Part shown: piece after piece, positions 1-64,000 of the stretch | How positions within the stretch are numbered: position 1 is the first letter of the stretch | Layout of the letters: each line of letters begins with the position of its first letter | Source of the DNA: an uncultured Poribacteria bacterium | GTDB taxonomy: Bacteria; Poribacteria; WGA-4E; WGA-3G | NCBI GenBank assembly: GCA_951813565.1 | Contig: OX638351.1 | Location: 5,024,001 to 5,088,000 of the forward strand | Length of the DNA stretch: 64,000 bases | Reading direction: 5' to 3' | Notes under the pieces: model-generated | Seen by the model: the letters and a program-made list of their open reading frames with translations, nothing else | Told to the model about the DNA's origin: nothing | Database searches by the model: none | Made by a program: the position numbers and the translations under genes

Positions 1-1488
1 TCAAGAACGTCCTCTGATGGTATCAATATGTGGTATATACCCTGGCGGAAACTGATCACTTGACGAACGCCCATCTTGGAACAGCTGATCTGCATCAGGA
101 TTTTCAGGTTCTATTGGTGCCGGGAATTCACGCCATCTATTACCGTCAAGTGGAACGTCATAACTATCTTCGCTGAACCAGTTAATCAATTGTTCCCGAT
201 ACTCTCTAAGCGTTCGCCCATAAGCTGGATTACCAGCAAGATTTCGCTCATCAAGCTTGCCAGATAAACGTCTAAAAAGCCATTCCTTTCGGTCAGCAGC
301 AGAGTAAATATATTTATATTCAGATGTCAAATACATATATAACCCTCTGCTTTCACCTGACAATTGCCCTATGATTGCATCTCGTTCCATATTGCCGGTA
401 GCAATACCTGCCAAATCAACGCCGCTATGATCCGAAGTAGGTGTTAACCCTGCAGCGCCTAAACTCGTTGGCAGCACGTCAACAAGACTCGTTGGTGTAT
501 CGCACTGCACGTTTGCCTCAAAACGTTCGGGATAGCGTACCAGCAGTGGAACACGGGCAGCTGCGTCAAGAAATGAACGTTTCCCATAGCAGTCGTAATC
601 GCCAAGTAATTCTCCATGGTCTGAAGTATAAAGTATCAAGGTATTATCAAGTTCACCTTCCGATTCAAGGTAGTCAAGGATTCGACCAACTTGATAGTCG
701 ATGAAAGAAATAGCAGCATAATAAGCAGCTCGCATTGTTCGCAGAAGATTCATATCTCTACCTTGATCGCGATATTTGTAGCGATTTTGATGTCGATTCC
801 AATGCGTGTGCAAATGCTCATAATCTGGCGGCAAGAACGGTAACGGCATTTCCACTGTCCTGTAGAGTCTGTTCCAGGGCACAGGTGATTCAAATGGGGG
901 ATGCGGCTTGATAAAACTGCTCCAACACAAAAAGGGTCTGCTTGTGTCGCGTTGAGAGAGGAACTGTAACGTTTTATCCCCTACCCACTGCGTATGGTGT
1001 AGCCGGGCAGGAAGTTGTGAAGGTTGTGGGATATAGTAGTATTCACTCCGTTCACCGTGTGGTGCAATAATATGGTCATAGCCGTTTTCATGGAGGGACT
1101 GTGTAAAGTCGTCAGGACCGGCACCTTCCTCTGAAAAATCTCTGGTTTCAAACCCCCACATTTTGCGTCCTTGTGGCGTAAAGTGCATTTTGCCGATACC
1201 GTGTGTCTGATACCCTACCTCATTCAACAACTCCATAACTGACGGACGCTCCTGCGGCATTGCGGAATTGGTCGTACAGCCTGTTTCATGCGGCCACTGC
1301 CCGAGCAGGAAACTACAACGAGATGCTACACATACAGGGGAAGGACAGTATGCAGAAGTAAAACTTGTGCCTTCACGAACAATTCTATCAAGTGCGGGTG
1401 TCTGAATAATAGGGTTCCCAAGTGCGCCAACGGTATCAAAACGCTGCTGATCAGTCATCAAGAATATTATATTTGGTTTTTTTCCCAT
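1..1488 (-). CDS. Sulfatase (formylglycine-dependent; choline-sulfatase/arylsulfatase A-like)
   Basis: KPNIIFLMTDQQR start, C-x-A-x-R (CVASR) FGly motif, GKMH, YTSDHGE. Start placed at MGKKPN (1488) rather than the ORF-track 1566. Confidence 0.9.
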   Translation of the reverse strand: MGKKPNIIFLMTDQQRFDTVGALGNPIIQTPALDRIVREGTSFTSAYCPSPVCVASRCSFLLGQWPHETGCTTNSAMPQERPSVMELLNEVGYQTHGIGKMHFTPQGRKMWGFETRDFSEEGAGPDDFTQSLHENGYDHIIAPHGERSEYYYIPQPSQLPARLHHTQWVGDKTLQFLSQRDTSRPFLCWSSFIKPHPPFESPVPWNRLYRTVEMPLPFLPPDYEHLHTHWNRHQNRYKYRDQGRDMNLLRTMRAAYYAAISFIDYQVGRILDYLESEGELDNTLILYTSDHGELLGDYDCYGKRSFLDAAARVPLLVRYPERFEANVQCDTPTSLVDVLPTSLGAAGLTPTSDHSGVDLAGIATGNMERDAIIGQLSGESRGLYMYLTSEYKYIYSAADRKEWLFRRLSGKLDERNLAGNPAYGRTLREYREQLINWFSEDSYDVPLDGNRWREFPAPIEPENPDADQLFQDGRSSSDQFPPGYIPHIDTIRGRS

Positions 1489-1677
1489 GTGATGTTCCGG
1501 TCCTTTAGAAGAAAATGTTCTGATGTGATTATGAAATAGCATAGCACCTTTTTTGAATGAACGCAATAATATTCATTTGTTAGCTTAGGGAAGCAAGTTT
1601 TAAAAGATTAAACTCTCTTTCGATATAGATAATTTCTGATTTACCCAGTTTTTGTAGAAACAAATGTGCATAAGGTT

Positions 1678-1699
1678 TTTTAACGTGAGTTTGATAAAT
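1678..1699. repeat. 22-bp dispersed repeat TTTTAACGTGAGTTTGATAAAT (second copy 40503-40524), possibly an IS end remnant
   Basis: Exact match between two intergenic sites. Confidence 0.5.
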
Positions 1700-1786
1700 A
1701 TTTTGGCTCTTGTAAAGAATGAGTGCTTTTTCTTTATTTGTGCTATAGTATAGTATATGGATTTTCCAATACTTTCTTTAATTGAT

Positions 1787-2009
1787 CCCACATTCCGCAG
1801 TTGTTTAATCAGAATTTAATATTTATAGGACAAACCCGTGTCACGAAAGGATCCGTACCGGATAATAGAGATTTGGTGCCGTGAATTAAGATTCCACTTG
1901 TCACTTTTCTTTTTCTCTAATTCACCTGAAATTGCTTGCTCGATGTAGGTGCCACGCAGGTTTGAGAAATAAATATCGAAAATCGGAAATTCGAAGTGCG
2001 GAATGTAGG
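1787..2009. mobile_element. MITE-like element, ~223 bp, 13-bp terminal inverted repeats CC(C/T)ACATTCCGCA; second copy inverted at 63223-63446
   Basis: Near-identical reverse-complement copy, and similarity stops exactly at the TIRs. Confidence 0.8.
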
Positions 2010-2031
2010 ATAAAACCATTGTCAATCTCTA

Positions 2032-3042
2032 TTATTCCACTATCTCAAAATCAAGAATTCTAAATTCTATTTTTCCTCCGTCTTTTACCATTGATGGGAC
2101 TCCATCACCAAAAACATTTATTTCAACACGCCTTGCCAACCCCGCTGGAATCGTAGATCTGTAAGTTTCTATTTCCACATCAATTGGATCACCTAATTTG
2201 TCGTAAAAAATTATGTAATAATGGACATCCTCCACATTTTGACGAAGATGGTTACGCAGTGAATAAGACAACTCCCAAGAACGATAGCCCCACAATATCT
2301 TGCCTGCGGTTATTCCTTTTGTGCCTTTACCACCAAGATCTGCAAAAATAGAACTTTTTGATCCAGTAGGTTTCTCTTTTGGGAACGGTTTTACAGGTCC
2401 TATCTGTTCCATCAATTTTTTAAGATAGCTTGACGGAATAGCAAAATTAAGATTTTGTCCTCCGCGGAAAGTTGCCACAGACACACCAATAACTTATCCT
2501 TTGTCATTTAGCACAGGTCCGCCGCTACTCCCTGGAGAGATCGGAGCAGTGAGTTGCAGAATCTTGTCTGTTCCAACCTTACGGATACTACTGATAATTC
2601 CTTGTGAGAACGTGCCTTCCAATCCTCGTGGATTTCCCACGGCATAAATAGGCGCGCCAACTTGAACTGTCCCACTATCACCAAGCGAAATTGCTTTTGC
2701 CCCAGGTACCGAAATCTTCAGAATAACCAAATCGCGTTCTACATCAACTGCTGTGATGCCTTCAATGTCGTACTTTGTTTTTTGAGTTACCAGTTTTGCG
2801 TAACCTCGTGATGCCCCTTTAACAACATGAAGGTTCGTTGCAACTTGACCACTGCGGATAAAGAATCCACTGCCAAGTGAAAGCGGTTGACCGTTAGCAT
2901 CTTCCATGACCAAAAGCACTGTAGAAGTTAACGCCTTTTTGGCAATTTGCTGTGGACTTTGGGCATGTGCAGTAGTTATCCCACAAAATAGGAAAAGTGC
3001 TAAACATAAGCAATGCCAAAACAATTTTTTGTTTCGTTCCAT
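2032..3042 (-). pseudogene. Secreted trypsin-like (S1C/HtrA-type) serine protease with in-frame TAA at 2494-2496
   Basis: AAGGAGG RBS before MERNKK, signal peptide, TNLHV, DLVIL, GSSGGP. Reads ...VLNDKG*VIGVSVATFRGGQNLNFAIP in one frame. Confidence 0.85.
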
Positions 3043-3118
3043 TATATCCTCCTTATCCATCAAGTTATTGAAATTAAATATTAAGGGAGCAATCCGTGTT
3101 GATTTGACAGTGGGTTTA

Positions 3119-3300
3119 GTGATACCACCCACTACCTAAAGGTAGGGGCTTCGGTTTCATCGCGATTGCGCTGTTTCCGAAGAAATCAGCGTCTTACTTT
3201 CGCTCCACCAGCAGGCTCTTATGCCGTATCAGAACGGTTTTATCGTGCATTATCACACGGGTACCCCAGCCTGCAATATATTGATAGCAGCGTTGATGTC
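3119..3300 (-). ncRNA. Putative omegaRNA (reRNA) scaffold of tnpB element 1; 5' boundary approximate
   Basis: Position overlapping the tnpB 3' end and right end, as established for TnpB systems. Confidence 0.55.
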
Positions 3301-4362
3301 TCTATCGTGATGCGTCTGACATTGTTGGCACGTCCAGTGCCTATCGGTGAGTTGTAAATCGTTGTTGTTGTGTCCGCAATGATAACACGGTTTGGTTGTG
3401 GGTTGCCATTTACCTGTTTTGGCAAGCACTTTCCCATATTTTTGGCAAGTCCATTCAAGAATGAGTGCAAACTCACCGAAGGCAATATCGGAGACTTTAC
3501 GACCCCACAATCGTTTCATCGCATCAAGATGAAGCGTTTCAATCGCAATGTAATCATATTTGTGAACGAGACGCAATGCTACCTTGAAAAACCAGTCTCT
3601 TCGTTGATTCGCTATCTTCTTATACGCGCGAGAAAGGTGGCGTTTCGCTTTATACCATCCATTAGATAAGTATGTCTTGCGAGATAACCCCTTGTGCGCA
3701 CAACGGATAGCCCTGAGACTGTTCTTATAGAACTCGGGAGACTTTATCTGCGTGCCATCTGACAATGTGAGAAATGTTTTGAGACCAAAATCTATCCCTG
3801 CTCTATGACCTGTCTTGGGAAGATGTGCTATCGGTTCAGATGCATTACAAGTCAGTATAAGATAATAATCCCCGACATTATCACGCTTGATCGTGACGGT
3901 TTTGATTTGACCCGTCCAATCGCGATGTTTCCAAAAAGTAAACCACTTTTTTAGACAACTGATATAGATACGATTACCTTCAATCTTATAGCCCGCTTGT
4001 GTGAATGTCATGGAGTTATATTTATGTTGTGGTTTGATATGCGGTTTACCGATCCTTTTGGTCGTTTTACCGGATCGACGGTCTTCTATGTTTTGAAAAA
4101 ACCTATGGTAGCCTTTATCAATACGAAACACAACATCTTGAATAACTTGGCTCGGTAGTTGGTTCCAATGTGGTTTTGTCCGGTTCTTCAACTTCGCAAT
4201 ATGCTTGTTCATTGTATACACAGGTATGTATTTGCCAAATAGACGATAATAACGCCTTTGCAACTTCAGAACATGCACATGCACCTGATGTAGATCATCA
4301 AGCAGGTTGCCAAGTCGGATTAGATTAGATTGGTGAGATAACTCGTATTTATACGCTTTCAT
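3253..4362 (-). CDS. tnpB: TnpB RNA-guided endonuclease
   Basis: RuvC I GIDFG, RuvC II IAIETL, CxxC...CxxC zinc finger, RuvC III DRDINAA. Confidence 0.95.
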   Translation of the reverse strand: MKAYKYELSHQSNLIRLGNLLDDLHQVHVHVLKLQRRYYRLFGKYIPVYTMNKHIAKLKNRTKPHWNQLPSQVIQDVVFRIDKGYHRFFQNIEDRRSGKTTKRIGKPHIKPQHKYNSMTFTQAGYKIEGNRIYISCLKKWFTFWKHRDWTGQIKTVTIKRDNVGDYYLILTCNASEPIAHLPKTGHRAGIDFGLKTFLTLSDGTQIKSPEFYKNSLRAIRCAHKGLSRKTYLSNGWYKAKRHLSRAYKKIANQRRDWFFKVALRLVHKYDYIAIETLHLDAMKRLWGRKVSDIAFGEFALILEWTCQKYGKVLAKTGKWQPTTKPCYHCGHNNNDLQLTDRHWTCQQCQTHHDRDINAAINILQAGVPV

Positions 4363-4575
4363 TGGTCGGTAAGTATATCATATCTATGAGGATAGACAAG
4401 GTTTTTTGTGTAAATAGTGGTCTGAGCCCGTCTACATCCCACAAGCTGAAGCATGGGGATTTGACGGGAAGGTGTTAAAAATCCGCGTAATCAGTGTAAT
4501 CCGCGCAAATCCGCGATTCAGAAAATACAAACACTTAACATCACAAAAAACATGCAATGCAGAAAAATCTACTAC

Positions 4576-5553
4576 CTAAAACCCGTCAGTCGGCCAAAAG
4601 ATGTGATGCGACCGGATGTCTTGTTTTAAAGCTTCCGATTGACTATGGAGAAGGTCCGGGAGCGCATCAGATAGTTCTTGCCTCATTTTTGGTGGGAACG
4701 CAGCAGGTAGAATAACACGATACATCGTACTTCCATAAGACTCAACTTTCGCGGCATTGAATCCATCAGCAATCGGCGCGGGATACGCTACTTCAAGTTC
4801 CTCCGCATCCATCTGCGCGATTATATCAGATAGCATAACTTCAAAAAAGACTGTGGCACTGTCCTCTGCAAACAACGCCTCTGACGCGGCAAATTCCTTG
4901 ACACCCAATTCTCCACCCCGCCTTCTAACGGAAACATAACCATCAATGACACCATCACGTTCAGCAACCCATGCCTGCGGCGATTCGGTCTGCACCCAGT
5001 CTGTCCAATACGTTATCTCATCTCTAACAAAAATGCCGTTGAATTTGCGGGAATAGGTGTTGTAGAGAGAGGCAAGCTGCGCAACTTCGTTGTTATCTTC
5101 AAAATTGACTGGACGGATATGCCACGCCTGCTGTTTTCTACCGAGAAGGGTTCTTTTGGCGTAATAACGTGGAACACTTTCCCAACCCTCTACCGAATAG
5201 ATACGTTGGCTTCCGTGGAGCATAGAGATCGCTATTCCACGGTTTTCCATGAACTGAATTGAATCTTTAAGAAGTTGTGTGGCAAGTCCGTGCTTACGGT
5301 ATTCTGGACGTGTGCTAACTTCACCAATGCCACCAACAGAAATAGGTTCACCGTGAAAGAACATCTTACGGATAAAAACCCGCACCGTGCTGACAATTTT
5401 GCCATCATCAACTGCGACTCGGATACCTTGGACATCTTTCCACGGATCGTTATACCAATGGTTGGAAAAATACTGGCGGCTTGCTGAAAAGACGTGAGTG
5501 ACATGGTCAAGCCATGCCTCTAATTCATCAGGATAAAGTGATCGGAACTCCAT
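4576..5553 (-). CDS. GNAT-family N-acetyltransferase (Eis-like)
   Basis: GGIGEVSTRPEYRKHGLATQL acetyl-CoA motif A. Confidence 0.85.
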   Translation of the reverse strand: MEFRSLYPDELEAWLDHVTHVFSASRQYFSNHWYNDPWKDVQGIRVAVDDGKIVSTVRVFIRKMFFHGEPISVGGIGEVSTRPEYRKHGLATQLLKDSIQFMENRGIAISMLHGSQRIYSVEGWESVPRYYAKRTLLGRKQQAWHIRPVNFEDNNEVAQLASLYNTYSRKFNGIFVRDEITYWTDWVQTESPQAWVAERDGVIDGYVSVRRRGGELGVKEFAASEALFAEDSATVFFEVMLSDIIAQMDAEELEVAYPAPIADGFNAAKVESYGSTMYRVILPAAFPPKMRQELSDALPDLLHSQSEALKQDIRSHHIFWPTDGF

Positions 5554-5650
5554 ATCTTATATTACGGACGCAGAAATCGGGCAGACAAGGTCTCCCTCCC
5601 ACAAGAACTTTTAGCGATAATTGAATGACGCTTTTGAATTATGACTAAAC

Positions 5651-7690
5651 TTAAAACTTTATTGTCAATTCACCGAGGAACTGTCGTGCTTGATTGCGAC
5701 TCCCAAAAACCTCATACAGATCGCCTGAAACATCGTAAAATCTACGGATAAAATTGCGACTCGTCTCTGCAGGATTGAGGTCTGCGTAACGGAGCCATAG
5801 ATTTGTACGTGACCAGATATCCCAATTGAGTTCAATCACTGTAGAGTTTGCATCACCAGAATCAACCCTATGTTGTTTATTTAGATCAGGAAAAAGTGCA
5901 TCTTGCGTCAGATCAGAGGTGCCGTCAACACGTCCAACTGATAAGTTCAACTCCTTATACCGATACGGATTCGGATTAGTAATGTATTTCAGATTCACAG
6001 CGAATGCATTCTCTAACGCCTGAGTTTCAAAGTCAAAACTATCCTCTATTTTGGCAGGCGTGGTATATCGCTCGTCCTGTTCGCTGTATGTCAATTCATC
6101 AAGGAAAGTTAAATGCCAACGTTCGGAAAGACTATATGTCCAACCGAACAAGTTTTTGAGTTCCAGCTGATTGAGTTCATCCTGGACATCAGTTGAAAAG
6201 TCAATGTCCTCATAATCTTCCAGATAGTTATTACTAAAATTTGCGACGCGGGTACTATAAAAGCCGTTCATGTGGGAAGGTTTTACGGTAAATCCGGTAA
6301 CAGAATATTGTGCTATTGTAAAATCGCTGGTGTCTCGCAAATAGAGATAGCCTGATGGGTCAAGATCAAGAAAAGTTAGATCGTGTTTTTCCTCACTCAG
6401 TTGATCTGTTTCATAAATAATCCGTCCAATATACCTGCCGTTGTTATCAAATTTCTGAACGCGTGAGATAACATTATGAAACAGCGTCAGCCGAATATCA
6501 GCCCGTTTAAGTTCTTCGGATAGTTCCTCTTTCTCCTCATTGTCATAATCGTTGTCATCATAGTATCTGCGATATTCTGCTTCTTCAAGCAGGCGTAAAC
6601 GTCTGTTTAGAGAGGCAGTATCAACTTTTCCCGTAGCGTTTTGGGCAAACGGACCGTATTGTGGACGGGTTGCATCCGTAATCGTATTGCCAAGGTCTGC
6701 TTGACCGGATGTGCTTTCTGTCAACTGCGTCAATGTTGGAGAAAGCGCAATAACTTCCGGCAATCCGCCGACTTTCCTACGGAATCGGCTTGCATCTTTG
6801 ACTAAAATCTCGCCTGTAGGCAGGGTGACAAGTACCATCGGTTTAACAAATTCACCATTGTCGCGTCCTTTTCTGCCGAAACTTTGAACAAATTTTCCAT
6901 CGCCATTAAATTTTACGATACGGTGGTTACCTGTATCTGCAACAAAGACGTTTCCGCGAGCATCAATTGCGATGTCAGCAGCATCTCTATCAAATTCACC
7001 ATCGCCTGCACCATACCTACCGAAAGTCAGAAGTTTTTTACCGTCAACACCAAACTTGTGGATACGTCCCTGTTTTGCGTCCAAAACGTAGAGTTGGTTT
7101 TGGGTATTGACAGCAACGCGAAGGGAACGGTCGTGTCCAGTCGACTGGATTCCCCATGCAGTTTTACCATTTTCATCTATCATGGGTTTTGTGAGTAAAA
7201 CCACACCGGGTTTTTGATTCACAGGGTCCACAAAATAGGTGTCTAAAAACTCACCTGTTGGACTGAATTTATGTACACATGGTGCAAAGATATATATTTT
7301 CGGATTGGCGGTTTCAGCGATATGGTGTGCGGTTACATCTGCGACATAGATATTTCCCAGGTCATCTACAGCGAGGTGTCCCGGTTTCCTTAAGATATTA
7401 TCAATGGATTCTGGGTCTGCGGGGATTTGTAAGAGGAATTCGCCTGATGGTGAAAGTTTCTGAATAAGCCGGTTTTCAGTATCACTGACGTAGATATTCT
7501 GCTTAAATGCCAGGTGAATGTCTTTGCTAAAAGCACCTTGAGACGAACCTTTGCCTGAAAATTCACGTTCTAATTTGATAAAGTCTACTGCAAACGCAGA
7601 ACTAAAAATTGTGTTTTGAAAAAGGAATGTAATTGTGAGTAATAGCAGGATGGAAAATTGAAATGATTTCGTGAGGATTATTTTATTCAT
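5651..7690 (-). CDS. Secreted NHL-repeat beta-propeller protein with putative C-terminal beta-barrel
   Basis: Signal peptide, NHL repeats (IAIDARGNVFVADTGNHRIVKF; FGRKGRDNGEF), amphipathic strands and terminal Phe. Confidence 0.75.
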   Translation of the reverse strand: MNKIILTKSFQFSILLLLTITFLFQNTIFSSAFAVDFIKLEREFSGKGSSQGAFSKDIHLAFKQNIYVSDTENRLIQKLSPSGEFLLQIPADPESIDNILRKPGHLAVDDLGNIYVADVTAHHIAETANPKIYIFAPCVHKFSPTGEFLDTYFVDPVNQKPGVVLLTKPMIDENGKTAWGIQSTGHDRSLRVAVNTQNQLYVLDAKQGRIHKFGVDGKKLLTFGRYGAGDGEFDRDAADIAIDARGNVFVADTGNHRIVKFNGDGKFVQSFGRKGRDNGEFVKPMVLVTLPTGEILVKDASRFRRKVGGLPEVIALSPTLTQLTESTSGQADLGNTITDATRPQYGPFAQNATGKVDTASLNRRLRLLEEAEYRRYYDDNDYDNEEKEELSEELKRADIRLTLFHNVISRVQKFDNNGRYIGRIIYETDQLSEEKHDLTFLDLDPSGYLYLRDTSDFTIAQYSVTGFTVKPSHMNGFYSTRVANFSNNYLEDYEDIDFSTDVQDELNQLELKNLFGWTYSLSERWHLTFLDELTYSEQDERYTTPAKIEDSFDFETQALENAFAVNLKYITNPNPYRYKELNLSVGRVDGTSDLTQDALFPDLNKQHRVDSGDANSTVIELNWDIWSRTNLWLRYADLNPAETSRNFIRRFYDVSGDLYEVFGSRNQARQFLGELTIKF

Positions 7691-7884
7691 GCTTAACCTT
7701 TGCTGTTTTTGTTACATAATATCAATTATCTGTTCAGATGTCAAGAGTTAAATAAAAATGGCGTAAAAGCAGAACTAATTACATTAATTCATATTGCGTA
7801 AAAATGTCTGAAATGTTATGATTATCTTATCAACAATTTTCAAACATTAAACCTTCTTCCACATTTACTAAGGAGGAAATCGTT

Positions 7885-8805
7885 ATGAAAAGACTAATGT
7901 TCGTTCTAATATTAATGCTGATTATCATCACAATGAATGCCACTATACATGCTGCAACTATTGTAACAGATGGGTTAGTAAGTTATTGGACCTTCGATTT
8001 ACATGATGTTAACGATGGTATTGCTAAAGATGTATGGGGTGAAAACGATGCGACGATAAAGGGAAACCCGAAAATTGTAAATGGGCACTTAAGACAAGGA
8101 CTCAAATTTGGTGGAACAGGGGATTATGTAATCTTAGATAACCTCAGCAATTTTCAAAGTCGAATTGGCGCATCTTCCTTTGAATTCTGGGTAAAAACCA
8201 GTTATGATAAACGAAATATATTATTCAAAGTTATAGAAGTACTCTGTGAAGGAGATCAACGCTGGACTGATAAAGGTTGGGGGATACATCTCAATGCTTC
8301 AATTCAGGCACCAAACTTTCATAATAGACCTGATAATATTCCTCAAGGAGGAGGTGGAATAATTCAAAGAGATGAAAGAATACTCGTCGAATATGCTGAA
8401 AAAAGGGGGAAGGGATGTGGTCATTCTGCAAGATCATCCCCAGCGTCGATTTCAGATGACAAATGGCATCACATTGTATATATGTATAATTGGTATATAG
8501 ACGAGTTTGGTAGTGGTAGGGATGAAAAAGTAATCTATATTGACAGCATAAGGAAATCGTTAGGCAGAGGTACTTCTAAGAACCTACCCAAAAATGAACC
8601 GTTTACTCAACCTGTGTTTCTTGGTGCAATCAATGATAATGGTAAGGCAAGGAGGTTTTTTCATGGTGTCTTTGACGAAGTCCGTGTTTATGACCGTATG
8701 CTCACTGATGAAGAGGTATTACAAAATTTTCAATCTGGTGTCGGTCTCAATGTTGAACCCGTCGAAAAGTTGTCAACGGTCTGGGGTGCACTGAAGAAAA
8801 GATAG
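7885..8805 (+). CDS. Secreted LamG-like jellyroll protein
   Basis: AAGGAGG RBS, signal peptide, DGLVSYWTFD, WHHIV, FDEVRVYDR, C-terminal VEPVEKLSTVWGALKK. Confidence 0.85.
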   Translation: MKRLMFVLILMLIIITMNATIHAATIVTDGLVSYWTFDLHDVNDGIAKDVWGENDATIKGNPKIVNGHLRQGLKFGGTGDYVILDNLSNFQSRIGASSFEFWVKTSYDKRNILFKVIEVLCEGDQRWTDKGWGIHLNASIQAPNFHNRPDNIPQGGGGIIQRDERILVEYAEKRGKGCGHSARSSPASISDDKWHHIVYMYNWYIDEFGSGRDEKVIYIDSIRKSLGRGTSKNLPKNEPFTQPVFLGAINDNGKARRFFHGVFDEVRVYDRMLTDEEVLQNFQSGVGLNVEPVEKLSTVWGALKKR

Positions 8806-8917
8806 TTACCCACCTTACTCTATGTTTGCAGTTCACTGCCCTCTTAATTCAGATACAAGGCAGGTGGACTCTGCTATGCCTACCTTCCCTCCTAAAAAGT
8901 TAATTCCTCTCTACCTC

Positions 8918-9169
8918 AGAGCCATTCAACTGTCGTGAAGCACTTTTGTGAGCTCTTTAAATCTCATCTCTTCTGTAGGAGCGAGTTCCAGCTCGCGACA
9001 TCACCCAAATCTGTGATTCAAAAATTATCAGAAACTTTATAAACTGTTGCCGCAGAGCCATCCAGTATTTGTGTTTTTTTACAATTTGGACAGGGTCGCG
9101 AGCTGGAGCTCGCTCTTACAGGAAGAGGTTTGGGAAAAGATAGAAATTATTGGAGAATTGAATGGTTCT
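8918..9169. mobile_element. MITE (~252 bp) with 12-bp TIRs and 5-bp target duplication, carrying an internal inverted REP pair
   Basis: AGAGCCATTCAA / TTGAATGGTTCT ends; ACCTC at 8913-8917 and 9170-9174; inverted TGTAGGAGCGAGTTCCAGCTCGCGAC pair at ~8974-8999 and ~9095-9120. Confidence 0.65.
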
Positions 9170-9272
9170 ACCTCTATCCAAATTTATATTGTGTAAAATA
9201 ATCAATAATGTTATGATTAATACCAAACATTTTACGCAAGTACGGAAACTCCCTTGTTTCTAAAAGGATAGA

Positions 9273-10118
9273 ATGATGAAAAAACTATTATATTTCCTTA
9301 CAATTGCGATGATTAGTGTTACGATTGCTTTTTACGCTACTGCTAAAACGATTGTAACTGACGGTTTGGTGAGTTATTGGACGTTTGACGGACAAGATAT
9401 TACGGATAACACAGTCAAAGATGTCTGGGGTAAAAACAGTGGCACGATTGTTGGGAACCCAAAGGTTGTTGCTGGACGTGTGGGCGATGCTCTGGAATTT
9501 GACGGTTCTGACGATTATGTAAACCTAACAAATTTGGGTGATTTTGGCAGTAAAGTTGGCACATCAACATTTGAGGCGTGGGTCAAAACAGATTTCAAGA
9601 AGGATTGGACAACGCTCTTCAAAGTGCTTGATGACGGTTGCAATATGGCGTGGGCAATTGATGTCAACCGTAGCGCGAAAGCCGGTTTTCCGCTGGCACA
9701 AGATATTGTTCATTACTATGTCCGCCATCAAGCTGCCGCTGGGTGTATTGATAATGCTGTTGAAATTGAGTTTGCACTATCAGATGGAAAATGGCATCAT
9801 GTCGTTTTTGCAATTGAAGATGCAGGTGAACCGAAAATTAGTATCTATATGGATGGCAATCCACAGGAAGTAATTGTTGGGAAAGAATCAAAGTTAGACA
9901 ACTTTGTACCTTTTGTGCGACCTGTCTATATTGGTGCAGCGAACAATCGTGGTAATGTAGAAAGGTTCTTTCCCGGTGTGATTGATGAGGTCCGTATTTA
10001 TGACCGTCCCCTCACAGCAGAAGAAGTGAATCGCAATTTTGAATCCAAAGTTGGACTCGCTGTTGAACCTCACGATAAGCTGCCGCTTGTATGGGGATTT
10101 TTGAAGAATAAACTATAA
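9273..10118 (+). CDS. Secreted LamG-like jellyroll protein (paralog of 7885..8805)
   Basis: DGLVSYWTFD, ALEFDG, IDEVRIYDR, C-terminal AVEPHDKLPLVWGFLK. Confidence 0.88.
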   Translation: MMKKLLYFLTIAMISVTIAFYATAKTIVTDGLVSYWTFDGQDITDNTVKDVWGKNSGTIVGNPKVVAGRVGDALEFDGSDDYVNLTNLGDFGSKVGTSTFEAWVKTDFKKDWTTLFKVLDDGCNMAWAIDVNRSAKAGFPLAQDIVHYYVRHQAAAGCIDNAVEIEFALSDGKWHHVVFAIEDAGEPKISIYMDGNPQEVIVGKESKLDNFVPFVRPVYIGAANNRGNVERFFPGVIDEVRIYDRPLTAEEVNRNFESKVGLAVEPHDKLPLVWGFLKNKL

Positions 10119-10241
10119 GGAAATGGTTAGGCATCTCCTTTTATCTTTCAATTATGTAAGACACCTTGCCTTAAACATAAAACCTCTTTCATCGTCTTAA
10201 AACTACAAAAACACATATAAATGTGTAGGAGGAATAAAAAT

Positions 10242-11558
10242 TTGCGCTATTGCAAACCGACCTTTTGTCGGCTATTCATCTTTTTTCTTTTAATTGCTAT
10301 TCCAATGTCCACCACTGCCAGCGATTGGCCAAGTTGGCGAGGACCTAACCAGGATGGCACATCTGAAGAAACTGAACTAATATCTAACTGGTCTGTTGAA
10401 GGAGAAAACCTGCTCTGGCAGGCAGATTTTATCGGACGTTCCACACCGGTAGTTCTCAACGATAGAGTTTATGTTATGGGGCGTATCGGCAAGGATATAA
10501 CCGAACAGGAACGCATCGCTTGTTTTGATGCAAAAACCGGTGACCTGTTGTGGAATCATCAAATGAACGTATTTCATACCACTATCACCTTCAACCGCGT
10601 CGGTTGGACAAATCCTGTCGGTGATACGGAAACCGGTAATATCTACATCCACGGCATCCAAGGGCTTTTTATCTGCTTTGATAAGGATGGAAACATTGTC
10701 TGGTCACGCTCTCTAACTGAGGAATATGGGCGGATTTCTGGATACGGCGGACGTGTTCACACCCCGATTATTGCTGGCAATCTTGTGGTTATCAGTTATC
10801 TGAATGTAGGATGGGGAAATCAATCTATCCCTCGGCACCGTTATTTTGCTTTTGACAAACGGAACGGCGACTTGATTTGGGTATCAACCCCCGGCGGTAG
10901 ACCGCTTGATACTACGTACTCTACGCCAGTTGTCACCGAGATCAATGGACAGTCACTTATTATTGGCGGCAATGCTGATGGCAGCATTTACGCTATGAAG
11001 CAGACGACTGGTGAGATGGTCTGGGGGTTTAAGTTGAGTAAACGTGGAATCAATACCTCAGTCATTGTTGCTGGCACAAAGGTTTACGCTACACATAGCG
11101 AAGAAAATTTTGATACTACCGCGATGGGGCGCGTTGTCTGTATTGATGCAACGGGAACTGGAGATGTTACCGCAACCCATGAAGTGTGGCGATATGATGG
11201 AGTCGGCGTTGGATACGCTTCGCCTACACTCAAAAATGGACAACTCTACGTGGTAGATAACTCAGCAAATATGCATTGTCTCAATGCTGAAACTGGTAAA
11301 CTCTTATGGCAGCACAGCATCGGGACCGTCGGCAAAGGGTCGCCTGTGTGGGCAGATGGAAAATTGTACGCCACTGAAGTCAATGGCAAATTCCATATCC
11401 TTCAACCCGGCGCGGACAAGTGTGAGTCGCTCAGTGTCCAGGAGATAAACCGAGAAGAAGATGATCACTACGTTGAAATCTACGGTTCACCTGCTATTGC
11501 TGATGGACGCATCTATTTCACCACTGAAGAACATGTCTATTGTATCGGGAGGAAATAA
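10242..11558 (+). CDS. PQQ-binding-like (BamB-like) beta-propeller protein
   Basis: DWPSWRGP N-terminus, repeated D/N-x-x-TG-x-x-x-W blades. TTG start chosen after AGGAGG. Confidence 0.85.
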   Translation: MRYCKPTFCRLFIFFLLIAIPMSTTASDWPSWRGPNQDGTSEETELISNWSVEGENLLWQADFIGRSTPVVLNDRVYVMGRIGKDITEQERIACFDAKTGDLLWNHQMNVFHTTITFNRVGWTNPVGDTETGNIYIHGIQGLFICFDKDGNIVWSRSLTEEYGRISGYGGRVHTPIIAGNLVVISYLNVGWGNQSIPRHRYFAFDKRNGDLIWVSTPGGRPLDTTYSTPVVTEINGQSLIIGGNADGSIYAMKQTTGEMVWGFKLSKRGINTSVIVAGTKVYATHSEENFDTTAMGRVVCIDATGTGDVTATHEVWRYDGVGVGYASPTLKNGQLYVVDNSANMHCLNAETGKLLWQHSIGTVGKGSPVWADGKLYATEVNGKFHILQPGADKCESLSVQEINREEDDHYVEIYGSPAIADGRIYFTTEEHVYCIGRK

Positions 11559-12511
11559 TGAAAAAAATTTGTTTTACAACGAGGCAGAAAAATTATGTTT
11601 TCGGACGACATATTTTCTACGCAGGCTTGATAATCTGTCTTCTCGTCGCAGGTTGTGCAAGCAAAGAGATCGCAGCGCCTGAAATGAGTAATGAACCTGC
11701 TGTTACACTCCTGCTCACCCCAGCAGAAACCATTACATCAGGCGAACCCGTTGCTTTCAACGTCATAGGGTTTGATGTAAATGGGAAACGCACAAGTGCG
11801 ATTGGTACAATAGAATGGACGCTAACTGGTTTAACTGGAACACTTGAGGATAACCAATTCACACCAGATAAAAGTGCTGGAGCGCATGCAGGCACTGTCA
11901 CTGCACAATCGGGAGAGTTAAAGGCAACTGCCCGAATTCGCGTGATTCCTCCACTGCCATGGACAGAAGATTTTGAAAATGTTGAACTTGAAAAAGCCCC
12001 CTCACACTGGATCGCTGCTACAAACAAATATTTTGTTCGTGAAAAAGATGGCAACAAGATATTAGTTAAAACACCTGTCCAGCGAGGTTTAGACAAGTCT
12101 AATGTTTACATCGGTCCGCCAACAATGAAAAACTATCAGATTCAGGTTGACCTGATGGGAACGAGAAACAAACGCCGTTTGCCAGATATGGGCTTAATTG
12201 CTAATCGTTATACGTTGGATATGCAAGGTAGACAGCAACGTTTGCAGATCCGATCATGGGCATCTGATTTGCGCATGGCAAAAACGATAGACTTTGCATG
12301 GGAAACAGATGTCTGGTATACCATGAAAATGAAGGTAGATATTGTTGACGATAAAGCGGTAATTAGAGGAAAGGTGTGGCGCAAGGGTGAAGATGAACCG
12401 GATGAATGGACTATTACTGCCGAAGACCCACTTCCGAATCGTGAAGGCAGCCCCGGTATCTACGCTTACTCCGTAACTGAAATCTATTATGATAATTTGA
12501 AGGTATGGTGA
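11558..12511 (+). CDS. Lipoprotein with Ig-like and lectin/jellyroll-like domains
   Basis: TAATG coupling to the upstream gene, lipobox LVAGC, beta-rich sequence. Confidence 0.65.
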   Translation: MKKICFTTRQKNYVFGRHIFYAGLIICLLVAGCASKEIAAPEMSNEPAVTLLLTPAETITSGEPVAFNVIGFDVNGKRTSAIGTIEWTLTGLTGTLEDNQFTPDKSAGAHAGTVTAQSGELKATARIRVIPPLPWTEDFENVELEKAPSHWIAATNKYFVREKDGNKILVKTPVQRGLDKSNVYIGPPTMKNYQIQVDLMGTRNKRRLPDMGLIANRYTLDMQGRQQRLQIRSWASDLRMAKTIDFAWETDVWYTMKMKVDIVDDKAVIRGKVWRKGEDEPDEWTITAEDPLPNREGSPGIYAYSVTEIYYDNLKVW

Positions 12512-12514
12512 TAT

Positions 12515-14113
12515 ATGTTTTTTGAATGTAAAGGCGGTGCTAAAGGCATCGCTATGTTTTCTGGTGTCTTAACTAAACTTATTCGCAAATTAAATTACAT
12601 GCCAAGTAGATTAAATTTATCATACACGCGCACCTATGCTGAAAAGTATAGTTATAGAATGCGTTCGTATTCATTTGCCATTTTCATATTCGGTCTACTC
12701 AGTATTTTTCAAGTGTCCAACAGTTTTGCAGATAGCCATTTGTCTGCTAAGAAAGAAATAGCACTATGGGGTGGGTCGTTAAGCCGTAACATGGTCTCAG
12801 ATGAGAAAGACATCCCAGTAGAATGGGATTTGGCGACAGGCGAAAATATCAAATGGACAGCAGAACTCGGTTCACAAAGTTATGCAGGACCTCTCGTTGT
12901 CGGGGGCAAAGTTTTTGTCGGAACAAACAATGAAGCGCTAAAAAATCCAAAATTGACTGGGGACCGTGGAAATCTCATGGCGTTTCGTGAATCCGATGGT
13001 GCATTTCTGTGGCAAATCACACACACGAAACTCCCTTCTGGACGCGTAAACGATTGGCCTCTGCAGGGAATCTGTTCTACCCCATATATTGAAGGTGATC
13101 GGCTCTACTACATCTCTAACCGGTGTGAGGTTGTCTGTGTTGATACGGAAGGTTTTCTGGATGGCGAAAATGACGGTCCCTTTAAAGAGGAAACCGAAAC
13201 CAGCGAAATTGACGGGGACATTATCTGGATTTACGATATGATGGATGAGTTGGATGTCTTTCCACATAACCTCGCTACCTGTTCTCCGCTTGTTATTGGT
13301 GATCTACTCTTTTTGGAAACAAGCAACGGTGTTGATGAAACGCACATCCACATCCCTGTTCCTGATGCTCCAAGTTTTATTGCATTGAATAAAAACACAG
13401 GTGAACTTGTTTGGGAAGATGCCTCTCCTGGTGAAAATATACTACATGGGCAGTGGTCAAACCCAGCTTATGGCGTTATCAAAGGCGTTCCACAGGTTAT
13501 CATTCCAGGTGGTGATGGTTGGGTGTATGCCTTTGAACCTGAAACCGGCAACATCATCTGGAAGTTTGACTGCAACCCGAAAGACTCTGAATGGGAACTC
13601 GGTGGTCGTGGCACACGGAACAATATTATCTCAACCCCAGTCGTTCATGATGACAAAGTCTATCTCGCTGTTGGACAAGACCCTGAACACGGCGAAGGCG
13701 TAGGACACCTCTGGTGCATTGATGCCTCACAAACAGGCGATATTACCTCAACCGCTGTGGTCTGGCACTTTGGAAATGAACAGTTCAATCGCACAATGTC
13801 CACCGTTGCTATCCATGACGGACTTCTCTATATCTCCGACTTAAGCGGTTTCCTTTATTGCTTGGATGTTAAAACAGGCGACCTTTACTGGACGCATGAT
13901 ACCTTTGCTGCCATCTGGGGGTCGCCCTATGTAGTAGACGGTAAAGTCTACCTCGGTAATGAAGATGGCGATGTTGTCATTTTAAAAACGGGTAAAACCA
14001 AAGAAGTATTGTATGAAACCAATATGGGGAGTTCAGTTTATACTACGCCCGTGGCCAAGGATGGTGTGCTTTACATCGTAACCCGTAATCAGTTGATTGC
14101 AATTTCTGAATAG
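12515..14113 (+). CDS. PQQ-binding-like beta-propeller protein (start uncertain)
   Basis: WGGSLSRNMVS, repeated TG-x-x-x-W blades, WGSPYVVDGKVY. Confidence 0.85.
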   Translation: MFFECKGGAKGIAMFSGVLTKLIRKLNYMPSRLNLSYTRTYAEKYSYRMRSYSFAIFIFGLLSIFQVSNSFADSHLSAKKEIALWGGSLSRNMVSDEKDIPVEWDLATGENIKWTAELGSQSYAGPLVVGGKVFVGTNNEALKNPKLTGDRGNLMAFRESDGAFLWQITHTKLPSGRVNDWPLQGICSTPYIEGDRLYYISNRCEVVCVDTEGFLDGENDGPFKEETETSEIDGDIIWIYDMMDELDVFPHNLATCSPLVIGDLLFLETSNGVDETHIHIPVPDAPSFIALNKNTGELVWEDASPGENILHGQWSNPAYGVIKGVPQVIIPGGDGWVYAFEPETGNIIWKFDCNPKDSEWELGGRGTRNNIISTPVVHDDKVYLAVGQDPEHGEGVGHLWCIDASQTGDITSTAVVWHFGNEQFNRTMSTVAIHDGLLYISDLSGFLYCLDVKTGDLYWTHDTFAAIWGSPYVVDGKVYLGNEDGDVVILKTGKTKEVLYETNMGSSVYTTPVAKDGVLYIVTRNQLIAISE

Positions 14114-14149
14114 AATTCTGATTAACACCAGAGTCATTAGAAGAATTTT

Positions 14150-15229
14150 ATGCAAAAAACCCTTTCTCAAAAAATAGAAAATGCGCGAACCGCACTTGAT
14201 GCGCATGTGCGAAAAATTGTCAACTGGCACTTTAGTCCAGAAACTGGATGTCCCTTCTGGTTAGAATTCGCAGAAAACTTAGATTTTGATCCGAGAAAAG
14301 AGATCGGTGGATATGCCGATCTCAAATGCCTTGGACATTTCCAAGATGAATGGCTACGGGGTGGGCCGGTTCGACGCTGGGTACCGAAAGCGTATGCTGA
14401 TCAACCGATTTATGTTTTTGAAACCGGCGGCTCAACAGGTGTGCCGAAATGTCGCATCAGTATCCGAGATTTCCATATTGATTACGAGTTGTTCAGTCAA
14501 ACGTTATCCGACGAAAGTTTTCCACGCGGTAGCGATTGGCTGATGTTGGGTCCGACAGGACCGCGCCGATTACGGCTTGCGGTTGAACATCTCGCACAAC
14601 ATCGTGGCGGCATCTGTTTCCTTGTTGATCTTGACCCGCGTTGGGTAAATCAACTTGTCCGTTACGGAAAACATCAGGAATTGGACGCTTATAAGAGCCA
14701 CGTCATCTCGCAAGCACTAAACGTCCTAAAAGCGCACGAAAACGTTCAATGTCTCTTTACCACACCGAAACTGCTTGAAGCGTTATGTGAAAAAATCTCC
14801 TTACAAAAGGTGGGGATTAAAGGCATCTTTTGTGGCGGCACTGAAATGGACGCACAATTTCACCGTTTTGCCAGGGAAGAACTCGTACCGGGAATTGATT
14901 TTGTGCCGACCTACGGTAATACTCTCATGGGATTAGCCACATGTAAACCCTTTGATCCTGCTGATAACTACGCGATAATTTATTATCCTCCACAACCGCG
15001 CGCTGTAATTGAGTTGGTTAATCCACAAAACCCTGATGAGCCAGTAGATTATGGCGAAACGGGACGCGTCATGCTCACAACATTGACAAAGGAATTTTTT
15101 GTCCCGAGATTTCTTGAGCGTGACGAAGCAGAGCGCGCTGAACCAATTCCAGAATATCCTTGGGATGGCGTTGAAAATCTCCGTCTGCTTTCTGAACTCC
15201 AAGAAAGTGTTGTTGTGGGTGTCTATTAA
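14150..15229 (+). CDS. EhpF/GriC-like adenylate-forming protein
   Basis: WHFSPETGCPFWL, ETGGSTGVPK, PTGP, DLDPRWV, GGTE, YGETGRVML, terminal GVY match my recollection of EhpF motifs. Confidence 0.75.
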   Translation: MQKTLSQKIENARTALDAHVRKIVNWHFSPETGCPFWLEFAENLDFDPRKEIGGYADLKCLGHFQDEWLRGGPVRRWVPKAYADQPIYVFETGGSTGVPKCRISIRDFHIDYELFSQTLSDESFPRGSDWLMLGPTGPRRLRLAVEHLAQHRGGICFLVDLDPRWVNQLVRYGKHQELDAYKSHVISQALNVLKAHENVQCLFTTPKLLEALCEKISLQKVGIKGIFCGGTEMDAQFHRFAREELVPGIDFVPTYGNTLMGLATCKPFDPADNYAIIYYPPQPRAVIELVNPQNPDEPVDYGETGRVMLTTLTKEFFVPRFLERDEAERAEPIPEYPWDGVENLRLLSELQESVVVGVY

Positions 15230-15254
15230 AGTCTCTTATTCAAAGGAGATAAAC

Positions 15255-15584
15255 ATGGAACAGATTCAAATTATTGAAATAGAAGATCCAGTATACGAAG
15301 AAGCCTATGCCGCCCATATCCAAAAAAATGGGGAAAAGTGGATCGGATGGATACCGGAAGTTCCTGAAGTGAAGTGTGAAGAAAACACACAAGAAGAATT
15401 GCTGAAAACACTTGCAAAAGAACTCCACAAAGCCTTAGAAGCGGAACAGGAAGCATGGGAAAAGCAGCTTGAAGAAAATGTGAAAGCAGGGCATCTTGAT
15501 CATCTCTTAGAAAAAGCAGAAAAGAATTTCAAAGCCGGCAGATACTACAAGATAGAAGACCTCCAGAAATTACTGGAGAAGTAG
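15255..15584 (+). CDS. Putative antitoxin with HicB-like N-terminus
   Basis: AAGGAG RBS, WIGWIPEVPEVKC.E.T.EEL, directly upstream of a RelE-like toxin. Confidence 0.7.
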   Translation: MEQIQIIEIEDPVYEEAYAAHIQKNGEKWIGWIPEVPEVKCEENTQEELLKTLAKELHKALEAEQEAWEKQLEENVKAGHLDHLLEKAEKNFKAGRYYKIEDLQKLLEK

Positions 15585-15592
15585 TTTGTTAC

Positions 15593-15853
15593 ATGAATCA
15601 TATTCTGAATGTAGATTTTTGGAGGTTTTGCACGAGACTGCCTCCAGAAATTCAGAGACGTGTTCCGCAGAAATTTCAACTGCTAAGACAAAATCCAAGA
15701 CATCCTTCTCTTCGTTTCAAAAAAGTTGGGATTCTTTGGGCAATCCGAATCGGTAAGGGATACAGAGCTTTAGCACGAAAAAAGGAAAGGGTGTTCGACT
15801 GGTTTTGGATTGGAAAACACGATGAGTATATGAGGCGGATCCGAGAAAATTGA
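15593..15853 (+). CDS. RelE/ParE-superfamily toxin
   Basis: LLRQNPRHPSLRFKKVG...WAIRIGKGYRALA...WFWIGKHDEY. Confidence 0.8.
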   Translation: MNHILNVDFWRFCTRLPPEIQRRVPQKFQLLRQNPRHPSLRFKKVGILWAIRIGKGYRALARKKERVFDWFWIGKHDEYMRRIREN

Positions 15854-15881
15854 AGAATAGATATTTTATATCCATCTTCTT

Positions 15882-15980
15882 GAACGCGCTAAACCGATTC
15901 TCGAATATCCGTGGGATGGCGTTGAAAGCTTGTGCCTGCTTTCTGAATTGCAAGAAACCGTCGTAGTAGGTGTTTATTAA
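15882..15980 (+). repeat. Diverged duplicate of the last 33 codons of the EhpF-like gene (15131-15229)
   Basis: ERAKPILEYPWDGVESLCLLSELQETVVVGVY* versus ERAEPIPEYPWDGVENLRLLSELQESVVVGVY*. Confidence 0.9.
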
Positions 15981-16006
15981 CACTCTCTTATTCAAAGGAG
16001 ATAAAC

Positions 16007-16309
16007 ATGGAACAGATTCAAATTATTGAAATAAAAGATACAGTATATGAAGAAACCTATGCTGCCCATATTCAGAAAAATGGGGCAAAGTGGATCGGAT
16101 GGGTCCCAGAAGTTCCCGATGTAAAGTGTCAAGAAAACACACAGGAAGAATTGCTGAAAATGCTTGAAAAGAAACTGCATGAAGCCTTAGTCGCTGAGGA
16201 TGAGGCGTGGGAAAAGCAGTTTGAGGAAGACGTGAAGGCTGGACATCTTGACACTCTTCGCGAGGAAGCTCTTGAGGATTTACGAGCAGGAAAATGTATT
16301 GATCTATAG
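16007..16309 (+). CDS. Putative antitoxin, paralog of 15255..15584
   Basis: Same RBS context, MEQIQIIEI start and high similarity. Confidence 0.7.
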   Translation: MEQIQIIEIKDTVYEETYAAHIQKNGAKWIGWVPEVPDVKCQENTQEELLKMLEKKLHEALVAEDEAWEKQFEEDVKAGHLDTLREEALEDLRAGKCIDL

Positions 16310-16557
16310 GACTAACCGTAAATTTTGGGAGTATTATCATGCCCTTCCTGAAGAGATTCAAAAACGTGCAGATGAGAAGTTTGAACTGCTAAAGCGGGAT
16401 TCAAAACATCCTTCCCTGCGATTGAAAAGGTTGGACCAGATTGGGTTGTACGTATCAGCAAAGACTACCGGGCTTTGGCAACCGAAGAAGACAGAGTTTA
16501 GTTTGGTATTGGATCGGAAAACACGATGAGTATATGAGGCGTATCAGGGAAAGCTGA
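16299..16557 (+). pseudogene. RelE/ParE-like toxin with two -1 frameshifts
   Basis: HPSLRLK(K)VG..WVVRISKDYRALA..(L)VWYWIGKHDEY recovered only after adding one base at ~16427 and one at ~16497. Confidence 0.75.
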
Positions 16558-16607
16558 CGTGGGAGTTTCTGATGTTTCCTTTTTTGGAACGCGCGAGCCG
16601 AAAATAA

Positions 16608-16949
16608 ATGATGCCTGACACACATCCGAGAGAACTGGAAGTCTACCAGACTCAAAATGGCAAAGAACCTTTCACTGAATGGTTGGCATCAATTCGAGAG
16701 CAAAGGACACGAACCAGAATTAGAGATAGACTTGAACGGCTTGAAATCGGGAACTTTGGGGATTGCGGGGCTGTTGGTGGAGGTGTTTTTGAGATGCGCC
16801 TCCATTTCGGAGCAGGTTATCGTATCTATTTTGGTGAAGTTAATAACACGATTGTTCTTCTGCTCTGTGGTGGTGATAAATCATCGCAGGCACGGGATAT
16901 TGAACGTGCCAAAACCTATTGGTTGGAATACAAGGAGGCAGACAGATGA
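16608..16949 (+). CDS. Addiction-module killer protein (RelE/HigB family)
   Basis: GNFGDCGAVGGGVFEMRLHFGAGYRIYF, LLLCGGDKSSQARDI. Confidence 0.9.
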   Translation: MMPDTHPRELEVYQTQNGKEPFTEWLASIREQRTRTRIRDRLERLEIGNFGDCGAVGGGVFEMRLHFGAGYRIYFGEVNNTIVLLLCGGDKSSQARDIERAKTYWLEYKEADR

Positions 16950-17341
16950 AAAAATATCGCACATGGCACGAGGTCTTAGTTGAACAACTGACAAGTCGAG
17001 ATGAAGCACTTGACTATCTCCAATTTGCCTTAGAAGAATACCAAGTAAATGGAGACAAACCATTTTTTTTACGAGCTCTCCGAACAGTTTTTGAAGCACA
17101 AGGTGAAATTGTGAAGAAAACAAGCGTTGTCCCTGAAACTCTCTCGGAAGTACTGTCCAGTGACGAGTCACCAAGCATTGACGCGCTCGTTACCATTCTC
17201 AATGCGTTTGGATGGCGACTCTCTATTGAACCGATAGCGGGCGCGTATCCCGATCTGGAAGTTTCAGGCAACAAAGAAGTAGACTTGAACGCGTCAACGG
17301 AAAAAATTGCAGAGTCCGTTGTTGAAGTACCACCATCTTGA
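16946..17341 (+). CDS. Addiction-module antidote (HTH, HigA-like)
   Basis: ATGA overlap with the toxin, YLQFALE...FLRALRTV...PSIDALVTILNAFG. Confidence 0.8.
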   Translation: MKKYRTWHEVLVEQLTSRDEALDYLQFALEEYQVNGDKPFFLRALRTVFEAQGEIVKKTSVVPETLSEVLSSDESPSIDALVTILNAFGWRLSIEPIAGAYPDLEVSGNKEVDLNASTEKIAESVVEVPPS

Positions 17342-17355
17342 TGAGGAATCTTAAA

Positions 17356-18057
17356 ATGCCAACAAATATTCAAAAAGTCTTTCGTTCACCCTACTCAGTC
17401 CCAAACGGTTTACAGGTTACAAACGATGGTTTGTGGATAGTAGACCAAATCACCGACAGAGTCGCTTTAGTTGAAATTGTTTGCGATCCAGAGTATCACG
17501 TGCCGAAACATATCCGTGACATACCGAGCGAATCCTCCAACACAAGCGGCATGGCGTTTGGTGGCGGCGTGTTGTGGTTAGCTGCAAACGGTCCTGGGGA
17601 TCGGTGGCGTGCTGTCCGAGATACAGATGCCAAACCAGGGACGGGTGAGATTTTTCAAGTTGACCCAGCCACTGGTGAAACACTTGGTCGTTTTCCTGTT
17701 CCAGAAGGCGGCGGCACACACGGTGTCGAATATGACAACTACGATGAAGGGCATCTCTGGGTACAGACTCTTAAAAATCAGGAGATACACAAAGTTCGGA
17801 TATCTGATTGGTCGATCCAACACACATTACCTTTACCCTACGGCAGAGCACACGGTACTGTGCGCGTTGAAGACGGACTGTGGGTAACACACACCTCTGA
17901 TCGGGTTATCGTCAAACTTGACCTTGAAGATGGAACAATCTTGGATAAGATTGAAGTATCAGAAGATTACCCTGAACCGCACGGTTTATCCATCTACGGT
18001 GATGATTTCCTCTATTGTGATGCATCTTCTGGGTGGGTTGCAAAAATCACAAGGTAA
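17356..18057 (+). CDS. Small beta-propeller protein (Vgb/glutaminyl-cyclase-like)
   Basis: PNGL...LWIVD, SGMAFGGGVLW, HG..  LW repeats. Confidence 0.6.
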   Translation: MPTNIQKVFRSPYSVPNGLQVTNDGLWIVDQITDRVALVEIVCDPEYHVPKHIRDIPSESSNTSGMAFGGGVLWLAANGPGDRWRAVRDTDAKPGTGEIFQVDPATGETLGRFPVPEGGGTHGVEYDNYDEGHLWVQTLKNQEIHKVRISDWSIQHTLPLPYGRAHGTVRVEDGLWVTHTSDRVIVKLDLEDGTILDKIEVSEDYPEPHGLSIYGDDFLYCDASSGWVAKITR

Positions 18058-18240
18058 TAAACATTCTCTCTTTTAGGAGGGCTTTGTAAGCCGATATTCT
18101 TGTAGTTCGCAAAGATTACAAGGTAGAATCATACCATCAAGGTTAACCTCTTTCCACGGTAAATAAGGTATAATCATACACTCTTGTGGGAGCGGTTTTC
18201 AACCGCGATATGGTCATTATGTGGCAACCTAACAAAAACA

Positions 18241-19647
18241 ATGAAACACATCCCAATTTTACGCGCTGGACGTTCTTACAGAAGTTTGAAAACCGTCAGC
18301 GTTCCCCACATTAAAACAGGCGAAACTTTAGTTGAAGTCAGCCAAGCCAATACTGGTTTGATAGCCAAAGACCTCCGCGACTTGCCACTCCACAAGCAAA
18401 CACTTGCACAACATTCTGTAAAAGAATTGATTTCAATGTGCAGCGATGCTGCGCGCCTATTCACAACTGCTGACTTACCACTTGATAGTGGCACGCAATC
18501 ACCGACAGATTATATCCAACAAGTTTCTGGAACAACAGGTTTACCTGAAACCCTTTGTCAGCAAAACATGGGAAAGATACAAGGTGTTTTGGAAAATATA
18601 GAAACGGTTCTGAACGGCTTGACACGCGGACTTGACCTGGATATCATAGACACAGGATGGGGTGTGCAAAGCGGTCGGACGTTGAGTTACGTTTGTGAAA
18701 CGGATGCGCTTGGTGCAGTGCTGCCGAGTAATTCTCCTGGTGTCCACTCTCTGTGGATTCCTGCTGTCCCTTTAAAAGTACCACTGGTGCTTAAACCGGG
18801 GCGTGAGGAACCGTGGACTCCCTATCGGATAGCACAAGCTTTTATAGAAGCGGGTGTACCTCCAGAAACGTTCAGTTTTTACCCAACCGATTATCCCGGT
18901 GCTAACGAAATCCTTTTCCGTTGTGGCAGATCCATGCTGTTTGGTGGTGGTTCGACTGTAGCACCATGGTTAAATGACCCACGCGTGGAAATCCACGGAC
19001 CGGGACGCAGCAAAATTATCATCCATGAAGGACAGAATGGGAACTGGGAAGACCATCTCAATCTCATCGTAGAATCGGTAGTTAAAAACGGTGGTAGGTC
19101 ATGTATAAATGCTTCTGGCGTGTGGGTAACGGCACATGGCAATGATATTGCCGCAGCATTAGCAGAACGTTTGGCAAGTATTGAACCGAAACCACTTGAC
19201 CATCCCGAAGCAGGAATTGCTGCGTGGGCAAATCCGAAAGCAGCGCACAGTATCTCTGCACTGATTGACAGTCATCTCAAACAACCCGGCGCGACTGAAT
19301 TAACAACGGGTGAACGGGTGATTGAATTAGATGGTTGCACATTCCTTAGACCGACGGTGATATGGTGTGAAGACCCTGAACACCCCTTGGCAAACACGGA
19401 ATTCCCATTTCCATTTGTGAGTGTCGTTGAAGTGCCAGCAGCACAATTAGTCGAATCCATTGGAGCGACATTAGTTGCCACCGTTATTACCGAAGATGTG
19501 GTACTAACCCAAGCACTCTTAACAACACCTCTTGTTGATCGACTAAATATAGGTGCGATCCCGACAAATCAGATTTCTTGGGATAGTCCGCATGAAGGAA
19601 ATCTGTTCGAGCATCTCTATCGACAACGTGCATTTCAGCAGGGATGA
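18241..19647 (+). CDS. Aldehyde-dehydrogenase-fold / acyl reductase (GriD/EhpG-like)
   Basis: VLPSNSPG, LKPG, HGPGRSK, catalytic Cys in NGGRSCINAS, EFPFPF. Confidence 0.8.
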   Translation: MKHIPILRAGRSYRSLKTVSVPHIKTGETLVEVSQANTGLIAKDLRDLPLHKQTLAQHSVKELISMCSDAARLFTTADLPLDSGTQSPTDYIQQVSGTTGLPETLCQQNMGKIQGVLENIETVLNGLTRGLDLDIIDTGWGVQSGRTLSYVCETDALGAVLPSNSPGVHSLWIPAVPLKVPLVLKPGREEPWTPYRIAQAFIEAGVPPETFSFYPTDYPGANEILFRCGRSMLFGGGSTVAPWLNDPRVEIHGPGRSKIIIHEGQNGNWEDHLNLIVESVVKNGGRSCINASGVWVTAHGNDIAAALAERLASIEPKPLDHPEAGIAAWANPKAAHSISALIDSHLKQPGATELTTGERVIELDGCTFLRPTVIWCEDPEHPLANTEFPFPFVSVVEVPAAQLVESIGATLVATVITEDVVLTQALLTTPLVDRLNIGAIPTNQISWDSPHEGNLFEHLYRQRAFQQG

Positions 19648-19746
19648 TTTCTATAAACTTCTTATCAATGCGTTGTATCTGTTGTATCAGTTTAACTTAC
19701 CAAGGCAACGTAAGGATAAATAATCTGATTAAGGTTTTCTCAAAAT

Positions 19747-20147
19747 TTGAAATCGACGGCATATTTTAATCACGTCCGGCAGAGACCTGACCGCGCAAAA
19801 ATCAAAACTGAATGGATTATAGAGACTATCAGAAATCCTGTCTATACAGAAATGCAAGTTGATGGTAGAATAACCCAAGTTGCTACCTATATCGCGAATG
19901 CTCTTGTAGGAGGGGTTTCTAACCCCGATTTAAAAAAGAAAGCATAAGAATTAGCTGGAAATCCTTGTTTTTCAGTAAAAAGCAATGTCTACAAGCTTGA
20001 AATCTTGTCCGTAGCAACTTAGGTTAGAATAAGAAATGGAGATTGATTTCCGAAAAAGGTAAGTTTCTCAGAGTGATTTTGCTGGAGGATGGCGAAACAG
20101 TTCATAACGCTTTTTTCGATAGGAATTTTAAAAGAAGACCACAATGA
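19747..20147 (+). pseudogene. DUF4258/BrnT-like toxin interrupted by a MITE, with an additional 1-bp deletion
   Basis: N-half ...EMQVDGRI, C-half (K)WRLISEKGKFLRVILLEDGETVHNAFFDRNF; ATGA overlap with a DUF2283 gene. Confidence 0.75.
19873..20024. mobile_element. 152-bp MITE with IS982-like ends
   Basis: TIR ACC(C/T)AAGTTGCTAC; 7-bp target duplication TAGAATA at 19866-19872 and 20025-20031; internal REP. Confidence 0.85.
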
Positions 20148-20386
20148 AAATAGAATATTTCCATGACACTGGCACAGCACTCATTGAATTTTCAACCCAT
20201 CCTATTACCGAAACAAAAGAAATCAATGAAAACATATATATAGACCTGGATTCTAAGGGAAATCTTGTTGCAATCACAATTGAACATGCCAACTTACAGG
20301 CGAATTTACCTGAATTGTTTTATGAGCAGATAGGTGCACCGGAATCACAACCACTATTGCATGAAAAGGCAAAACCTCCCATATAA
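20144..20386 (+). CDS. DUF2283-family antitoxin-like protein
   Basis: MKIEYFHDT..LIEF...ENIYIDLDSKGNLVAITIE. Confidence 0.8.
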   Translation: MKIEYFHDTGTALIEFSTHPITETKEINENIYIDLDSKGNLVAITIEHANLQANLPELFYEQIGAPESQPLLHEKAKPPI

Positions 20387-20387
20387 T

Positions 20388-21887
20388 ATGACTAACAACC
20401 CTAATGTAATTCTCATATTCGCAGACGACCTTGGGCGTGGTATGCTAAGTTGTTATGGACAGCAACATTTTGAGACGCCCAATATCGACCGCCTTGCAAA
20501 CGAAGGAATGCGATTCAATCACGCCTACGGTTGTGCGTTCTGCGCACCCTCCCGCGCAAGCATGTTGACCGGGATCCACGATTGCCATCAAGACACATGG
20601 ACATATACCAAGGCTGGAATCTACAAAAGCATAAGTACTGGTCAAATGATGCCAAGTGAAATTTCGGAGTTGATTCATACCACCGGGTTACAGGCGGGTG
20701 CCGACGATGTTTTCTTAGCTGAAGTCGCAGAGGAAGCGGATTATGTGACGGGACAGATCGGGAAACTTGAATGGGGTTTTGCCACAACAGCAGAACGTAT
20801 TCGCCGCCACGGGTGGCAGTATCACTACGGTTATTATGACCACCAGCGTTGCCACGGATTTTATCCGCCTTTTCTCTTCGAAAATGGGGAATTGACGAAC
20901 ATTCAAGGCAATACCCATGCAGACTGCGCGAAGCACCCAAATACAGAATCCATTGAAAATATGGAGATTCGTAGGAATCGTCAAGGGAAAGCAGTGTATT
21001 CTCAGGACATTTTCAACGAAAAAATCATTGAATTCCTTCGCGCTCACAAGAATAAACCTTTCTTTCTCTATCACCCTTCTCAGCTGCCACACGGACCAAT
21101 TGCAATACCTGACATCCATCCATCAGTGAAAGAATCTTCGGAATTGACGACGTATGAGAAAGAATACGCTTCCATGATCCTAAAACTGGATGAAACCGTT
21201 GGGATCATTTTGGATGAACTCCAACGGCTTGGAATCGATGATCGTACGATGATTGTCTTTTGCTCTGATAACGGTCACGAAGTGTATTACCGGCAAGAAG
21301 GGCGGACTTCTGGTCGTCAAAGGGATTTGGATAGGAACCCCTTTGACGAGATCACAACGAAATTCTATTCGGAGACAGGCGGAGACGTATTCAACGGAAA
21401 CGACGGTATGGGAGGATTGAAGTTTTCAAGTTGGGAAGGCGGCACGCGAATCCCTTATCTTGTCCGTTTTCCCGGCACGATTACACCTGACCGCGTGTCA
21501 AATCACATGCTCGCTAACTACGATTTGATGCCGACCCTTGCCGATCTCATCGGCGTAGAATTGCCGCAAGCCAAAGACGGTGTGTCCTTCTTACCGACTT
21601 TGTTGGAACAGGATGATGCGCAACAGAACCATGACTGGATTGTATACGCCTCTCGACTTGGGCCCGCGTTAGTAACGTCTGATGGTTGGAAACTACGCTA
21701 TATCAACAAAATGGATAGTTTCCAACTATACCATCTCCCTCACGACTACCGCGAAGAAAACGACATTTCTGCAGAACATCCCGACATTGTTTCCCAACTC
21801 AGTGAATGGCTATTGAATGCTTGTGATGGCGATTACCATAATGGCACACCACAAGCACATTTCGCTGCATATCCTGACAACAACTGA
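20388..21887 (+). CDS. Sulfatase (arylsulfatase family)
   Basis: PNVILIFADDLG, CAPSR FGly motif, SDNG, WEGGTRIP. Confidence 0.92.
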   Translation: MTNNPNVILIFADDLGRGMLSCYGQQHFETPNIDRLANEGMRFNHAYGCAFCAPSRASMLTGIHDCHQDTWTYTKAGIYKSISTGQMMPSEISELIHTTGLQAGADDVFLAEVAEEADYVTGQIGKLEWGFATTAERIRRHGWQYHYGYYDHQRCHGFYPPFLFENGELTNIQGNTHADCAKHPNTESIENMEIRRNRQGKAVYSQDIFNEKIIEFLRAHKNKPFFLYHPSQLPHGPIAIPDIHPSVKESSELTTYEKEYASMILKLDETVGIILDELQRLGIDDRTMIVFCSDNGHEVYYRQEGRTSGRQRDLDRNPFDEITTKFYSETGGDVFNGNDGMGGLKFSSWEGGTRIPYLVRFPGTITPDRVSNHMLANYDLMPTLADLIGVELPQAKDGVSFLPTLLEQDDAQQNHDWIVYASRLGPALVTSDGWKLRYINKMDSFQLYHLPHDYREENDISAEHPDIVSQLSEWLLNACDGDYHNGTPQAHFAAYPDNN

Positions 21888-22009
21888 CTGCTATAAAATA
21901 CCACAATTGCTGACAGGGTCATGGAGTCAAATCAACCTACCTATAAGAAGCATTCAATTTCCAGTTTTGAGTACAGAAGTGTGAAACAACACCTCAAAAG
22001 CCGTTAAAA

Positions 22010-22420
22010 AGAGGCGCAATGAATCGCGCGACTACAAACGCACATGTTCACATGTTTTTAGGATGACGCTAATACAAACGGATTGCTGCTATAGTGAACT
22101 TTAGAATTAACAGGACATTTTGAGTTGTCCGAGGGAACTCCGGGGAATGCCAAAAGGCATTCATACCGTTGATTTGGATTCCCGACTATCAGTGAATTTC
22201 ATCGCGATTCGGAGATCGCTCCTACAGAAAATGTGCCTCTTTAATTTCAAGGTTCACCATAATTTATTTTGAACTAAAATCGGGCGGACAAGGTTTCCCT
22301 CCCACAAGAGGAAATCCAGCAATTTTTTCTTAAATTGACACTTATGGGTGGCGCTATTGCTGTACCCAACCTACAAGAACTTGTGGACGGAAACCCACTG
22401 CGTGCGCCTACTACCTTTAA
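22010..22420. repeat. Cluster of REP-like palindromes, a MITE-like element (TIRs ~22090 and ~22260) and an AATCAAC micro-unit (22142-22176)
   Basis: TATAGTGAACTTTAGAATTAA versus TTAATTTCAAGGTTCACCATA; motifs recur at 5576, 36061, 40870 and 40966-41010. Confidence 0.65.
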
Positions 22421-23475
22421 GTCAAATCCGTTAGTTGCGGCATCACTTCATTCTTTAGAAGTTCCATTGAATGCGTCCACTGCTCCTTAGGTTCCCATTC
22501 GTGTCCCATAGCAAGCAACACACCGAACCCACCGACATCTTCATAAAGTTGGCGCAAACGATTTGCAACATGATCAGGACTACCAACAATCCATAGTGTA
22601 TCTAATAAGTACTCCAAACACGTTTCTACGTCGGGAATGTCAGGATTCATCTTGAATTTTTCCCATCCAAAGAGCCTAAACCAATAATCCCGAAAATCGC
22701 GTCCGAGTGTGCCTTCAATAGCCTCTTTCCGCGCCTGCTCATCGGTATCCGCAACGTATACCTCGCGGGCGATGCGCCATGTAGATCGCGATGGGGAGAG
22801 TCCAGTTTTCGCAGCGCCCTCTTCAACAGCATCCCAATGCGTCTTTATTACGTGGACAGGCGCAAGATTGATACTCATCGGAATCCAGCCACGCTCACCA
22901 GCAAAAATAAGCGTGTCCGATTTAGTTGACGATCCTGCCAGTGCAATCGGGGGGTGCGGTTTCTGATACGGCTTCATGTGAATGCTAACGATGTCTGGAT
23001 GGCCTTCAGGTATCTTAAATTCCCAGAAATCGCTTTTATAATGACCCGGTTCAGGATCCGTCCAAATTTTGAGAACAGCATCAATTCCTTCCCGAGTTGC
23101 CTTCCGTCTGTCAGCAGATGCCATGAACATTTCCGCATCACTCGGTGTGGAACTTGACCCAATGCCCCAGTGAAAACGTCCGTGTGCAAGATGATCTAAC
23201 TGCGCAATGCGATGCGCGACAACTGCTGGGTTATGTATCGGCATACACGTTATCCCAGTGCCAAATATGATGTTTTCTGTCATCGCAAGTGCTTTTGCGA
23301 TAAAGAGGTCAGGAGACGGAATATTTTCCCATGTAAACGTAAAATGTTCACCAATATAAGCTTCTTTATAGCCTAATTTGTCTAATGTCACCACCTGTTC
23401 AAGATCGTCGTCTAATGTTTTCGTTGTGTTACTACCAGGCGGGTGCAAAGGCATTGTGAAAAATCCGAGTTCCAT
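22417..23475 (-). CDS. LLM-class (luciferase-like) flavin-dependent monooxygenase
   Basis: IGEH, HNPAVVAHRIAQLDHLAHGRF, KPYQKPHPPI, VGSPDHV. Confidence 0.9.
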   Translation of the reverse strand: MELGFFTMPLHPPGSNTTKTLDDDLEQVVTLDKLGYKEAYIGEHFTFTWENIPSPDLFIAKALAMTENIIFGTGITCMPIHNPAVVAHRIAQLDHLAHGRFHWGIGSSSTPSDAEMFMASADRRKATREGIDAVLKIWTDPEPGHYKSDFWEFKIPEGHPDIVSIHMKPYQKPHPPIALAGSSTKSDTLIFAGERGWIPMSINLAPVHVIKTHWDAVEEGAAKTGLSPSRSTWRIAREVYVADTDEQARKEAIEGTLGRDFRDYWFRLFGWEKFKMNPDIPDVETCLEYLLDTLWIVGSPDHVANRLRQLYEDVGGFGVLLAMGHEWEPKEQWTHSMELLKNEVMPQLTDLT

Positions 23476-23728
23476 AGATAAACTCCTTTGTATGTATAAA
23501 ACGAACGGAGTAAGTAAAAGATTCTTGTCTGTGCTTCTGTAAGTCGTGGACTATGTTTATTGAAACGCGTTCTGTTGTGTTGGATAAGGCAATTTGAGGA
23601 TATATTTCTGAACTTGACAAGATCAAAGGAATCTGTTATTGTTTTCACAAGTCTTAAAATTCTATCAAAACTTTACCATAAATCAACATATTTTTCAAGT
23701 GTTTTACGCGAAGGGGAGATTGCATATA

Positions 23729-24919
23729 ATGAATACAAAAAATTTTGTCTTGACTTCAGTTATCTTGTTGGCAGTTCTAAGTATATCTCTATTAGGATGT
23801 GAAAAAATTGATCAGATGATTCCAACCGACACCACACCTCCGATGGATACCACGTTAAAAATTGGCGTGATTCAACCGGCACATAGCTACACGACTTTTA
23901 GTCAGGGTGCTGAAACCGCTCGTGTCCAAATTAATAAAAATGGTGGTGTACTCGGCATGGAGGTAGAGTTTATCACCCGAAATAACCAGCTTGTAGCAGA
24001 TGAACCACCAACATCGGAAGCAAGCATCAGTGCAGCAAATGAACTGATTGAGATGGAAAACGTTTTTGCACTTCTCGGTCCCGTTCGCTCAACCATGGCT
24101 CTTGAGGTTGGCCCAATTGCGCAGCAGGCACAGCGACTCATGCTCCCCGGTTCAAGCGGTTCAAATGTACCAGAATCGGGAGATTATATTTTTCTCATCA
24201 CGGTGCCAAACCCTTTTCAAGGGAAAGTGATGGCAAGTTTCGCTATGAATCCTGACGAACTTGGGGCAAAAACTGCAGCGACAATCTATGAGGCGGACGA
24301 TAGTTATTCTGCTGATCTCGTCCAAGCATTTGAAGCATCTTTTAAGGACATCGGTGGTCAAATCGTTCACAGCGGTTCATATTCAGCTGGTGAGACTACT
24401 TTCACTACACTACTCACGGAAATTCAAGGCGCTACACCGGACGTCATTTTTTGCCCCAGTCATCAACCAGAAGTGCCACGTTTGATAAACGAAGCACAGC
24501 AAATCGGTATCAAAGCAACTTTTCTCGGCGGCAGCGCATGGGATGACAGAGAGCTATTCCTTGACATCTTAGAGGATAGCACTGTATTGGACGGCAGTTA
24601 TTATCCGACTAATTTCTCCGTAGCCACACAAGATACATCTGTTCAGGAATTTGTGAACGGATACATGACGTTGTACGATAGCCCACCTGATGGCGTTGCA
24701 GCGTCTGGCTACGATGCGATGCGGCTTTTGGCACGCGCTATAGAGAAGGCAGGTTCGCTTGATCCGGCTGCTGTTCGTAATGCCTTTGCAGAAGTCAAAG
24801 ATTACAAAGGTGCTACAACTATTTCGCATTACGATGCAAACCGCCATCCAGTCAAAAGCCTTGCAATTCAGGTAATTCGTGGTGGACAGGTTGAACACTA
24901 CAAAGTTGTAGCGCCATAA
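23729..24919 (+). CDS. ABC transporter substrate-binding lipoprotein, branched-chain amino acid (LivJ/PBP1) type
   Basis: Lipobox LLGC, INKNGGVLG, GYDAMRLLARAI. Confidence 0.85.
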   Translation: MNTKNFVLTSVILLAVLSISLLGCEKIDQMIPTDTTPPMDTTLKIGVIQPAHSYTTFSQGAETARVQINKNGGVLGMEVEFITRNNQLVADEPPTSEASISAANELIEMENVFALLGPVRSTMALEVGPIAQQAQRLMLPGSSGSNVPESGDYIFLITVPNPFQGKVMASFAMNPDELGAKTAATIYEADDSYSADLVQAFEASFKDIGGQIVHSGSYSAGETTFTTLLTEIQGATPDVIFCPSHQPEVPRLINEAQQIGIKATFLGGSAWDDRELFLDILEDSTVLDGSYYPTNFSVATQDTSVQEFVNGYMTLYDSPPDGVAASGYDAMRLLARAIEKAGSLDPAAVRNAFAEVKDYKGATTISHYDANRHPVKSLAIQVIRGGQVEHYKVVAP

Positions 24920-24940
24920 CATAGGTAGGATACTCGCCAG

Positions 24941-25975
24941 ATGACAAACCAAATCATTCAACTCGGAGTCGTCGGGTGCGGATGGGCAGGCTGCCAAGCT
25001 ATCCACGCCGCCAATGCTACATCTCGACTGAACGTCATCGCTATTGCAGAACGCGATCCAACCCGTCGTGAACAAGCAGGGGACGACTACGCAGTACCAC
25101 ATCGCTACGTTGACTATCGCGAACTCCTTGATGACTCCGCTGTTGATGCAGTTTATCTCGCTACTTCTCCAGATGGCAGACTCCAACAAGTCTTGGATAC
25201 GCTCGCCGCAGGCAAACATGTTTTAGTCCAAAAACCGCACGCAATCCGAGCACCTGAAATTTTAGAGATGGAAGCAGCAGCGCAACAGTCCGACAAAACG
25301 CTCCAATTCTGCTATTTTATGCATCACTTTCCGCACAACCGCCAAATTCGGAGCGCAATTCGGAATGGCGCAATTGGGGACCCATTTCATGCCCGCGTTT
25401 TTGGAAAATTCAACTTTATTCCAACCCTTGATGCCAACAGTAGATGGCTACATGTTTATGGACAGAAAGGTGGTTCATTAGGACAACACTATTCACACGA
25501 ACTCAATCTGACATGGTGGTGGATGGGATGTCCGAAACCGATATGGGCATTTGCATCAAAGCATGTGCTTTATCCACAGTACGATGGACCGGAGGGCGCA
25601 GCAGAAGACTATTTCACTGGTCTCCTCGGATGTGAAGGTGGCAAAACTATCCAGATTGACTGTTCACGGATGAGTCATTCAGACTCTGGCAGTGTTGTAG
25701 AACTTTACGGCACCACTGGCGCAATCACAAATGGCGGTATATCACGATTCAAAGATGGTGAATTTGTCCGAGAACCGATTGATGAACCTATTGAAATTGA
25801 TCACGGAGAACTGCCTGAAGATGTGCCTGTTTTCTACTACGAACTCAACCATTTCGCCATGGCTATTGCAGGCGAAGTCGCACCAGATGTTGATGCATCT
25901 AATGCTTATACCTTTATGCAAATATTGGATGCACTTTACGACAGTGCAAAGAGTGGTGAAAAGGTTTATATTTGA
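24941..25975 (+). CDS. Gfo/Idh/MocA-family oxidoreductase
   Basis: GVVGCGWAG Rossmann motif, GKHVLVQKP. Confidence 0.9.
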   Translation: MTNQIIQLGVVGCGWAGCQAIHAANATSRLNVIAIAERDPTRREQAGDDYAVPHRYVDYRELLDDSAVDAVYLATSPDGRLQQVLDTLAAGKHVLVQKPHAIRAPEILEMEAAAQQSDKTLQFCYFMHHFPHNRQIRSAIRNGAIGDPFHARVFGKFNFIPTLDANSRWLHVYGQKGGSLGQHYSHELNLTWWWMGCPKPIWAFASKHVLYPQYDGPEGAAEDYFTGLLGCEGGKTIQIDCSRMSHSDSGSVVELYGTTGAITNGGISRFKDGEFVREPIDEPIEIDHGELPEDVPVFYYELNHFAMAIAGEVAPDVDASNAYTFMQILDALYDSAKSGEKVYI

Positions 25976-26079
25976 CAAAAACACATCTTTCTGTTAATCT
26001 ATACCGAAATGATATATTCCTCATATACGAGAATACTTTATTTATAAAACTAATAGACACCTAAATGTGGAGACATTCC

Positions 26080-27120
26080 ATGTATAAAACTGCGATGTTA
26101 GGGTGTGGTGGTCGCGCCCGTGGGCACGTAGATGCTTATCGCTTCGTCAAACGTGGAAAACTCGCTGCACTCTGCGATATGGACGAAGAGCGACTCAACA
26201 GATTCGGAGATGACTTCGGTATATCTTCGTGTTACACCGACTTGGACGAAATGCTTGAAAAAGAGAAACCTGATGTCCTTCACATCGTCACAAGCCCTGT
26301 CATTCCGAGTAGTGAGGAACGTATTCGTTATCCGTTGATGAAACAGGTTTCAGACCATGGCGTGCCAGCGGCAATTGTTGAAAAACCGGTCGCTATTGAA
26401 GGCGAAGATTGGAAACAGATTGCCGGGTTAGCAGAAGAGACGAAAACGAAATTTGTCGTTAATACACAACTTAACTTCCACCCGAAAAATCTTGAGTTAA
26501 AACAAGATGTCGCAGAAGGACGTATCGGCGAGATCAGGTTTATTGATGCCAGTGTGCGTAGTAGACCTGCCGAGCAGGGAGCACATATGCTACAGTTAGT
26601 GTCCTCGTACATTGACAACTCACGTCCTGTGCGGATTCTTGGACAAATCGCTGGAAGCGAGAATTTGAATTCTGATACGCATCCCGCTCCGCAGCATGCA
26701 GTCGGGCATGTTTTGTATGAGAACGGGCTCCATGTCTCTCTTGCGTTTGGAACAGAGATGGCACAAATGGCATCCGATGATCCGGGTATCTATGGTCATA
26801 AACGTGTTTTTGTTGCTGGGACGAAGGGCTTTGTGCATTGGCGTTTCAGCAGTTGGGAACGCGCAACGTTAGAGGATGGCTATGAGGGAGGCCAGCTGAA
26901 CTATGGAGAGCAAGATGTCGTAGCGCAGGCTAACTTCACTGAAGCCATTTTTGATTGGTTAGACGATGAGAGCAATGTCCATCCGACGCATCTCAAACAA
27001 TCGCTGGCAGAGTTTAACCTCATCTTAGGGATGTACTACAGTGGGATAACAAACAAGATCATTGAACTGCCATTTGTACCTCCCGATGGGTTAATGGACT
27101 CACTCCGGGAAAAGTTGTAA
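26080..27120 (+). CDS. Gfo/Idh/MocA oxidoreductase, tandem paralog 1 of 5
   Basis: LGCGGRA, IVEKP. Confidence 0.9.
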   Translation: MYKTAMLGCGGRARGHVDAYRFVKRGKLAALCDMDEERLNRFGDDFGISSCYTDLDEMLEKEKPDVLHIVTSPVIPSSEERIRYPLMKQVSDHGVPAAIVEKPVAIEGEDWKQIAGLAEETKTKFVVNTQLNFHPKNLELKQDVAEGRIGEIRFIDASVRSRPAEQGAHMLQLVSSYIDNSRPVRILGQIAGSENLNSDTHPAPQHAVGHVLYENGLHVSLAFGTEMAQMASDDPGIYGHKRVFVAGTKGFVHWRFSSWERATLEDGYEGGQLNYGEQDVVAQANFTEAIFDWLDDESNVHPTHLKQSLAEFNLILGMYYSGITNKIIELPFVPPDGLMDSLREKL

Positions 27121-27225
27121 TTTGATATGAATTAGTATTGTGGGTGAGGTCACTACGCCTTCACCCTATGCTATGTTCTGGTACGCTGCTGGCGTACCAT
27201 TGTTAACATTAGAGGAGATAGTTTT

Positions 27226-28263
27226 ATGTATAAAAGTGCGATGTTAGGGTGCGGTGGACGCGCCCGAGGCCATGCAAGTGCCTATCGCTTTGTTAAAGGT
27301 GGTAAACTCGCAGCAATCTGCGATATGAACGAAGAACGTCTCAACGACTTCGGCGATAATTTCGATATTTCTTCTCGCTATACAGATTTAGATGAGATGC
27401 TTGAGAAGGAAAAACCTGACCTGCTTCACATTGTTACGGCTCCTGTGCTACGCGGTTCTAATGAACGAATTCGGTATTCGCTAATGAAGCAAGCATCAGA
27501 CCAGGGCGTGCCAGCAGCGATTGTGGAAAAACCTATTGCTGTTGAAAGCGAAGATTGGAAACAGATTGCAGGGTTAGCAGAAGAAACAAAAACAAAGTTT
27601 GTTGTCAATACACAACTTAACTTCCATCCGAAAAACCTTGAACTAAAGCGAGATGTCGCAGACGGTAAAATAGGTGAGCTAAAGTTCATTGATGCAAGCG
27701 CGCGCAGCACACCAGTAGATCAAGGTCCACACGTACTTCAGTTGGTATCATCCTACATTGATAATTCCAGACCTGTGAGTGTGCTTGGGCAAATCTCAGG
27801 AAGAGAACATCTGGATTCAGCGCAACCTTCACCGATGCATGCTGCAGCACAGGTTATATATGAAAATGGACTTCATGTTTCACTCGCTTTTGGGCAGGGC
27901 ATGGGGACGATGGCATCCGATAATCAAGGTATTTATTGCCACAAGCGTGTCTTTGTTGTTGGAACAGAAGGGTTCGTGCATTGGCGGTTTAGTAGTTGGG
28001 AACGCGCAACGCAAAAAGGTGGCTACGAAGGTGGTCCACTCAACTATGGAGAACAGGATGTTGAAGCACAAGGCAACCTGACAGAGGCTGTATTTGATTG
28101 GCTTGACGATGAAAACAAAGAACATCCGACACATCTCAAACAATCCCTTGCTGAGTTCAATCTCCTTTTAGGCATGTACCATAGTGGTACAACGAATCAA
28201 ATTATCGATCTTCCGTTTGATCCACCAGATGGGTTAATGGATACACTTAGAGAACGGTTATAA
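27226..28263 (+). CDS. Gfo/Idh/MocA oxidoreductase, tandem paralog 2 of 5
   Basis: LGCGGRA, IVEKP, GAGGAG RBS. Confidence 0.9.
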   Translation: MYKSAMLGCGGRARGHASAYRFVKGGKLAAICDMNEERLNDFGDNFDISSRYTDLDEMLEKEKPDLLHIVTAPVLRGSNERIRYSLMKQASDQGVPAAIVEKPIAVESEDWKQIAGLAEETKTKFVVNTQLNFHPKNLELKRDVADGKIGELKFIDASARSTPVDQGPHVLQLVSSYIDNSRPVSVLGQISGREHLDSAQPSPMHAAAQVIYENGLHVSLAFGQGMGTMASDNQGIYCHKRVFVVGTEGFVHWRFSSWERATQKGGYEGGPLNYGEQDVEAQGNLTEAVFDWLDDENKEHPTHLKQSLAEFNLLLGMYHSGTTNQIIDLPFDPPDGLMDTLRERL

Positions 28264-28396
28264 ATCAACTAAAGATTTTCCTTATGTAAAGATTAGCGGT
28301 AGCAGCGAATATCTTTGCCACTATCGCTAATTATTATATACCGTGTGTAGAATATTTATGTTTGCACAGTTCAAAAACGTATAAGGAGCAATTTCC

Positions 28397-29434
28397 ATGT
28401 ATAAAAGTGCATTTTTAGGATGTGGTGGGCGTGCCCGTGCACATGCCAGCGCATACCGTTTTGTTAAAGGCGGCAAAATTGGCGCAATATGTGATATGAA
28501 TGAGGAACTCCTCAATAAGTTCGGTGATGACTTTGATGTTTCTTCCCGCTACACAGATTTAGATGAGATGCTTGAAAAAGAGAAACCTGATCTTCTCCAC
28601 ATCGTCACCGCGCCAGTATTACGCGGTACCAATCAGCGCATCCGATATCCGTTGATGAAGCAGGCCTCTGACCATGGCGTGCCAGCAGCGATTGTAGAAA
28701 AACCGATTGCTGTTGAAAGTGAAGACTGGAAACAGATCGCTGGGTTAGCAGAAGAGACGAAAACAAAGTTTATTGTCAACACACAACTAAACTTTCACCC
28801 CAAAAACCTTGAACTGAAGCGGGATGTGGCTGAGGGTAAAATCGGTGAGATCAAGTTTATTGATGCCAGTGCACGCAGTACACCTGTTGACCAAGCACCG
28901 CATGTATTGCAGTTGGTATCGTCATATATCGATAACTCGCGTCCGGTCAAAGTGTTAGGTCAAATTGCAGGTAGAGAACAGTTAGACTCAGCGCAGCCCT
29001 CTCCGATGCATGCTGCCGGACAGGCAATATATGAAAATGGTCTACACGTTTCACTTGCGTTTGGCACAGGCATGGGGACGTTGGCGTCTGAGAGTGGAGG
29101 CACAGTAACACATAAACGTGTTTTTGTAGTGGGAACAAAAGGTTTTGTGCATTGGCGGTTCAGTAGCTGGGAACGGTCTACACATGAAGGTGGTTACGAG
29201 GGAGGCCCACTCAATTATGGCGAGCAAGATACCCAAGCACAGGGCAACCTTACAGAAGCAGCTTTTGATTGGCTTGACGATGAGAACAAAGAACATCCGA
29301 CACATCTCAAGCAATCCCTTGCAGAATTTAATCTGCTGTTAGGTATTTACTATAGCGGGATAACAAATCAGATTATTGATCTTCCGTTTGACCCACCAGA
29401 TGGGCTAATGAATTCTCTGAAGGACCATCTGTAA
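28397..29434 (+). CDS. Gfo/Idh/MocA oxidoreductase, tandem paralog 3 of 5
   Basis: LGCGGRA, IVEKP, AAGGAG RBS. Confidence 0.9.
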   Translation: MYKSAFLGCGGRARAHASAYRFVKGGKIGAICDMNEELLNKFGDDFDVSSRYTDLDEMLEKEKPDLLHIVTAPVLRGTNQRIRYPLMKQASDHGVPAAIVEKPIAVESEDWKQIAGLAEETKTKFIVNTQLNFHPKNLELKRDVAEGKIGEIKFIDASARSTPVDQAPHVLQLVSSYIDNSRPVKVLGQIAGREQLDSAQPSPMHAAGQAIYENGLHVSLAFGTGMGTLASESGGTVTHKRVFVVGTKGFVHWRFSSWERSTHEGGYEGGPLNYGEQDTQAQGNLTEAAFDWLDDENKEHPTHLKQSLAEFNLLLGIYYSGITNQIIDLPFDPPDGLMNSLKDHL

Positions 29435-29604
29435 ACTAATAAAATAGCGTGGAGGTAGATAAGTCTCTGCCTCCAGAGCTGCCCACACGGGTATGTATGT
29501 TTTCATTAACTAAAGTTCCCTCTTGTAGGAGGGGTTTCTAACCCCGATTTATTATGTGCCATAAGTTCATATCCTACCTGTGTCAAAATTAAAGGAGACA
29601 TTCT

Positions 29605-30642
29605 ATGTATAAAACAGCGATGTTAGGGTGCGGTGGTCGTGCCCGTGCACATGCTGACGCGTATCGCTTTGTTAAAGGTGGCAAACTCGCAGCAATCTGC
29701 GATATGAATGAGGAATTGCTTACCAACTTCGGCAATGATTTCGGTATCTCTTCCCGCTACACAGATTTAGATGAGATGCTTGAAAAAGAGAAACCCGATG
29801 TCCTTCATATCGTCACAGCACCTGTTTTACGCGGGACCAGGGAACGGATTCGGTACCCGTTGATGAAGCAAGCATCAGATCACGGTGTACCAGCAGCGAT
29901 TGTGGAAAAACCGATTGCTGTTGAAAGCGAAGACTGGAAGCAGCTTGCTGGATTAGCAGAAGAGACTAAAACGAAGTTTGTCGTTAACACACAACTGAAT
30001 TTTCATCCCAAAAACTTAGAATTAAAACGAGATGTCGCAGAGGGCAAAATTGGTGAGATAAAGTTTATTGATGCAAGCGCACGCAGCACGCCTGTTGACC
30101 AGGCGCCTCACGTGTTGCAACTTGTCTCTTCCTACATAGATAACTCGCGTCCAGTGCGGGTGCTCGGACAGGTTTCTGGGGCTCAGGATTTGGACTCCAC
30201 TCAGCCCTCCCCTATGCATGCTGCCGCTCAGGCTGTATATGAAAATGGCCTTCACGTCTCTCTTGCGTTCGGGGCAAGTGTAGGGACGCGAGTGCCTATA
30301 GATTCGGGTAATCACACCCACAAACGTGTCTTTGTCGTAGGCACAAAAGGTTTCGTGCATTGGCGGTTCAGCAGCTGGGAACGCGCAACACCAGAAGGTG
30401 GTTACGAAAGCGGTCCACTTGACTATGGAGAGCAAGACGTCGTCGCGCAGGGTAATCTTACCAATGCTGTTTTCGATTGGCTTGACGATGAGAACAATGT
30501 GCATCCGACGCATCTTAAACAATCCCTTGCGGAATTCAATCTCCTCCTCGGTATATACTACAGCGGCGTAACGAATCAGATTATTGACCTCCCGTTTGAA
30601 CCGCCCGATGGCTTGATTGATATCTTGCGAAAAAAACTATAA
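29605..30642 (+). CDS. Gfo/Idh/MocA oxidoreductase, tandem paralog 4 of 5
   Basis: LGCGGRA, IVEKP, AAGGAG RBS. Confidence 0.9.
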   Translation: MYKTAMLGCGGRARAHADAYRFVKGGKLAAICDMNEELLTNFGNDFGISSRYTDLDEMLEKEKPDVLHIVTAPVLRGTRERIRYPLMKQASDHGVPAAIVEKPIAVESEDWKQLAGLAEETKTKFVVNTQLNFHPKNLELKRDVAEGKIGEIKFIDASARSTPVDQAPHVLQLVSSYIDNSRPVRVLGQVSGAQDLDSTQPSPMHAAAQAVYENGLHVSLAFGASVGTRVPIDSGNHTHKRVFVVGTKGFVHWRFSSWERATPEGGYESGPLDYGEQDVVAQGNLTNAVFDWLDDENNVHPTHLKQSLAEFNLLLGIYYSGVTNQIIDLPFEPPDGLIDILRKKL

Positions 30643-30860
30643 AACGGTAACTTATACTATTTCTGAATGATCGTTTTCATTGACAAAAAACCCGTTCGTA
30701 GTCGTGCAATTCATTACGCCTCGGACATTCTTCACTTCAGTGTGAACTCAAAATCTTGTAATGAGATTTTATTCTTCAGAATAGGTGTTACATTGTGCTG
30801 TTAACACTACTTATACCACATTAACTTGATTCATATTTATGGAGCAGTTAGGAAAACGCA

Positions 30861-31284
30861 CCTTATGCGTCAATTTAAGGATATACCCTCTTGTGGGAGC
30901 GAATCAACGCAGCATGCGCGTTTGGCATGCTGCCAAATCAACACCAAATGCGACGAGTGCCATACGCGCGCTCGGCGTTGATTCTGCTTTTTGGCATTTG
31001 TCCAAATCAACGCAGCATGCGCGTCCGGCATGCTGCCAAATCAACACCAAATGCGCTTTTTGGCATTTGTCGGGTTTTCAACCCCGATTTTCTTCTGTAG
31101 GAGCGACCTCCCGGTCGCGAGCTGGAGCTCCCTCCTACAGAATGTCCGAGGCGACAAGTCATGGCGAATACCAAGCGTATTCGCCCAAGTGCGCTTGGCG
31201 TTGATTTGGCAATGAATTGCGCGACTACAAACGCTTTTTTTCTTAAATTGACAGTTATGGAGCGGTTAGGAAACCGCTCCTACC
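30861..31284. repeat. Composite nested repeat: MITE-like TIRs (GTCAATTTAAG / CTTAAATTGAC) enclosing REPs invaded by six AATCAAC-hairpin micro-units
   Basis: Units at 30900-30933, 30934-31002 (with 30952-30985 nested), 31003-31036, 31037-31071 and 31153-31208. Confidence 0.8.
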
Positions 31285-31361
31285 GTCCGGAAAATGCGAT
31301 AAATCCCATTAATTTGGTATTATTTGGGTTCAAATCAGAATACTATAAAGGAGACATTTTT

Positions 31362-32399
31362 ATGTATAAAAGTGCGATGTTAGGGTGTGGTGGTCGTGCC
31401 CGTGCGCATGCCGATGCCTATCGCTTTGTGAAAGGTGGTAAACTCGCAGCAATCTGCGATATGAATGAGGAATTGCTCAACAGATTCGGAGATGACTTCG
31501 GTATCTCTTCACGCTATACAGACTTAGATGAGATGCTTGAGAAAGAGAAACCAGATGTCCTTCATATCGTCACGGCACCAGTGCTACGTGGTTCCAATGA
31601 GCGTATTCGGTATCCGCTAATGAAGCAAGCATCTGATCACGGTGTGCCAGCAGCGATTGTGGAGAAACCGATTGCCGTTGAAAGCGAGGACTGGAAACAG
31701 ATAGCCGGATTGGCAGAAGAGACTAAAACGAAGTTTGTTGTCAACACGCAGCTTAACTTTCATCCACAAAATCTTGAATTGAAACGGGATGTTGCAGAGG
31801 GCAAAATCGGTGAAATAAAGTTTATTGATGCAAGTGCGCGCAGCACACCCGTTGACCAAGGACCGCACGTCCTTCAGTTAGTGTCATCCTATATTGACAA
31901 TTCACGTCCAGTTAGGGTATTAGGACAAATTTCTGGCGGTGCACATTTAGATTCTGCACAGCCATCTCCGCAATACGCCGCAGCACGAGTCCAATACGAG
32001 AACGGACTGCATGTCTCTGTCGCATTTGGAACAGCCATCGCGCCCTCTGCATCCGATGATCAAACTGTTTTCTTCCACAAACGCGTTTTTGTTATCGGCA
32101 CAGATGGATTTGTACATTGGCGATTCAGTAGTTGGGAACGTTCAACTCGAGAGGGTGGCTATGAAGGTGGTCCACTCAGCTATGGTGAACAAGATGTTGA
32201 AGCACAAGGTAATCTCACCAACGCTGTTTTTGACTGGCTTGATGATGAAAACAAAGTACATCCGACTCATCTCAAGCAATCGTTGGCGGAGTTCAATCTG
32301 CTTTTAGGTATATACTATAGCGGCATCACAAACGAGGTAATTGAACTACCGTTTGATCCGCCAGATGGGTTGATGGATATGCTTAGAGAAAGGTTATAA
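31362..32399 (+). CDS. Gfo/Idh/MocA oxidoreductase, tandem paralog 5 of 5
   Basis: Start set at MYKSAM by homology and AAGGAG RBS. Confidence 0.9.
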   Translation: MYKSAMLGCGGRARAHADAYRFVKGGKLAAICDMNEELLNRFGDDFGISSRYTDLDEMLEKEKPDVLHIVTAPVLRGSNERIRYPLMKQASDHGVPAAIVEKPIAVESEDWKQIAGLAEETKTKFVVNTQLNFHPQNLELKRDVAEGKIGEIKFIDASARSTPVDQGPHVLQLVSSYIDNSRPVRVLGQISGGAHLDSAQPSPQYAAARVQYENGLHVSVAFGTAIAPSASDDQTVFFHKRVFVIGTDGFVHWRFSSWERSTREGGYEGGPLSYGEQDVEAQGNLTNAVFDWLDDENKVHPTHLKQSLAEFNLLLGIYYSGITNEVIELPFDPPDGLMDMLRERL

Positions 32400-32467
32400 A
32401 ATTGGTGTGTCCGTAGTTTTATTAAATTGCTTTATAGAGAAACTTATGGTAAATGGAGGAATAATAA

Positions 32468-33202
32468 GTGCCCATTTCAAGAATATTCTGGTTCGTTTCA
32501 GTCCTTATCCTATTTAGCGTTGCAAGTTTCACCACAAATGCTGAATTAGTCGGCTATTGGTCATTTGATAAAGAAGATGGAGTTACTGACCTGACTGGAA
32601 ACGGTCACGATGGCGTTATACACGGAAATCCAGAGTTCGTAGAAGGTAAGATTGGTGAGGCATTAGAATTCAACGGCGCTACTGACTACGTCGCGATCCC
32701 CGATCACAAAGCAATTTCAGAATTGGAAGCATTGTCTATGGCCGCATGGATTCAACCCAAAAAGCTCGGCGCGTGGGTAGCAGTTTTAGAAAAAGGTATC
32801 CATCTAAACTGGAGTTACGGCTTCTTCATTGAACCGGATGGCACGCTCTCGTTTGAGGTTTCTACTGGTCCCGCTAATAATCTGGTCTGCTGTGTTGGCA
32901 ATGTCGCGCTTAAGATTGATCAATGGTATCATATCTTCGGCTCTTATGATGGGAAGTCGGTAAAGGCTTATGTTGACGGTAAGTTGGAAGGCGAAATGGC
33001 GGGTAATGATGCTGTTCACATAACCGAAGGATTACCCTTTACCATCGGCAGCAGAAACGGACAAAACTTCTTTGCTGGTGTTGTTGACGAAGTTGCATTT
33101 TGGGACGAGGCAATCACTGTTGAGGAATCCATGAACCCATCACCTGTCCAACCAAAGGGTAAACTAACAACCACCTGGGGTAAGTTAAAAACTCGGCACT
33201 AA
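32468..33202 (+). CDS. Secreted LamG-like jellyroll protein
   Basis: Signal peptide, LVGYWSFD, ALEFNG, VDEVAFW, C-terminal VQPKGKLTTTWGKLK. Confidence 0.88.
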   Translation: MPISRIFWFVSVLILFSVASFTTNAELVGYWSFDKEDGVTDLTGNGHDGVIHGNPEFVEGKIGEALEFNGATDYVAIPDHKAISELEALSMAAWIQPKKLGAWVAVLEKGIHLNWSYGFFIEPDGTLSFEVSTGPANNLVCCVGNVALKIDQWYHIFGSYDGKSVKAYVDGKLEGEMAGNDAVHITEGLPFTIGSRNGQNFFAGVVDEVAFWDEAITVEESMNPSPVQPKGKLTTTWGKLKTRH

Positions 33203-33207
33203 AAACG

Positions 33208-34059
33208 ATGCAAACCAATTCTGAAAAATTTGCTGAAGATGGCTACTTTGTCGTGGAAGCGGCTCTGAACACGGAGGATTTGGCACCGCTAATTGCTGTT
33301 ATTTCTGACGTTGTTGACAGACGGGCACACGAATTATTCAACGCTGGGACAATCTCAGATGTTTATGAAAACATGCCTTTTGAACGCCGCTGGTCCGCTA
33401 TCCTTCAGGAATGCGGTAGAGAGAATGAGGTATTTGGGTGGCATACACTCGTTTTTAGTGAGGCACTCTTTGATCTAATTACACATCCAAAAGTATTAGA
33501 TGTTGTAGAAACGCTTATAGGTTGTGAGATCCAATTCAACGGTGACTTTTGGGTGCGACCAAAATTGCCCAATGAAAAACTCACGACACTTCCTTGGCAT
33601 CAAGACAGTGCCTATATGCCAGATACAGAAAACGATATACACCTGACAGTGTGGCTGCCCTTAGTAGATGTGCAGACAGAAAACGGTGCGCTGCAATTTT
33701 TGCCCGGAAGCCACACTGCCGGGTTACAAACCTATCACCGTGTTGAAGGTGAGGCGTTCGCCGTCCCAGTACTACCTCCGACGTCATCTCACACCAACAT
33801 AGACACATTAGAAATGAAGAAAGGCGACCTGCTGATTTTTAACAATCTGGTGTTTCACCGTTCTTTGCTGAACCGTAGCGATACCATTCGTTGGTCAGTT
33901 GATTTTCGGTACAGTCGGACAGGCACATCGCTGGATGGACTCTGGCACGAAGCAATTGCATGTCCGGCTCGTGACTGTAACAGCAGGGAGTGTCCAACAT
34001 CATGGAATGCTTGGCATGCGCAATGGGAAGCAAGTCCCCACAAGGAAAAGTTTGTTTAA
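33208..34059 (+). CDS. Phytanoyl-CoA dioxygenase-family Fe(II)/2OG oxygenase
   Basis: PWHQD, VWLPLVD, NGALQFLPGSH, HRS..N.SD.IR. Confidence 0.9.
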   Translation: MQTNSEKFAEDGYFVVEAALNTEDLAPLIAVISDVVDRRAHELFNAGTISDVYENMPFERRWSAILQECGRENEVFGWHTLVFSEALFDLITHPKVLDVVETLIGCEIQFNGDFWVRPKLPNEKLTTLPWHQDSAYMPDTENDIHLTVWLPLVDVQTENGALQFLPGSHTAGLQTYHRVEGEAFAVPVLPPTSSHTNIDTLEMKKGDLLIFNNLVFHRSLLNRSDTIRWSVDFRYSRTGTSLDGLWHEAIACPARDCNSRECPTSWNAWHAQWEASPHKEKFV

Positions 34060-34970
34060 TCTCCTGACTGCGTTGAAAAAGTCTCTCTGCGCCGTAAGTC
34101 TTCAATAGCTGCTTTTCTCATTTCTTGATGACGCGGAGCGCCTGCTACTCCTGGTGCTGCGGCATGCGGCTTAAAGATGTAAATTCTGACCACTTTGTTG
34201 TCAACATCATAAGTAAATAAAATTCCTCTTTTCCAATACCAATGCTTTTTCTCACCATGGATAAGAGGCTTTTCTTCTTCGGCATTTCCAAACTCCTTCT
34301 CTACTTGTTCGAGTGTATTTCCAATACCGTTCCTTCCCCGCGTTTTTGCTTTATTAGGTCTTCTCACGAAAATACTCTCAACAAGACCTATACCGTCAAC
34401 AAAACCGGATAACCCTTTGTCAGGATCCCAATATGAAAAAAAACGATTTACGCCAAGGGGACCATCCGGATCTCCATGAAGATCTCTAACATTTTTAAAC
34501 GGATCCCCTAACTTTATGCCAGCGGCACTCCTGCCAGGTACAATAAGATTTATTTGCGGAGGGTCAGGGTCTGGTACGATCTCTTCTATAGGATCTGGTG
34601 GGACGAATTTCAAGTTAGCAATTTTTTTTACCCTTTTTGTTGATTTGGTCACACCATCGCTCACAATCACCGTCACTGCAACCGACTCAACATCGGGAGG
34701 TGCAGTCCATTTAACGCTCACTCCCGTCGTTGAACTTAGTCTTCCTGCACTCACTGTCCATGTATAAGTCAATGGGTCGCCATCTTCATCATAAGCAAGG
34801 ACCTTGAATTCAAGAATATCTCCAGGGTTGAATTCCGTGGGAACAATAAAAGTGTCAACAGTGGGCGAGTTATTGGCTGGTTCATCACTATCGTCCGAAC
34901 CACAACCAGCAATGTAAAAGCTGATCAGGCATGCCATAACAAGACTTAAAATACGATATTTATTTTTCAT
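34056..34970 (-). CDS. Lipoprotein with PKD/Ig-like domain
   Basis: Lipobox IAGC, DEDGDPLTYTW. Confidence 0.7.
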   Translation of the reverse strand: MKNKYRILSLVMACLISFYIAGCGSDDSDEPANNSPTVDTFIVPTEFNPGDILEFKVLAYDEDGDPLTYTWTVSAGRLSSTTGVSVKWTAPPDVESVAVTVIVSDGVTKSTKRVKKIANLKFVPPDPIEEIVPDPDPPQINLIVPGRSAAGIKLGDPFKNVRDLHGDPDGPLGVNRFFSYWDPDKGLSGFVDGIGLVESIFVRRPNKAKTRGRNGIGNTLEQVEKEFGNAEEEKPLIHGEKKHWYWKRGILFTYDVDNKVVRIYIFKPHAAAPGVAGAPRHQEMRKAAIEDLRRRETFSTQSGD

Positions 34971-34980
34971 TTTTATCTCC

Positions 34981-35958
34981 TTAAAATTCTGTAGTTTCTC
35001 CTGTTTTTAAAACAACATAGCTACGGTAACGTTCCGGGTGTATATCCCCAGATTCAACTGCACTTTGAATAACACAGTCTGACTCTTTGACGTGAGCACA
35101 ATCATTATATCTACATGTACCAAGAAAAGGTTCCATCTCTGGGAAAAAATGTTCCAGATTTTCTGTATCAACACCCCATAACCCGACTTCACGGATGCCG
35201 GGTGTGTCTGCGACTTCGCCACCAATCTCAAGTGAGAACAACTCTACGAGCGTTGTGGTGTGTCTACCTTTTCGTGTTTTTTGACCGACTTCCCCAATTC
35301 GTAATTTTAGGTTTGGTTGAATAGCATTTAGAAGACTTGATTTTCCTACACCGGATGCGCCTACAATCACACTGAATTTATCTCTTAGTGCATCCCGCAG
35401 GGATTCAAGGGTAGTAGGCGTATTTATGCTCGTGTATAATACGTGGTAGCCGAGTTTCTCGTAGACTTCAAAAGTAGATGTAAGTTCCTCACGTTGTGTT
35501 GCATCTATCAAGTCCATTTTATTTAAGCAGATAACAGCTGCCATGTCTCCTGCCTCTGCTAAAATTAGGAAACGATCCAGTGTCCGAAAATTGAGAGGCG
35601 GCATACGCGTTGAGACAACAGCTACTACCTGATCCGCATTGGCGACAATAATCTGCTCAATATCTTCATGCTTTCCCGCGTATTGCCGTGAAAATTTCGT
35701 TTGGCGCGGAAGTATCTCCTCAACGACCCCCTCTTCTAAATCAAGTTGAGTGAAAATAACCTGGTCCCCAACAGCGACTGGGTCAGCGTAAAGTCTTCGT
35801 CCTGTTTCGGAACGCCGTTTCCTTTTTAAGGTGCCGCGTAATGTGCATCGCAGAACAAGTTCACCGTACTGAACATCGTAAAATCCTGTTCGTGCCCGGA
35901 TGACTCTGCCTTGTTCACGGGTAAGAATAAACGCCACCTCCCAATAGATTTTGTGCAA
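34981..35958 (-). CDS. rsgA: Ribosome small subunit-dependent GTPase A (start uncertain)
   Basis: AVGD.V OB fold, NKMD, GASGVGKSS, GRHTTT, DTPG, C-terminal C-x4-C-x-H-x5-C. Confidence 0.95.
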   Translation of the reverse strand: MHKIYWEVAFILTREQGRVIRARTGFYDVQYGELVLRCTLRGTLKRKRRSETGRRLYADPVAVGDQVIFTQLDLEEGVVEEILPRQTKFSRQYAGKHEDIEQIIVANADQVVAVVSTRMPPLNFRTLDRFLILAEAGDMAAVICLNKMDLIDATQREELTSTFEVYEKLGYHVLYTSINTPTTLESLRDALRDKFSVIVGASGVGKSSLLNAIQPNLKLRIGEVGQKTRKGRHTTTLVELFSLEIGGEVADTPGIREVGLWGVDTENLEHFFPEMEPFLGTCRYNDCAHVKESDCVIQSAVESGDIHPERYRSYVVLKTGETTEF

Positions 35959-36060
35959 AATAAAACTTTTTGGATAAGTCGCAACTCACAGTATCCAAAT
36001 GCATTGATTGTATATTATACCATTTCTGAAAAATAACTTCTCATTTTCAAATTATCTGTT

Positions 36061-36167
36061 CGTAGTCGCGCAATTCATTGCCAAATCAACGCCAAGCGCA
36101 CTTGGGCGAATACGCCAAATCAACGGTCCGAATGCCTTTTGGCATTCCCCGGAGACCCGCCCCTACA
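36061..36167. repeat. REP-like palindrome carrying two AATCAAC micro-units (36082-36115, 36116-36150)
   Basis: Shares units with 31153-31208, 22142-22176 and 40909-40943. Confidence 0.75.
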
Positions 36168-36230
36168 ATAGGAGTTGTGCGGATTTCTACAAAAACTTTA
36201 CACACCCAATTGGTATTAGATCGTTGACTT

Positions 36231-36998
36231 CTAAACATACTTCCTCAATGTTTTCAAGGTTGTTTCACTATCTTCGTGAAAATTGTCAAATTTGCACTCA
36301 CAGGAGACACGTCCATCGTAACCTGCTTTTTGGAGTGCGGTAAAGAAGTCTGTAAAATCAAAGTCATCGTTCCCCGGATAAGAGCGTTTTACAGGTTCAG
36401 CGATATGAACATGTGCTAACCATTCTGCAGCATCAACAATGTTTTGCATCGGTTCGTCTTCCTGCCAAACGTGATATAAGTCAGCCAATACCTTAATTCC
36501 TTTTCGGTTGACACGTTTTGCCATCGCCAGTCCGTCAGCAACAGTGCGTAATACGTTCCCTTCTTTCATGCAGATTGGTTCAATGACAATTATAATGCCG
36601 TGTGCTTCTGCATGGTCGGCAGCCATATCAAGAAATTCTGCAATCTGTGCTAATGCCCGTTCCTCTGAATAACCTTCCCCAACGTTCCGAGAACCGCTGC
36701 TGCCATAAACGATAATCTCTCCGCCAATTTCACTGGCTCTGCGGCATGCAGTTTCCACATACCGAGATAAACGTCCAAAATCCACCGCGTCACCGACAAC
36801 GCGCAGGTCTCTGGGGATAAATCCGGCGTACGCCTCAGGTTTTAAGGGCGCTTCTGCCACCTGCTCTCTAATCTTTTGGAATTCGGCTTCATCTGCTTCC
36901 GGCATAAGTGCACTTCGCACCCCTAATTCAATATAGTCGTATCCAACTTCCGCGAGTCTATCAACATTTTCTAAACCGGTACAAATCCCAAATCGCAT
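36231..36998 (-). CDS. Sugar phosphate isomerase/epimerase (AP endonuclease 2 TIM barrel)
   Basis: GYDYIEL, VIEP, ADLYH, HVHIAE, GYDG.VS.E. Confidence 0.88.
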   Translation of the reverse strand: MRFGICTGLENVDRLAEVGYDYIELGVRSALMPEADEAEFQKIREQVAEAPLKPEAYAGFIPRDLRVVGDAVDFGRLSRYVETACRRASEIGGEIIVYGSSGSRNVGEGYSEERALAQIAEFLDMAADHAEAHGIIIVIEPICMKEGNVLRTVADGLAMAKRVNRKGIKVLADLYHVWQEDEPMQNIVDAAEWLAHVHIAEPVKRSYPGNDDFDFTDFFTALQKAGYDGRVSCECKFDNFHEDSETTLKTLRKYV

Positions 36999-37067
36999 GA
37001 AATCGCTCCTTTATAAAGGCATGGTCGGTCCTGTCTATTACCAAAGCACCAAAGCACCAATATACGT

Positions 37068-37415
37068 TTAAATATTAGGGATAAAAAAACGTATTACAGT
37101 TTCAATTATAGAAATTAACACTGCCGCGAAGAGTGTGTTTAAGAACCCGTCAATTTCAAATCCATCAACCAATTTATTGGTAATCCAAAGTAGGAAGGCG
37201 TTGATGACAAAATAGAAGAGTCCCAATGTTAAAATTATAAAAGGAAGTGACAAAAATACCAAAATTCCGGTGAAGAGAAACTTGAAAATCCCATATACAA
37301 GCGCAACGCCCACTGCAGTTGCACACCCTTTAACTCGGACAGCAGGCAAAATATATGTCACTATCAAAACCGAAGCACTCAGGACCAGTAGGTTCAAAAT
37401 CCAATTTATTAGCAT
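37068..37415 (-). CDS. YvlD/Phage_holin_4_2-family membrane protein
   Basis: LPFIILTLGLFYFVINAFLLW..LVDGFEIDGF. Confidence 0.85.
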   Translation of the reverse strand: MLINWILNLLVLSASVLIVTYILPAVRVKGCATAVGVALVYGIFKFLFTGILVFLSLPFIILTLGLFYFVINAFLLWITNKLVDGFEIDGFLNTLFAAVLISIIETVIRFFIPNI

Positions 37416-37504
37416 TTTAAATTCTCCTATACATGTTTGAAAGGAAGTATCTGATAATGTTGGGTCATAAATGCTATTAGATTAAAAGTGCGGTGCTGCA
37501 CGAA

Positions 37505-38308
37505 TCACTTTCCGAAGCGGCGTTTACGATGGCTATAGTCACGCAAAGCACGGAGAAAGTCGATTTTTCGAAACGAGGGCCAATAGGTATCGCAAAAATA
37601 GAATTCTGAATAGACACTCTGCCACAACAAAAAACCAGACAGACGCACTTCGCCACTCGTGCGAATAATCAGTTCTGGGTCAGGCAGATTAGAAGTATAT
37701 AAATATGGCGCGATTTTGTCAACACTCAATTCTTCCGCAATTTGATTAGCATCTTTTCCATCCCGGATTTCTGCTTTTAGATGTCCTCGAAATGCTTCAA
37801 TTATTTCCTCTCGACCGCCATAAGCGACAGCAACATTCAGAATAAACTTGTCATAGTTTTTCGTCGCTTCTTCTGCTTCCCGAATTGCTTCTTGAAGACT
37901 TTGCGGCAGCTGTTCAATTTGTCCCATGGCACGCACTTTAATCTGATTGGCATGCAGCCCTTTAATCGTGACCAATTCACGCATTTTTCTTTCTATCAAT
38001 CCCAAGATTCCTTCAACTTCATCATCTGCGCGTTTGAAGTTATCCAGTGAGAAAATCCATATTGAAAAGATTTCAACACCGAGTTCATCGCACCAATGAA
38101 GAACTTCTTCAAGTTTATCAGCACCTTCATAATGTCCTTTTATTATGTTGTCCAACCCACTGGCTTTGGCGTAGCGGCGGTTTCCATCAAGAATAACACC
38201 TATATGGCGCGGAATATTCCACGTACCTGCTTCCGCTTCTAACCGTTTTTGATACGCGTTGTAAAACCTTCTTTCAACTTGATTTTTTAGGAACTTGAGT
38301 GGATTCAT
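37505..38308 (-). CDS. uppS: cis-Isoprenyl transferase (UppS family)
   Basis: PRHIGVILDGNRR, FS.DNF.R, YGGR.EI, IRTSGE.RLSGFLLWQ. Confidence 0.9.
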   Translation of the reverse strand: MNPLKFLKNQVERRFYNAYQKRLEAEAGTWNIPRHIGVILDGNRRYAKASGLDNIIKGHYEGADKLEEVLHWCDELGVEIFSIWIFSLDNFKRADDEVEGILGLIERKMRELVTIKGLHANQIKVRAMGQIEQLPQSLQEAIREAEEATKNYDKFILNVAVAYGGREEIIEAFRGHLKAEIRDGKDANQIAEELSVDKIAPYLYTSNLPDPELIIRTSGEVRLSGFLLWQSVYSEFYFCDTYWPSFRKIDFLRALRDYSHRKRRFGK

Positions 38309-38560
38309 GTGTTTCCCTTTGTAAAACGACTCCGATTTGCTAATTACCGACTTTTGACTTCGGTTTTCAAATAGGTATATTAAAAAATAGGTCAGTGAAG
38401 ATGCAATACCAATTATGATGTTTTTCAATTATATTTCAATTATACCATGAAAACCTTGTTAAGAAAATAGAAACTAATTTCTAAAACAACAAGGGTGAGA
38501 ATATATTGAAAAATGTCCAATTTCCTCAAATTTTAGTTTTTTCAATTTATAAATTTATAC

Positions 38561-38589
38561 TTGACTTTTTCTGTGGTCTTTTGTATAAT
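38561..38589 (+). promoter_or_regulatory. Sigma70-type promoter TTGACT-N17-TATAAT
   Basis: Near-consensus hexamers upstream of a structured leader and 38767. Confidence 0.7.
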
Positions 38590-38594
38590 ACTTA

Positions 38595-38720
38595 TAACGA
38601 CCAAACAAACGTTTCACATGGGTACCCTTGTTCTAAAATTATATTTTGAACGTTTGGCTTGGTCGCCGGGGGTGCCCCAACTTTTTGCAATAGGGGGCAC
38701 CACAGGCGACGAAGCCGCCA
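38595..38720 (+). promoter_or_regulatory. Structured 5' leader with two alternative stems
   Basis: 38620-38630 can pair with 38667-38677; alternatively a long hairpin forms over 38657-38715. Confidence 0.55.
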
Positions 38721-38766
38721 CACAATATGCAAGTGTGGCAAATGATAATTTTATAGGAGGTTATTA

Positions 38767-39450
38767 ATGATACGTAACATCCTACCTTACAAATGGATTA
38801 TAGGGGGGATAGTCCTTCTGATAATCATCGCCAGTGCATGTTACTTATGGTACCAACATGACACGGCACCTTATAGGCAAGAAGCAGCTGATGCCGAACA
38901 ATTGCTACGCCAATCGGAGATAGAAAAATCCGAGAAAAGCAAGGTAGCAGAACAGGCATCCGATGCACCTGCGGAAAGCAACACGCCAACCGCAGAGAAA
39001 CCTATAACTAACGAAGTAACCAACGACGATGAAGTCGCAACCGCAGAGAAACCGCAGATGTCCCCCTTCGGACTTGGTCCTTTGCCTGAAATACCGAAAG
39101 AATGGGACGCGCCATATCTGTGGAAAAACTGCGACGATATTGAAGATGAATTACTGACACGCGTGATCATAAAAATGCATCATGATGGCATACGCGATAA
39201 GTATAGTAGTGTCGGTATAGATCACGCCACAGGACTTGTCATACCAGTTGAATATGGCACTGTTCTTGTTTATTATGAAACCGATGAAAACGGTGAGCAA
39301 AGAATATGGAGCGTAAGCGGACATCCTGCTGACGTTCCACATGGCACTATTTACACACGTGCCAGTGAAATTCCTTCACATCTAAAGATTGTCACCGAAG
39401 AAGAGATAGCGATTGACCCTTATGAATATTTGGGTCTACAAAAACCGTAG
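38767..39450 (+). CDS. Hypothetical membrane-anchored protein
   Basis: AGGAGG RBS, N-terminal TM helix, low-complexity linker, SPFGLGP.PEIP motif. Confidence 0.75.
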   Translation: MIRNILPYKWIIGGIVLLIIIASACYLWYQHDTAPYRQEAADAEQLLRQSEIEKSEKSKVAEQASDAPAESNTPTAEKPITNEVTNDDEVATAEKPQMSPFGLGPLPEIPKEWDAPYLWKNCDDIEDELLTRVIIKMHHDGIRDKYSSVGIDHATGLVIPVEYGTVLVYYETDENGEQRIWSVSGHPADVPHGTIYTRASEIPSHLKIVTEEEIAIDPYEYLGLQKP

Positions 39451-39464
39451 GAGGTTTTATTATC

Positions 39465-40268
39465 ATGAAAAAAGTAGTAGTTTTCTTAACAATAGCGATT
39501 TTCATTGGCATGATCGCCTATGTCGCATATTCTAATTCTAATCGTCGTTCATCCTGGGTCTATTTAGACATCAATTCAACGTATGGTTCTGCTTATAATC
39601 CACCAACTTTTAGAGCTAAAGGATGTTTCGGCTCCGATAGCGAGGGTCCGTTGTATAGCTCAGGGGATTCATCTGTCAGCTATACGGATGATGGATACGA
39701 CCGCACTACCGGGCTTAACAATACCGAAGCATTTGCTTATCCAGCAGGAGCTGAGGGGGCACTCAATGAAATATTGGATGCCGGTCATTACTTTGAGAAT
39801 AATCTGGTATTAGAGGATGCTGAGGGTACTCTAACTGATGTTGTAGGTTTTTTGGCTAATGAGGATTTTAAAATATATAGAGCAAAGACCTATAATAGGA
39901 AATTTGCAGTGAGTGCTGACGCCTATGTTTCTTGTTGGACAGATAATGCTAACTACAAAACAGAGTATAACCTATATGCCCAAGTGCCAGCAGGTTTTTA
40001 ATACCCAAATTATCGGAAGATAGGGCCTATAACGAAATATGGTTCATTCTCTCGTTCTACCTCACGCAGCGGCGATAAAGATGGGTGGGATCATGAAATC
40101 AGCACGAACCCGAATGGGCAAGCTTCTGCCTCTGGAACGAATCCATCAGATGGGACGACGCATAACACATCTGCTTTCACACCCACGCCGGGCAGTGCGA
40201 ATGAATTAACTATCAACTGTGGTTTCTGTGATGACTCTGGGTGTGATGTCTGTAATCCGCACAGATAA
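39465..40268 (+). pseudogene. Secreted hypothetical protein with in-frame TAA at 39999-40001 and Cys-rich C-terminus
   Basis: Same frame stays open for 88 more codons to CGFCDDSGCDVCNPHR*, and a terminator follows. Confidence 0.7.
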
Positions 40269-40291
40269 TCACATAAACAAACCTATCAACC

Positions 40292-40330
40292 AATAGGCAG
40301 GTATCCGTTTTGGATATCTGCCTATTTCTT
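40292..40330 (+). terminator. Rho-independent terminator
   Basis: AATAGGCAGGTATCC-GTTTT-GGATATCTGCCTATT followed by a T-rich tract. Confidence 0.75.
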
Positions 40331-40868
40331 ATTTTCACATACCTGTTATAAAAATGCTCAGATTCCCCACAGGCGCGTTTTATGATACCTTATAAACTCC
40401 ACCGGCATACAATACGATTTTTGCATTGACGTATTTTGGCAACCTACTGTCAAGTTAACCTGAGATATCGAAGTTAAAAAGCTGCGGAATACCAAACGTG
40501 TATTTTAACGTGAGTTTGATAAATCCCGTAGGGAATCAACACCTTATTTTCCTCGTTAACATCAAAAACCATATCTTCTATATCGGAAATGTTTACAACT
40601 TTCAATTGATCTTGATAGTGTTAACTTAAAGTTATTCACACTAAATATTAGGCTTAAAGTGTATCAGATATTAGGTAAAAAATCAACATTAACCACAGAT
40701 TATCTCAACACAAAATTCAGAACTGAAATATAGTCAGTTTTACAAAAAATCTTGAATTTCGGGCAGGCATGCCGTATACTATTTATATGAGGGATGTGCA
40801 TAAATATTGGCGCATCAACACAGACAGGGACAGACGCCAGGTGCCGCTTGATTTATAGAAATGCGTTT

Positions 40869-41010
40869 GTAGTCGCGCAATTCATTGCCAAATCAACGCA
40901 GCATGCGCCAAATCAACGGTATGAATGCCTTATGGCATTCCCCGTGTGGCATGCTGCGCCTCTTTGAACTTGTGGACGGAGACCCACGGCGTGTGCGGAC
41001 TACCTTTAAG
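40869..41010. repeat. REP invaded by nested AATCAAC micro-units (40889-40957 containing 40909-40943), then a ~45-bp repeat also found at 22377-22420
   Basis: Removing the units restores GTAGTCGCGCAATTCATTGCGCCTCT (intact copy at 57729). Confidence 0.8.
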
Positions 41011-41122
41011 CGCATATTTAACATCGGAATTATTTATGCACACCCCTCATTTATATTGACTAACAGATATCCTGAAGGAAATTGACATACTCCCAAGCTA
41101 AAGCATGGGGATTCTTCTATCA

Positions 41123-42280
41123 TCAGAGACTGCCTGCCGAGGCAGGTGTTACGTCTCCTCCTGAAAAGGTTGACGCCCCAACCTTATGAATATTTATAGC
41201 GGCGTTTATATCGCGGTCATGAGAGATTTTGCAGTGATGACAATACCAATCGCGCACACTCAAATTAAAGAACATCTGGATTTGTCCGCAGGCGTGGCAA
41301 ACTTTGCTTGTGGGTGTCCATCTGTCAATCTGCTTGACATGCTTGCATCGTTTTTGTGCTTGCCATTTGATTTTCAGCATGAAATCTCCAAAGGCGTAGT
41401 CAGAGACTTTTCGTCCCCAGAGGCGTTTCATGCCATCAAGGTTCAAGTCTTCAAAGTAGCAGACATCAAACTTTCGGACAAGTTCAAGTGCGAGTTTCCA
41501 GTGATGGTCTTCACGTTGCCGATTGATTTTCCTGTGTACCCGTGCAAGGTCTTTCCTCACACGCTCGCGATTGTTGCTGCCTTTTTGCTTCCGAGACAAC
41601 GCACGACTCGCACGTTTTATCAGTTTAGCAGCAGATTTATAGAATTCAGGAGATTGATATTTTGTGCCATCGGAACAGGTGAGGAAGTGCTTGAGTCCAA
41701 AGTCAAACCCTGCTGTCCTACCAGTCTTAGGTGCAGGCTCAAGTCCCTCAGTGTCTGTTGTGATAGTGATATACCAATCCCCTACAAAGTCTTTCTTAAC
41801 GGTAACCTGTTTGATGTTGCCTTCAATAGGTCGGCTATACCAGAATCGGTACCAGCGTCTATTGATACGGATTTTCGCAACGGGGCAGCCATCTATTTTG
41901 TCAATAGTTTCTATTTTCACTTGGCTACCATCAAAAGTCATAGATTTATATTTATACCGACTTCTAAATTTAGGTGGACGCTTGGCTCTACCTTCAAAGA
42001 AGTTTTGCCAACCTCTGTCAACACGTTGGATACATTCTTGCAAACACCAAGAATACGGAACAGTCCAGTGTTGATATTTAGCAAGTCGTTTCAGTTTCGT
42101 CAGATGTTTAATCATTCTGTAGCAGCTTGGACGCTTATAGTCTTCGCAATGTCCGTAGATGCGATAGTGACGCTGCCACAACGCAACAAAATGGTTATGG
42201 ACATGTGCAATGATATGCAAATCTTTTTGCATAAGACGGTTTCTTTTGTGTTCTTGTCCCTTGTATTTGTAGGTTCGCAT
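41123..42280 (-). CDS. tnpB: TnpB RNA-guided endonuclease
   Basis: GFDFG, YFEDL, CHAC...CHHC, DRDINAA. Confidence 0.95.
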   Translation of the reverse strand: MRTYKYKGQEHKRNRLMQKDLHIIAHVHNHFVALWQRHYRIYGHCEDYKRPSCYRMIKHLTKLKRLAKYQHWTVPYSWCLQECIQRVDRGWQNFFEGRAKRPPKFRSRYKYKSMTFDGSQVKIETIDKIDGCPVAKIRINRRWYRFWYSRPIEGNIKQVTVKKDFVGDWYITITTDTEGLEPAPKTGRTAGFDFGLKHFLTCSDGTKYQSPEFYKSAAKLIKRASRALSRKQKGSNNRERVRKDLARVHRKINRQREDHHWKLALELVRKFDVCYFEDLNLDGMKRLWGRKVSDYAFGDFMLKIKWQAQKRCKHVKQIDRWTPTSKVCHACGQIQMFFNLSVRDWYCHHCKISHDRDINAAINIHKVGASTFSGGDVTPASAGSL

Positions 42281-42294
42281 TACCTATATCCTTC

Positions 42295-42402
42295 GCATTA
42301 CAATGCCAACTTCAAATGGTGCGGTGGCACTCTCAAGCGAGAGGTGAAGTCCACCGCTGTAATGCTGAATATAGTATACCAAAAACGCAAGGAAAAATCA
42401 AC
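42295..42402 (-). promoter_or_regulatory. tnpB promoter (TTGATT-N17-TATACT) and structured 5' leader
   Basis: Stems GCATTACA/TGTAATGC, GCGGTGG/CCACCGC and CTCTC/GAGAG close just before the GAAGGA RBS. Confidence 0.6.
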
Positions 42403-42475
42403 AAAAAAATGGAGACGTTAGCGGTGTCTACATCCCCGTGCTAAAGCAACGGGGTTTTGACACCGAAGATTGATA

Positions 42476-45244
42476 ATGAACGATTTTAAACAAATACTGT
42501 CAACTATTAGCCGTCCGTTTCAGCAAGAAATCCGAAAAGGCTGCCAAGACGATGTTGTCATAAACGGGATGGGTGCTTATGTGGATCTCTGGGTAGGACA
42601 TGCAAAGGCACTTGAACTCACCGCTGATGAAAAACAGTTTATCAATCAAATCGCTGCACTTTTTGAAAACTATACCGGTATGTCGCCGACAGAACGCCAA
42701 CAGGCTATTCAAAATGCCTCAGAACAGATTAATTCTGCACGCTCCGGTAAGCCAATAATAGATAAAACACCTACAACAAGCAACGCTGAGACGCAACAGT
42801 CCCACACGACAGAGTTAGGGGTGAACGTAGGGAACAAAAAGCCTATCCCCGCACCCTCAAAACAAGTTGAGAACTTACCACTATTTCAAGACGCCGGCGT
42901 TTCTCAGGGGACAACTGCCTCTTCAGAAAATACCCCAATTCCTGAAAAAACGACACCAAGTAACCTCAATCAGACTCGTAACGCTTCCCTATTCCCGCCT
43001 GATACCACCCCTGTGATGCGTTCTGAAGATGTTGAAGACCCAGAGGAAATACCTGTCATACTTGGGGATACACCTGTTTCAACAGATGTTGAGGAACTTG
43101 AATTTCTCAATAATCCGCTGCAATATCTGAAAGGGATTGGACCGCGCCGTGCTGAAATTTTAGCAGAAGAAATCGAAATACGAACAGTGGGTGGATTGTT
43201 AGAATATTATCCACGTGACTACATTGATAGATCCAAAACCGTAGAAATTTACAATGTCGGACGAACAGAAGACGGTGAACCAGAAACGATTCAGGGAAGG
43301 GTTGTTAATCATGTAACAACACCGCCAGTGGCGAAAGGTCGCAAGAGCATTGGTAAGGTCTCAATTTACGATGGCACTGGGGTTGCCGTGTTAGTCAACT
43401 TTGGGCGACGTATCGGCTATATCAAGTCTATACTTCCTACTGATACAGAGGTAGTTATCAGTGGAAAATTCACTCGCCGCTACAATGAAATCCAAACAAC
43501 AGACTATGAATTTGAGGTATTTGACGAAGAAAACCTGATTCACACGAAACGTATCGTGCCGAAATATCCACTCACAGCAAAACTCACAGCGAAAATGCTA
43601 CGGACAGCAGTTCGCAACGCATTGAATGAACATGGCGACAGCATTCCCGAAATTTTACCACTCACACTCCGCCAAAAACACCAGTTGATTGACAGACAGC
43701 AGGCAATTAACGAGATCCATTTTCCCTCTTCAGAAGCACATCAGCAAGCGGCACAGCGGCGGCTTGCGTTCGATGAATTTTTCCTACTCAGTCTCGGAAT
43801 GGAGATGCGTAAAGACAATAGAACTTCACAAAACGGCATCCAATTTGAGATTGAAAGTGCGCTGCAGGACAGCAATTCGCTTCTGAGGAAATTCGTGAGT
43901 TCGTTATCGTTTAAGTTAACCAATGCACAAAAAAGGGTTTTCAATGAGATTCGAGAAGATATGCAAAGTCCGCGGGTGATGAACCGATTGATTCAGGGAG
44001 ATGTCGGTTCGGGTAAAACCGCTGTCGCTGCAATGGCGCTGCTATGTGCGATTGAGAACGGATATCAAGGTGCTTTAATGGTGCCGACCGAAATCCTCGC
44101 AGAGCAACACTATCATAATCTTTCAACACTATTAACACCGCTTAGTGTGAAGGTTGTACTTCTCAAAAGCGACCTACCAAAGTCTGAACGGGAAGAAACT
44201 TTGACTGCAATAACAGATGGCTCTGCCAACCTCATTATTGGCACACAGGCACTGATACAGGAAGGCGTAGATTTTCACAAACTTGGACTCGTTATCATTG
44301 ATGAACAGCACCGTTTCGGAGTAATGCAACGCGCAACACTCAGAGGCAAAGCAAAATCATCTGCATCACAAGAAAATGATGCCGAAGCGCAGCTATCGCC
44401 CGATGTTCTTGTTATGACTGCCACCCCAATTCCGAGAACCCTTTCCCTGACTATTTACGGTGATTTAAATGTATCGGTAATTGATGAGATGCCACCGGGA
44501 AGACAGAAAATTGAAACCCAATGGATAAAAGAGAAAGACAGAACGGAATTCTACGCAAAACTTGAAAAAGAGGTGCACCGTGGGAAACAAGCTTACGTCG
44601 TCTATCCGCTCGTAGAAGAATCAGAAAAACTTGAGGAATTAAAAGCCGCCACAAGTATGGCAGAACATATCCAGAAAGATGTCTTTCCACATCTACGTGT
44701 TGGACTATTGCACGGACAGATGAAGTCTATAGAGAAGCAGGAAGTTATGTCAAGTTTCAATGCGTGTGAGATCGATATCTTAGTTGCAACGACGGTGATT
44801 GAGGTAGGTATTGATGTGCCGAATGCAACGCTGATGGTAATTGAAAACGCGGAACGGTTCGGTTTAGCGCAGTTACATCAGTTGCGTGGCAGGGTCGGCA
44901 GAGGCAGCGATAAATCATTTTGCTACCTTGTTGCAACGCCAAAAACAGATGAGGCATACCGCCGAATTCAGGTGATGGTGCGTTCTAATAACGGATTTGA
45001 AATTGCTGAAGAAGATTTGAATATCCGCGGTCCGGGTGAATTCTTCGGCACACGGCAGTCAGGAATACCCAAATTCAAAATCGCTAATATCATCAGTGAT
45101 GCTGCACTTTTGGAAACAGCGAAAAAAGAGGCGATGCTATTGATAAAAGACGATCCACAGTTAAATAACACTGAACATCAACTGATGAAACGGATGTTAA
45201 ATGCACATTGGAAAGGACATCTGGAGATCGCATCTGTTGGTTAG
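42476..45244 (+). CDS. recG: ATP-dependent DNA helicase RecG with extended N-terminus
   Basis: LIQGDVGSGKT, DEQHRFG, MTATPIPR, QLRGRVGRG, GPGEFFGTRQSG. Confidence 0.97.
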   Translation: MNDFKQILSTISRPFQQEIRKGCQDDVVINGMGAYVDLWVGHAKALELTADEKQFINQIAALFENYTGMSPTERQQAIQNASEQINSARSGKPIIDKTPTTSNAETQQSHTTELGVNVGNKKPIPAPSKQVENLPLFQDAGVSQGTTASSENTPIPEKTTPSNLNQTRNASLFPPDTTPVMRSEDVEDPEEIPVILGDTPVSTDVEELEFLNNPLQYLKGIGPRRAEILAEEIEIRTVGGLLEYYPRDYIDRSKTVEIYNVGRTEDGEPETIQGRVVNHVTTPPVAKGRKSIGKVSIYDGTGVAVLVNFGRRIGYIKSILPTDTEVVISGKFTRRYNEIQTTDYEFEVFDEENLIHTKRIVPKYPLTAKLTAKMLRTAVRNALNEHGDSIPEILPLTLRQKHQLIDRQQAINEIHFPSSEAHQQAAQRRLAFDEFFLLSLGMEMRKDNRTSQNGIQFEIESALQDSNSLLRKFVSSLSFKLTNAQKRVFNEIREDMQSPRVMNRLIQGDVGSGKTAVAAMALLCAIENGYQGALMVPTEILAEQHYHNLSTLLTPLSVKVVLLKSDLPKSEREETLTAITDGSANLIIGTQALIQEGVDFHKLGLVIIDEQHRFGVMQRATLRGKAKSSASQENDAEAQLSPDVLVMTATPIPRTLSLTIYGDLNVSVIDEMPPGRQKIETQWIKEKDRTEFYAKLEKEVHRGKQAYVVYPLVEESEKLEELKAATSMAEHIQKDVFPHLRVGLLHGQMKSIEKQEVMSSFNACEIDILVATTVIEVGIDVPNATLMVIENAERFGLAQLHQLRGRVGRGSDKSFCYLVATPKTDEAYRRIQVMVRSNNGFEIAEEDLNIRGPGEFFGTRQSGIPKFKIANIISDAALLETAKKEAMLLIKDDPQLNNTEHQLMKRMLNAHWKGHLEIASVG

Positions 45245-45258
45245 TTGTTTGAGAAACA

Positions 45259-45472
45259 CCATAGGCATCAATTAAAGGAAATATCCCTTGTAGGAGGGGT
45301 TTTCAACCCCGATTTTAGCACGCCCCTTTCGTACCTCTGGTGCTTTGATTTTGGGTGATATGTATTCTATACACCTTTCACACCGCTGGTGCTGATATAA
45401 GTTTGCTGAAGCCTCGGAGAGGCGACAGGTATATCAAATGATAAACGTTATCCACTAAATTGACGCCTATGG
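45259..45472. mobile_element. MITE-like element with TIR CCATAGGC(A/G)TCAATT and internal REP
   Basis: CCATAGGCATCAATT versus AATTGACGCCTATGG; related ends at ~22330-22348 and 30861/31260. Confidence 0.55.
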
Positions 45473-45515
45473 GTATTGATAGAGAAACACATAAGCATCT
45501 TACATTTGAGGAAAA

Positions 45516-46742
45516 ATGGCTCAACAAACAGAAGTTTTAATTGTCGGCGGTGGCATTTGGGGGCTAAGTACCGCCTACCATTTAGCAAAGTTTGGACAAA
45601 AGGACGTTCTTGTTTTGGAACGCAACGAGGCAGTCGCTGCGGAGACGACGCCCCAGGCTGCGGGTCTTGTCGGTCAAATTCGGTCCACGGTTACTATGTT
45701 GCAGGCAATCCGATATGCACTTGAACTGTTCTCTCAGTTTCCGGAAGAAACCGGACATGATACCAGTTTGCGTCGAACTGGGAGTTTGATGGTAGCACTC
45801 ACGCCGGAACGAATGGAGGCTTACACACATCAAATTGAAAGGGCTAACCAAAACGGAATTGAGGCAAACTTTGTTTCCCACGCCGAAATGGCTCGCCTTG
45901 CTCCTGCAATGAATGTGGACAAGATAGAAGGCGGATATTTCGTGCCCAATGACGGATATGTTGATCCACGGCAGTGTGCTCTCGCCTATGCTGCTGCAGC
46001 AAGAGATTTAGGAGTACAAATCCGATTGAATACATCTGTAACAGGATTTCGGCAGCGCAATGGGGAGATCCTGGGAGTAGAGACAGAAAACGGTTTTTTT
46101 ACATCAAATCATGTCGTAATCACTGCTGGACCGTGGGGTGCTGTCCTCTCCGAGAAAGTTGGTGCAACCACGGCGGTACAAACGATCCGTCATCAACGCG
46201 TTCGCACGGTGCCGACTCCCGGAATTCCTAACCATCACCCAGTTGTGCGCGTCACAGATGTCAGTTGCTACCTGAGACCTGACAAAGGTGGTTACCTTTA
46301 CGGGTACTTTGAACCAAAGCCTGTTAGTATTGATTTGCAAGCGATGCCTGCTGACTTCAGGACAGAAGATATTGAACCACCCGTGGATGTTATCACAGAA
46401 GCACGAAAACGGCTTACTCCAATCTTCCCGATTCTGAAAGACTTTGAAATAGCCGAGTATAATAGTGGCATGACAACATTTGCGCCTGATGGTGCTTATC
46501 TGATTGATGCCGTGCCAGGGATTGACCGCCTATACTTAGCCATAGGTTGTGCTGCTTTGGGGATTGCCGGTTCGGCGGCAGTTGGTCGATGGTTGGCGAA
46601 GTGGGTGATCAACGGAGATCCTGGCGAAGATTTAACTGTTTTTTCACACCAACGGTTTGGCACTCAAGCCGCTGATCAAAAATGGTTACGTCAAGAAAGC
46701 GAGCAGTTTTACGCAAACTACTACGGCATCCGCCCAGAATAG
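45516..46742 (+). CDS. FAD-dependent oxidoreductase (sarcosine oxidase beta / dimethylglycine dehydrogenase-like)
   Basis: IVGGGIWG, TT..AAG, DGYVDP, TFAPDG. Confidence 0.88.
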   Translation: MAQQTEVLIVGGGIWGLSTAYHLAKFGQKDVLVLERNEAVAAETTPQAAGLVGQIRSTVTMLQAIRYALELFSQFPEETGHDTSLRRTGSLMVALTPERMEAYTHQIERANQNGIEANFVSHAEMARLAPAMNVDKIEGGYFVPNDGYVDPRQCALAYAAAARDLGVQIRLNTSVTGFRQRNGEILGVETENGFFTSNHVVITAGPWGAVLSEKVGATTAVQTIRHQRVRTVPTPGIPNHHPVVRVTDVSCYLRPDKGGYLYGYFEPKPVSIDLQAMPADFRTEDIEPPVDVITEARKRLTPIFPILKDFEIAEYNSGMTTFAPDGAYLIDAVPGIDRLYLAIGCAALGIAGSAAVGRWLAKWVINGDPGEDLTVFSHQRFGTQAADQKWLRQESEQFYANYYGIRPE

Positions 46743-46764
46743 TAATTTCCAATTGCAACCCTTT

Positions 46765-46788
46765 GCTGGCGAGGTTTCCTAACCTCGC
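46765..46788. repeat. REP palindrome; perfect 24-bp inverted partner at 47281-47304 flanks the RAYT gene
   Basis: GCTGGCGAGGTTTCCTAACCTCGC / GCGAGGTTAGGAAACCTCGCCAGC. Confidence 0.85.
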
Positions 46789-46793
46789 TATTT

Positions 46794-47258
46794 TCACCAT
46801 CCCATCTCGTATTTACACCGCCAATACGGATACTCCCGGGCAGTTTTTACCAACCCTTTTCTCACAGGATTCAAGTAACAATAGCGGATCATCTTATTCA
46901 ATGCCGTCTCATCCCGAACCGCCCAATCCCTATACTCGGCTTGCCAGAACCTCCCACACCGTGATAGATGTTTATTGATTTCACGTGCTGTAAACAGTTT
47001 CAGTGAGTGCAAAACCTTTGGAAGTGTTTGTCCGATCCCAAGTTCAATTATGCTATGGACATGGTCGGGCATAATCATGATACAAATCCACCGAATCCGG
47101 TGTTTCGTTTCTAACCAATCAAATGTTTCAAAGATAATTGAGGCGACGTTGTTGTTTGCAAGAAGCGGCAGCCGCTGGTGTGTATTGATTATAATATGGT
47201 AATAGGCACCAGATATTGAAGTCCGGCCTTTACGCAAGTCATGATTTGAAAATTTCAT
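46794..47258 (-). CDS. REP-associated tyrosine transposase (RAYT, Y1 HUH)
   Basis: YHIIINT, IMPDHVH (HUH), FWQ..Y.D..VR, Y..LNPVRKGLV, YPYW. Confidence 0.9.
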   Translation of the reverse strand: MKFSNHDLRKGRTSISGAYYHIIINTHQRLPLLANNNVASIIFETFDWLETKHRIRWICIMIMPDHVHSIIELGIGQTLPKVLHSLKLFTAREINKHLSRCGRFWQAEYRDWAVRDETALNKMIRYCYLNPVRKGLVKTAREYPYWRCKYEMGW

Positions 47259-47478
47259 GATATTTTCCTCCATCTGCTTGGCGAGGTTAGGAAACCTCGC
47301 CAGCAGCGTGTTATACCAAATTATTCTAAATCATTGGGGCGGGGTCCCACTGAATGCCACAAAGACATTCACAGTGTTGATTTGATGCCCACCCGTGTTT
47401 TCGGTAGTGAAATAATAAAAATCTCGTTAATTTTGGTATGATACGAAGGCCTCATGGAAATTGCATAAACCCTAATTA

Positions 47479-47567
47479 TTACTGCGAAACTGTAATCAAC
47501 CGATACAACTGCAGCACAGTAACAGAAGACGCCTGGAGGCTAATGTAGACTTTCGGTCAACGGATAC
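47479..47567 (-). repeat. Distal cassette boundary: diverged 49-bp copy of the 3' end of gene 52216..53184 (41/49 identical) plus a 40-bp cassette tail
   Basis: Encodes SVTVLQLYRLITVSQ*; tail 47528-47567 identical to 49926-49965. Confidence 0.9.
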
Positions 47568-48611
47568 CTATTTCTTTAGTGCCCCCCACCTGACTTTTTT
47601 TTTGCCCTGTGGTGAGACAGACAGCACATCATCACTTATCCAATCCAGTGTCCCATCCGTGCCCGGATGGTTTGTTAACCGCGTTATCTCACCTGTCCAA
47701 ATATGATACTTATAGATATTGCACGGTGGGTATACAAAACCGCGCGGCAGCGGTTTGTCCAAAGGGATGCCGACATACGCACCGAAAACGATTGATTCAC
47801 CGTCCTCCATCCAGTCTATACCGTATCCTTCCCAGTCTTTCGGTATTCGGAGTTGCCTGATGTTCCCGCCGTTCCGATCACAAACGATATACCGGAACGC
47901 TTTGTAGACAGGAAAGTTCCCGTCATTCGGTATCGACACGTATTTATACTCTTTTTGTTGAAATACGATCTGCTTACCATCGGGCGACCAGCGCGTTCTC
48001 GATCTATAAGTGGCGAATTCTCCTGGGCCGGGGGCAGGGAGAAGTGGGCGCGGGTTATGACCATCTGCTCCCATAATCCAGATCGTGCTATTGACGCCGA
48101 TTGTCTGTCCCAATGCAAACACAATATGCTTACCATCCGGCGACCAATCACATTGGATACCCCAGATATCCGATATTTGTTCCATCTTCCCCGTCTGAAT
48201 ATTCAGCACGTAGATGCCGCCTTTCAACTCGTCGTTTTTTCGATAAGTCCTACCAAAAACAATAGATGTGCCATCTGGTGAAAATCTGCCGCCGTTGATA
48301 GAACTCCCATCGTTTTCAGTGAGTTGCCGAATGTTTGTGCCATCTGCATTCATCAAGAAAAGAACGTAATTTGCGTTTCTCTTCGCGCGTCTCTTAAACA
48401 GAATCTGTTGACCGTCCGACGACCAAGTGGGGCAACACGGTCTCAACGTTTCAGATTCGGTCAGTGGCGTGATATTGCTGCCATCATCGTCCATAACATA
48501 GATACCGTAGAGACCACCATCATGTCGTGAACTAAAAACGATTTTTGCATCTGCCGCTGTTGACAAAAGCAGTAGCAGCAGACAGAGTAGGCCGGCTTTT
48601 TGGAGGCACAT
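47568..48611 (-). CDS. Secreted TolB-like (PD40) beta-propeller, cassette 2
   Basis: Signal peptide, WSPDG repeats, C-terminal VSPQGKKKVRWGALKK. Confidence 0.85.
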   Translation of the reverse strand: MCLQKAGLLCLLLLLLSTAADAKIVFSSRHDGGLYGIYVMDDDGSNITPLTESETLRPCCPTWSSDGQQILFKRRAKRNANYVLFLMNADGTNIRQLTENDGSSINGGRFSPDGTSIVFGRTYRKNDELKGGIYVLNIQTGKMEQISDIWGIQCDWSPDGKHIVFALGQTIGVNSTIWIMGADGHNPRPLLPAPGPGEFATYRSRTRWSPDGKQIVFQQKEYKYVSIPNDGNFPVYKAFRYIVCDRNGGNIRQLRIPKDWEGYGIDWMEDGESIVFGAYVGIPLDKPLPRGFVYPPCNIYKYHIWTGEITRLTNHPGTDGTLDWISDDVLSVSPQGKKKVRWGALKK

Positions 48612-48667
48612 GGTTATTCTCCTTGTAGGGAATGGCAGGGGAATTTATCCCTGCCGTTACATTGGAA

Positions 48668-49511
48668 TTATGGATTATCTACATCCGTAAATTCCTGAAC
48701 ACCGGTATCCGCTTCCCAGTGGTCTTCCTCATGCTGACCAGCTATTTCACCATTCACTTGGAGGTGGGTGTGCGCATCAAAATAAAGCACTTCCTCATCT
48801 CCGATTTGTCTGCCGAGTGAATATTCGACCACCATAGAATCGACGGAATCAGAATGCGTGTCCCCAGACGGAAGATCGTCAAAGACAATTGGTTGGTCAA
48901 GAGGGGGGTCTCTTTTGATCCATTCCTGGGCCCCAGGCCCATTTGCAAGGGTGGTGAACTTCTGCTGTCGGAACCAGGCGGCGGCATCAAGTTCTATATT
49001 GGTGCCGTTATATGCTGAGGCAGAGGCACTCATGACGAAAGACGATCCATCAAAGTAGTGGGCTGAGACTTCTGCATAGCCGTACACACCGGTATTTTCT
49101 CCGATACCTGATGTTACTACCGGTTGGTAGAGTGTTAGGTAATAGGACTCGGTGTCTTCAGAAGGATCTCCATCATTTTCTCGCCAGGCTTCTGCGCGGA
49201 TCTCATACTCTCTACCTTTAACGGTTCCATCATTCAAGTTGTGCCATAAATTAAAATGGGCACTCGTTTTGACTTCATTACCAGAAAAAGTCTGTCCTAT
49301 CAATTCTTCGCCAAAATAAATGTCTATCTGGTCATAGGGTTCATTGGTTTCAACGGACACAGATAAAGATGTACCGCCATCACTTGAAGTATATCCAGAG
49401 GCACTCATCTCCACAATCTCAATATCAGCTTTACTACTATTGACAATACTAACTTAGCAATAGGGAACATATAATTGCTACTGCAATGCCGATTGATTTC
49501 AATCTTAACAT
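48668..49511 (-). pseudogene. Secreted acidic beta-rich protein, cassette 2, frameshifted in its signal peptide
   Basis: MLRLKSIGIAVAIICSLLLS then a frame change (~49450) to SIVNSSKADIEIVEMSASG; homologous to 51050..51850. Confidence 0.8.
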
Positions 49512-49556
49512 TTTTCTCTCCTTGTAAGGTAATATGCTTTGATAGCATATCGGTTA

Positions 49557-49925
49557 TTTATCGGGTTCCCTATCCTTGTTCGGTAGACCTTCCACCGCTT
49601 AGTAAAGATTTGGGCACCCTTACAACTAAACTATGATTCTTTACATAGTATTAGAAAGGGCACCTATATTGAAATCAATGTTTTGGCTATAACCAAGATT
49701 ATACAACAAATTCCGAACCTATGCAAAATGCTTAACATGGATTTCCAAAACAACGATATATGATACCCTTCATAATGTTAAGACACAGTATTAAGTTGCA
49801 AAGGGGGCATTCCACAAAAAAAAATGAAATTAGGAAAATAAACAGATTCTAATATGCACTTCTGTTTTCAAAAACTTTATTCGGAGGCTGTTATCAACCG
49901 ATACAACTGCGGCACGGTAACAGAA
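49557..49925 (-). repeat. ~369-bp direct repeat (copy at 51897-52264): host gene tail, promoter TTGCAT-N17-TATAAT and structured leader
   Basis: Identical except for A9 versus A8; similarity extends with a few changes into the signal-peptide codons. Confidence 0.95.
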
Positions 49926-49965
49926 GACGCCTGGAGGCTAATGTAGACTTTCGGTCAACGGATAC

Positions 49966-50985
49966 CTATTTCTTTAGCGTTCCCCACGTTACTTTTTTTT
50001 TGCCTTGCGGGGTAGCAGAAAGCACATCATCGCTGATCCAATCCAACGAAGGATTCAACCATGTTTGTTCTGATAACCGGGTGATGCGTCCTGTAGCAAT
50101 ATTATATTTATAGAGATGGTAAGGATGCACCAAACCTTCTACCGGAACATTTAATTCTACTTCCCTTGCACTGAATAGAATGGATTTACCGTTATCCATC
50201 CAGTCAAGCGCGCTCGGGAAATACGTCTTCGGTATCAGCAGTTGCTTGGATTGATGTGTGAATAGATCGTAAATAAAATAACGGTTTGCCTGTGGAATGA
50301 AACCGACATTTGGATTAAATTTTGATTCATACTGGCCATATAGTATCTGTTTTCCGTTTGGAGACCATCTGGCATAGCCACCCCGGTTAATCAATACCTC
50401 CCCCAGCGGTAGTTGTGGTAGCAATTCGCGCGGATGTCCGCCATCGGCATCCATGATCCATAGATTACTTCCTGTCTTTCCCAAAACCGGAATATCAGAA
50501 AAAACAATCTGCTTGCCGTCGGGAGACCAGTCGGGAAAGTTTACACCGAAATCGGCGATCTTTTTTATCTTACCACTAACCAAGTCAATAACATTGACAC
50601 TTCGTTTGAGTTCGTTATCTATTCTCTCACTTCTACCAAACAGAACAGACGTGCCATCCGGAGAAAATACGGGTTTCGAATCCTTCGCCCCTCGTGTCAA
50701 GAGACGTTCATTTGTGCCATCTGCGTTTATGACAACAATCTGTCTCCGATCCCAATTACCTGGTTTCAGAAATCTTGCAAAAACAATATGTTTACCATCG
50801 GGGGACCAGCGCGTGGCAGTAGGGTATCGCGTATCAATGAGTATCGTGGTGATCCCTGTGCCATCATCCTCCATCACGGAGATGCTCTTAACTTCTTCCG
50901 CTATGTATGATACAACAACGATCTTTGCGGTTACCGCTGTGGCAATCAGCAGAAGCAAGCAGAGTGTGAATACCAGTATTCGCAT
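49966..50985 (-). CDS. Secreted TolB-like (PD40) beta-propeller, cassette 1
   Basis: AAGGAG RBS before MRILVF, WSPDG repeats, C-terminal ATPQGKKKVTWGTLKK. Confidence 0.85.
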   Translation of the reverse strand: MRILVFTLCLLLLIATAVTAKIVVVSYIAEEVKSISVMEDDGTGITTILIDTRYPTATRWSPDGKHIVFARFLKPGNWDRRQIVVINADGTNERLLTRGAKDSKPVFSPDGTSVLFGRSERIDNELKRSVNVIDLVSGKIKKIADFGVNFPDWSPDGKQIVFSDIPVLGKTGSNLWIMDADGGHPRELLPQLPLGEVLINRGGYARWSPNGKQILYGQYESKFNPNVGFIPQANRYFIYDLFTHQSKQLLIPKTYFPSALDWMDNGKSILFSAREVELNVPVEGLVHPYHLYKYNIATGRITRLSEQTWLNPSLDWISDDVLSATPQGKKKVTWGTLKK

Positions 50986-51049
50986 AATAACACTCCTTAT
51001 ACTTTGTGGAAGGGGCTCTAAAACCCCTTCCAAATAAATGCCGAAAAGA

Positions 51050-51850
51050 TCAATTGTGTTCGCAATCTAAGGTATTTATAAGTAAATAATCGTCGGTTCC
51101 ATTGTTACCGCCCACCTTGAGACGGACGTATGCTTCACCAGTGTATTCCGTACCCTGCCAACCACCCGACAGTGTTATACCTTGAGAACCTGGATCACGA
51201 AAGGATCTTTTTCCATCCTCACCCCTTATTTCGCCAGCATTAGGATTCCAATCTTTATTTTCTTTTCCTGCTATATCGGGGAAAGAAGCTTTATACTCAG
51301 TCCCCACATCAACCGTGCCATCGGCTTTTTCTCCATTATGATATGCGGTGGCCCAGTAGTCAAATGACATATACCCGGACGCATAGTCATAAGTATGCTT
51401 GCTAATTTGCACATATCCATCCACGAAGAGAAGGTGTTGGACACCATCAGGGGTAGATTTGGAGATCGGCGCATAGATTGTCAATTCGTAGGAGTCATTG
51501 TCAGAGAGATAATTCGCGTTCTCGTCTATATGCCAAGCGACTGCCTTTATTGTGTAATCAGCACCTGATATATCACCTGACAAGGTGGGGTAGCACGTCG
51601 CGTTGGTCTCGTTCCCCGATAGCAGACTCGTATATTCATATACGACGTTCCCATCTTTATCCTCTACAGACCAGTCCACATAGTTAATGCCTTCATCTGT
51701 TGTTATATACGCGTAGCAATAGGCACCATCTCCCCAATCATCAGCTCCGGCTGCTGTCATCCAAGTAATCTCAATAGCATGACTATTGATAACAAAGCAC
51801 AGGGAACAGAGCATCGCCACTGCCATGCCGATTGATTTCAATCTTAACAT
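51050..51850 (-). CDS. Secreted acidic beta-rich hypothetical protein, cassette 1
   Basis: AAGGAG RBS, signal peptide ending SHA. Confidence 0.8.
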   Translation of the reverse strand: MLRLKSIGMAVAMLCSLCFVINSHAIEITWMTAAGADDWGDGAYCYAYITTDEGINYVDWSVEDKDGNVVYEYTSLLSGNETNATCYPTLSGDISGADYTIKAVAWHIDENANYLSDNDSYELTIYAPISKSTPDGVQHLLFVDGYVQISKHTYDYASGYMSFDYWATAYHNGEKADGTVDVGTEYKASFPDIAGKENKDWNPNAGEIRGEDGKRSFRDPGSQGITLSGGWQGTEYTGEAYVRLKVGGNNGTDDYLLINTLDCEHN

Positions 51851-52215
51851 TTTTCTCTCCTTGTAAGGTAATATGCTTTTGTAGCATATCGTAGTGTTTA
51901 TCGGGTTCCCTATCCTTGTTCGGTAGACCTTCCACCGCTTAGTAAAGATTTGGGCACCCTTACAACTAAACTATGATTCTTTACATAGTATTAGAAAGGG
52001 CACCTATATTGAAATCAATGTTTTGGCTATAACCAAGATTATACAACAAATTCCGAACCTATGCAAAATGCTTAACATGGATTTCCAAAACAACGATATA
52101 TGATACCCTTCATAATGTTAAGACACAGTATTAAGTTGCAAAGGGGGCATTCCACAAAAAAAATGAAATTAGGAAAATAAACAGATTCTAATATGCACTT
52201 CTGTTTTCAAAAACT

Positions 52216-53184
52216 TTATTCGGAGGCTGTTATCAACCGATACAACTGCGGCACGGTAACAGAAAAATCGCCAGAAATGTGGTAACTCTTCCCACCATCC
52301 TTGACAGTGCGAATAAGAATTGTCTTTTTAGGGCGGTGATAGTAATGCGAATCGGTGGGTTTACCTTCCTCCTGAAAATCTGGAAAATCAATCAAATCGA
52401 AATTAGCGGTGGTGAAATGCCGAATTTCTTCACCTCGTTGTGTAGCAATGTTCCGCGCCATAGATAGGCTTTTGAGGTAGACCTCAGGTCCCATCACAGC
52501 AGAACCTAAGTTCAGGAAAACGCCACCTTCCAATTGCGAAACAGTGTGCACAAATCGGAGAAAATCCTCCCCCGTTGTCCAACCGATAGCGGCATAATCC
52601 GCAGCAGGATGCTGATCGGTTATATCGTAGCCAATACCTTTGTGAACGGTTATCGGCACACCTAATCGGAACGCTGCAGCAAATATGCTCACATCACGGT
52701 GTGGAAAAGAGATGTCCTCTTCTCCTTCTTGGATCAATCTGCCAATTGCCTCTCCAAAACCGATTTTATCTTTGTAGCCTCTAACGATAGCTTCGTTCAG
52801 ATAGCGTCCCGTTTCTTCCCAATTGCCAAACTTTCCATCCTTTATATACATCTCCACATCTTCAAGTGTTGCGCCGATGTGTGCCATTTCAAAATCGTGG
52901 ATAGCACATGCACCATTAGTTGCTATATGTGTTATTATTCCGCGTTCCATCAGATCAATGATGTAACGGGAGTTGCCACGCCGCATCACGTGCGCACCCA
53001 TCATCCAGATAACCTGTTTCTTGTTTTGGCGTGCTTGGACAATACGTTCAGCAACGATGTTTAGCCGTTCATTTTGATATGGAGGCGTTTCAGCATCTAA
53101 GGTATAGATGTCTGCCACGGTCATCTTGTGTTGGCGTTCAGAGAGCGGCAAGATTCTAAGGCGAGAGCGATTAAATTGTGACAT
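52216..53184 (-). CDS. Conserved protein, deoxyhypusine-synthase-like NAD-binding fold
   Basis: MMGAHV, ATNGACAIHDFE, IGYDITDQHP, GSAVMGPEVYLK. Confidence 0.6.
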   Translation of the reverse strand: MSQFNRSRLRILPLSERQHKMTVADIYTLDAETPPYQNERLNIVAERIVQARQNKKQVIWMMGAHVMRRGNSRYIIDLMERGIITHIATNGACAIHDFEMAHIGATLEDVEMYIKDGKFGNWEETGRYLNEAIVRGYKDKIGFGEAIGRLIQEGEEDISFPHRDVSIFAAAFRLGVPITVHKGIGYDITDQHPAADYAAIGWTTGEDFLRFVHTVSQLEGGVFLNLGSAVMGPEVYLKSLSMARNIATQRGEEIRHFTTANFDLIDFPDFQEEGKPTDSHYYHRPKKTILIRTVKDGGKSYHISGDFSVTVPQLYRLITASE

Positions 53185-53208
53185 TATTTTGGGATTGTGT
53201 AGTAAGGT

Positions 53209-56200
53209 CTATGCTGCAAACTTGGCTGAAACAATTTTCGACATACCCGCTTGCTCCATCGTCACGCCGTACATCACATCGGATATCTCCATAGTGCGCC
53301 TATTATGCGTGATAATCACGAACTGCGTATTATCCGAATATGCACGAATAAGATTTGTGAAACGTAGTACGTTTGCTTCATCAAGGGCAGCATCTACTTC
53401 GTCAAGGACACAGAAGGGGCTTGGCTTGATTTTGAAAACAGCGAACAACAATCCAATTGCAACAAGCGAACGTTCACCACCAGAAAGTTGGGTAATACTT
53501 TGTGGTCGTTTTCCAGGCGGGCAAGCGATAATATCAATACCAGATTCAAGGATATTTGATTCATCTGTCAAGCGCAATTCTGTTTCGCCTCCGCCAAAGA
53601 GTTGAGTAAATACCTCTTGGAAGTTAATCTTAACCTGCTCAAACGTTTTGAGGAACACACCTCGTGAAGTTTCGTTGATTTTCTGAATTGCTTGATTGAG
53701 GTCTTGTATTGATTGCTGAACATCATCACGATCTCGCACGAGAGAATCCAATCGCTTCTTGTATTCCTCATGTGCTTCAATTGCCTTAAGGTTGACTGCC
53801 CCCATAGCCGAGATTTCCGCCTTCAATTTTTCAATGTTATCCATCACGTCAATTTCATCAAGTTCTGAAATGGCTGGCACAGAAGATTGTTCCTCGTCTT
53901 CAGATACTTCATCTTGCACCATCGGTTTAGGAATTTCATCAATTGAAACTTGATATTTATCAAGGATGCGGGTTGAGATGGATTTTAATTGCATCTCAAA
54001 TTGCGTTGTTTTCACTTCAAGTTGATTCCGTGTGCGATTTTGCTTTTCAAACTTTTTCTGAATGTCGCGCCTCTCTTTTTCAAGCGTTTCGATCTGCCCA
54101 GAGACCGTTTCATGTTCTTCGGTTAACTCATCTTTTTTTGCTTCTGCTTCAGCCTGGTCCCCCGCAATTCGTAGGAATTTGCGTTGTGTCTCTCTAATCT
54201 GATCAGCGATGTCATGTTTAGTTTGTTCATCAGAGTCAATAATTGCTTGTTGTTCATCAATATTCTGCTCTATTTGAAGTTGTTGTTCATCAAAGTTATC
54301 AAGCTCAGTTGTTAAGCTTTCCAATTTCTGTCGTTGTCCTGCCAAAAAGACTTCCATCTCCTGGCATTCCGCAGCTACTTCTTCTCGTTTATTCTCTTCA
54401 TTTTCAATGTCTTCAGATATCCGCTGAATCCTACGTTCTGTTCTGGTATGTTTTTTGGTGAGTTCTTCAATTTCTACATCAAGGGTCTGCTGTACCCCAC
54501 GTGAAAGATCTACCGTTTCTTGAAAATGTCTATTATCAGTTTCAACTTCAGCGAGTTGTGTTTCAAGGCGTGTAATGTTTTGGTCCGCCAGCTCAATATC
54601 CTTTGTTATGGCAGCTTTTCCAATCTGTTTGTCTTGCAATTGACCAGTGAGTGTTTTTCTGGATTGTTCTGCATTGGCAATTGCCGCAGCGTATGCTTTA
54701 CGTTTTTCATCCTTCTGACTGACAATTTGTTGTAGTTTGCCGATCTTGGTTTGCAACGCATCAAGTTCGCTTGCACGGCTGAGGAGTCCACTTTTCTGTT
54801 GAGCAGTGTGCCCGCCAGTGATAGCCCCCGAAGTATCGAATAATTCACCATCCAAGGTAACCAAACGGGCGTTTGGTTTGAATTTACGTTTCAGTGCAAC
54901 TGCATCATCCATATTTTCAACGATGAGTGTGTTACCCAACAGTTGTTGAACCACAGTCTGGTATTTGTCATCATAATCCACTAATTCTTCTGCAATACCG
55001 ATGACCCCTGGCTCGTAAAGAAGTCCAGCATCAGAGAACGTTCTGCGTCGTAACATATCAAGCGGTAGGAATTTGACCCTGCCTGCGCGATGTTTTTTGA
55101 GAAATGAGATGCCAGCAACAACGTCTTCAGCAGTTTCGGTGACAACATTTTGTATACTACTACCAAGCGCAATCTCTATGGCGACTTCAAATTCGGCATC
55201 CGTGTGGATAAGTTCTGCTACAACACCACAAATTCCACCGAATTGCTCTGGAAAGTGGTCTTTTGCTTGCATAATTGCGCGTACACCTGCGTAGAAACCT
55301 TCATACGCGGATTGTAATTGCTCTAATGATTTATACCGCGAAAGACTACCGCCTAAGTTATCTTCTATTCCGCGTATTTCAGATTCAATTTTTCGAAGCG
55401 CGTCCTGAGTTTCGTTGAGTGTCGTTTCAACCCGTTTTTTCTCCGTCCCAATCTGAAGCAATTCAGCCTCTAATTGGGTCGCTGCACGTTGAATTTCTTC
55501 GCGATCATCTGTAGCAGTTTTTAGCTCCGCTTTCAAAGCATTAGAATTTTCTTTAAGTCGGTCAAGGCTGCTTTCCGTGCTCGTTAGTTTAGTTGCAATT
55601 GTTAAGCGTTTGTTCTTGCGTTCGGAAAGTTGCGCAGCAATCTCTTGCAACTCAGATTGCACCTCTTGGATAGTCTTCCTTGATTTTTCAATACTTGAGG
55701 CGTATGTCTCTAAAACTTGTTGGCGTCCAGTTAATCGGGTCTCTTCAATCTTGAGTGATGCATCAAGTCTTTTCTGTTCTTGCGTTCGTTCTTGTTTCCG
55801 TGTTTGTAGGTTTGCGTGCTGTACATTTAAGGATTCAAGAGTCTGTTGCGCTCGTTGTTTCTGCTGTTGAATATTCAACTGATTTTCTTTATAAATAGCA
55901 AGCTGTCGTTCAATCTTATCTACTTGTTCTTCAATCTCACGTATTTCTTCCTGGGCAACGGTGATTGCAGTATCTAATTCAGTTCGTCTGACAGTTGCGT
56001 TTTCAATCCCTTCTTCCGCTTCTTGTAAGATCTGATTTGCGTCAGAAACCTCGTTCAAAATTGCCGCTAAGTTATTTTGCGTTTCACGATAATCTGTATC
56101 AAGTTTTTCGTATTCTCGATAAGCTAATTCTAAATCTAATTGTCGGAGTTGTTCATTTAACGATTGCAAATGTTCAGCTTGTTCAGCTTGCTCTCTCAAA

Positions 56201-56811
56201 GATTCGGTTTCGCGTTGTAATTCTTGAATAACATCATTGATACGAACCAAATTCTGATCCGCCTCTTTTAATTTTTGGATAGCGGTTTTTTTGCGGTGTT
56301 TGAATTTTGTTATACCCGCAACTTCATCAAAGAGAAAGCGGCGTTCCTCTGGACGCACGTTGAGAATCAGGTCAATTTTGCTCTGCTCCATAACGGAGTA
56401 GGCATCAACACCGACACCAGTATCCATAAAGAGGTCACTAATATCGCGTAGTCGGCAAGACGTTTGATTGATAAGATAACTGCTCTCGCCGTCGCGTGTA
56501 AGTTGTCTGCGGACTTCTACTTCAGGCGAACCGATAGAAAGGTTTTCAGATATGTTGGTAAAGGTCAGCGCGACACTTGCTCTTTGAGAAGGACTAAAAT
56601 TAGCACCACCGTTGAATAGGAGGTCGCGCATATTGGTACACCGAAGGGCACGGGCACTCTGTGTCCCAAGTACCCACCGAATTGCATCAGAGACGTTACT
56701 TTTTCCACAGCCGTTCGGACCAACTATTGTTGTAATCCCCGGCTCCAGTATCAGTTCAACTTCTTCGGCGAAACTCTTGAATCCATTGATTTTGATGCTA
56801 TTTAAGTGCAA
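53209..56811 (-). CDS. smc: Chromosome segregation protein SMC
   Basis: GFKSF, GPNGCGKSN, coiled coils, hinge GRVKFLPL, LSGGE, LDEVDAALD. Confidence 0.98.
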   Translation of the reverse strand: MHLNSIKINGFKSFAEEVELILEPGITTIVGPNGCGKSNVSDAIRWVLGTQSARALRCTNMRDLLFNGGANFSPSQRASVALTFTNISENLSIGSPEVEVRRQLTRDGESSYLINQTSCRLRDISDLFMDTGVGVDAYSVMEQSKIDLILNVRPEERRFLFDEVAGITKFKHRKKTAIQKLKEADQNLVRINDVIQELQRETESLREQAEQAEHLQSLNEQLRQLDLELAYREYEKLDTDYRETQNNLAAILNEVSDANQILQEAEEGIENATVRRTELDTAITVAQEEIREIEEQVDKIERQLAIYKENQLNIQQQKQRAQQTLESLNVQHANLQTRKQERTQEQKRLDASLKIEETRLTGRQQVLETYASSIEKSRKTIQEVQSELQEIAAQLSERKNKRLTIATKLTSTESSLDRLKENSNALKAELKTATDDREEIQRAATQLEAELLQIGTEKKRVETTLNETQDALRKIESEIRGIEDNLGGSLSRYKSLEQLQSAYEGFYAGVRAIMQAKDHFPEQFGGICGVVAELIHTDAEFEVAIEIALGSSIQNVVTETAEDVVAGISFLKKHRAGRVKFLPLDMLRRRTFSDAGLLYEPGVIGIAEELVDYDDKYQTVVQQLLGNTLIVENMDDAVALKRKFKPNARLVTLDGELFDTSGAITGGHTAQQKSGLLSRASELDALQTKIGKLQQIVSQKDEKRKAYAAAIANAEQSRKTLTGQLQDKQIGKAAITKDIELADQNITRLETQLAEVETDNRHFQETVDLSRGVQQTLDVEIEELTKKHTRTERRIQRISEDIENEENKREEVAAECQEMEVFLAGQRQKLESLTTELDNFDEQQLQIEQNIDEQQAIIDSDEQTKHDIADQIRETQRKFLRIAGDQAEAEAKKDELTEEHETVSGQIETLEKERRDIQKKFEKQNRTRNQLEVKTTQFEMQLKSISTRILDKYQVSIDEIPKPMVQDEVSEDEEQSSVPAISELDEIDVMDNIEKLKAEISAMGAVNLKAIEAHEEYKKRLDSLVRDRDDVQQSIQDLNQAIQKINETSRGVFLKTFEQVKINFQEVFTQLFGGGETELRLTDESNILESGIDIIACPPGKRPQSITQLSGGERSLVAIGLLFAVFKIKPSPFCVLDEVDAALDEANVLRFTNLIRAYSDNTQFVIITHNRRTMEISDVMYGVTMEQAGMSKIVSAKFAA

Positions 56812-56920
56812 AGGTAATCTCCTACCAAAATAAAGCGTGTTTTCTTACATAATTATAACTTAACGTTGTGTTGTCGTATACTTAACCTACTTTTTATACG
56901 AAAAAAATCTCAAAAAGGTT

Positions 56921-57658
56921 TCATACAGGGTCTAAAGCCCGTGCTAAAGTTAACACATCTATTTCAACTGGGTCGGCATTCCATAAGACTTTTACTGCCT
57001 CATGCACAGTAGCACCAGTGGTGTATACATCGTCCAGAACAAGTATACGTTTGTTCTGCGCAACCTTTTTCTTCTGTAGTTCAAAAGCACCAACAATATT
57101 TGTTTGACGTGCTGCTCTATCCAAGCTGCTCTGCGGTGACGTGTTCCGATGCCGAACCAGAACGTCTGTTACAACTTGAACTCCCGTGGTCTTGGCAATT
57201 CCGTTCGCAAGTAAAGTTGCTTGGTTAAAGCCGCGTTCCCGCAACCGCTTTTTATGAATAGGAATTGGTAAAATAAAGTCGTATTCTGCGATATTGCAGT
57301 CATCGGGAAAATGTTCTATTGTCAATTGGGTAAGCGGTTTGGCGAGTGCTGTTCGCTTCTCAAACTTAAAAAGGTGCATCGCCTGCTGGAGTGCTGCTTC
57401 ATAGAAAGCAATCGTCCGTAATTTTCCGTAAGGTGGCGGTTTGCTCACACATTCATCACAGACATCTTCAGTATTTGGGATGCCGCACATTTCACAACAA
57501 GGCGGTTCAATTAACGGCATATCATGCCAGCATGTTTCACACATATAAGGCACAGATTCAAGTCCGATTTGCTTTTCACAAACTTGACATTGTGCAGGAT
57601 AGAGAAACGTGATTGCTGTTTCGAGTGTTTGTTGGAGGATATTTGGTCGTACTTGCAT
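56921..57658 (-). CDS. comF: ComF-family protein (double zinc ribbon + phosphoribosyltransferase)
   Basis: CxxC pairs, RGFNQ, LDDVYTTGAT. Confidence 0.9.
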   Translation of the reverse strand: MQVRPNILQQTLETAITFLYPAQCQVCEKQIGLESVPYMCETCWHDMPLIEPPCCEMCGIPNTEDVCDECVSKPPPYGKLRTIAFYEAALQQAMHLFKFEKRTALAKPLTQLTIEHFPDDCNIAEYDFILPIPIHKKRLRERGFNQATLLANGIAKTTGVQVVTDVLVRHRNTSPQSSLDRAARQTNIVGAFELQKKKVAQNKRILVLDDVYTTGATVHEAVKVLWNADPVEIDVLTLARALDPV

Positions 57659-57826
57659 TAGACGTCGTCATTTCCTTTATTTATACCATTTCTAAATCAT
57701 CGGTTTTCATTAACCAAAAACGCGTTCGTAGTCGCGCAATTCATCGCGCCTCTTACATTCTTCATCAGCAGTTCCCCAAACCCGTTATGATATTATATGA
57801 TGCATCTCGCTACTACTGGGTCAAAG

Positions 57827-58246
57827 TTAGGGTCTAACAATGCGTTCCTGTTTGAGTGTTTGAATCTCCTGCAGTAAGTTTTCAATCTGTTTATGTAGTG
57901 ATTCTATTCGTTGATCTTGTTCTTTGATGTTTTTTCCCTGCATTGCGATGATGATTTGGGGTATGCCAACTATCGCAGCAATAAAAGCGATTAGAGTGAT
58001 TACCAACACAAATATGTTATTCAGACGTTTGTCCATTTCCGTAATTGTATTATTCACCGGACGAATCTCACTTTTAATCTCTTGAGAGATATATTCTTTC
58101 ATACGTTTTTCAGATGCTTCAACTGCTTTTTCAACTTCCTCTTTCACAACTAACCGGATCTTGTTCAGGTCCGCATCCGTTACTTGACTGTCCGCAGTTA
58201 AACTAAAGAAAAATAATCCAACGATTAAAATCAGCATTAATTTCAT
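57827..58246 (-). CDS. Hypothetical coiled-coil membrane protein
   Basis: Signal peptide MKLMLIL after GAGGA, coiled coil, one TM helix. Confidence 0.65.
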   Translation of the reverse strand: MKLMLILIVGLFFFSLTADSQVTDADLNKIRLVVKEEVEKAVEASEKRMKEYISQEIKSEIRPVNNTITEMDKRLNNIFVLVITLIAFIAAIVGIPQIIIAMQGKNIKEQDQRIESLHKQIENLLQEIQTLKQERIVRP

Positions 58247-58323
58247 CTCTATATCCTCATAAGCAAATTTGGAACCTATTTTCCATACAATTTTAACAGA
58301 AGTTGGCGGTGAGTGCAACCGTA

Positions 58324-59964
58324 TTACAAGGGAAAGAATACTCCCCTACAATGGTCTTGAATCCCATACCATTTCAGGTGCCAATTGCCAATTCTTGTTT
58401 TAGGTCTTGAAACAGTAAAATGTTCCCCTTCTTTAGGTAGGTACTTTCTTTCTTTCAACCAATCTATTGTTGATTGAAGGTTATCTGTCGCTTTTAACTT
58501 TTCTATGAGATGGTTAGCTCGGATAACGGGAACATCTGACGATTGGACATTGCTATATCCAATCCAATTTTCCGAAACAACGGCTCCTTCAAGTCTGTAA
58601 CCTGAATCAATGTTGAGTCTTTTTAATAAAGATTCGTGATTATCCGCAAAAGCTTGTTTCAGTTTCAGAATCTGCGAAATGCCTTCCTTAATCTCTTTAG
58701 ATTTATGAATACGTTCTTGTGCTGTTGTCGGTGCAATAAACCATTTTAGTTCTAAAAGTAAACATGCTTTTTCGGAATGACTTACAATGGCGAGGTCAAC
58801 ATCTGTTAAGTTTGCTACATTTCCCGAATAAGATTTAAAATCTGTATCAGATAATCGGGTCTTAATACACTCTTTCATTAGATATTCTTTTTCATTAACA
58901 TATTTTTGATAGATCCCTTTTTCAGAGGGAAGCCTATTTACGAGGGAAATAAAATTTCGCTCCGCTGCAGAACAAATCCATATATTAGGCACAATTGCGT
59001 AGTGCTTTAGATTTAGTTTAATTAAAGGTTGTAAAGCAGGGACAGGACTTGTAATACCGCTATTTCCATAAGTCAAATCATCAAGAACGCTTTGTACGTC
59101 TATAGGTGACATACCAGAATATCTAGCAACAGTCCTAATCAATTTACCGTAGGTCATCATGTAAAGACTATCAACATAACCCTTATGAATAACCCCTTGT
59201 TTCGCAGCCATTTTATGTGCTTTCCAGTGAATATGGGCTATAGCACAAATTACTTCAAAAACCTTTCGAAATTCACCCAGCGTGTAACGGCTAAATTCCC
59301 ACCAACTTGGCAATAAAAACATTCTATCAAGAAAAGGTTTCAGGTACGTTTTCATATCAGAAACCATATTTTCGTTGAATTCATAGCGAAATCTATTCCC
59401 TTCTATCTTTAAAGATTGTTGAATTGCTTGGATTGCCAGGATTGGCAAATTCTCATAATTCAGAGCATGTAATGCTTCTTCAGGTTCACGCGGATCAATT
59501 AAGATATTATAAGCTTCGTACTCTATACTGTCGAAAAAATCACCTGTTGGTTGAATAGTTGATCCTTGGAATTCCAAGTCAAGTACCCTATCCTTGCCAC
59601 TGGCACATGTATATGCAAACATGAACCAGTCGTATTTCTGACTTAACTCAAATAAATCCTTTGATGCTTTGTAAAGATCGTTATCCCTTGCAAAGGGAAT
59701 TTGTCCACTTTGTTCGCACTCACGGTAAATCCAAGTCATAGCATGCTCAATTTCTGTAATGAAATCACTGCCAAGGTTGTGAATATCTTGTACGCTACTA
59801 ACTCCACCTCTTTGCTCATTTAGCATATACTCTTCGGCATACGCTAACAAATGCCATGCCGCAGTCGTAAACGGTTGTGTGAGAAGTGGATTAGATTTAT
59901 AGTAGTTATCTATCTCTTTTTCTACTTTTCGCAATTCGGGTGAAACGCTATCTGTACTACTCAT
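58324..59964 (-). CDS. Hypothetical protein with C-terminal PD-(D/E)xK-like motif
   Basis: 546-aa ORF; E...DVDLAIV...LLLELKW. Confidence 0.6.
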   Translation of the reverse strand: MSSTDSVSPELRKVEKEIDNYYKSNPLLTQPFTTAAWHLLAYAEEYMLNEQRGGVSSVQDIHNLGSDFITEIEHAMTWIYRECEQSGQIPFARDNDLYKASKDLFELSQKYDWFMFAYTCASGKDRVLDLEFQGSTIQPTGDFFDSIEYEAYNILIDPREPEEALHALNYENLPILAIQAIQQSLKIEGNRFRYEFNENMVSDMKTYLKPFLDRMFLLPSWWEFSRYTLGEFRKVFEVICAIAHIHWKAHKMAAKQGVIHKGYVDSLYMMTYGKLIRTVARYSGMSPIDVQSVLDDLTYGNSGITSPVPALQPLIKLNLKHYAIVPNIWICSAAERNFISLVNRLPSEKGIYQKYVNEKEYLMKECIKTRLSDTDFKSYSGNVANLTDVDLAIVSHSEKACLLLELKWFIAPTTAQERIHKSKEIKEGISQILKLKQAFADNHESLLKRLNIDSGYRLEGAVVSENWIGYSNVQSSDVPVIRANHLIEKLKATDNLQSTIDWLKERKYLPKEGEHFTVSRPKTRIGNWHLKWYGIQDHCRGVFFPL

Positions 59965-60195
59965 AATAAACCTTCTTTACCTCAACTCCCCAACCCCATA
60001 CGATACTTGATGCCATAGTTGATGCAAAACACTCATAAAGGAAATTAGCGTTATTTTCTTCCCAATGTTCTTAGAATGTCAGTCATACTATTTTACCAAA
60101 AGTTAACACATTATGCAAGTTGTCAAAAAAGATGAAAATCTATTTGAAATCTGCAAAAAATTATGTTACAATTCAAAATCAAACAGGAGGAAAAT

Positions 60196-60960
60196 ATGAA
60201 AGTAGGTATTAGAGACGGAATGTTACCTGTTCCGTTCGCAGAATCGTTTAAGAAAGCAAAAGAGATAGGATTTGACGGTATTGAACTTTGCATGGGTGTA
60301 AATTATCGAGAACATACGCTTTGGCAAGAAGGCGGAATTGACACAGTAAATAGCCTCGCAGAAGAAGCAGGCATAGAAGTATCATCGCTCTCCCCGGGTG
60401 GTTTTACGGCATATTCCTTTATGCATCCAACGGATAGTGTGCGTACCGAAGGCATTGCGAAGTTGCAGTATCTCGCGGAAACATGCCCGAAATTAGACAC
60501 GAACGTTATCCTTGTGCCATTTTTTGGTGGCGGTCAAATAAAAGATGAGCATATCACCGACCCGCGTTTCCTTGATGGCGTAAAGGCTGCTGCAGATACT
60601 GCTGAGAAACATGACGTATTTCTCGCTATTGAATCTACATTAAGCGCGGACCAACACCAACAAATTATTGACCAAGTCGGTTCAAAAAATGTCGGTGTAT
60701 ATTACGATATGGGAAATGCGACAAATTTCGGCTACGACTCACCGTCCGAAATTCGGAGTTTAGGCAGTTCAATCGTGCAAATGCATATTAAAGACACAGG
60801 AGGCAACCACGCTGGTGAAGGTGATGTTGACTTTCCCGCAGTTTTTGAGTCAGCACATGCAATTGGCTACGATAGTTGGTTTGTGCTTGAAACGCCTGGG
60901 AAAGACGATCCAATCGCGTCAGCCGCGAAGAACCTGAATTTTGTCAGAAACAACTTCTGA
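60196..60960 (+). CDS. Sugar phosphate isomerase/epimerase (UlaE-like TIM barrel)
   Basis: GFDGIEL, LVPFF, LAIE, YYDMGN, HIKD. Confidence 0.88.
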   Translation: MKVGIRDGMLPVPFAESFKKAKEIGFDGIELCMGVNYREHTLWQEGGIDTVNSLAEEAGIEVSSLSPGGFTAYSFMHPTDSVRTEGIAKLQYLAETCPKLDTNVILVPFFGGGQIKDEHITDPRFLDGVKAAADTAEKHDVFLAIESTLSADQHQQIIDQVGSKNVGVYYDMGNATNFGYDSPSEIRSLGSSIVQMHIKDTGGNHAGEGDVDFPAVFESAHAIGYDSWFVLETPGKDDPIASAAKNLNFVRNNF

Positions 60961-61096
60961 ACTTGGTAGATTGTGGCTGTAGGGCGTTTCTATCGCCTTA
61001 CAGGAAACTAAATAGTCCAAGAATGAAACAGATTGAAAATAATCAGCTATCTACAAGAAAACTTGACATTTTGCATAATTGACCTGGAGGGTTGGT

Positions 61097-61900
61097 ATGA
61101 ACAATCAGAAATTAGTTATCCCACAATCAGAAGCCAAGAAACTACTATCACTCCCCACACGCGAAGCAGAACAACTTTTCCAAAGTTACGAAAAAGACCA
61201 ACAACTTGAGATTATCCGTGCAACCCGCAACCCGAAACAGCGAGAAGAATTATATTATCTTGTGCCAGACTGCACAGAGTTAATTCAGGATAGTCCTACC
61301 GAAGATGTCCTACAAGTGCTTGACACACTTCTTGGAACCGGTCTCGCATGCGGTCTATTACCGTGTTTATCTAACGAACAATTTGAAGAGATCATCGACA
61401 TTGCGATTTGGCGCGATGGAAATTTAGATGAAAAATCGCTAAGTTTGTGGCTATTTGAGTTATCTGAATGTGAGAGAGACGACCTTAGCCGCTTCCTCGG
61501 GCAAATAGACCTGCGTATTCTTGCTGGACTCCTCAAAGATCGTGTCAAGTTGAAAGGTGCACTCGGTGCGATGCTGATAGATGAAGGTGTCATTGATCCG
61601 AGTTCCCCATCAATCGAATGTAAAGATGACCAAGCCAGAGCGATTCTCAATGCAATATGGGAAGCAGATGGAGACCTTTTCAATCGACTTATGCGAGACA
61701 TTTTCGCTATTGACAAGGAAACAAGTGTAGATGAAGGATTAGTTTCCGCATTAGAAAGGGCAAGTGCAGAAAGGGCAGAGCGAGTCAAAGCACGTGATAG
61801 TGAAGCAGGAATCAGTGTCACCGAATCTGACCTGAAGCAGCATGTTGATTTGGATTCTCTCGAACTTGCCGAGGATAAAGGGGAAAATGCGGACGAGTAA
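61097..61900 (+). CDS. Hypothetical protein resembling the DUF6178 N-terminal half
   Basis: SNEQFEEIIDIAIWRDG.LD....LWL; family assignment from memory. Confidence 0.55.
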   Translation: MNNQKLVIPQSEAKKLLSLPTREAEQLFQSYEKDQQLEIIRATRNPKQREELYYLVPDCTELIQDSPTEDVLQVLDTLLGTGLACGLLPCLSNEQFEEIIDIAIWRDGNLDEKSLSLWLFELSECERDDLSRFLGQIDLRILAGLLKDRVKLKGALGAMLIDEGVIDPSSPSIECKDDQARAILNAIWEADGDLFNRLMRDIFAIDKETSVDEGLVSALERASAERAERVKARDSEAGISVTESDLKQHVDLDSLELAEDKGENADE

Positions 61901-62837
61901 ATTTTCCCTCGTAGCAGATGCAGTCATTGATGGGCAGTCTTTCTTAGCACGAACGATGCTGCACGGCGATGCCCTCGGTAGAATCGAAGCCGAAAAATCG
62001 GAGACGCTTTCCGAGGACATCGCCGCGCTTGCGCATAAACTAATTACAATGAAGGTCGCTGACCTTTCCAATGAGTCTGAACTTCGCGAACAGATTCAAG
62101 TCGCCTTCGCATTGACGAGTTTGGGTTTAGAATACGGAAGCAAGGGAAACTTGGACAAGGCAGTTAACGTGCTACTTGCAAACCCCATCGTCAAGTTTTT
62201 CCAAATCGGTAATACGCTTACAGACAAATTACTGAAAAAAGCCAGCCACATTCTTGAACACGCGATAATTGAACCAGATGAGTCCCTTTCCCACCTTGAC
62301 ATTGATAGCATTCGTATCTATAACCATGCCGAAGCAAAATTTTTAGACGCCTTAGCCGCATATAATTCTACTATCACCACAACACAAGTAACAATAAAGA
62401 ACGACCATCCACCCCGTGCCTTTACGAATCTTTCTGATATGGAGATTATCCGTCAACAGTTGGATTATATTGAGGCACGATGGGGTTATGTCCAAACATT
62501 GCCGCTTGAAGATATTTTTACGATTGACCCACCCCTTAGCATCGCCGTAGACCCAATTCAAACATTAACACTCAGTTTGATGGCAAATTTGACGGTGTAT
62601 TTTCAACCTGATTTACAGTTGGAAGCGGACACGCTTTCCGATTTTAGAGACATCATCTATGATGAAAGCAGTGGCGAGATTAGAGAGGCGCCACGCCAAC
62701 GTTTGTTAGATTGGATTGAAAACTATCTTGAACAAGATAACCAACCTGACGATGTAAAAAAGTATACTGTGGCATATTGGGATGCCTGCCTGCAGGAAAT
62801 GATTGATCCAGATTCCAATTTGGGGTTGTTGTTATAA
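61887..62837 (+). CDS. Hypothetical protein resembling the DUF6178 C-terminal half
   Basis: AALAHKL...SLGLE...KFFQIG; overlaps the upstream gene by 14 bp. Confidence 0.5.
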   Translation: MRTSKFSLVADAVIDGQSFLARTMLHGDALGRIEAEKSETLSEDIAALAHKLITMKVADLSNESELREQIQVAFALTSLGLEYGSKGNLDKAVNVLLANPIVKFFQIGNTLTDKLLKKASHILEHAIIEPDESLSHLDIDSIRIYNHAEAKFLDALAAYNSTITTTQVTIKNDHPPRAFTNLSDMEIIRQQLDYIEARWGYVQTLPLEDIFTIDPPLSIAVDPIQTLTLSLMANLTVYFQPDLQLEADTLSDFRDIIYDESSGEIREAPRQRLLDWIENYLEQDNQPDDVKKYTVAYWDACLQEMIDPDSNLGLLL

Positions 62838-63011
62838 TACAATTCCCTTGGTGTCATCTGAACCAGGATTTTCAAGATTGTGAAGTTCTCCTGATTGAAA
62901 TTTATCTCTTGTGGGAGGGCTTTTTAAGCCCGATATATGATTGCATAACGGTTGGAAACTCGCGGATCCCTTAGGCACATGCAACGTTGATTCAGTTAGG
63001 GTTATTTAGTT

Positions 63012-63050
63012 TCGCAATATATAATTTATGAAATAAATTATATATTGCGA
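63012..63050. other. Perfect 18-bp AT-rich inverted repeat with 3-nt loop
   Basis: TCGCAATATATAATTTAT-GAA-ATAAATTATATATTGCGA. Confidence 0.8.
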
Positions 63051-63222
63051 TAAGTTTTATGCGCTACATTGAGATCGGGGCGTTGATGGTAAACTCACGA
63101 TGTCGGTGATACCGATGAGTGTTATGCCTTTTGATTTCGTTTTGATGGCTAAAAACAGGATCCCACTGATGACACCGAGCCGGAGTAAGAAAATCAGTAT
63201 CTGCTGTATCAGTTCCATGTAC

Positions 63223-63446
63223 CCTACATTCCGCACTTCGAATTTCCGATTTTCGATATTTATTTCTCAAACCTGCGTGGCACCTACATCGAGCAAGCAA
63301 TTTCAGGTGAACCAGAAAAAAAGAAAAGTGACAAGTGGAATCTTAATTCACGGCACCAAATCTCCTATTATCCGGCACGGATCCTTTCGTGACACGGGTT
63401 TGTCCTATAAATATTAAATTCTGATTAAACAACTGCGGAATGTGGG
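63223..63446. mobile_element. Second copy of the 223-bp MITE (inverted relative to 1787-2009)
   Basis: Same TIRs and internal sequence. Confidence 0.8.
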
Positions 63447-63677
63447 TGGTATCTACCATATTGATGTATTAGATGATATTAATTCCTTGAAAGGTCTGAT
63501 AAAAGAATTTAACAGTCTTATTATTGAACCGATTCGCCAAAAGCGTAAACAAAAGAGCATCACATAATAATTATATTCCGAAAGTCATTTGAAACGGAAA
63601 AAGAGGCGAAACAGCGTGCTATATCCGAGATGGGAATATACACCAACGTTTTTATGTTGTCCTCCGACGCAAGCGCA

Positions 63678-63961
63678 CTAACGACTTGACCTCTTTAGCA
63701 TCTTTTCATATTCACTGTGGGGACCGATCCAATACCAAATAATCTGACCATCATCTTCATATCCTAAGCTCTATAATCGTTGGTAATTCGTATTGACCAG
63801 AGACCAGCAGAGACTTTTTTGAAGCGAAGTGATGGATATAAGGGATTTTCTTGTAGGATTTGGAATTGTCTGGCAGCACGTCTTTGTATATTTTGCGGAA
63901 GTTTTTGCACCAATCCTATAAAATTCGGATTTCTGATGTGCTCAAATTGTAAGTTATTCAT
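63678..63961 (-). pseudogene. RelE/ParE-like toxin with a 1-bp deletion at ~63767; the tail of its antitoxin lies at the window edge
   Basis: YPSLRFKKV..WSIRITNDYRA(L)GYEDDGQIIWYWIGPHSEY; upstream ...KAGRCSKIV* resembles the antitoxin tails at 15.5 and 16.3 kb. Confidence 0.75.
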
Positions 63962-64000
63962 GCCTGTCTTACACGATCTTAGAACACCTGCCTGCTTTGT

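Follow-up and report, generated by a model that had tools for sequence, protein, structure and literature searches.

The window analysed here, which is the whole stretch of 64,000 nucleotides introduced above, lies in the genome (G000) of a Poribacteria sponge symbiont, assembled as one contig of 5,426,982 bases with 43% G+C. From 26069 to 32399, the window carries tandem paralogous genes for GFO/IDH/MocA oxidoreductases, where three open reading frames of 345 aa lie at 27226-30642, one of 412 aa lies at 31161-32399, and a further paralogous segment is located upstream, from 26069. The copy number of these genes varies among the genomes G000, G006, G002, and G012. A tnpB-only IS605-family element with a 385-aa open reading frame, matching OrfB_IS605 and a Cas12f1-like TNB domain, occupies 41082-42478 on the minus strand; its lineage numbers 5 genomic copies, which are 91-96% identical. 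A RAYT-like Y1 gene (Y1_Tnp, 51 bits) lies at 46794..47273, also on the minus strand, flanked by an inverted pair of GGCGAGGTTTCCTAACCTCGCC, and is given here as context only.

Among these features are short elements composed of the tag AATCAAC and a hairpin. Their observation is confirmed, since all 12 of the units first reported in the initial annotation, which had counted at least that number, were located at their positions in the window. Each unit consists of two variable bases, the tag, and a hairpin, with a total length of 34-36 nt. The larger size of 56 nt, which had been included in the range of 34-56 bp, applies only to type D, which is a composite and the exception in length. The hosts of the units are GTAG-type REP palindromes, which are split, or the loops of other units; the reported insertion into REPs and into one another is thus borne out by the nested units described below. 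The heptamer AATCAAC occurs 34 times in the window compared to 16.1 ± 4.3 in dinucleotide shuffles, where none of 100 shuffles reached 34.

The most complex site, at 30890-31086, is a single GTAG-type REP1 (CTTGTGGGAG + GGGTTTTCAACCCCG) interrupted by the head-to-tail array A1-B1(C)-A2-B2, which separates the 5' part CTTGTGGGAG (30890..30899, plus strand) from the REP1 hairpin GGGTTTTCAACCCCG (31072..31086, plus). Unit A1 (30900..30933, plus) is formed by CG, AATCAAC, and a 9-bp stem GCAGCATGC with a 7-nt loop, and its single-stranded fold has an energy of −10.5 kcal/mol (z −2.45). Unit B1 (30934..31002, plus) is formed by CA, AATCAAC, and the stem ACCAAATGC, with unit C nested where the loop begins. 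Unit C (30952..30985, minus), which reads AG, AATCAAC, and GCCGAGCGC.., has a degenerate stem. Unit A2 follows at 31003..31036 (plus), and the array ends with the 35-nt unit B2 (31037..31071, plus), the uninterrupted counterpart of B1. A 121-aa open frame at 30839-31204 crosses the array; it consists of repeats and is almost certainly no gene.

The remaining units are dispersed over the window. Unit D (31153..31208, minus), in which the tag is followed by an outer imperfect stem around the inner hairpin GGCGAATAC..GTATTCGCC, is flanked by the two halves of a REP2 (reverse complement of GTAGTCGCGCAATTCATTGC|GCCTCGGACATTC) at 31140-31152 and 31209-31229. A truncated D (36082..36115, plus) is located 3' of a REP2 ending ..CAATTCATTGC, and is followed by a unit E of class II (36116..36150, plus), composed of CA, AATCAAC, a GGTCC spacer, GAATGCC/GGCATTC, and CCC, whose right side abuts the 3' half of a REP4. 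Unit A3 (40889..40957, plus) splits a REP2 (ATTGC|..|GCCTCT) and has a second E (40909..40943, plus; z −3.8) nested in its loop, between GCGC and GTGTG. A third E (22142..22176, minus) lies in the loop of a REP3-type palindrome (GGGAACTCC|..|GATTCCCGAC), and unit F (47349..47384, minus), a class II variant of 36 nt, lies in a REP4 loop (GGGGCGGGGTCCC|..|ATGCCCACCC). When the single strands were folded and compared to shuffled sequences, types A, D, and E folded clearly better (z −2.5 to −3.8; D −3.0), and B and F folded weakly (F, z −1.1). The expected hairpin of type C was not formed (z = +1.1), so that the claim of a hairpin in each unit holds for A, D, and E and fails for C.

The genome-wide search for the tag with a hairpin yielded 586 units in two main classes. 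AATCAAC occurs in 2358 copies in G000, and CCAAATCAAC in 562 copies compared to approximately 10 expected; a hairpin lies behind 670 of the 2358 tags, of which 412 belong to class I and 174 to class II. In class I, a 9-bp stem follows directly after the tag and encloses a loop of 7-8 nt. Class II has a 4-nt spacer, an 8-bp stem, a 4-5-nt loop, and a CC(CC) tail. Among the 374 class I units with a 9-bp stem, compensatory changes occur at 5 of the 9 stem positions, where pairs 1, 3, 4, 5, and 8 each show two or three Watson-Crick forms: pair 3 is CG in 197, AT in 107, and TA in 58 units, pair 4 is GC in 195 and AT in 176, and pair 5 is AT in 263 and CG in 107. The hairpin finder tolerated at most one mismatch, which inflates the percentage of paired positions, while the double changes are real. 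The tag is invariant across the class I units while the stems vary, and the class I loop, GC(G/T)T(A/T/G)TG, is found in a single orientation, with the reverse in about 5 of the 374. The results support discrete modules of 34-36 nt in which the tag is constant and the hairpin varies with covarying pairs.

In class I, all hairpins of types A, B, and GCTGAATGC have the tag on one side. Among the class II hairpins, 110 of 224 have no tag of their own, and most of these lie directly behind another class II hairpin. The tag stutters in steps of 8 nt (CCAAATCAAGAAATCAAC, up to 3 copies) before class II hairpins, for example at genome positions 134082 and 697929, and 37 of the 174 class II units have AGA just before them. 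Sixteen units fall in open frames of at least 250 aa; nearly all of these are in the first few codons or are chance look-alikes, and no clean insertion was found among them.

The relation of the units to their hosts was determined from filled and empty sites. In the flank-joining test, the two variable bases, the tag, and the hairpin were cut out, the 10+10 flanking bases were joined, and the resulting 20-mer was sought elsewhere in the genome. The 20-mer exists elsewhere for 189 of 598 units, the number fell to 0-7 when one base fewer was removed, and the counts sit on the diagonals for unit lengths of the hairpin plus 9, 10, and 11 bases. With flanks of 45+45 nt, a paralogous site that reaches across the junction, with at least 18 nt on either side, was found for 406 of the 586 units. 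Among these paralogues, 135 show no difference in the 16 columns around the junction and 177 differ by substitutions only; the empty copy has 1-7 extra bases in 85 cases and missing bases in 8, and one case is complex. When at least 100 nt were aligned on each side, a non-self paralogue was found for 167 of the 586 units, of which 60 are ungapped at the junction. In the cleanest pair, paralogous segments of approximately 270 columns differ by 2 mismatches and otherwise only by one 35-nt unit: REP1 is intact near 4,272,000, and at 471,162 the unit lies between CTTGTGGGAG and GGGTTTTC.

The empty versions of the sites therefore exist, and they join without duplication, in agreement with the reported lack of a target site duplication; neither target duplication nor terminal inverted repeats were found at the units in the window and at the paralogue junctions. 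The REP sequences restored by deletion occur exactly elsewhere in the genome, where TGTGGGAG+GGGTTTTCAACCCCG is found 30 times, CAATTCATTGC+GCCTCT 85 times, and ATTGC+GCCTCGGACATTCT 9 times. The claim that deletion restores intact REPs holds genome-wide in this exact form, whereas the intact look-alikes within the window, on which it had been based, each differ by one base. Type A with the loop GCGTGTG and no nested E has 13 copies in the genome, and the intact REP3-type host of the E at 22142 has 68.

Some junctions are less clean. In the REP4 loops, GGGnCAC and GGrACC are separated by a single A in all of the 31 empty copies, and by 35 nt without this A in all of the 19 filled copies. In the REP3-type tags, the filled form is GTG[unit]GGGAG and the empty form is GTAGGAG. 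These REP4 and REP3 junctions may be single events inherited by composites; they are consequently no proof that every insertion overwrites a base. The loss of 1-3 host bases at some junctions indicates that the joining either is imprecise about the site it uses or has a repair step after it.

The insertion sites are concentrated at particular places of the host hairpins. In REP1, the first site lies between the tag GTGGGAG and the stem, and the second is found at the other foot, on the opposite strand (TAAATC|..|GGGGTTGAAAACCCC). At both sites, the hairpin of the unit adjoins the G-run of the host stem, and the units lie 5' of the G-run on the strand read. The class II sites are mainly loops, namely GCGC|GT(A/G)TGG of class I units, GGGnCAC|GGGACC of REP4, and AATC|GGAG of the REP3 type. 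The base 3' of a class I unit is G in approximately 70% of cases and otherwise the C of the next unit. On the 5' side, the initial annotation had stated that insertions mostly follow a C, which describes 218 of the 412 class I units and misses the 154 that follow a G.

The units are not confined to a single assembly. The pattern AATCAACGCNNNATGCGC was used for the search across genomes, with the reversed pattern as a control, and it gave 400 matches in G000; four further species of the genus have 225, 159, 140, and 131. Seventeen more genomes of the genus have 4-56 copies, and G001 and G033 have none. Besides G000, 21 of the 23 genus genomes searched thus contain the family, the copy number over the 23 ranging from 0 to 225. 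Type A, of which G000 has 120 copies, has 12-18 in three relatives. In a second genus, 5 of 8 genomes have 1-8 copies; in a third genus, neither of 2 genomes has any; and the other three families of the order gave one single match in 47 genomes. The reversed pattern had 0 matches in every genome searched. A search of sequencing runs gave matches in 13 runs from 7 studies, with no RNA run among those listed, and Logan contigs of four runs from four studies match units at high depth. The Logan contigs of these 4 runs over 30300-47700 end at every repeat cluster, and none bridges a unit with its unique flanks. An artefact of the library or the assembly, which the initial annotation had named as a concern, is ruled out by the 21 of 23 independent genus assemblies that carry units together with the contigs in four runs of four studies.

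Several readings of the units as parts of something larger were also rejected. Among the ends of repeats of at least 400 bp, 16 of 1343 lie within 40 nt of a unit compared to 11.9 at random, and the ends of the resident IS605-family elements have no tag; the units are thus not the ends of larger insertion sequences. One group of AATCAAC hairpins associated with AATCAACGAAAAACC (10 copies) resembled the terminus of a longer element and was taken as internal to a MITE variant, because at least 3 copies adjoin matches to a MITE of approximately 165 nt. This MITE has at least 60 copies at 72-100% identity, in the region of genome position 101067 and about 60 other places, and one of its variants has its own AATCAAC with a small hairpin. 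Carriage by viruses was considered as well: of 74 matches of AATCAACGCNNNATGCGC in viral contigs, none has a hairpin, and they were read as chance. Rfam gave no family match, the best scores of 20.3 and 18.7 bits being far below the gathering scores, and a limited search of the literature on Poribacteria repeats and on RAYT/REPIN systems found no account of AATCAAC units.

The candidates for a protein that moves the units were examined among the Y1 genes. The 10 Y1_Tnp matches of G000 comprise IS200-like TnpA genes, two genes of the 3098 type, and three RAYT-like genes, which are 48-59% identical to one another and one of which is broken by a TAG. RAYT-a is flanked by its own inverted REP pair, and RAYT-c by REP3 arrays. 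RAYT-b (genome 3549548-3550003) has an in-frame TAG, is flanked by REP1 and REP3, and may be a pseudogene. The two genes of the third kind (Y1_3098 at genome 3098010-3098354 and Y1_1368 at 1368721-1368969; 62% identical, one broken by a TAG) are flanked by other hairpins, which are repeats of their own such as GCCCCAGCGGGGC and CGCTCCGCTGGAGCG, the motif CGCTCCGCTGGAGCG being found 47 times in the genome. The IS605 family is represented in G000 by two lineages, one with 4 full and approximately 22 tnpB-only copies and the other with 5 tnpB-only copies, the element at 41082-42478 of the window among them; the lineage with full copies also leaves right-end fragments of about 120 nt. The IS605-family ends (TTAGCACTCCCC.. 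and ..GGGTACCTATGAC) are without the tag in the four full copies that were read, which represent three of the Y1 places. None of the 10 Y1 genes of G000 is framed by tag units in the manner of a REPtron, as judged from the flanks read for seven, and the sole association of a unit with a Y1 gene is one unit inside the REP3 upstream of RAYT-c. In the Poribacteria, AATCAACR occurs in the 600-nt flanks of only 3 of 37 loci with a relative of RAYT-a.

The phyletic distribution of these genes was compared with that of the units as presence and absence among kin that are not independent, a comparison that does not amount to a statistical test. With a threshold of E ≤ 1e-10, 25 of 40 genus genomes (G000 among them) have RAYT-like genes. 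At this threshold, G041, with 159 units, has no RAYT-like gene; G059, with 131 units, has only a RAYT-like fragment with two stops. The unit-free genomes G001 and G033 have no RAYT-like gene, and nine genomes with 4-159 units also have none. In G032, G010, and G062, with 17-19 units, no Y1_Tnp match was found at E ≤ 1e-5. IS200-like TnpA is present in all five genomes with at least 131 units, and also in the unit-free G033 and in G053 (30 matches, 0 units); the ends of the insertion sequences of IS200-like TnpA are unrelated to the units.

The orientation of the tag relative to replication was determined as a further indicator. The GC skew is nearly flat and gives no origin. The cumulative gene-strand bias traces a clean V whose extremes lie at 1.28 and 3.99 Mb and define two arms of 2.7 Mb, and the origin and terminus were taken from these extremes only. 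The tag strand is leading in 203 and lagging in 209 class I units, and leading in 81 and lagging in 93 class II units, so that no replication-strand bias was found on these arms. The bias of fork-coupled single-strand transposition was thus not seen, in a test that is weak because the IS605-family control, at 21:15, was uninformative. The REP2 sequence GTAGTCGCGCAATTCAT does show a preference, 126:72 in favour of the leading strand as inferred here, which REP1, REP3, REP4, and the units do not share.

The AATCAAC-hairpin unit is likely to be a very small mobile element. The fixed unpaired tag, the oriented loop, and the covarying stem require a reader of sequence plus fold, and the exact junctions without duplication require a nuclease-ligase of the HUH kind or of the kind of a site-specific recombinase. 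Passages of a study of E. coli TnpA-REP describe binding of this enzyme to the tag and hairpin together, low-specificity cleavage (C|T) at both feet of an inverted REP and in linkers, and strand transfer in vitro that can build tandem arrays (PMC3333891). The units at the feet of REP1 and in loops, together with the arrays, resemble the action of the E. coli RAYT, and movement by an HUH nuclease in trans is kept as the best reading for this reason. According to this reading, to which we assign a probability of about 0.38, the units are non-autonomous mobile DNA moved as folded single strands by an HUH (Y1, RAYT-like) nuclease acting in trans. A protein would read the single-stranded tag together with the hairpin. 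The enzyme would cut host hairpins in or close to their feet and loops, in nearly all cases immediately 5' of a G, and the module would then be joined into the cut host. In terms of the sequences, this would mean cuts 5' of NNAATCAAC and behind the hairpin on its 3' side, and transfer of the strand into GTGGGAG|GGGTTTTC. This explanation is weakened by the phyletic and strand results. The HUH/Y1 mechanism as it was originally proposed, with a Y1 transposase flanked by the tag among its expectations, was not supported: no such gene was found in G000, RAYT does not track the copy number, and the replication-strand bias is absent.

The leading alternative, which we consider rather unlikely, requires no dedicated transposase. 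At a host hairpin, synthesis from a nick or a stalled 3' end would jump to a unit located elsewhere as template and then jump back, and the tag and hairpin would be copied using the replication or repair enzymes of the host. The bases at the start of the units bear on this mechanism. Class I units that follow a G start with TG, CG, or GG in place of CA, and the first two bases track the host base, with CA after C in 202 of 207 cases, TG after G in 95 of 107, and CG after G in 29 of 37, while each hairpin type is found with CA as well as with TG. This dependence is not predicted by simple cut-and-paste, and it is what a microhomology of one base would give. The ragged junctions (85 of the 406 empty paralogues with 1-7 extra bases, and the A lost in 19 of 19 filled REP4 loops), the tandem arrays and tag stutter such as CCAAATCAAGAAATCAAGAAATCAAC, the persistence of units in genomes with no Y1 match, and the lack of a strand bias are likewise consistent with copying. 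However, many junctions are exact to the base, microhomology of more than one base is not evident, and the invariant 7-nt unpaired tag, the oriented loop, and the compensatory stem changes point to a specific reader.

A different dedicated enzyme, such as a tyrosine recombinase acting on folded single strands in the manner of integron integrases at attC sites or a nuclease/ligase of another kind, would agree with the finding that no Y1 gene fits, and a tag plus hairpin without duplication demands only a reader of the folded strand. The attC half-site RYYYAAC of integrons resembles AATCAAC, and an interpretation of the tag as such a half-site was dropped because most units have one tag only. 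The single tag of most units, as opposed to the inverted pair of an attC site, also speaks against the tyrosine recombinase, since GTTGATT follows only 14 of the 412 class I units, and we regard an enzyme of this sort as improbable.

In a further alternative, the units would be passive parts of mosaic REP- or BIME-like composites that spread whole and are reshuffled by slippage or by recombination between tags. Much of the copy number is indeed due to composites spreading whole rather than to separate insertions. The 412 class I units lie in 113 flank contexts, the largest of which hold 44, 41, and 40 units, and the 174 class II units lie in 47. Type C, with 12 copies in the genome, is nested in the loop of another unit in 11, and of the 26 copies of type D, the 8 examined all follow AATTCATTGC and share this site in REP2. 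The block at 36018-36207, which is a MITE-like frame with a REP2, the truncated D, an E, and half a REP4, varies between genomes as one piece: it is missing from the orthologous place in G006, where TTGTATATT adjoins a close variant of AGATCGTTGA, and the same junction is uninterrupted in G012. Conversely, G006 carries a REP3 doublet with units at both of its outer ends, which the orthologous place in G000 lacks; the flanks there are 91-95% identical.

The MITE-like frame, with the ends TTATACCATTTCTGAA.. and ..AATTTGGTATAA, carries REP2 and other modules and is also found at 30655-30700, 47300-47330, and 57680-57730 of the window. In G012, the intergenic region matching the array of the window is entirely repeat-free. 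Intact REP1 is rare in the relatives checked, with 0-11 copies. In G006, an apparently empty REP1 lies upstream of the orthologue of the gene that starts at 31363; it was set aside as a positional analogue only, because its flanks do not align.

Passive spread does not readily account for the 72 class I and 33 class II contexts that are singletons, for the same types being found at REP feet, in a REP stem arm, and in the loops of three host families, or for the near-identical paralogous pair that differs by exactly one unit. As an explanation of the units as a whole, it is therefore judged unlikely. The weakest explanation, that the hairpins are selected functional motifs such as RNA stabilisers or terminators whose spread is secondary, would fit the intergenic location, by crude gene calls, of 549 of the 586 units, given that 82% of the genome is coding, and the tag strand being antisense in 200 and sense in 146 co-directional intergenic gaps (counts that are non-independent owing to the arrays), but is made very improbable by a copy number of 0 to 400 among species of one genus, by the nesting of units in one another, and by the lack of an Rfam match.

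The units share with REPs and REPINs the form of an imperfect palindrome of 20-40 nt, extragenic and in many copies. Tagged REPs, REPINs, and BIMEs, as described in parts of the literature, have an unpaired tag at the palindrome end, are clustered and mosaic, and vary in copy number between close species (PMC3733652, PMC3116915, PMC3333891). The units differ in that the tag is AATCAAC in all of them and not GTAG or CGTC, that they flank no cognate RAYT gene as a REPtron does, that inverted doublets of the REPIN kind are rare (an inverted tag directly follows 14 of the 412 class I units), and that they sit inside other REPs and each other. They fail three of the four defining REP/REPIN features that were tested. 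CGTC REPs are also described, in a portion of PMC3733652, as lacking a dedicated transposase.

In relation to the known mobile elements, the units resemble IS200/IS605 elements in having neither terminal inverted repeats nor target duplication, and differ from them in having one hairpin and no left and right end, the resident IS605-family ends being unrelated. They differ from PATEs because they lack the left and right ends of a resident IS, and from MITEs because they lack terminal inverted repeats and a target site duplication. Read on the other strand, a unit resembles the right end of an IS608-type element, namely a hairpin with a cut site approximately 9 nt 3' of its foot (in part after a passage of PMC3333891).

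The closest precedents are the cyanobacterial small dispersed repeats (SDRs) and the tagged REPs. The SDRs of the Nostocaceae, from the work of Elhai in 2008, are reportedly 21-27 nt long and nested, and SDR4-6 are said to share a predicted hairpin. The description of the units as among the smallest mobile DNAs is therefore fair at 34-36 nt, except that the SDRs, already in print, are reportedly smaller. Compared by description only, both are very short repeats with exact insertion points, nested in repeats and without duplication. The units differ from SDRs in their occurrence in Poribacteria and not in cyanobacteria, in their greater length (34-36 nt), in their GTAG-type REP hosts, and in the fixed unpaired 7-nt tag 5' of the hairpin, a comparison that again uses the SDRs by description only. 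The units thus behave as is reported for SDRs, while belonging to a different phylum and having an architecture of their own. As stated in a portion of PMC4390886, the cyanobacterial SDR5 is inserted precisely between nucleotides 3 and 4 of HIP1, and SDRs are mentioned in a passage of PMC3116915.

A precise, self-nesting unit of 34 nt inside non-autonomous repeats is near the lower size limit for mobile DNA. The units break short-read assemblies at every locus, and they create spurious open frames such as that at 30839-31204. How the cyanobacterial SDRs and the CGTC REPs move is still unsettled, and since dozens of closed or nearly closed genomes of this genus carry from 0 to 400 copies, the mover could be identifiable by comparison and in vitro. 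The AATCAAC hairpins can speculatively be regarded as a third class of tagged REPs, hyperparasites on GTAG REPs that would borrow the Y1 cuts at REP feet and loops and would represent a minimal single-strand transposon of 34 nt, which is a doubtful reading at present. If it is true, the complete long-read genomes of approximately 40 species would make it practicable to study how repeats this small move, a question that has stood for 18 years.

What the first reader, a model, noticed from the sequence alone, without database searches (positions are those of the whole stretch)
38595..52030. Candidate switch-like leader RNA shared by unrelated secreted-protein operons
Seen: after a TGTATAAT -10 box, the leaders at 38595-38720 (+) and 49690-49563 / 52030-51903 (-) share the order TTTCA..GGTRCCCTT - ~35 nt - GGGTGCCC..CTTT - downstream complement. 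The central GGGUGCCC can pair upstream (GGGUACCCUUG/CGGGGGUGCCC; GGUGCCCUU/AAGGGUGCC, using G-U pairs) or downstream (GGGGCACC in a long hairpin; GGGAACCC with AUCUUU/AAGGAU and inner CGGUGG/CUACCG). Intervening sequences differ but pairing is kept. A further hairpin ATATGCT..AGCATAT before the cassette RBS varies only in its loop between copies. Inference: an unclassified cis-regulatory RNA with mutually exclusive folds; paired DNA operators are an alternative.
Basis: partly seen in the sequence, partly recalled or inferred. Interest (0 to 1): 0.7.

Follow-up and report, generated by a model that had tools for sequence, protein, structure and literature searches.

The report
Two-state leader RNA in Poribacteria cassettes
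A roughly 100-base RNA at the very start of many secreted-protein operons in sponge-symbiont Poribacteria keeps two incompatible folds, each maintained by compensating mutations; it matches no catalogued RNA family and probably decides during transcription whether the genes are read.

Summary
The motif is real and larger than first described. It has 8 copies in this genome and matches in 33 of 40 genomes of the genus; no Rfam family matches, Poribacteria-1 included. State A (P1) excludes state B, a three-way junction of the X:Y octamer helix plus hairpins P2 and P3. Both states covary, with repeated independent compensatory changes and G·U tolerated but C·A not, so this is RNA pairing rather than DNA operators. 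State B ends just before a conserved U-tract. Once downstream strand Z is made, B costs about 14 kcal/mol, so it can act only during transcription. Best reading (0.5): an attenuator or pause switch with unknown trigger; the U-tract is atypical for a terminator. 82 of 84 first genes encode exported proteins. The leader rides on mobile cassettes: 38-bp target duplications here, 4.1-kb Rep circles and IS1595 units in relatives. The window's two minus-strand copies are near-identical and have a decayed P1. No RNA data were available. Earlier scan notes describe other Poribacteria leaders; look-ups by sequence found none for this one.

The parts
38561..38589 (+). sigma70-type promoter of copy 1 (TTGACT-17-TATAAT, extended TG)
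   Evidence: 11 of 12 matches
38592..38695 (+). copy 1 core leader RNA (covariance-model match, 89.3 bits; this copy helped build the model)
38598..38616 (+). P1 5' strands a (38598-38604) and b (38606-38616), state A
   Evidence: covariation
38620..38627 (+). X octamer GGGUACCC
38631..38650 (+). hairpin P2 (state B); its 3' arm overlaps strand b' (38647-38656)
38655..38668 (+). hairpin P3 (GGC/GCC, state B); its loop is strand a' (38659-38665) of P1
38670..38677 (+). Y octamer GGGUGCCC (pairs with X in state B, later with Z)
38682..38686 (+). U-tract (putative pause/release site)
38693..38716 (+). Z (38693-38701) and Z-extension (38705-38716), complementary to Y and to a'
38717..38760 (+). 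pre-RBS hairpin (38717-38739) and GGAGG (38756-38760)
38767..39450 (+). cargo gene A: N-terminal hydrophobic anchor plus conserved C-terminal domain without known match
39465..40001 (+). cargo gene B: variable secreted protein
40296..40322 (+). conserved cassette-end terminator hairpin
51933..52043 (-). copy 3: -10 box 52043-52038, a 52029-52023, X 52005-51998, P2 51996-51977, Y 51959-51952, U-tract; P1 and P3 decayed
51857..51937 (-). copy 3 downstream part: inner hairpin 51937-51921, Z 51910-51903, pre-RBS hairpin 51889-51871, SD 51862-51857
51050..51850 (-). cassette 1 cargo: secreted protein, no Pfam match
49966..51033 (-). cassette 1 cargo: PD40 (TolB-like) beta-propeller
49593..49703 (-). 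copy 2: -10 box 49703-49698, a 49689-49683, X 49665-49658, P2 49656-49637, Y 49619-49612, U-tract; P1 and P3 decayed
49518..49597 (-). copy 2 downstream part: inner hairpin 49597-49581, Z 49570-49563, pre-RBS hairpin 49550-49532, SD 49523-49518
48668..49511 (-). cassette 2 cargo: secreted-protein gene with an in-frame stop after 20 codons; the remainder is open from 49414
47568..48611 (-). cassette 2 cargo: PD40 beta-propeller
52227..52264 (-). 38-bp direct repeat 1 (3' end of gene 53184-52216; left border of the insert)
49888..49925 (-). 38-bp direct repeat 2 (between the two cassettes)
47490..47527 (-). 38-bp direct repeat 3 (92% identical; right border)

Best explanation
A co-transcriptional two-state leader switch (attenuator-like) that travels with mobile cassettes of exported-protein genes in one Poribacteria family. 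Transcription from a conserved sigma70 promoter starts at the base of a long helix, P1 (state A), which forms first. When octamer Y emerges, the RNA can refold into state B: X:Y helix, hairpin P2 and small hairpin P3. B is nearly equal in energy to A and needs both halves of P1 opened. B places a GC-rich helix a few bases before a conserved U-tract, where RNA polymerase is expected to pause or release. If polymerase moves on with P1 intact, strand Z captures Y (and often a' and X), which removes state B, and the cargo genes are transcribed. Shown: the two folds, their mutual exclusion and their selection at RNA level. Inferred: transcription, pausing or termination at the U-tract, and the direction of control (B = off). 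Unknown: the trigger (small ligand, protein, elongation rate or stochastic partitioning).
For: P1: 98.1% and 94.1% of cells paired in 104 distinct sequences, and 12 of 13 pairs change on both sides; 0 of 500 shuffles reach the whole-structure values; slid controls reach at most 56.5% paired. On an alignment not fitted to structure, P1 is 90.4% paired. X:Y: position X6/Y3 is C-G 55, U-A 37, U·G 19, C·A 0 of 121, against about 18 C·A expected by independence, with 8 C-G/U-A switches on a tree built without those columns. P3: pair 112:122 is G-C 63 / C-G 33 of 102 and ranks 8th of 4725 column pairs (z 12.5), with 8 switches; P3 was not in the model. Exclusion: P2 and P1b share at least 2 nt in 108 of 117 copies with a P2, and P3 uses the a' strand. 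Timing: P1 is the minimum-energy fold at the end of Y in 115 of 121. B minus A is +2.8 kcal/mol median at 37 C. Keeping B after Z is made costs a median 14.5 kcal/mol. U is 84-98% at positions +7 to +10 after Y, and TTNTTT occurs in 67 of 121 versus 0 of 121 in a control window. A pause lying between the two arms of an alternative stem is the layout reported for the fmnP riboswitch (PMC11602163, passages).
Against: The U-tract is offset. Only 43 of 121 copies have at least 2 U in the first three positions after the helix, versus 27 of 28 strand-readings of the genome's cassette-end terminators (that set counts some hairpins on both strands). The helix closes a loop of about 40 nt, unlike usual terminators. 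The host NusG reads W-A-F-V-Q-E where the pausing residues W76, Y77, R80, N81 of B. subtilis lie (residues from bioRxiv 2022.10.28.514324; register set by eye), so NusG-type pausing is doubtful. The two minus-strand window copies strongly favour B (-20.7 versus -7.9 kcal/mol with X and Y blocked); if B terminated efficiently these cassettes would be silent. The model does not fully explain why Z and its extensions are conserved after read-through. Few unpaired bases are invariant, which weakens a small-molecule trigger.
Confidence: 0.5

Rival explanations
1. Same two folds, but the output is post-transcriptional: P1 shields the 5' end from decay and B or the Z-captured form exposes it, or the folds alter ribosome access.
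For: P1 begins at about +1/+2. In 65 of 121 full leaders P1 is displaced by downstream strands. SD accessibility is higher in the free fold than with the 5' domain removed in 18 of 84 copies and lower in 6.
Against: 60 of 84 copies show no SD change above 0.2. State B is unfavourable once Z exists, so a post-transcriptional role does not explain selection on B. About 54 of 121 full leaders keep P1.
Confidence: 0.17
2. The helices form one compact, nested double-pseudoknot (5' strand a kissing the P3 hexaloop, X:Y packed beside P1b) that acts as a riboswitch aptamer or a ribozyme, with Z as the competing strand.
For: Strand a' is exactly the 6-nt loop of P3. The two A-U pairs at the top of P1a are nearly invariant while neighbours vary freely. 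Conserved 5' domain plus variable 3' part is the riboswitch layout (PMC7266159, passages).
Against: P2 overlaps P1b in 108 of 117 copies. The pairs that compete with P3 (8:121 and 20:110) are also about 90% paired, as expected for two states. Linker bases vary in length and sequence. By my recall of their topologies, HDV-like, pistol and twister folds do not map.
Confidence: 0.15
3. The main product is the ~100-nt terminated RNA, acting in trans (decoy, dimer through the self-complementary X, or antisense), with partial read-through into cargo.
For: Own promoter and a U-tract delimit a ~100-nt unit. X is self-complementary in most copies. Up to 22 copies per genome.
Against: In 84 of 121 copies an SD-led ORF starts 59-183 nt downstream on the same strand, and 11 more lead into a second leader module. 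Downstream complements are conserved in cis.
Confidence: 0.08
4. DNA-level element: paired operator palindromes, or a single-strand hairpin or recombination site used in cassette movement.
For: The octamers are near-palindromes. A related octamer pair lies in the conserved cassette-end terminator. The cassettes are mobile. G·T is also tolerated in single-stranded DNA (established knowledge, recalled).
Against: G·U 64 versus A·C 8 cells in P1 and C·A 0 at X6/Y3 fix one strand. P1 is set relative to the -10 box. The mapped element ends (38-bp repeats, IS1595 inverted repeats) lie outside the motif. Related cargo moves with other leaders.
Confidence: 0.06
5. Neutral similarity left by duplication of paralogous cassettes.
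For: Two window copies are 97% identical; 67 of 84 first genes fall in 7 families.
Against: Core identity between copies is a median 65% while helices stay paired through about 17-22 switches per P1a pair. 24 sequence clusters of first genes carry it.
Confidence: 0.02

Closest known systems
Antisense-controlled attenuators of plasmids pT181 (repC) and pIP501 (repR) (PMC5703833, passages read)
   Same: Leader on a mobile element in which an upstream strand pre-empts a terminator-like helix followed by a U-tract; read-through is the default.
   Different: No antisense promoter found inside the leader (one search lists none between 38590 and 38790 on the minus strand of copy 1; others judged by eye). 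It controls secreted cargo, not rep directly. The helix closes a three-way junction and the U-tract is offset.
Transcriptional riboswitches with a NusG-dependent pause (fmnP, tenA, mgtE, lysP, mtnK; PMC11602163, passages)
   Same: Conserved 5' domain, variable 3' part, T-tract placed between the arms of an alternative stem.
   Different: No Rfam aptamer match; few invariant unpaired bases; no terminator after the Y:Z hairpin seen; host NusG lacks R80/N81 equivalents; no ligand known.
Poribacteria-1 RNA motif (Rfam RF03113)
   Same: Same phylum; ~107-position structured element.
   Different: Different consensus and two-hairpin structure; no match in this genome at E<=1; its five weak hits in relatives are not hit by my model.
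GEMM / c-di-GMP-I riboswitch (PMC7266159, passage)
   Same: Multi-copy leader in front of many disparate envelope-related genes.
   Different: No Rfam match at gathering or E-value thresholds; different architecture.
IS1595-family transporter elements and integrative islands with target duplication (names recalled; Pfam PF12762/PF12760)
   Same: Passenger genes between inverted repeats; insertion into a gene's 3' end with a short duplication.
   Different: Here the shared passenger is a promoter plus leader RNA; no integrase is seen within the window's cassettes.

Membership tests
Any Rfam 15 family | Covariance-model match at gathering score | tested here: not met
   0 matches in the window; only unrelated sub-threshold hits at E<=10 on copy 1 and at E<=1 on 12 loci
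Poribacteria-1 (RF03113) | Match to the family model and consensus | tested here: not met
   (0 of 112 genomes over cut-off)
Transcription attenuator | Mutually exclusive leader folds conserved by covariation | tested here: met
Transcription attenuator | Canonical intrinsic terminator (helix directly followed by U-tract) | tested here: inconclusive
   Median 5 U in 8 nt, but at least 2 U in the first three positions in only 43 of 121; scanner finds none in copy 1
Transcription attenuator | Premature 3' ends in vivo or in vitro | not testable with these tools
   No RNA holder listed
Leader-peptide attenuator | Conserved translated uORF | tested here: not met
   AUG at X in 94 of 121, but the downstream UAA is in frames 0/1/2 in 32/33/39 copies and ORF lengths scatter
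Antisense-RNA attenuator (pT181/pIP501 type) | Counter-transcript promoter inside the leader | tested here: inconclusive
   None in copy 1 by consensus scan; not scanned family-wide; no RNA data
Riboswitch | Specific ligand binding that shifts the folds | not testable with these tools
   needs in-line probing or reporter assays
Riboswitch | Conserved unpaired nucleotides forming a pocket | tested here: inconclusive
   Most columns at 90% conservation or more lie in helices; exceptions are the AU before X, one A of P2 and UUUUAA
Translational (SD-sequestering) switch | Fold-dependent SD occlusion | tested here: not met
   No change above 0.2 in 60 of 84 copies; 18 up, 6 down
Rho-gated leader | C>G single-stranded rut site exposed in one state | tested here: not met
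   Mean C 10.8 versus G 10.8 in +15..+60, although Rho is present
NusG-dependent pause (TTNTTT) | Motif plus pausing residues in NusG | tested here: inconclusive
   Motif in 67 of 121; NusG keeps W but not Y, R, N equivalents (register by eye)
Self-cleaving ribozymes (HDV-like, pistol, twister) | Family model match and catalytic core | tested here: not met
   No Rfam match; topology comparison from recall only; cleavage itself untested

The most novel reading that the evidence does not exclude
An undescribed class of sensor RNA: a finely balanced A/B switch (or compact double pseudoknot) that reads a small molecule or host-contact signal and gates a family-wide, mobile arsenal of exported proteins. 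It would use a three-way junction in place of a simple terminator hairpin. It would be one of several swappable and stackable leader modules that give the same cargo families different on/off logic.
Probability: 0.22. Interest if true: 0.85.

Novelty: new variant of a known kind. Interest (0 to 1): 0.62.

Why it matters
Covariation support for two incompatible folds in one natural leader is uncommon. Here there are over 100 diverged examples with a common promoter, so the switch can be tested directly in vitro without culturing the host. It sits almost only before exported proteins of an uncultured sponge symbiont, and the family studied has no known fold match. It moves on small circles, IS1595 units and tandem inserts. 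If it is a sensor, its trigger would show what switches on these symbiont surface and secreted proteins. If it is a kinetic or stochastic attenuator, it is a compact portable expression tuner.

Tried and rejected
RNA evidence: no RNA holder listed. Four DNA contig sets from 3 studies cover most of the region, but contigs break at the repeats, and no excision joint between the 38-bp repeats was among the 15 joints shown (15 more not shown); this says nothing about excision. Leader peptide: rejected. Rho/rut gating: no C>G skew. General SD switch: not seen. Thermoswitch: the B-A gap changes only from 4.1 to 1.5 kcal/mol between 10 and 50 C. A pure P1 + X:Y pseudoknot as the only fold: disfavoured by P2/P1b overlap and P3, kept as a rival in a modified form. 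A linker-versus-helix length test was uninformative because the lengths are coupled. Range outside Poribacteria: an exact-pattern scan gave 70 genome loci, 46 labelled Poribacteria; of the other 24 only one, labelled 'uncultured bacterium', scored with the model; 0 of 10 viral and 4 of 36 metagenome loci scored. Phage blastn gave only 25-29-base chance hits. Rfam accessions guessed from memory: RF03041, RF03042 and RF03043 were other families. Cargo function: no Pfam, PDB-sequence or ESM Atlas assignment. Single-sequence fold of 51850 was poor (pLDDT 38.8). The gene A domain folded well (pLDDT 92.7) but had no Foldseek hit at E<=0.001 and best Z 3.6; this does not show a new fold. The Rep protein was not found in this genome with this query, and of 20 Rep loci (about 1.5 kb flanks) only the G075 circle held the leader within the fetched stretch. 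No flanking target duplication was recognised at the other 6 copies in this genome; the repeats found at two looked like dispersed intergenic repeats. Literature: searches for Poribacteria with 'RNA motif' (0 papers), 'riboswitch' (1, unrelated), 'structured RNA' (1, unrelated) and two broader ones showed no description in the listings. The supplement of PMC5737381 could not be read and may bear on novelty; most subscription papers are not searched. R-scape was not available.


Full report
Setting. The window lies in a closed 5.43-Mb genome of 43% GC. Named records that carry the same motif are Candidatus Poribacteria, and the cargo proteins end in a K..VTWG.LKK-like tail that I recall as typical of that phylum. 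I therefore treat the host as Poribacteria.

Observation. A profile from the three window copies finds 8 loci in the genome at E<=1e-16, with the next at 0.052. A promoter-X-Y-U pattern occurs 6 times in the genome and never in 5 block-shuffled genomes. The two minus-strand copies are 97.2% identical over 465 bp and count as one example. Rfam gives nothing at gathering score in the window and only unrelated weak hits at relaxed thresholds. Poribacteria-1 (RF03113) is a different RNA: no match here, a different consensus, and its five sub-threshold hits in 112 genomes are not hit by my model.

Range. A covariance model built from 38 copies matches 33 of 40 genomes of the genus, with 0 to 22 copies each and 188 matches in all. 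In a phylum sample it matches 49 of 151 genomes: 47 of 99 others in the same family, 1 of 26 in a second family and 0 of 25 in the rest. Pattern scans found no credible copy in a record labelled outside Poribacteria. I analysed 128 distinct copies from the loci I fetched, not all matches. Seven failed my anchor rule and were dropped, leaving 121; 107 are from the window's genus, 12 from a second genus. Cores are a median 65% identical.

Anatomy. A -35/-10 pattern precedes 99 of 121 copies. The first P1 pair lies 7-8 nt after the -10 box in 87 of 121, so the structure begins at the predicted start site. The strand order is a, b, linker, X, P2, b', c, a', c', Y, U-tract, Z. State A is the long helix P1 (a:a' and b:b', median 19 bp). 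On the model-fitted alignment of 104 distinct sequences its halves are 98.1% and 94.1% paired, with both-side changes at 12 of 13 pairs. That alignment leans towards P1 and P2, but the plain MAFFT alignment already gives 90.4% and 10 of 13. G·U cells outnumber A·C cells 64 to 8, which points to the sense strand as single-stranded nucleic acid.

State B was not in the model. The X:Y helix is 96-100% paired at its eight positions; at X6/Y3 the counts are C-G 55, U-A 37, U·G 19, other 10 and C·A 0 of 121. An unbiased mutual-information scan returned, besides P1 pairs, columns 112:122 (G-C 63, C-G 33 of 102; rank 8 of 4725). This pair defines a 3-4 bp hairpin P3 whose loop is strand a' (93.5% paired). 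On a tree built without these columns, 112:122 and X6/Y3 each switch 8 times and P1a pairs 17-22 times (a short-sequence FastTree, so counts are rough). The X:Y pairs do not stand out in the mutual-information scan because the G-run is misaligned in that alignment; their support comes from the anchor-based count. P2 is 77% paired and overlaps P1b by at least 2 nt in 108 of 117 copies. So X:Y, P2 and P3 form one three-way junction that excludes P1.

Order of events. In nested folding, P1 is the best fold at the end of Y in 115 of 121 copies; at +30 nt, 103 have P1 plus Y paired downstream; at +90 nt, 65 have lost P1 to downstream strands and 54 keep it. State B lies a median 2.8 kcal/mol above A at 37 C and is favoured in 25 of 121. 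Once Z is made, keeping B costs a median 14.5 kcal/mol. Downstream complements to Y, a' and X beat at least 29 of 30 shuffles in 59, 53 and 60 of 121 copies. Since B is under selection yet unstable after Z, it most likely acts while polymerase is on the U-tract, or in a released short RNA. This is the core inference.

What the U-tract does is open. It is conserved at +4 to +11 after Y, offset by about three bases. Only 43 of 121 copies have two U in the first three positions, against 27 of 28 strand-readings of the genome's cassette-end terminators. The spacing fits a hairpin-stimulated pause roughly: bioRxiv 2022.10.28.514324 (passages) gives TTNTTT at -11 to -6 and a hairpin 11-13 nt upstream, and TTNTTT occurs in 67 of 121 versus 0 in a control window. 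But the host NusG lacks equivalents of Y77, R80 and N81 (by eye). Leader peptide, rut site, general SD occlusion and thermoswitch were tested and not supported. The window's minus-strand copies have decayed P1 and P3 and favour B strongly; they would be locked or leaky variants, which counts against efficient termination by B.

Genes controlled. In 84 of 121 copies an SD-led ORF starts 59-183 nt after Y; my rule missed some real starts, including the window's minus-strand copy. Of these 84 proteins, 82 have an N-terminal hydrophobic stretch, in 22 of 24 sequence clusters, against 787 of 2224 genome ORFs. Eleven further copies lead into a second leader module; earlier scan notes read that module as a poly-C uORF attenuator, which I did not test. 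The same cargo families occur in this genome behind other, unrelated leaders, so leaders and cargo are interchangeable. Cargo function is unknown: PD40 propellers aside, no family was assigned, and a confident model of the gene A domain had no structural match.

Mobility. The two minus-strand cassettes lie between three 38-bp direct repeats that copy the 3' end of the upstream gene. Of 17 orthologous sites printed, 7 have that gene directly next to the downstream oxidoreductase, one (G006) holds a single ~3.2-kb cassette with the same arms and other cargo, and three keep only the start of the arm. At the site of copy 1, 1 of 19 relatives examined (G017) carries a leader within the fetched flank, with different cargo. 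In G075 a contig is a concatemer of a 4149-bp unit with a winged-helix Rep-like gene, the leader and two cargo genes. G053 has a 91-96% identical backbone with different cargo. In G051 and G052 the promoter and leader sit just inside the left inverted repeat of IS1595 units of 2472 and 3030 bp.

Comparison. It works most like the pre-emptor/terminator leaders of pT181 and pIP501 (PMC5703833, passages) and like pause-containing transcriptional riboswitches (PMC11602163, passages). It is a member of neither: no antisense promoter or ligand is shown and no family model matches. PMC7266159 (passages) notes that riboswitch candidates have conserved bases in loops and linkers; these are few here. 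My searches found no description in print (listings only). PMC5737381 has no mention of Poribacteria in its main text and its supplement could not be seen. Earlier notes of this scan describe several Poribacteria leaders before secreted-protein genes; look-ups by sequence returned none for these copies, and I could not tell whether two of those notes concern this family.

Verdict. A real, apparently undescribed RNA family with two covarying, incompatible folds, carried on mobile cassettes of exported-protein genes. Most likely a co-transcriptional attenuator or pause switch (0.5); expression, output and trigger are untested. Novelty: new variant of a known kind. Interest 0.62.

Noticed in passing
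window 40296-40322 and about 20 other places in G000: A cassette-end terminator hairpin (GGCAGGTATCC-loop-GGGTATCTGCC) is conserved in sequence behind strongly diverged cargo genes, whichever leader they carry. Its arms resemble the X/Y octamers. In the two minus-strand window cassettes only a truncated form remains.
   Followed up: partly
G000:C1 near 206055-217634, 3723545, 3725304, 1985252, 4562846, 1679985, 2962073, 3448936: The same cargo families sit behind at least three other multi-copy leader types, some in tandem arrays.
   Followed up: no
L097 (G075:C3) and L071/L336 (G053:C3): A ~4.1-kb circular-looking element with a winged-helix Rep-like gene and swappable cargo; Rep relatives in 34 of 112 genomes of the family.
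   Followed up: partly
L098-L101 (G051, G052): IS1595 units carrying passenger genes with their own promoter and leader; six equal-score copies in G051.
   Followed up: partly
window 49511-48668 (-): The cassette 2 secreted-protein gene has an in-frame stop after 20 codons; contigs of two runs match this stretch without differences, so it is not an assembly slip.
   Followed up: partly
window 46794-47273 (-), flanked by 25-bp inverted repeats at 46764-46788 and 47281-47305: Y1 (IS200-like) transposase next to the cassette array, resembling a REP-associated transposase (label recalled).
   Followed up: no
window 41123-42280 (-): TnpB-like gene (OrfB_IS605 plus Cas12f1-like TNB domain) downstream of the copy 1 cassette.
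   Followed up: no
window 39043-39447 (alignment A3): C-terminal domain of cargo gene A: about 25 paralogues in the genome, confident model (pLDDT 92.7), no clear structural match.
   Followed up: partly
L161 (G048:C15): Four tandem cassettes: two with a minimal leader lacking P2 (perfect 16-bp P1) and two that keep only Y onward behind a different upstream sequence.
   Followed up: partly
L011/L082 (G003): A copy cut off right after P3, with unrelated sequence in place of Y.
   Followed up: no
G000:C1:593527-594166 and 2195363-2195712: ARAGORN calls two tmRNAs, one permuted and overlapping a tRNA-Ala; the first may be spurious.
   Followed up: no
L356-L358: Diverged, sub-threshold relatives of Rfam Poribacteria-1 ending at an SD-like sequence, although Rfam lists the family as sRNA.
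   Followed up: no

Follow-up and report, generated by a model that had tools for sequence, protein, structure and literature searches.

Poribacteria are abundant, uncultured sponge symbionts. In a genome from an uncultured Poribacteria bacterium (GCA_951813565.1), a stretch of 64,000 nt from contig OX638351.1 (positions 5,024,001–5,088,000, forward strand), referred to here as the window and used for all coordinates, holds two adjacent units with nearly identical non-coding ends and strongly diverged proteins, placed behind repeated copies of the end of a neighbouring gene. How were these units gained, and how did their cargo come to vary? The first-pass annotation proposed a dedicated exchange system in which the constant ends serve as recombination handles, in the manner of attL/attR. 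A role in host interaction has been proposed for the secreted repeat proteins of Poribacteria, according to the accessible part of one paper (PMC3909097).

Organization of the locus

The locus is a tandem of two cassettes, units A and B, behind a duplicated gene end, all on the minus strand. The host gene (52216..53184), downstream of smc, encodes a 322-aa protein of the GSU2086 family (NF052581, 383.7 bits for a cut-off of 250) and has orthologues in relatives. Its last 49 bp (52216..52264, ending ITASE*) had been described as repeated, and they recur with 49/49 matches at 49877..49925, the internal copy that forms the junction between the units, and with 41/49 at 47479..47527, a displaced, decayed original end (...LITVSQ*). 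These copies set the unit spacing, at 2339 and 2398 bp, and a fainter similarity to the host end extends to about −57. Judging from its sequence, the current host gene end is likely to be donor-derived.

Unit A begins with a spacer and sigma-70-like promoter (52038..52215; TTTGCA-18-TATAAT at 52067–52038), followed by a structured leader with three hairpins (51865..52033), the 266-aa secreted protein X1 (51050..51850), a hairpin read from the sequence (51008..51031), the secreted TolB-like PD40 beta-propeller T1 (49966..50985; PF07676), which has a conserved C-terminal motif, and a 40-bp tail (49926..49965). This tail is the 3' UTR of the propeller, and ends before a terminator-like hairpin that is present at most other loci. 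Unit B has the same layout: spacer and promoter (49698..49876), leader (49526..49693), X2, a paralogue of X1 (48668..49511), a hairpin, again read from the sequence (48634..48655), the TolB-like propeller T2 (47568..48611) and its own 40-bp tail (47528..47567), the first ~35 bp of which are also found in a relative, G006. A REP-associated tyrosine (Y1) transposase (46794–47273) with 32-bp inverted repeats, within the stretch 46757..47312 (NF047646, 116 bits for a cut-off of 80), directly adjoins the distal gene end, outside the units, and is not present in G006.

The reported contrast between constant ends and variable cargo holds. The two tails are identical (40/40), as are the leaders for ~320 bp past the stop codon, except for one homopolymer base located in a T run; up to the ATG, the leaders match at 359/366 positions. 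The one-base difference disappears from the collapsed contigs of runs X1, X5 and X6, and may therefore be a consensus error. The secreted proteins, by contrast, are 29% identical over 151 aa and the propellers 45%. The signal peptide of X2 carries a frameshift near 49453; runs X1, X5 and X9 contain the extra base and runs X4 and X6 lack it, so that it is a polymorphism between strains.

The structured leader

The leader, of ~170 nt, is common to a genus-wide family and displays covariation, both sides changing in 15 of 41 pairs (0/500 shuffles). Leader A has a minimum free energy of −44.4 (z −3.5). Leader B, recovered by model R1 at 142 bits, was outside the alignment used for that model, yet is near-identical to leader A, which was in it. 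No match near the gathering score was found in Rfam for positions 47000–53000 of the window or for sequences L106, L107, L109 and L110. The leader motif had 19 matches in the species genomes, three of them outside Poribacteria, and none in viral contigs. The −10 box is kept in 25 of 30 leader copies, the promoter being a consensus match of a kind found 11 times, versus 11.5 in shuffles. The leaders of G006, G052 and G021 have mismatched H1 arms, which, as sequences, look like crossovers inside the leader.

The secreted protein and its propeller

The secreted protein family comprises 233 clusters at 50% identity, with two domains, the N-domain being Ig-like (Ig/FnIII-like in X1). Both X domains are predicted to be all-beta, and X1 was modelled as a two-domain beta-sandwich with a pLDDT of 78 (best structural match: Z 11.8, rmsd 2.3, 96 aligned). 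The X proteins match no Pfam or NCBIfam family, enzyme families included; an Atlas search with X1 gave leads that were all below 0.9, and Foldseek against the PDB returned generic tandem-sandwich matches (TM about 0.25). A model of the cargo protein of G006 from its single sequence (pLDDT 47) was too low in quality for use. Identification of the propellers as TolB of the Tol-Pal system was rejected, given the TIGR02800 scores of 79.5 (T1) and 89 bits for a cut-off of 343 and the lack of tol-pal neighbours.

Cassettes contain one to three TolB-like propellers, and the first-pass suggestion that the two cargo proteins are partners is supported by both covariation and co-folding. Across 53 cassettes, kin among which are not independent, the distances between C-domains track those between propellers (rho 0.83, Mantel p 0.001), whereas the N-domain follows neither the propeller (rho 0.03, p 0.22) nor the C-domain (rho 0.09). 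The C-domain and the propeller are physically adjacent, so that linkage alone could produce this covariation. The X1–T1 co-fold scored 0.62, versus 0.01 for the best of three controls; of 157 solved complexes, 116 reach the mark used, as do 2 of 215 mismatched pairs, and close cousins also pass the test. The runs shared at least 82% of contacts, with a partner pLDDT of at least 86. This supports a predicted binding of the propeller to X. The function would then be that of a variable surface-recognition pair, in which the propeller is predicted to bind the C-domain of its own partner within a diversified extracellular recognition module, the Ig-like N-terminal domain being shuffled independently.

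The pair could also be read as polymorphic effector and immunity proteins, X acting as a secreted antagonist and the cognate propeller neutralizing its C-domain, with spare propellers as extra immunity. A propeller directly follows X in 55 of 58 X ORFs, often with a second or third one; X genes are often broken or lost where propellers persist (X2 here, site G in G006, and G050); and the predicted contact columns of the propeller are hypervariable (conservation 0.30 vs 0.60), all of which fit such a role. This reading nevertheless seems unlikely: an all-beta fold is predicted for both domains of X, for which Pfam and NCBIfam give no enzyme family, X and propeller alike have signal peptides, the cassettes have no linked delivery genes, and the loop faces of propellers are variable anyway. 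The effector-immunity reading leaves the recombination picture unchanged.

The same site in relatives

The host-gene orthologue was examined in 23 genomes of the genus. Two are filled and have the displaced end, three have the element-side start only, 15 are empty and three have other neighbours; thus, the relatives do not hold a fixed two-unit locus, and most have no cassette here. Among 79 metagenome loci of the host gene, none of the four examined was filled. G006 has the leader, tail and displaced end of the window, enclosing an unrelated secreted protein and two other propellers, in agreement with the claim that cargo varies between constant ends. Its leader (324/372) and host gene (873/969) have diverged from those of the window to a similar extent, indicating a frame that has aged together with the host gene around unrelated cargo. 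The distal copy in G006 reads ITASV*, as in empty-site relatives, which supports the earlier interpretation of the distal copy as the displaced ancestral gene end.

The window-type gene end and the bases that follow it are the same in G006 and occur as variants in G013, G051 and G054; the other relatives differ. The host-gene tree, which was built on the gene body, the flank of G013 being rearranged, does not unite the five genomes with the element-side start (AU p 4e-7). Such non-monophyly is also expected from repeated site-specific insertion. In G054, a cassette lies beside that same downstream gene, and no displaced host end accompanies it; the donor-type order is an inferred one, since an insertion sequence splits it over two contigs.

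There are up to about 13 dispersed cassette loci per genome. The sites I, Que and G, shared among genomes, also differ in cargo. A gene-end repeat bounds only one of 52 cassette loci. Locus L249 was considered as a second repeat-bounded cassette and rejected; its repeat belongs to an earlier two-gene insertion, common to positions 15229–15980 of the window. No clear target duplication was found at eight filled loci (seven sites, all of them empty in G000, the window genome), where intergenic repeats obscure the boundaries; the RND site has one weak 26-bp candidate.

Probable routes of cassette gain and exchange

Copies of gene ends in downstream non-coding DNA were detected for 14 of 3294 ORFs, versus two upstream, whereas control segments gave 2 vs 2 and 0 vs 0; about five of the 14 resemble tandem-paralogue remnants (three inspected, two judged from the count alone). 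The duplications often accompany unrelated cargo and vary in length, with junctions at about −48 to −201 at other genes and no shared core seen. The gene-start counterpart count was 22 vs 27, with crude start calls. The genome contains comEC and dprA-like genes; Ku, which could explain end joining, was not found in it. According to the accessible text, integration of recircularized linear DNA by a single crossover in E. coli leaves duplications of 109–950 bp (PMC3240628).

On balance, the locus is probably a tandem of a genus-wide family, the cargo of which is likely to be exchanged by homologous recombination within the conserved ends, the gene-end duplication likely stemming from single-crossover integration of donor DNA with no integrase. 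In a donor lineage, a cassette would have followed the host gene immediately; a fragment from ~57 bp before the stop codon to 40 bp past the propeller would have recircularized, and one recombination into an empty site would have put the donor's version of the end into the gene and left the old one distally. The leader and tail would then have remained at the site while the cargo was replaced, through crossovers at several kinds of position, namely the leader or signal peptide, the boundary between N- and C-domain, and the conserved C-terminus of the propeller; the mosaic pattern is observed, and the exchange mechanism is the one that the sequences suggest. The second unit may have been gained by a crossover in the 369-bp repeat.

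A broader possibility, which is tentative and much less probable, is a multi-locus system diversifying extracellular recognition modules, with the leader hairpins acting as recombination substrates or guiding a dedicated enzyme, combined with a separate, integrase-free gain of genes leaving gene-end duplications of 50–200 bp behind unrelated genes. If this were true, hundreds of cognate Ig-like/propeller pairs would be exchanged between numerous expression sites, each under a structured leader of a new class, and gene gain without integrase would be a natural pattern not yet described.

Site-specific recombination would explain the geometry differently: the units would be non-autonomous integrative cassettes, the tail, gene end and leader start forming an attP recognized in trans by a tyrosine recombinase, a Y1 HUH enzyme or another recombinase, the leader hairpins perhaps being the structures recognized. 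Direct target repeats do flank the element, with the original end displaced distally, as in an attL/attP/attR arrangement, and the strongly covarying hairpins, the non-monophyly of genomes with the element-side start and the genome's 10 Y1 transposase matches and single 207-aa tyrosine recombinase are compatible with it. A near-identical junction in G000 and G006 is counted in its favour; this junction fits one old event, and equally a fixed site. The initial statement that no integrase lies nearby was borne out, as the window contains no tyrosine or serine recombinase match; the genome's sole PF00589 match is ~300 kb distant, its three PF00239 matches are at other places and there is no IS110. 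In the attL/attR analogy, the distal copy does stand as a displaced old end, whereas the site-specific part is not supported, there being no linked integrase and only the one repeat-bounded locus. The tail and displaced-end junction matches at length in only 2 of 40 genus genomes. A dedicated att-type exchange system is further disfavoured by the presence of the same signature behind unrelated genes and cargo, with varying lengths and no shared core, and by crossovers scattered over several positions within cassettes. This mechanism is, thus, distinctly improbable.

An integron array, which would have intI and attI beside it, is not supported, the window containing no tyrosine recombinase, and no attC was seen by eye in tails or leaders against the attC consensus. 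An insertion sequence of the kind with long target duplications, which would have inverted repeats at its termini and a duplication of short, fixed length, was rejected, the duplications here being 48–200 bp; the units are not bounded by any of the 25 longest among 44 inverted repeats.

Plain, old tandem duplication followed by drift, with ends homogenized by gene conversion and no exchange between loci, is very improbable: tandem propeller duplicates with 88–95% identity do exist at several loci, but X2 and T2 are both closer to proteins of other loci than to their counterparts in unit A (T2 is 60% identical to a paralogue at another locus of G000 and 78% to L250, versus 45% to T1, and groups with the propellers of other loci in a tree), and the same frame holds unrelated cargo in G006.

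The fear that the units are alleles of two strains mis-joined at the 369-bp repeat, kept alive by the facts that no listed contig spans the whole stretch, that run X1 may itself be the source sample and that the junction contig of run X5 falls under the 31-nt bridging rule, can hardly be sustained given the read depths of runs X1 and X4. In run X1, depth is 31.8x for each of units A and B, 30.8x for the distal end and 31.7–35.6x for the downstream genes, and doubles over the shared leader (60.5x) and tail (60x); in run X4, from another study, A has 34.8x, B 35x, the distal end 35.6x and the host gene 34.8x. Both cargos are, thus, equally deep in short-read assemblies of two studies. The run X5 contig, of 107 bp, covers the A/B junction (49840–49946) with zero differences and has 21 nt on the tail side, for a rule of 31 nt. 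Most of unit A lacks cover in run X9, which itself proves nothing; a 10.3-kb host contig of that run, with the leader once and adjoining unit B, hints at a one-unit allele. Doubled depths in runs X5 and X6 may reflect three units or mixed strains. No excision, exchange or circle was seen, and in short-read contigs a circle junction is indistinguishable from a tandem junction.

Comparison with known systems

At integrase islands in gene 3' ends, the incoming end restores the gene, the old end is displaced and tandem units may accumulate. The restored gene, distal old end and tandem units are shared with the present locus, which differs in having no linked integrase and no fixed core, and in the absence of the repeat at 51 of 52 loci. 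The propellers resemble TolB in their PD40 repeats, and differ from it in consisting of a propeller only (~340 aa), in not lying beside tol-pal and in having dozens of paralogues. Classical homology-facilitated illegitimate recombination gives deletions. Loci of the maf/fha type have been read as toxin loci.

The maf/fha cassettes were compared here as loci with a variable C-terminal part, a downstream partner and recombinational exchange, as far as the available text describes them (PMC1797815). These features and extra partner copies are found in polymorphic toxin-immunity systems and in our cassettes, where the partnership is predicted and the exchange likely, although the latter have no detected enzymatic toxin domain, an N-domain as variable as the C-domain, and a promoter for each unit. 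The minimal mobile elements of Neisseria, in the accessible parts of two papers, carry alternative cargo or none between conserved flanks, their exchange being ascribed to homologous recombination without an integrase (PMC3787668; PMC1797815). The present syntenic site is similar, with different cargo or none between conserved flanks; unlike those elements as described there, it has a gene-end duplication, and the homology arms (leader, signal peptide, propeller C-terminus) lie inside the cassette. Such arms are common to many loci per genome, which would explain why cargo types recur at different sites. In the S. aureus lpl cluster, recombination at an internal conserved region shuffles the 5' and 3' variable parts, and the 3' part moves with the next gene, according to the portion available (PMC2568036). 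The 5' and 3' parts are likewise incongruent here and the 3' part goes with the gene that follows, but two protein families in a predicted complex are involved, dispersed over the genome, each cassette with its own leader. The variable-length gene-end duplications flanking foreign DNA resemble those left by recircularized DNA in E. coli, described in the accessible text as a rare laboratory by-product of conjugation (PMC3240628), whereas here the footprint is fixed behind several natural genes.

Significance

No description of the family, the leader or the gene-end pattern was found in the literature within reach, which mostly excluded subscription papers. The locus exposes a seemingly genus-restricted structured leader that Rfam does not contain, and traces of integrase-free gene gain across the genome, together with a large family of secreted protein pairs that had no annotation and has a testable cognate rule, C-domain with propeller. 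If these pairs are recognition modules, they would be candidates for strain-level identity toward sponge cells, phages and neighbours.

Structure of the tandem cassettes

The two minus-strand cassettes behind the host gene, a member of the GSU2086 family, largely have the structure described in the first-pass annotation. The last 49 bp of the host gene recur exactly at 49877-49925 and with 41 of 49 bases at 47479-47527 (the distal copy), the 40-bp tails of units A and B are identical, and the leaders differ by a single homopolymer base over about 320 bp, with 359/366 positions matching up to the start codon. The cargo is diverged, with 29% identity over 151 aa between the secreted proteins X1 and X2, and 45% between their TolB-like propellers, T1 and T2. 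Two features had been overlooked: the gene for protein X2 is frameshifted within the signal peptide, and a REP-associated transposase adjoins the distal end. A close homologue of protein X1 carries the label Candidatus Poribacteria, and of the 19 places in species genomes that match the leader motif exactly, 16 lie in Poribacteria records. The window also contains an IS605/TnpB-type gene (41123-42280) and a ComF-like gene (56921-57658).

The two units might have been alleles of different strains mis-joined in assembly, as the annotation itself had cautioned. Part of the stretch is present in 13 public sequencing runs, and half or more of it in eight; five runs were examined, all as short-read contigs. 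In run X1, which may be the source sample, depth is 31.8x in each of units A and B, 30.8x at the distal end and 31.7-35.6x over the downstream genes; it rises to 60.5x in the shared leader and to 60x in the shared tail, and the shared contig begins exactly at 52264. Run X4, from another study, gave 34.8x for A, 35x for B, 35.6x for the distal end and 34.8x for the host gene. A 107-bp contig from run X5 crosses the internal junction with zero differences, its tail side covering only 21 nt. Two alleles would place the cargo at half the depth of its flanks, contrary to the depths found, and the tandem of two units is therefore real. The frameshift in the X2 gene is present in runs X1, X5 and X9 and absent from X4 and X6, the last having another single-base loss. 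Runs X4 and X6 carry a host gene (52164-53400) about 2.5% off the window, with cargo and downstream genes 0-4 bases off, a pattern suggesting that the host segment recently recombined within the species.

The host site in related genomes

The host orthologue was inspected in 23 genus genomes, including G000, the genome of the window. It is directly followed by an FAD oxidoreductase gene in 12, by a gene that we take to be recG in three and by other neighbours in three; in three more (G013, G051 and G054), other genes come after the initial 20-65 bp of the element side. The full frame (leader, tail and displaced gene end) is found in two of the 23, G000 and G006. The G006 leader matches that of the window at 324/372 positions and the host gene at 873/969, whereas the cargo consists of an unrelated secreted protein (about 168 aa) and two different propellers; the frame at this site is thus old and its cargo has been replaced, as expected from the earlier claim that cargo varies between constant ends. 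The tail of G006 is the same as that of the window, and its distal copy reads ITASV*, like the gene end of empty-site relatives, which bears out the proposal that the distal copy is the displaced original end. No fixed two-unit locus was found in these relatives, the site being empty or otherwise occupied in most of the 23 genomes. The junction of tail and old end was matched at length in 2/40 genus genomes, and the host-gene tree rejects a single clade of the five genomes that have an element-side start (AU p 4e-7; 17 rows). In G051 (L066, 2975-3100), a leader with an internal deletion and then unrelated genes come after the element-side start; this is a decayed cassette.

Spread of the family and pairing of its proteins

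A profile search for the secreted-protein family (X) yielded 233 clusters at 50% identity, with matches in 22/29 sampled genus genomes (1-13 each) versus 4/71 other genomes of the phylum. Among 58 X ORFs of 200 aa or more, drawn from 55 loci picked for X matches, 55 are directly followed by a propeller, often by two or three. Cargo also differs at other sites: G012, G048 and G052 share a type at site I that is not the one in G000, the Que site holds different types in G002 and G048, and site G varies across five genomes. Seven cassette sites filled in other genomes are empty in G000, and T2 clusters with propellers of other loci rather than with T1. A C-terminal motif (V.P..K...WG.LK, a loose pattern) ends 103 G000 ORFs, including that at window 32468-33202; it may be a sorting signal, which would explain the DNA conservation at the 3' end of the propellers.

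The model of protein X1 (pLDDT 78) consists of two beta-sandwiches. Fold comparison, which bore chiefly on the N-domain, gave Ig/FnIII-type matches for that domain (best Z 11.8, rmsd 2.3, 96 residues aligned). Across 53 cassettes, identity in the C-domain correlates with identity in the propeller (rho 0.83, Mantel p 0.001), a correlation to which adjacency and kinship may add; no such correlation holds for the N-domain (0.03, p 0.22). The suggestion that the cargo proteins are partners was followed by co-folding T1 with X1, which scored 0.62 against 0.01 for the best of three controls; the benchmark mark was reached by 116/157 solved complexes and 2/215 mismatched pairs. Runs agreed in at least 82% of contacts, with a partner pLDDT of at least 86. 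Most contacts lie on the C-domain of X1, and the predicted contact columns on the propeller are its variable ones (conservation 0.30 vs 0.60). Binding of T1 to X1 is thus supported as a prediction, on whose specificity the co-fold is silent.

Leaders and other control regions

An alignment of 24 leader copies, which follow a conserved -10 box, shows three hairpins, in which 15/41 pairs change on both sides (reached by 0/500 shuffles) and 95.5% is paired, versus 34-46% in slid controls. The leader model matches 20/29 genus genomes versus 0/71 others, and no Rfam match to the leader was found. Some copies have mismatched first-hairpin arms, each arm matching different loci, a pattern expected of crossovers inside the leader. 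This leader is one of several control regions, lying upstream of 11/52 X loci; a second type precedes 12/52. The second type (about 350-400 nt; G000 C1 ~1679580-1679990, 1985250-1985680 and 4562850-4563250) has only the last hairpin in common with the first, and an Rfam scan of two copies gave no match. A 212-aa sigma-70-type gene lies directly upstream of X in 4/51 loci (L111 7145-7780; also L248, L267 and L280). Relatives of the leader precede a second class of two-gene cassettes, encoding a membrane-anchored protein and then a small variable secreted protein (window 38594-40001, plus strand; also G000 2042209, 3853918 and 4698969); neither protein of the window copy has an NCBIfam match. 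A third conserved region precedes small secreted proteins paired with propellers (G000 C1, upstream of 1044326 (+), 1101066 (-) and 3634972 (+)).

Gene-end duplications across the genome

The gene-end repeat bounds only the window site among 52 cassette loci, which counts against the att-type exchange of the first-pass annotation; its claims of variable cargo and a displaced old end are supported. A site-specific recombination system is unlikely, even with the attL/attR-like geometry, the non-monophyly of genomes with an element-side start and the leader hairpins on its side. A single tyrosine recombinase match lies in G000, at a distance of about 300 kb, along with three resolvase matches; neither IS110 nor Ku was found in this genome, and comEC and dprA-like genes are present. 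A CRISPR-like array (C1 3992476-3996454) lies beside a reverse transcriptase match (3990853-3991839). A second cassette locus bounded by such a repeat was rejected, the repeat belonging to an earlier insertion.

The gene-end repeat is a property of the genome and not of the cassette family. Among 3294 ORFs of 200 aa or more, non-coding copies of the final 60 nt occur up to 20 kb downstream in 14 cases and upstream in two; segments 240 and 480 nt further in gave 2 vs 2 and 0 vs 0. Roughly five of the 14 resemble relics of tandem paralogues, and about eight enclose unrelated cargo, such as hypothetical genes and what we take to be toxin-antitoxin-like pairs; a looser search adds an 11-kb, presumably carotenoid-like, operon. 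Junctions begin at about -48 to -201, with no shared core seen among them, and two host genes hold three copies each. On C1, at 2106573 (-), 1483462 (+) and 3130979 (+), insertions are stacked in twos or threes behind a single gene, and a copy of that gene's end closes each insertion; the genes are presumed to be hsdM-like, dioxygenase-like and nicotinate phosphoribosyltransferase-like. At window 14150-16100 (+), a small toxin-antitoxin-like pair lies behind the gene that ends at 15229, together with a displaced repeat of the final 99 bp of that gene; in G054, an X-propeller cassette sits inside the same insertion. In four relatives (L105, L011, L006 and L010), a decayed copy of the last ~60 bp of recG lies behind the neighbouring FAD oxidoreductase gene, which suggests that the oxidoreductase gene likewise arrived behind recG, with a duplication of the recG end.

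Proposed mechanism and comparison with known systems

The observations to be accounted for are a real tandem, an old frame, replaced cargo, shuffled domains and variable gene-end duplications at many genes. We infer that a donor fragment, starting about 57 bp before the stop codon and extending 40 bp beyond the propeller without reaching the terminator-like hairpin present at most other loci, would have recircularised and integrated by one crossover. Homologous recombination between the conserved ends would later swap the cargo, and a crossover in the 369-bp repeat could have added the second unit. A gene stays intact only if the fragment carries its end, which would account for the downstream bias. 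In G054, the same downstream gene adjoins a cassette that has a terminator remnant of its own, with no displaced host end; this may be the donor order, host and cassette being on two contigs there. Classical homology-facilitated illegitimate recombination leads to deletions. Single-crossover events of the proposed kind gave duplications of 109-950 bp in E. coli, according to one report (PMC3240628).

The cassettes do not fit an integrase-driven element or an integron, no integrase gene being found in or beside them, nor do their propellers fit TolB. Minimal mobile elements (PMC3787668, PMC1797815) and the shuffled lpl cluster (PMC2568036) probably work alike. An Actinomycetota sensor with Ig-like repeats and a variable propeller, described in a preprint (PMC13622651), would offer an analogy only to the X-propeller pairs. 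No description of this family was found in the literature covered, mostly the main text of papers open without subscription. The first-pass observation is confirmed and its interpretation supported in part: the locus belongs with the recombination-shuffled cassette families, and three parts of it are previously undescribed, namely the pairs of X with a propeller, the leader, and the footprint of duplicated gene ends across the genome.
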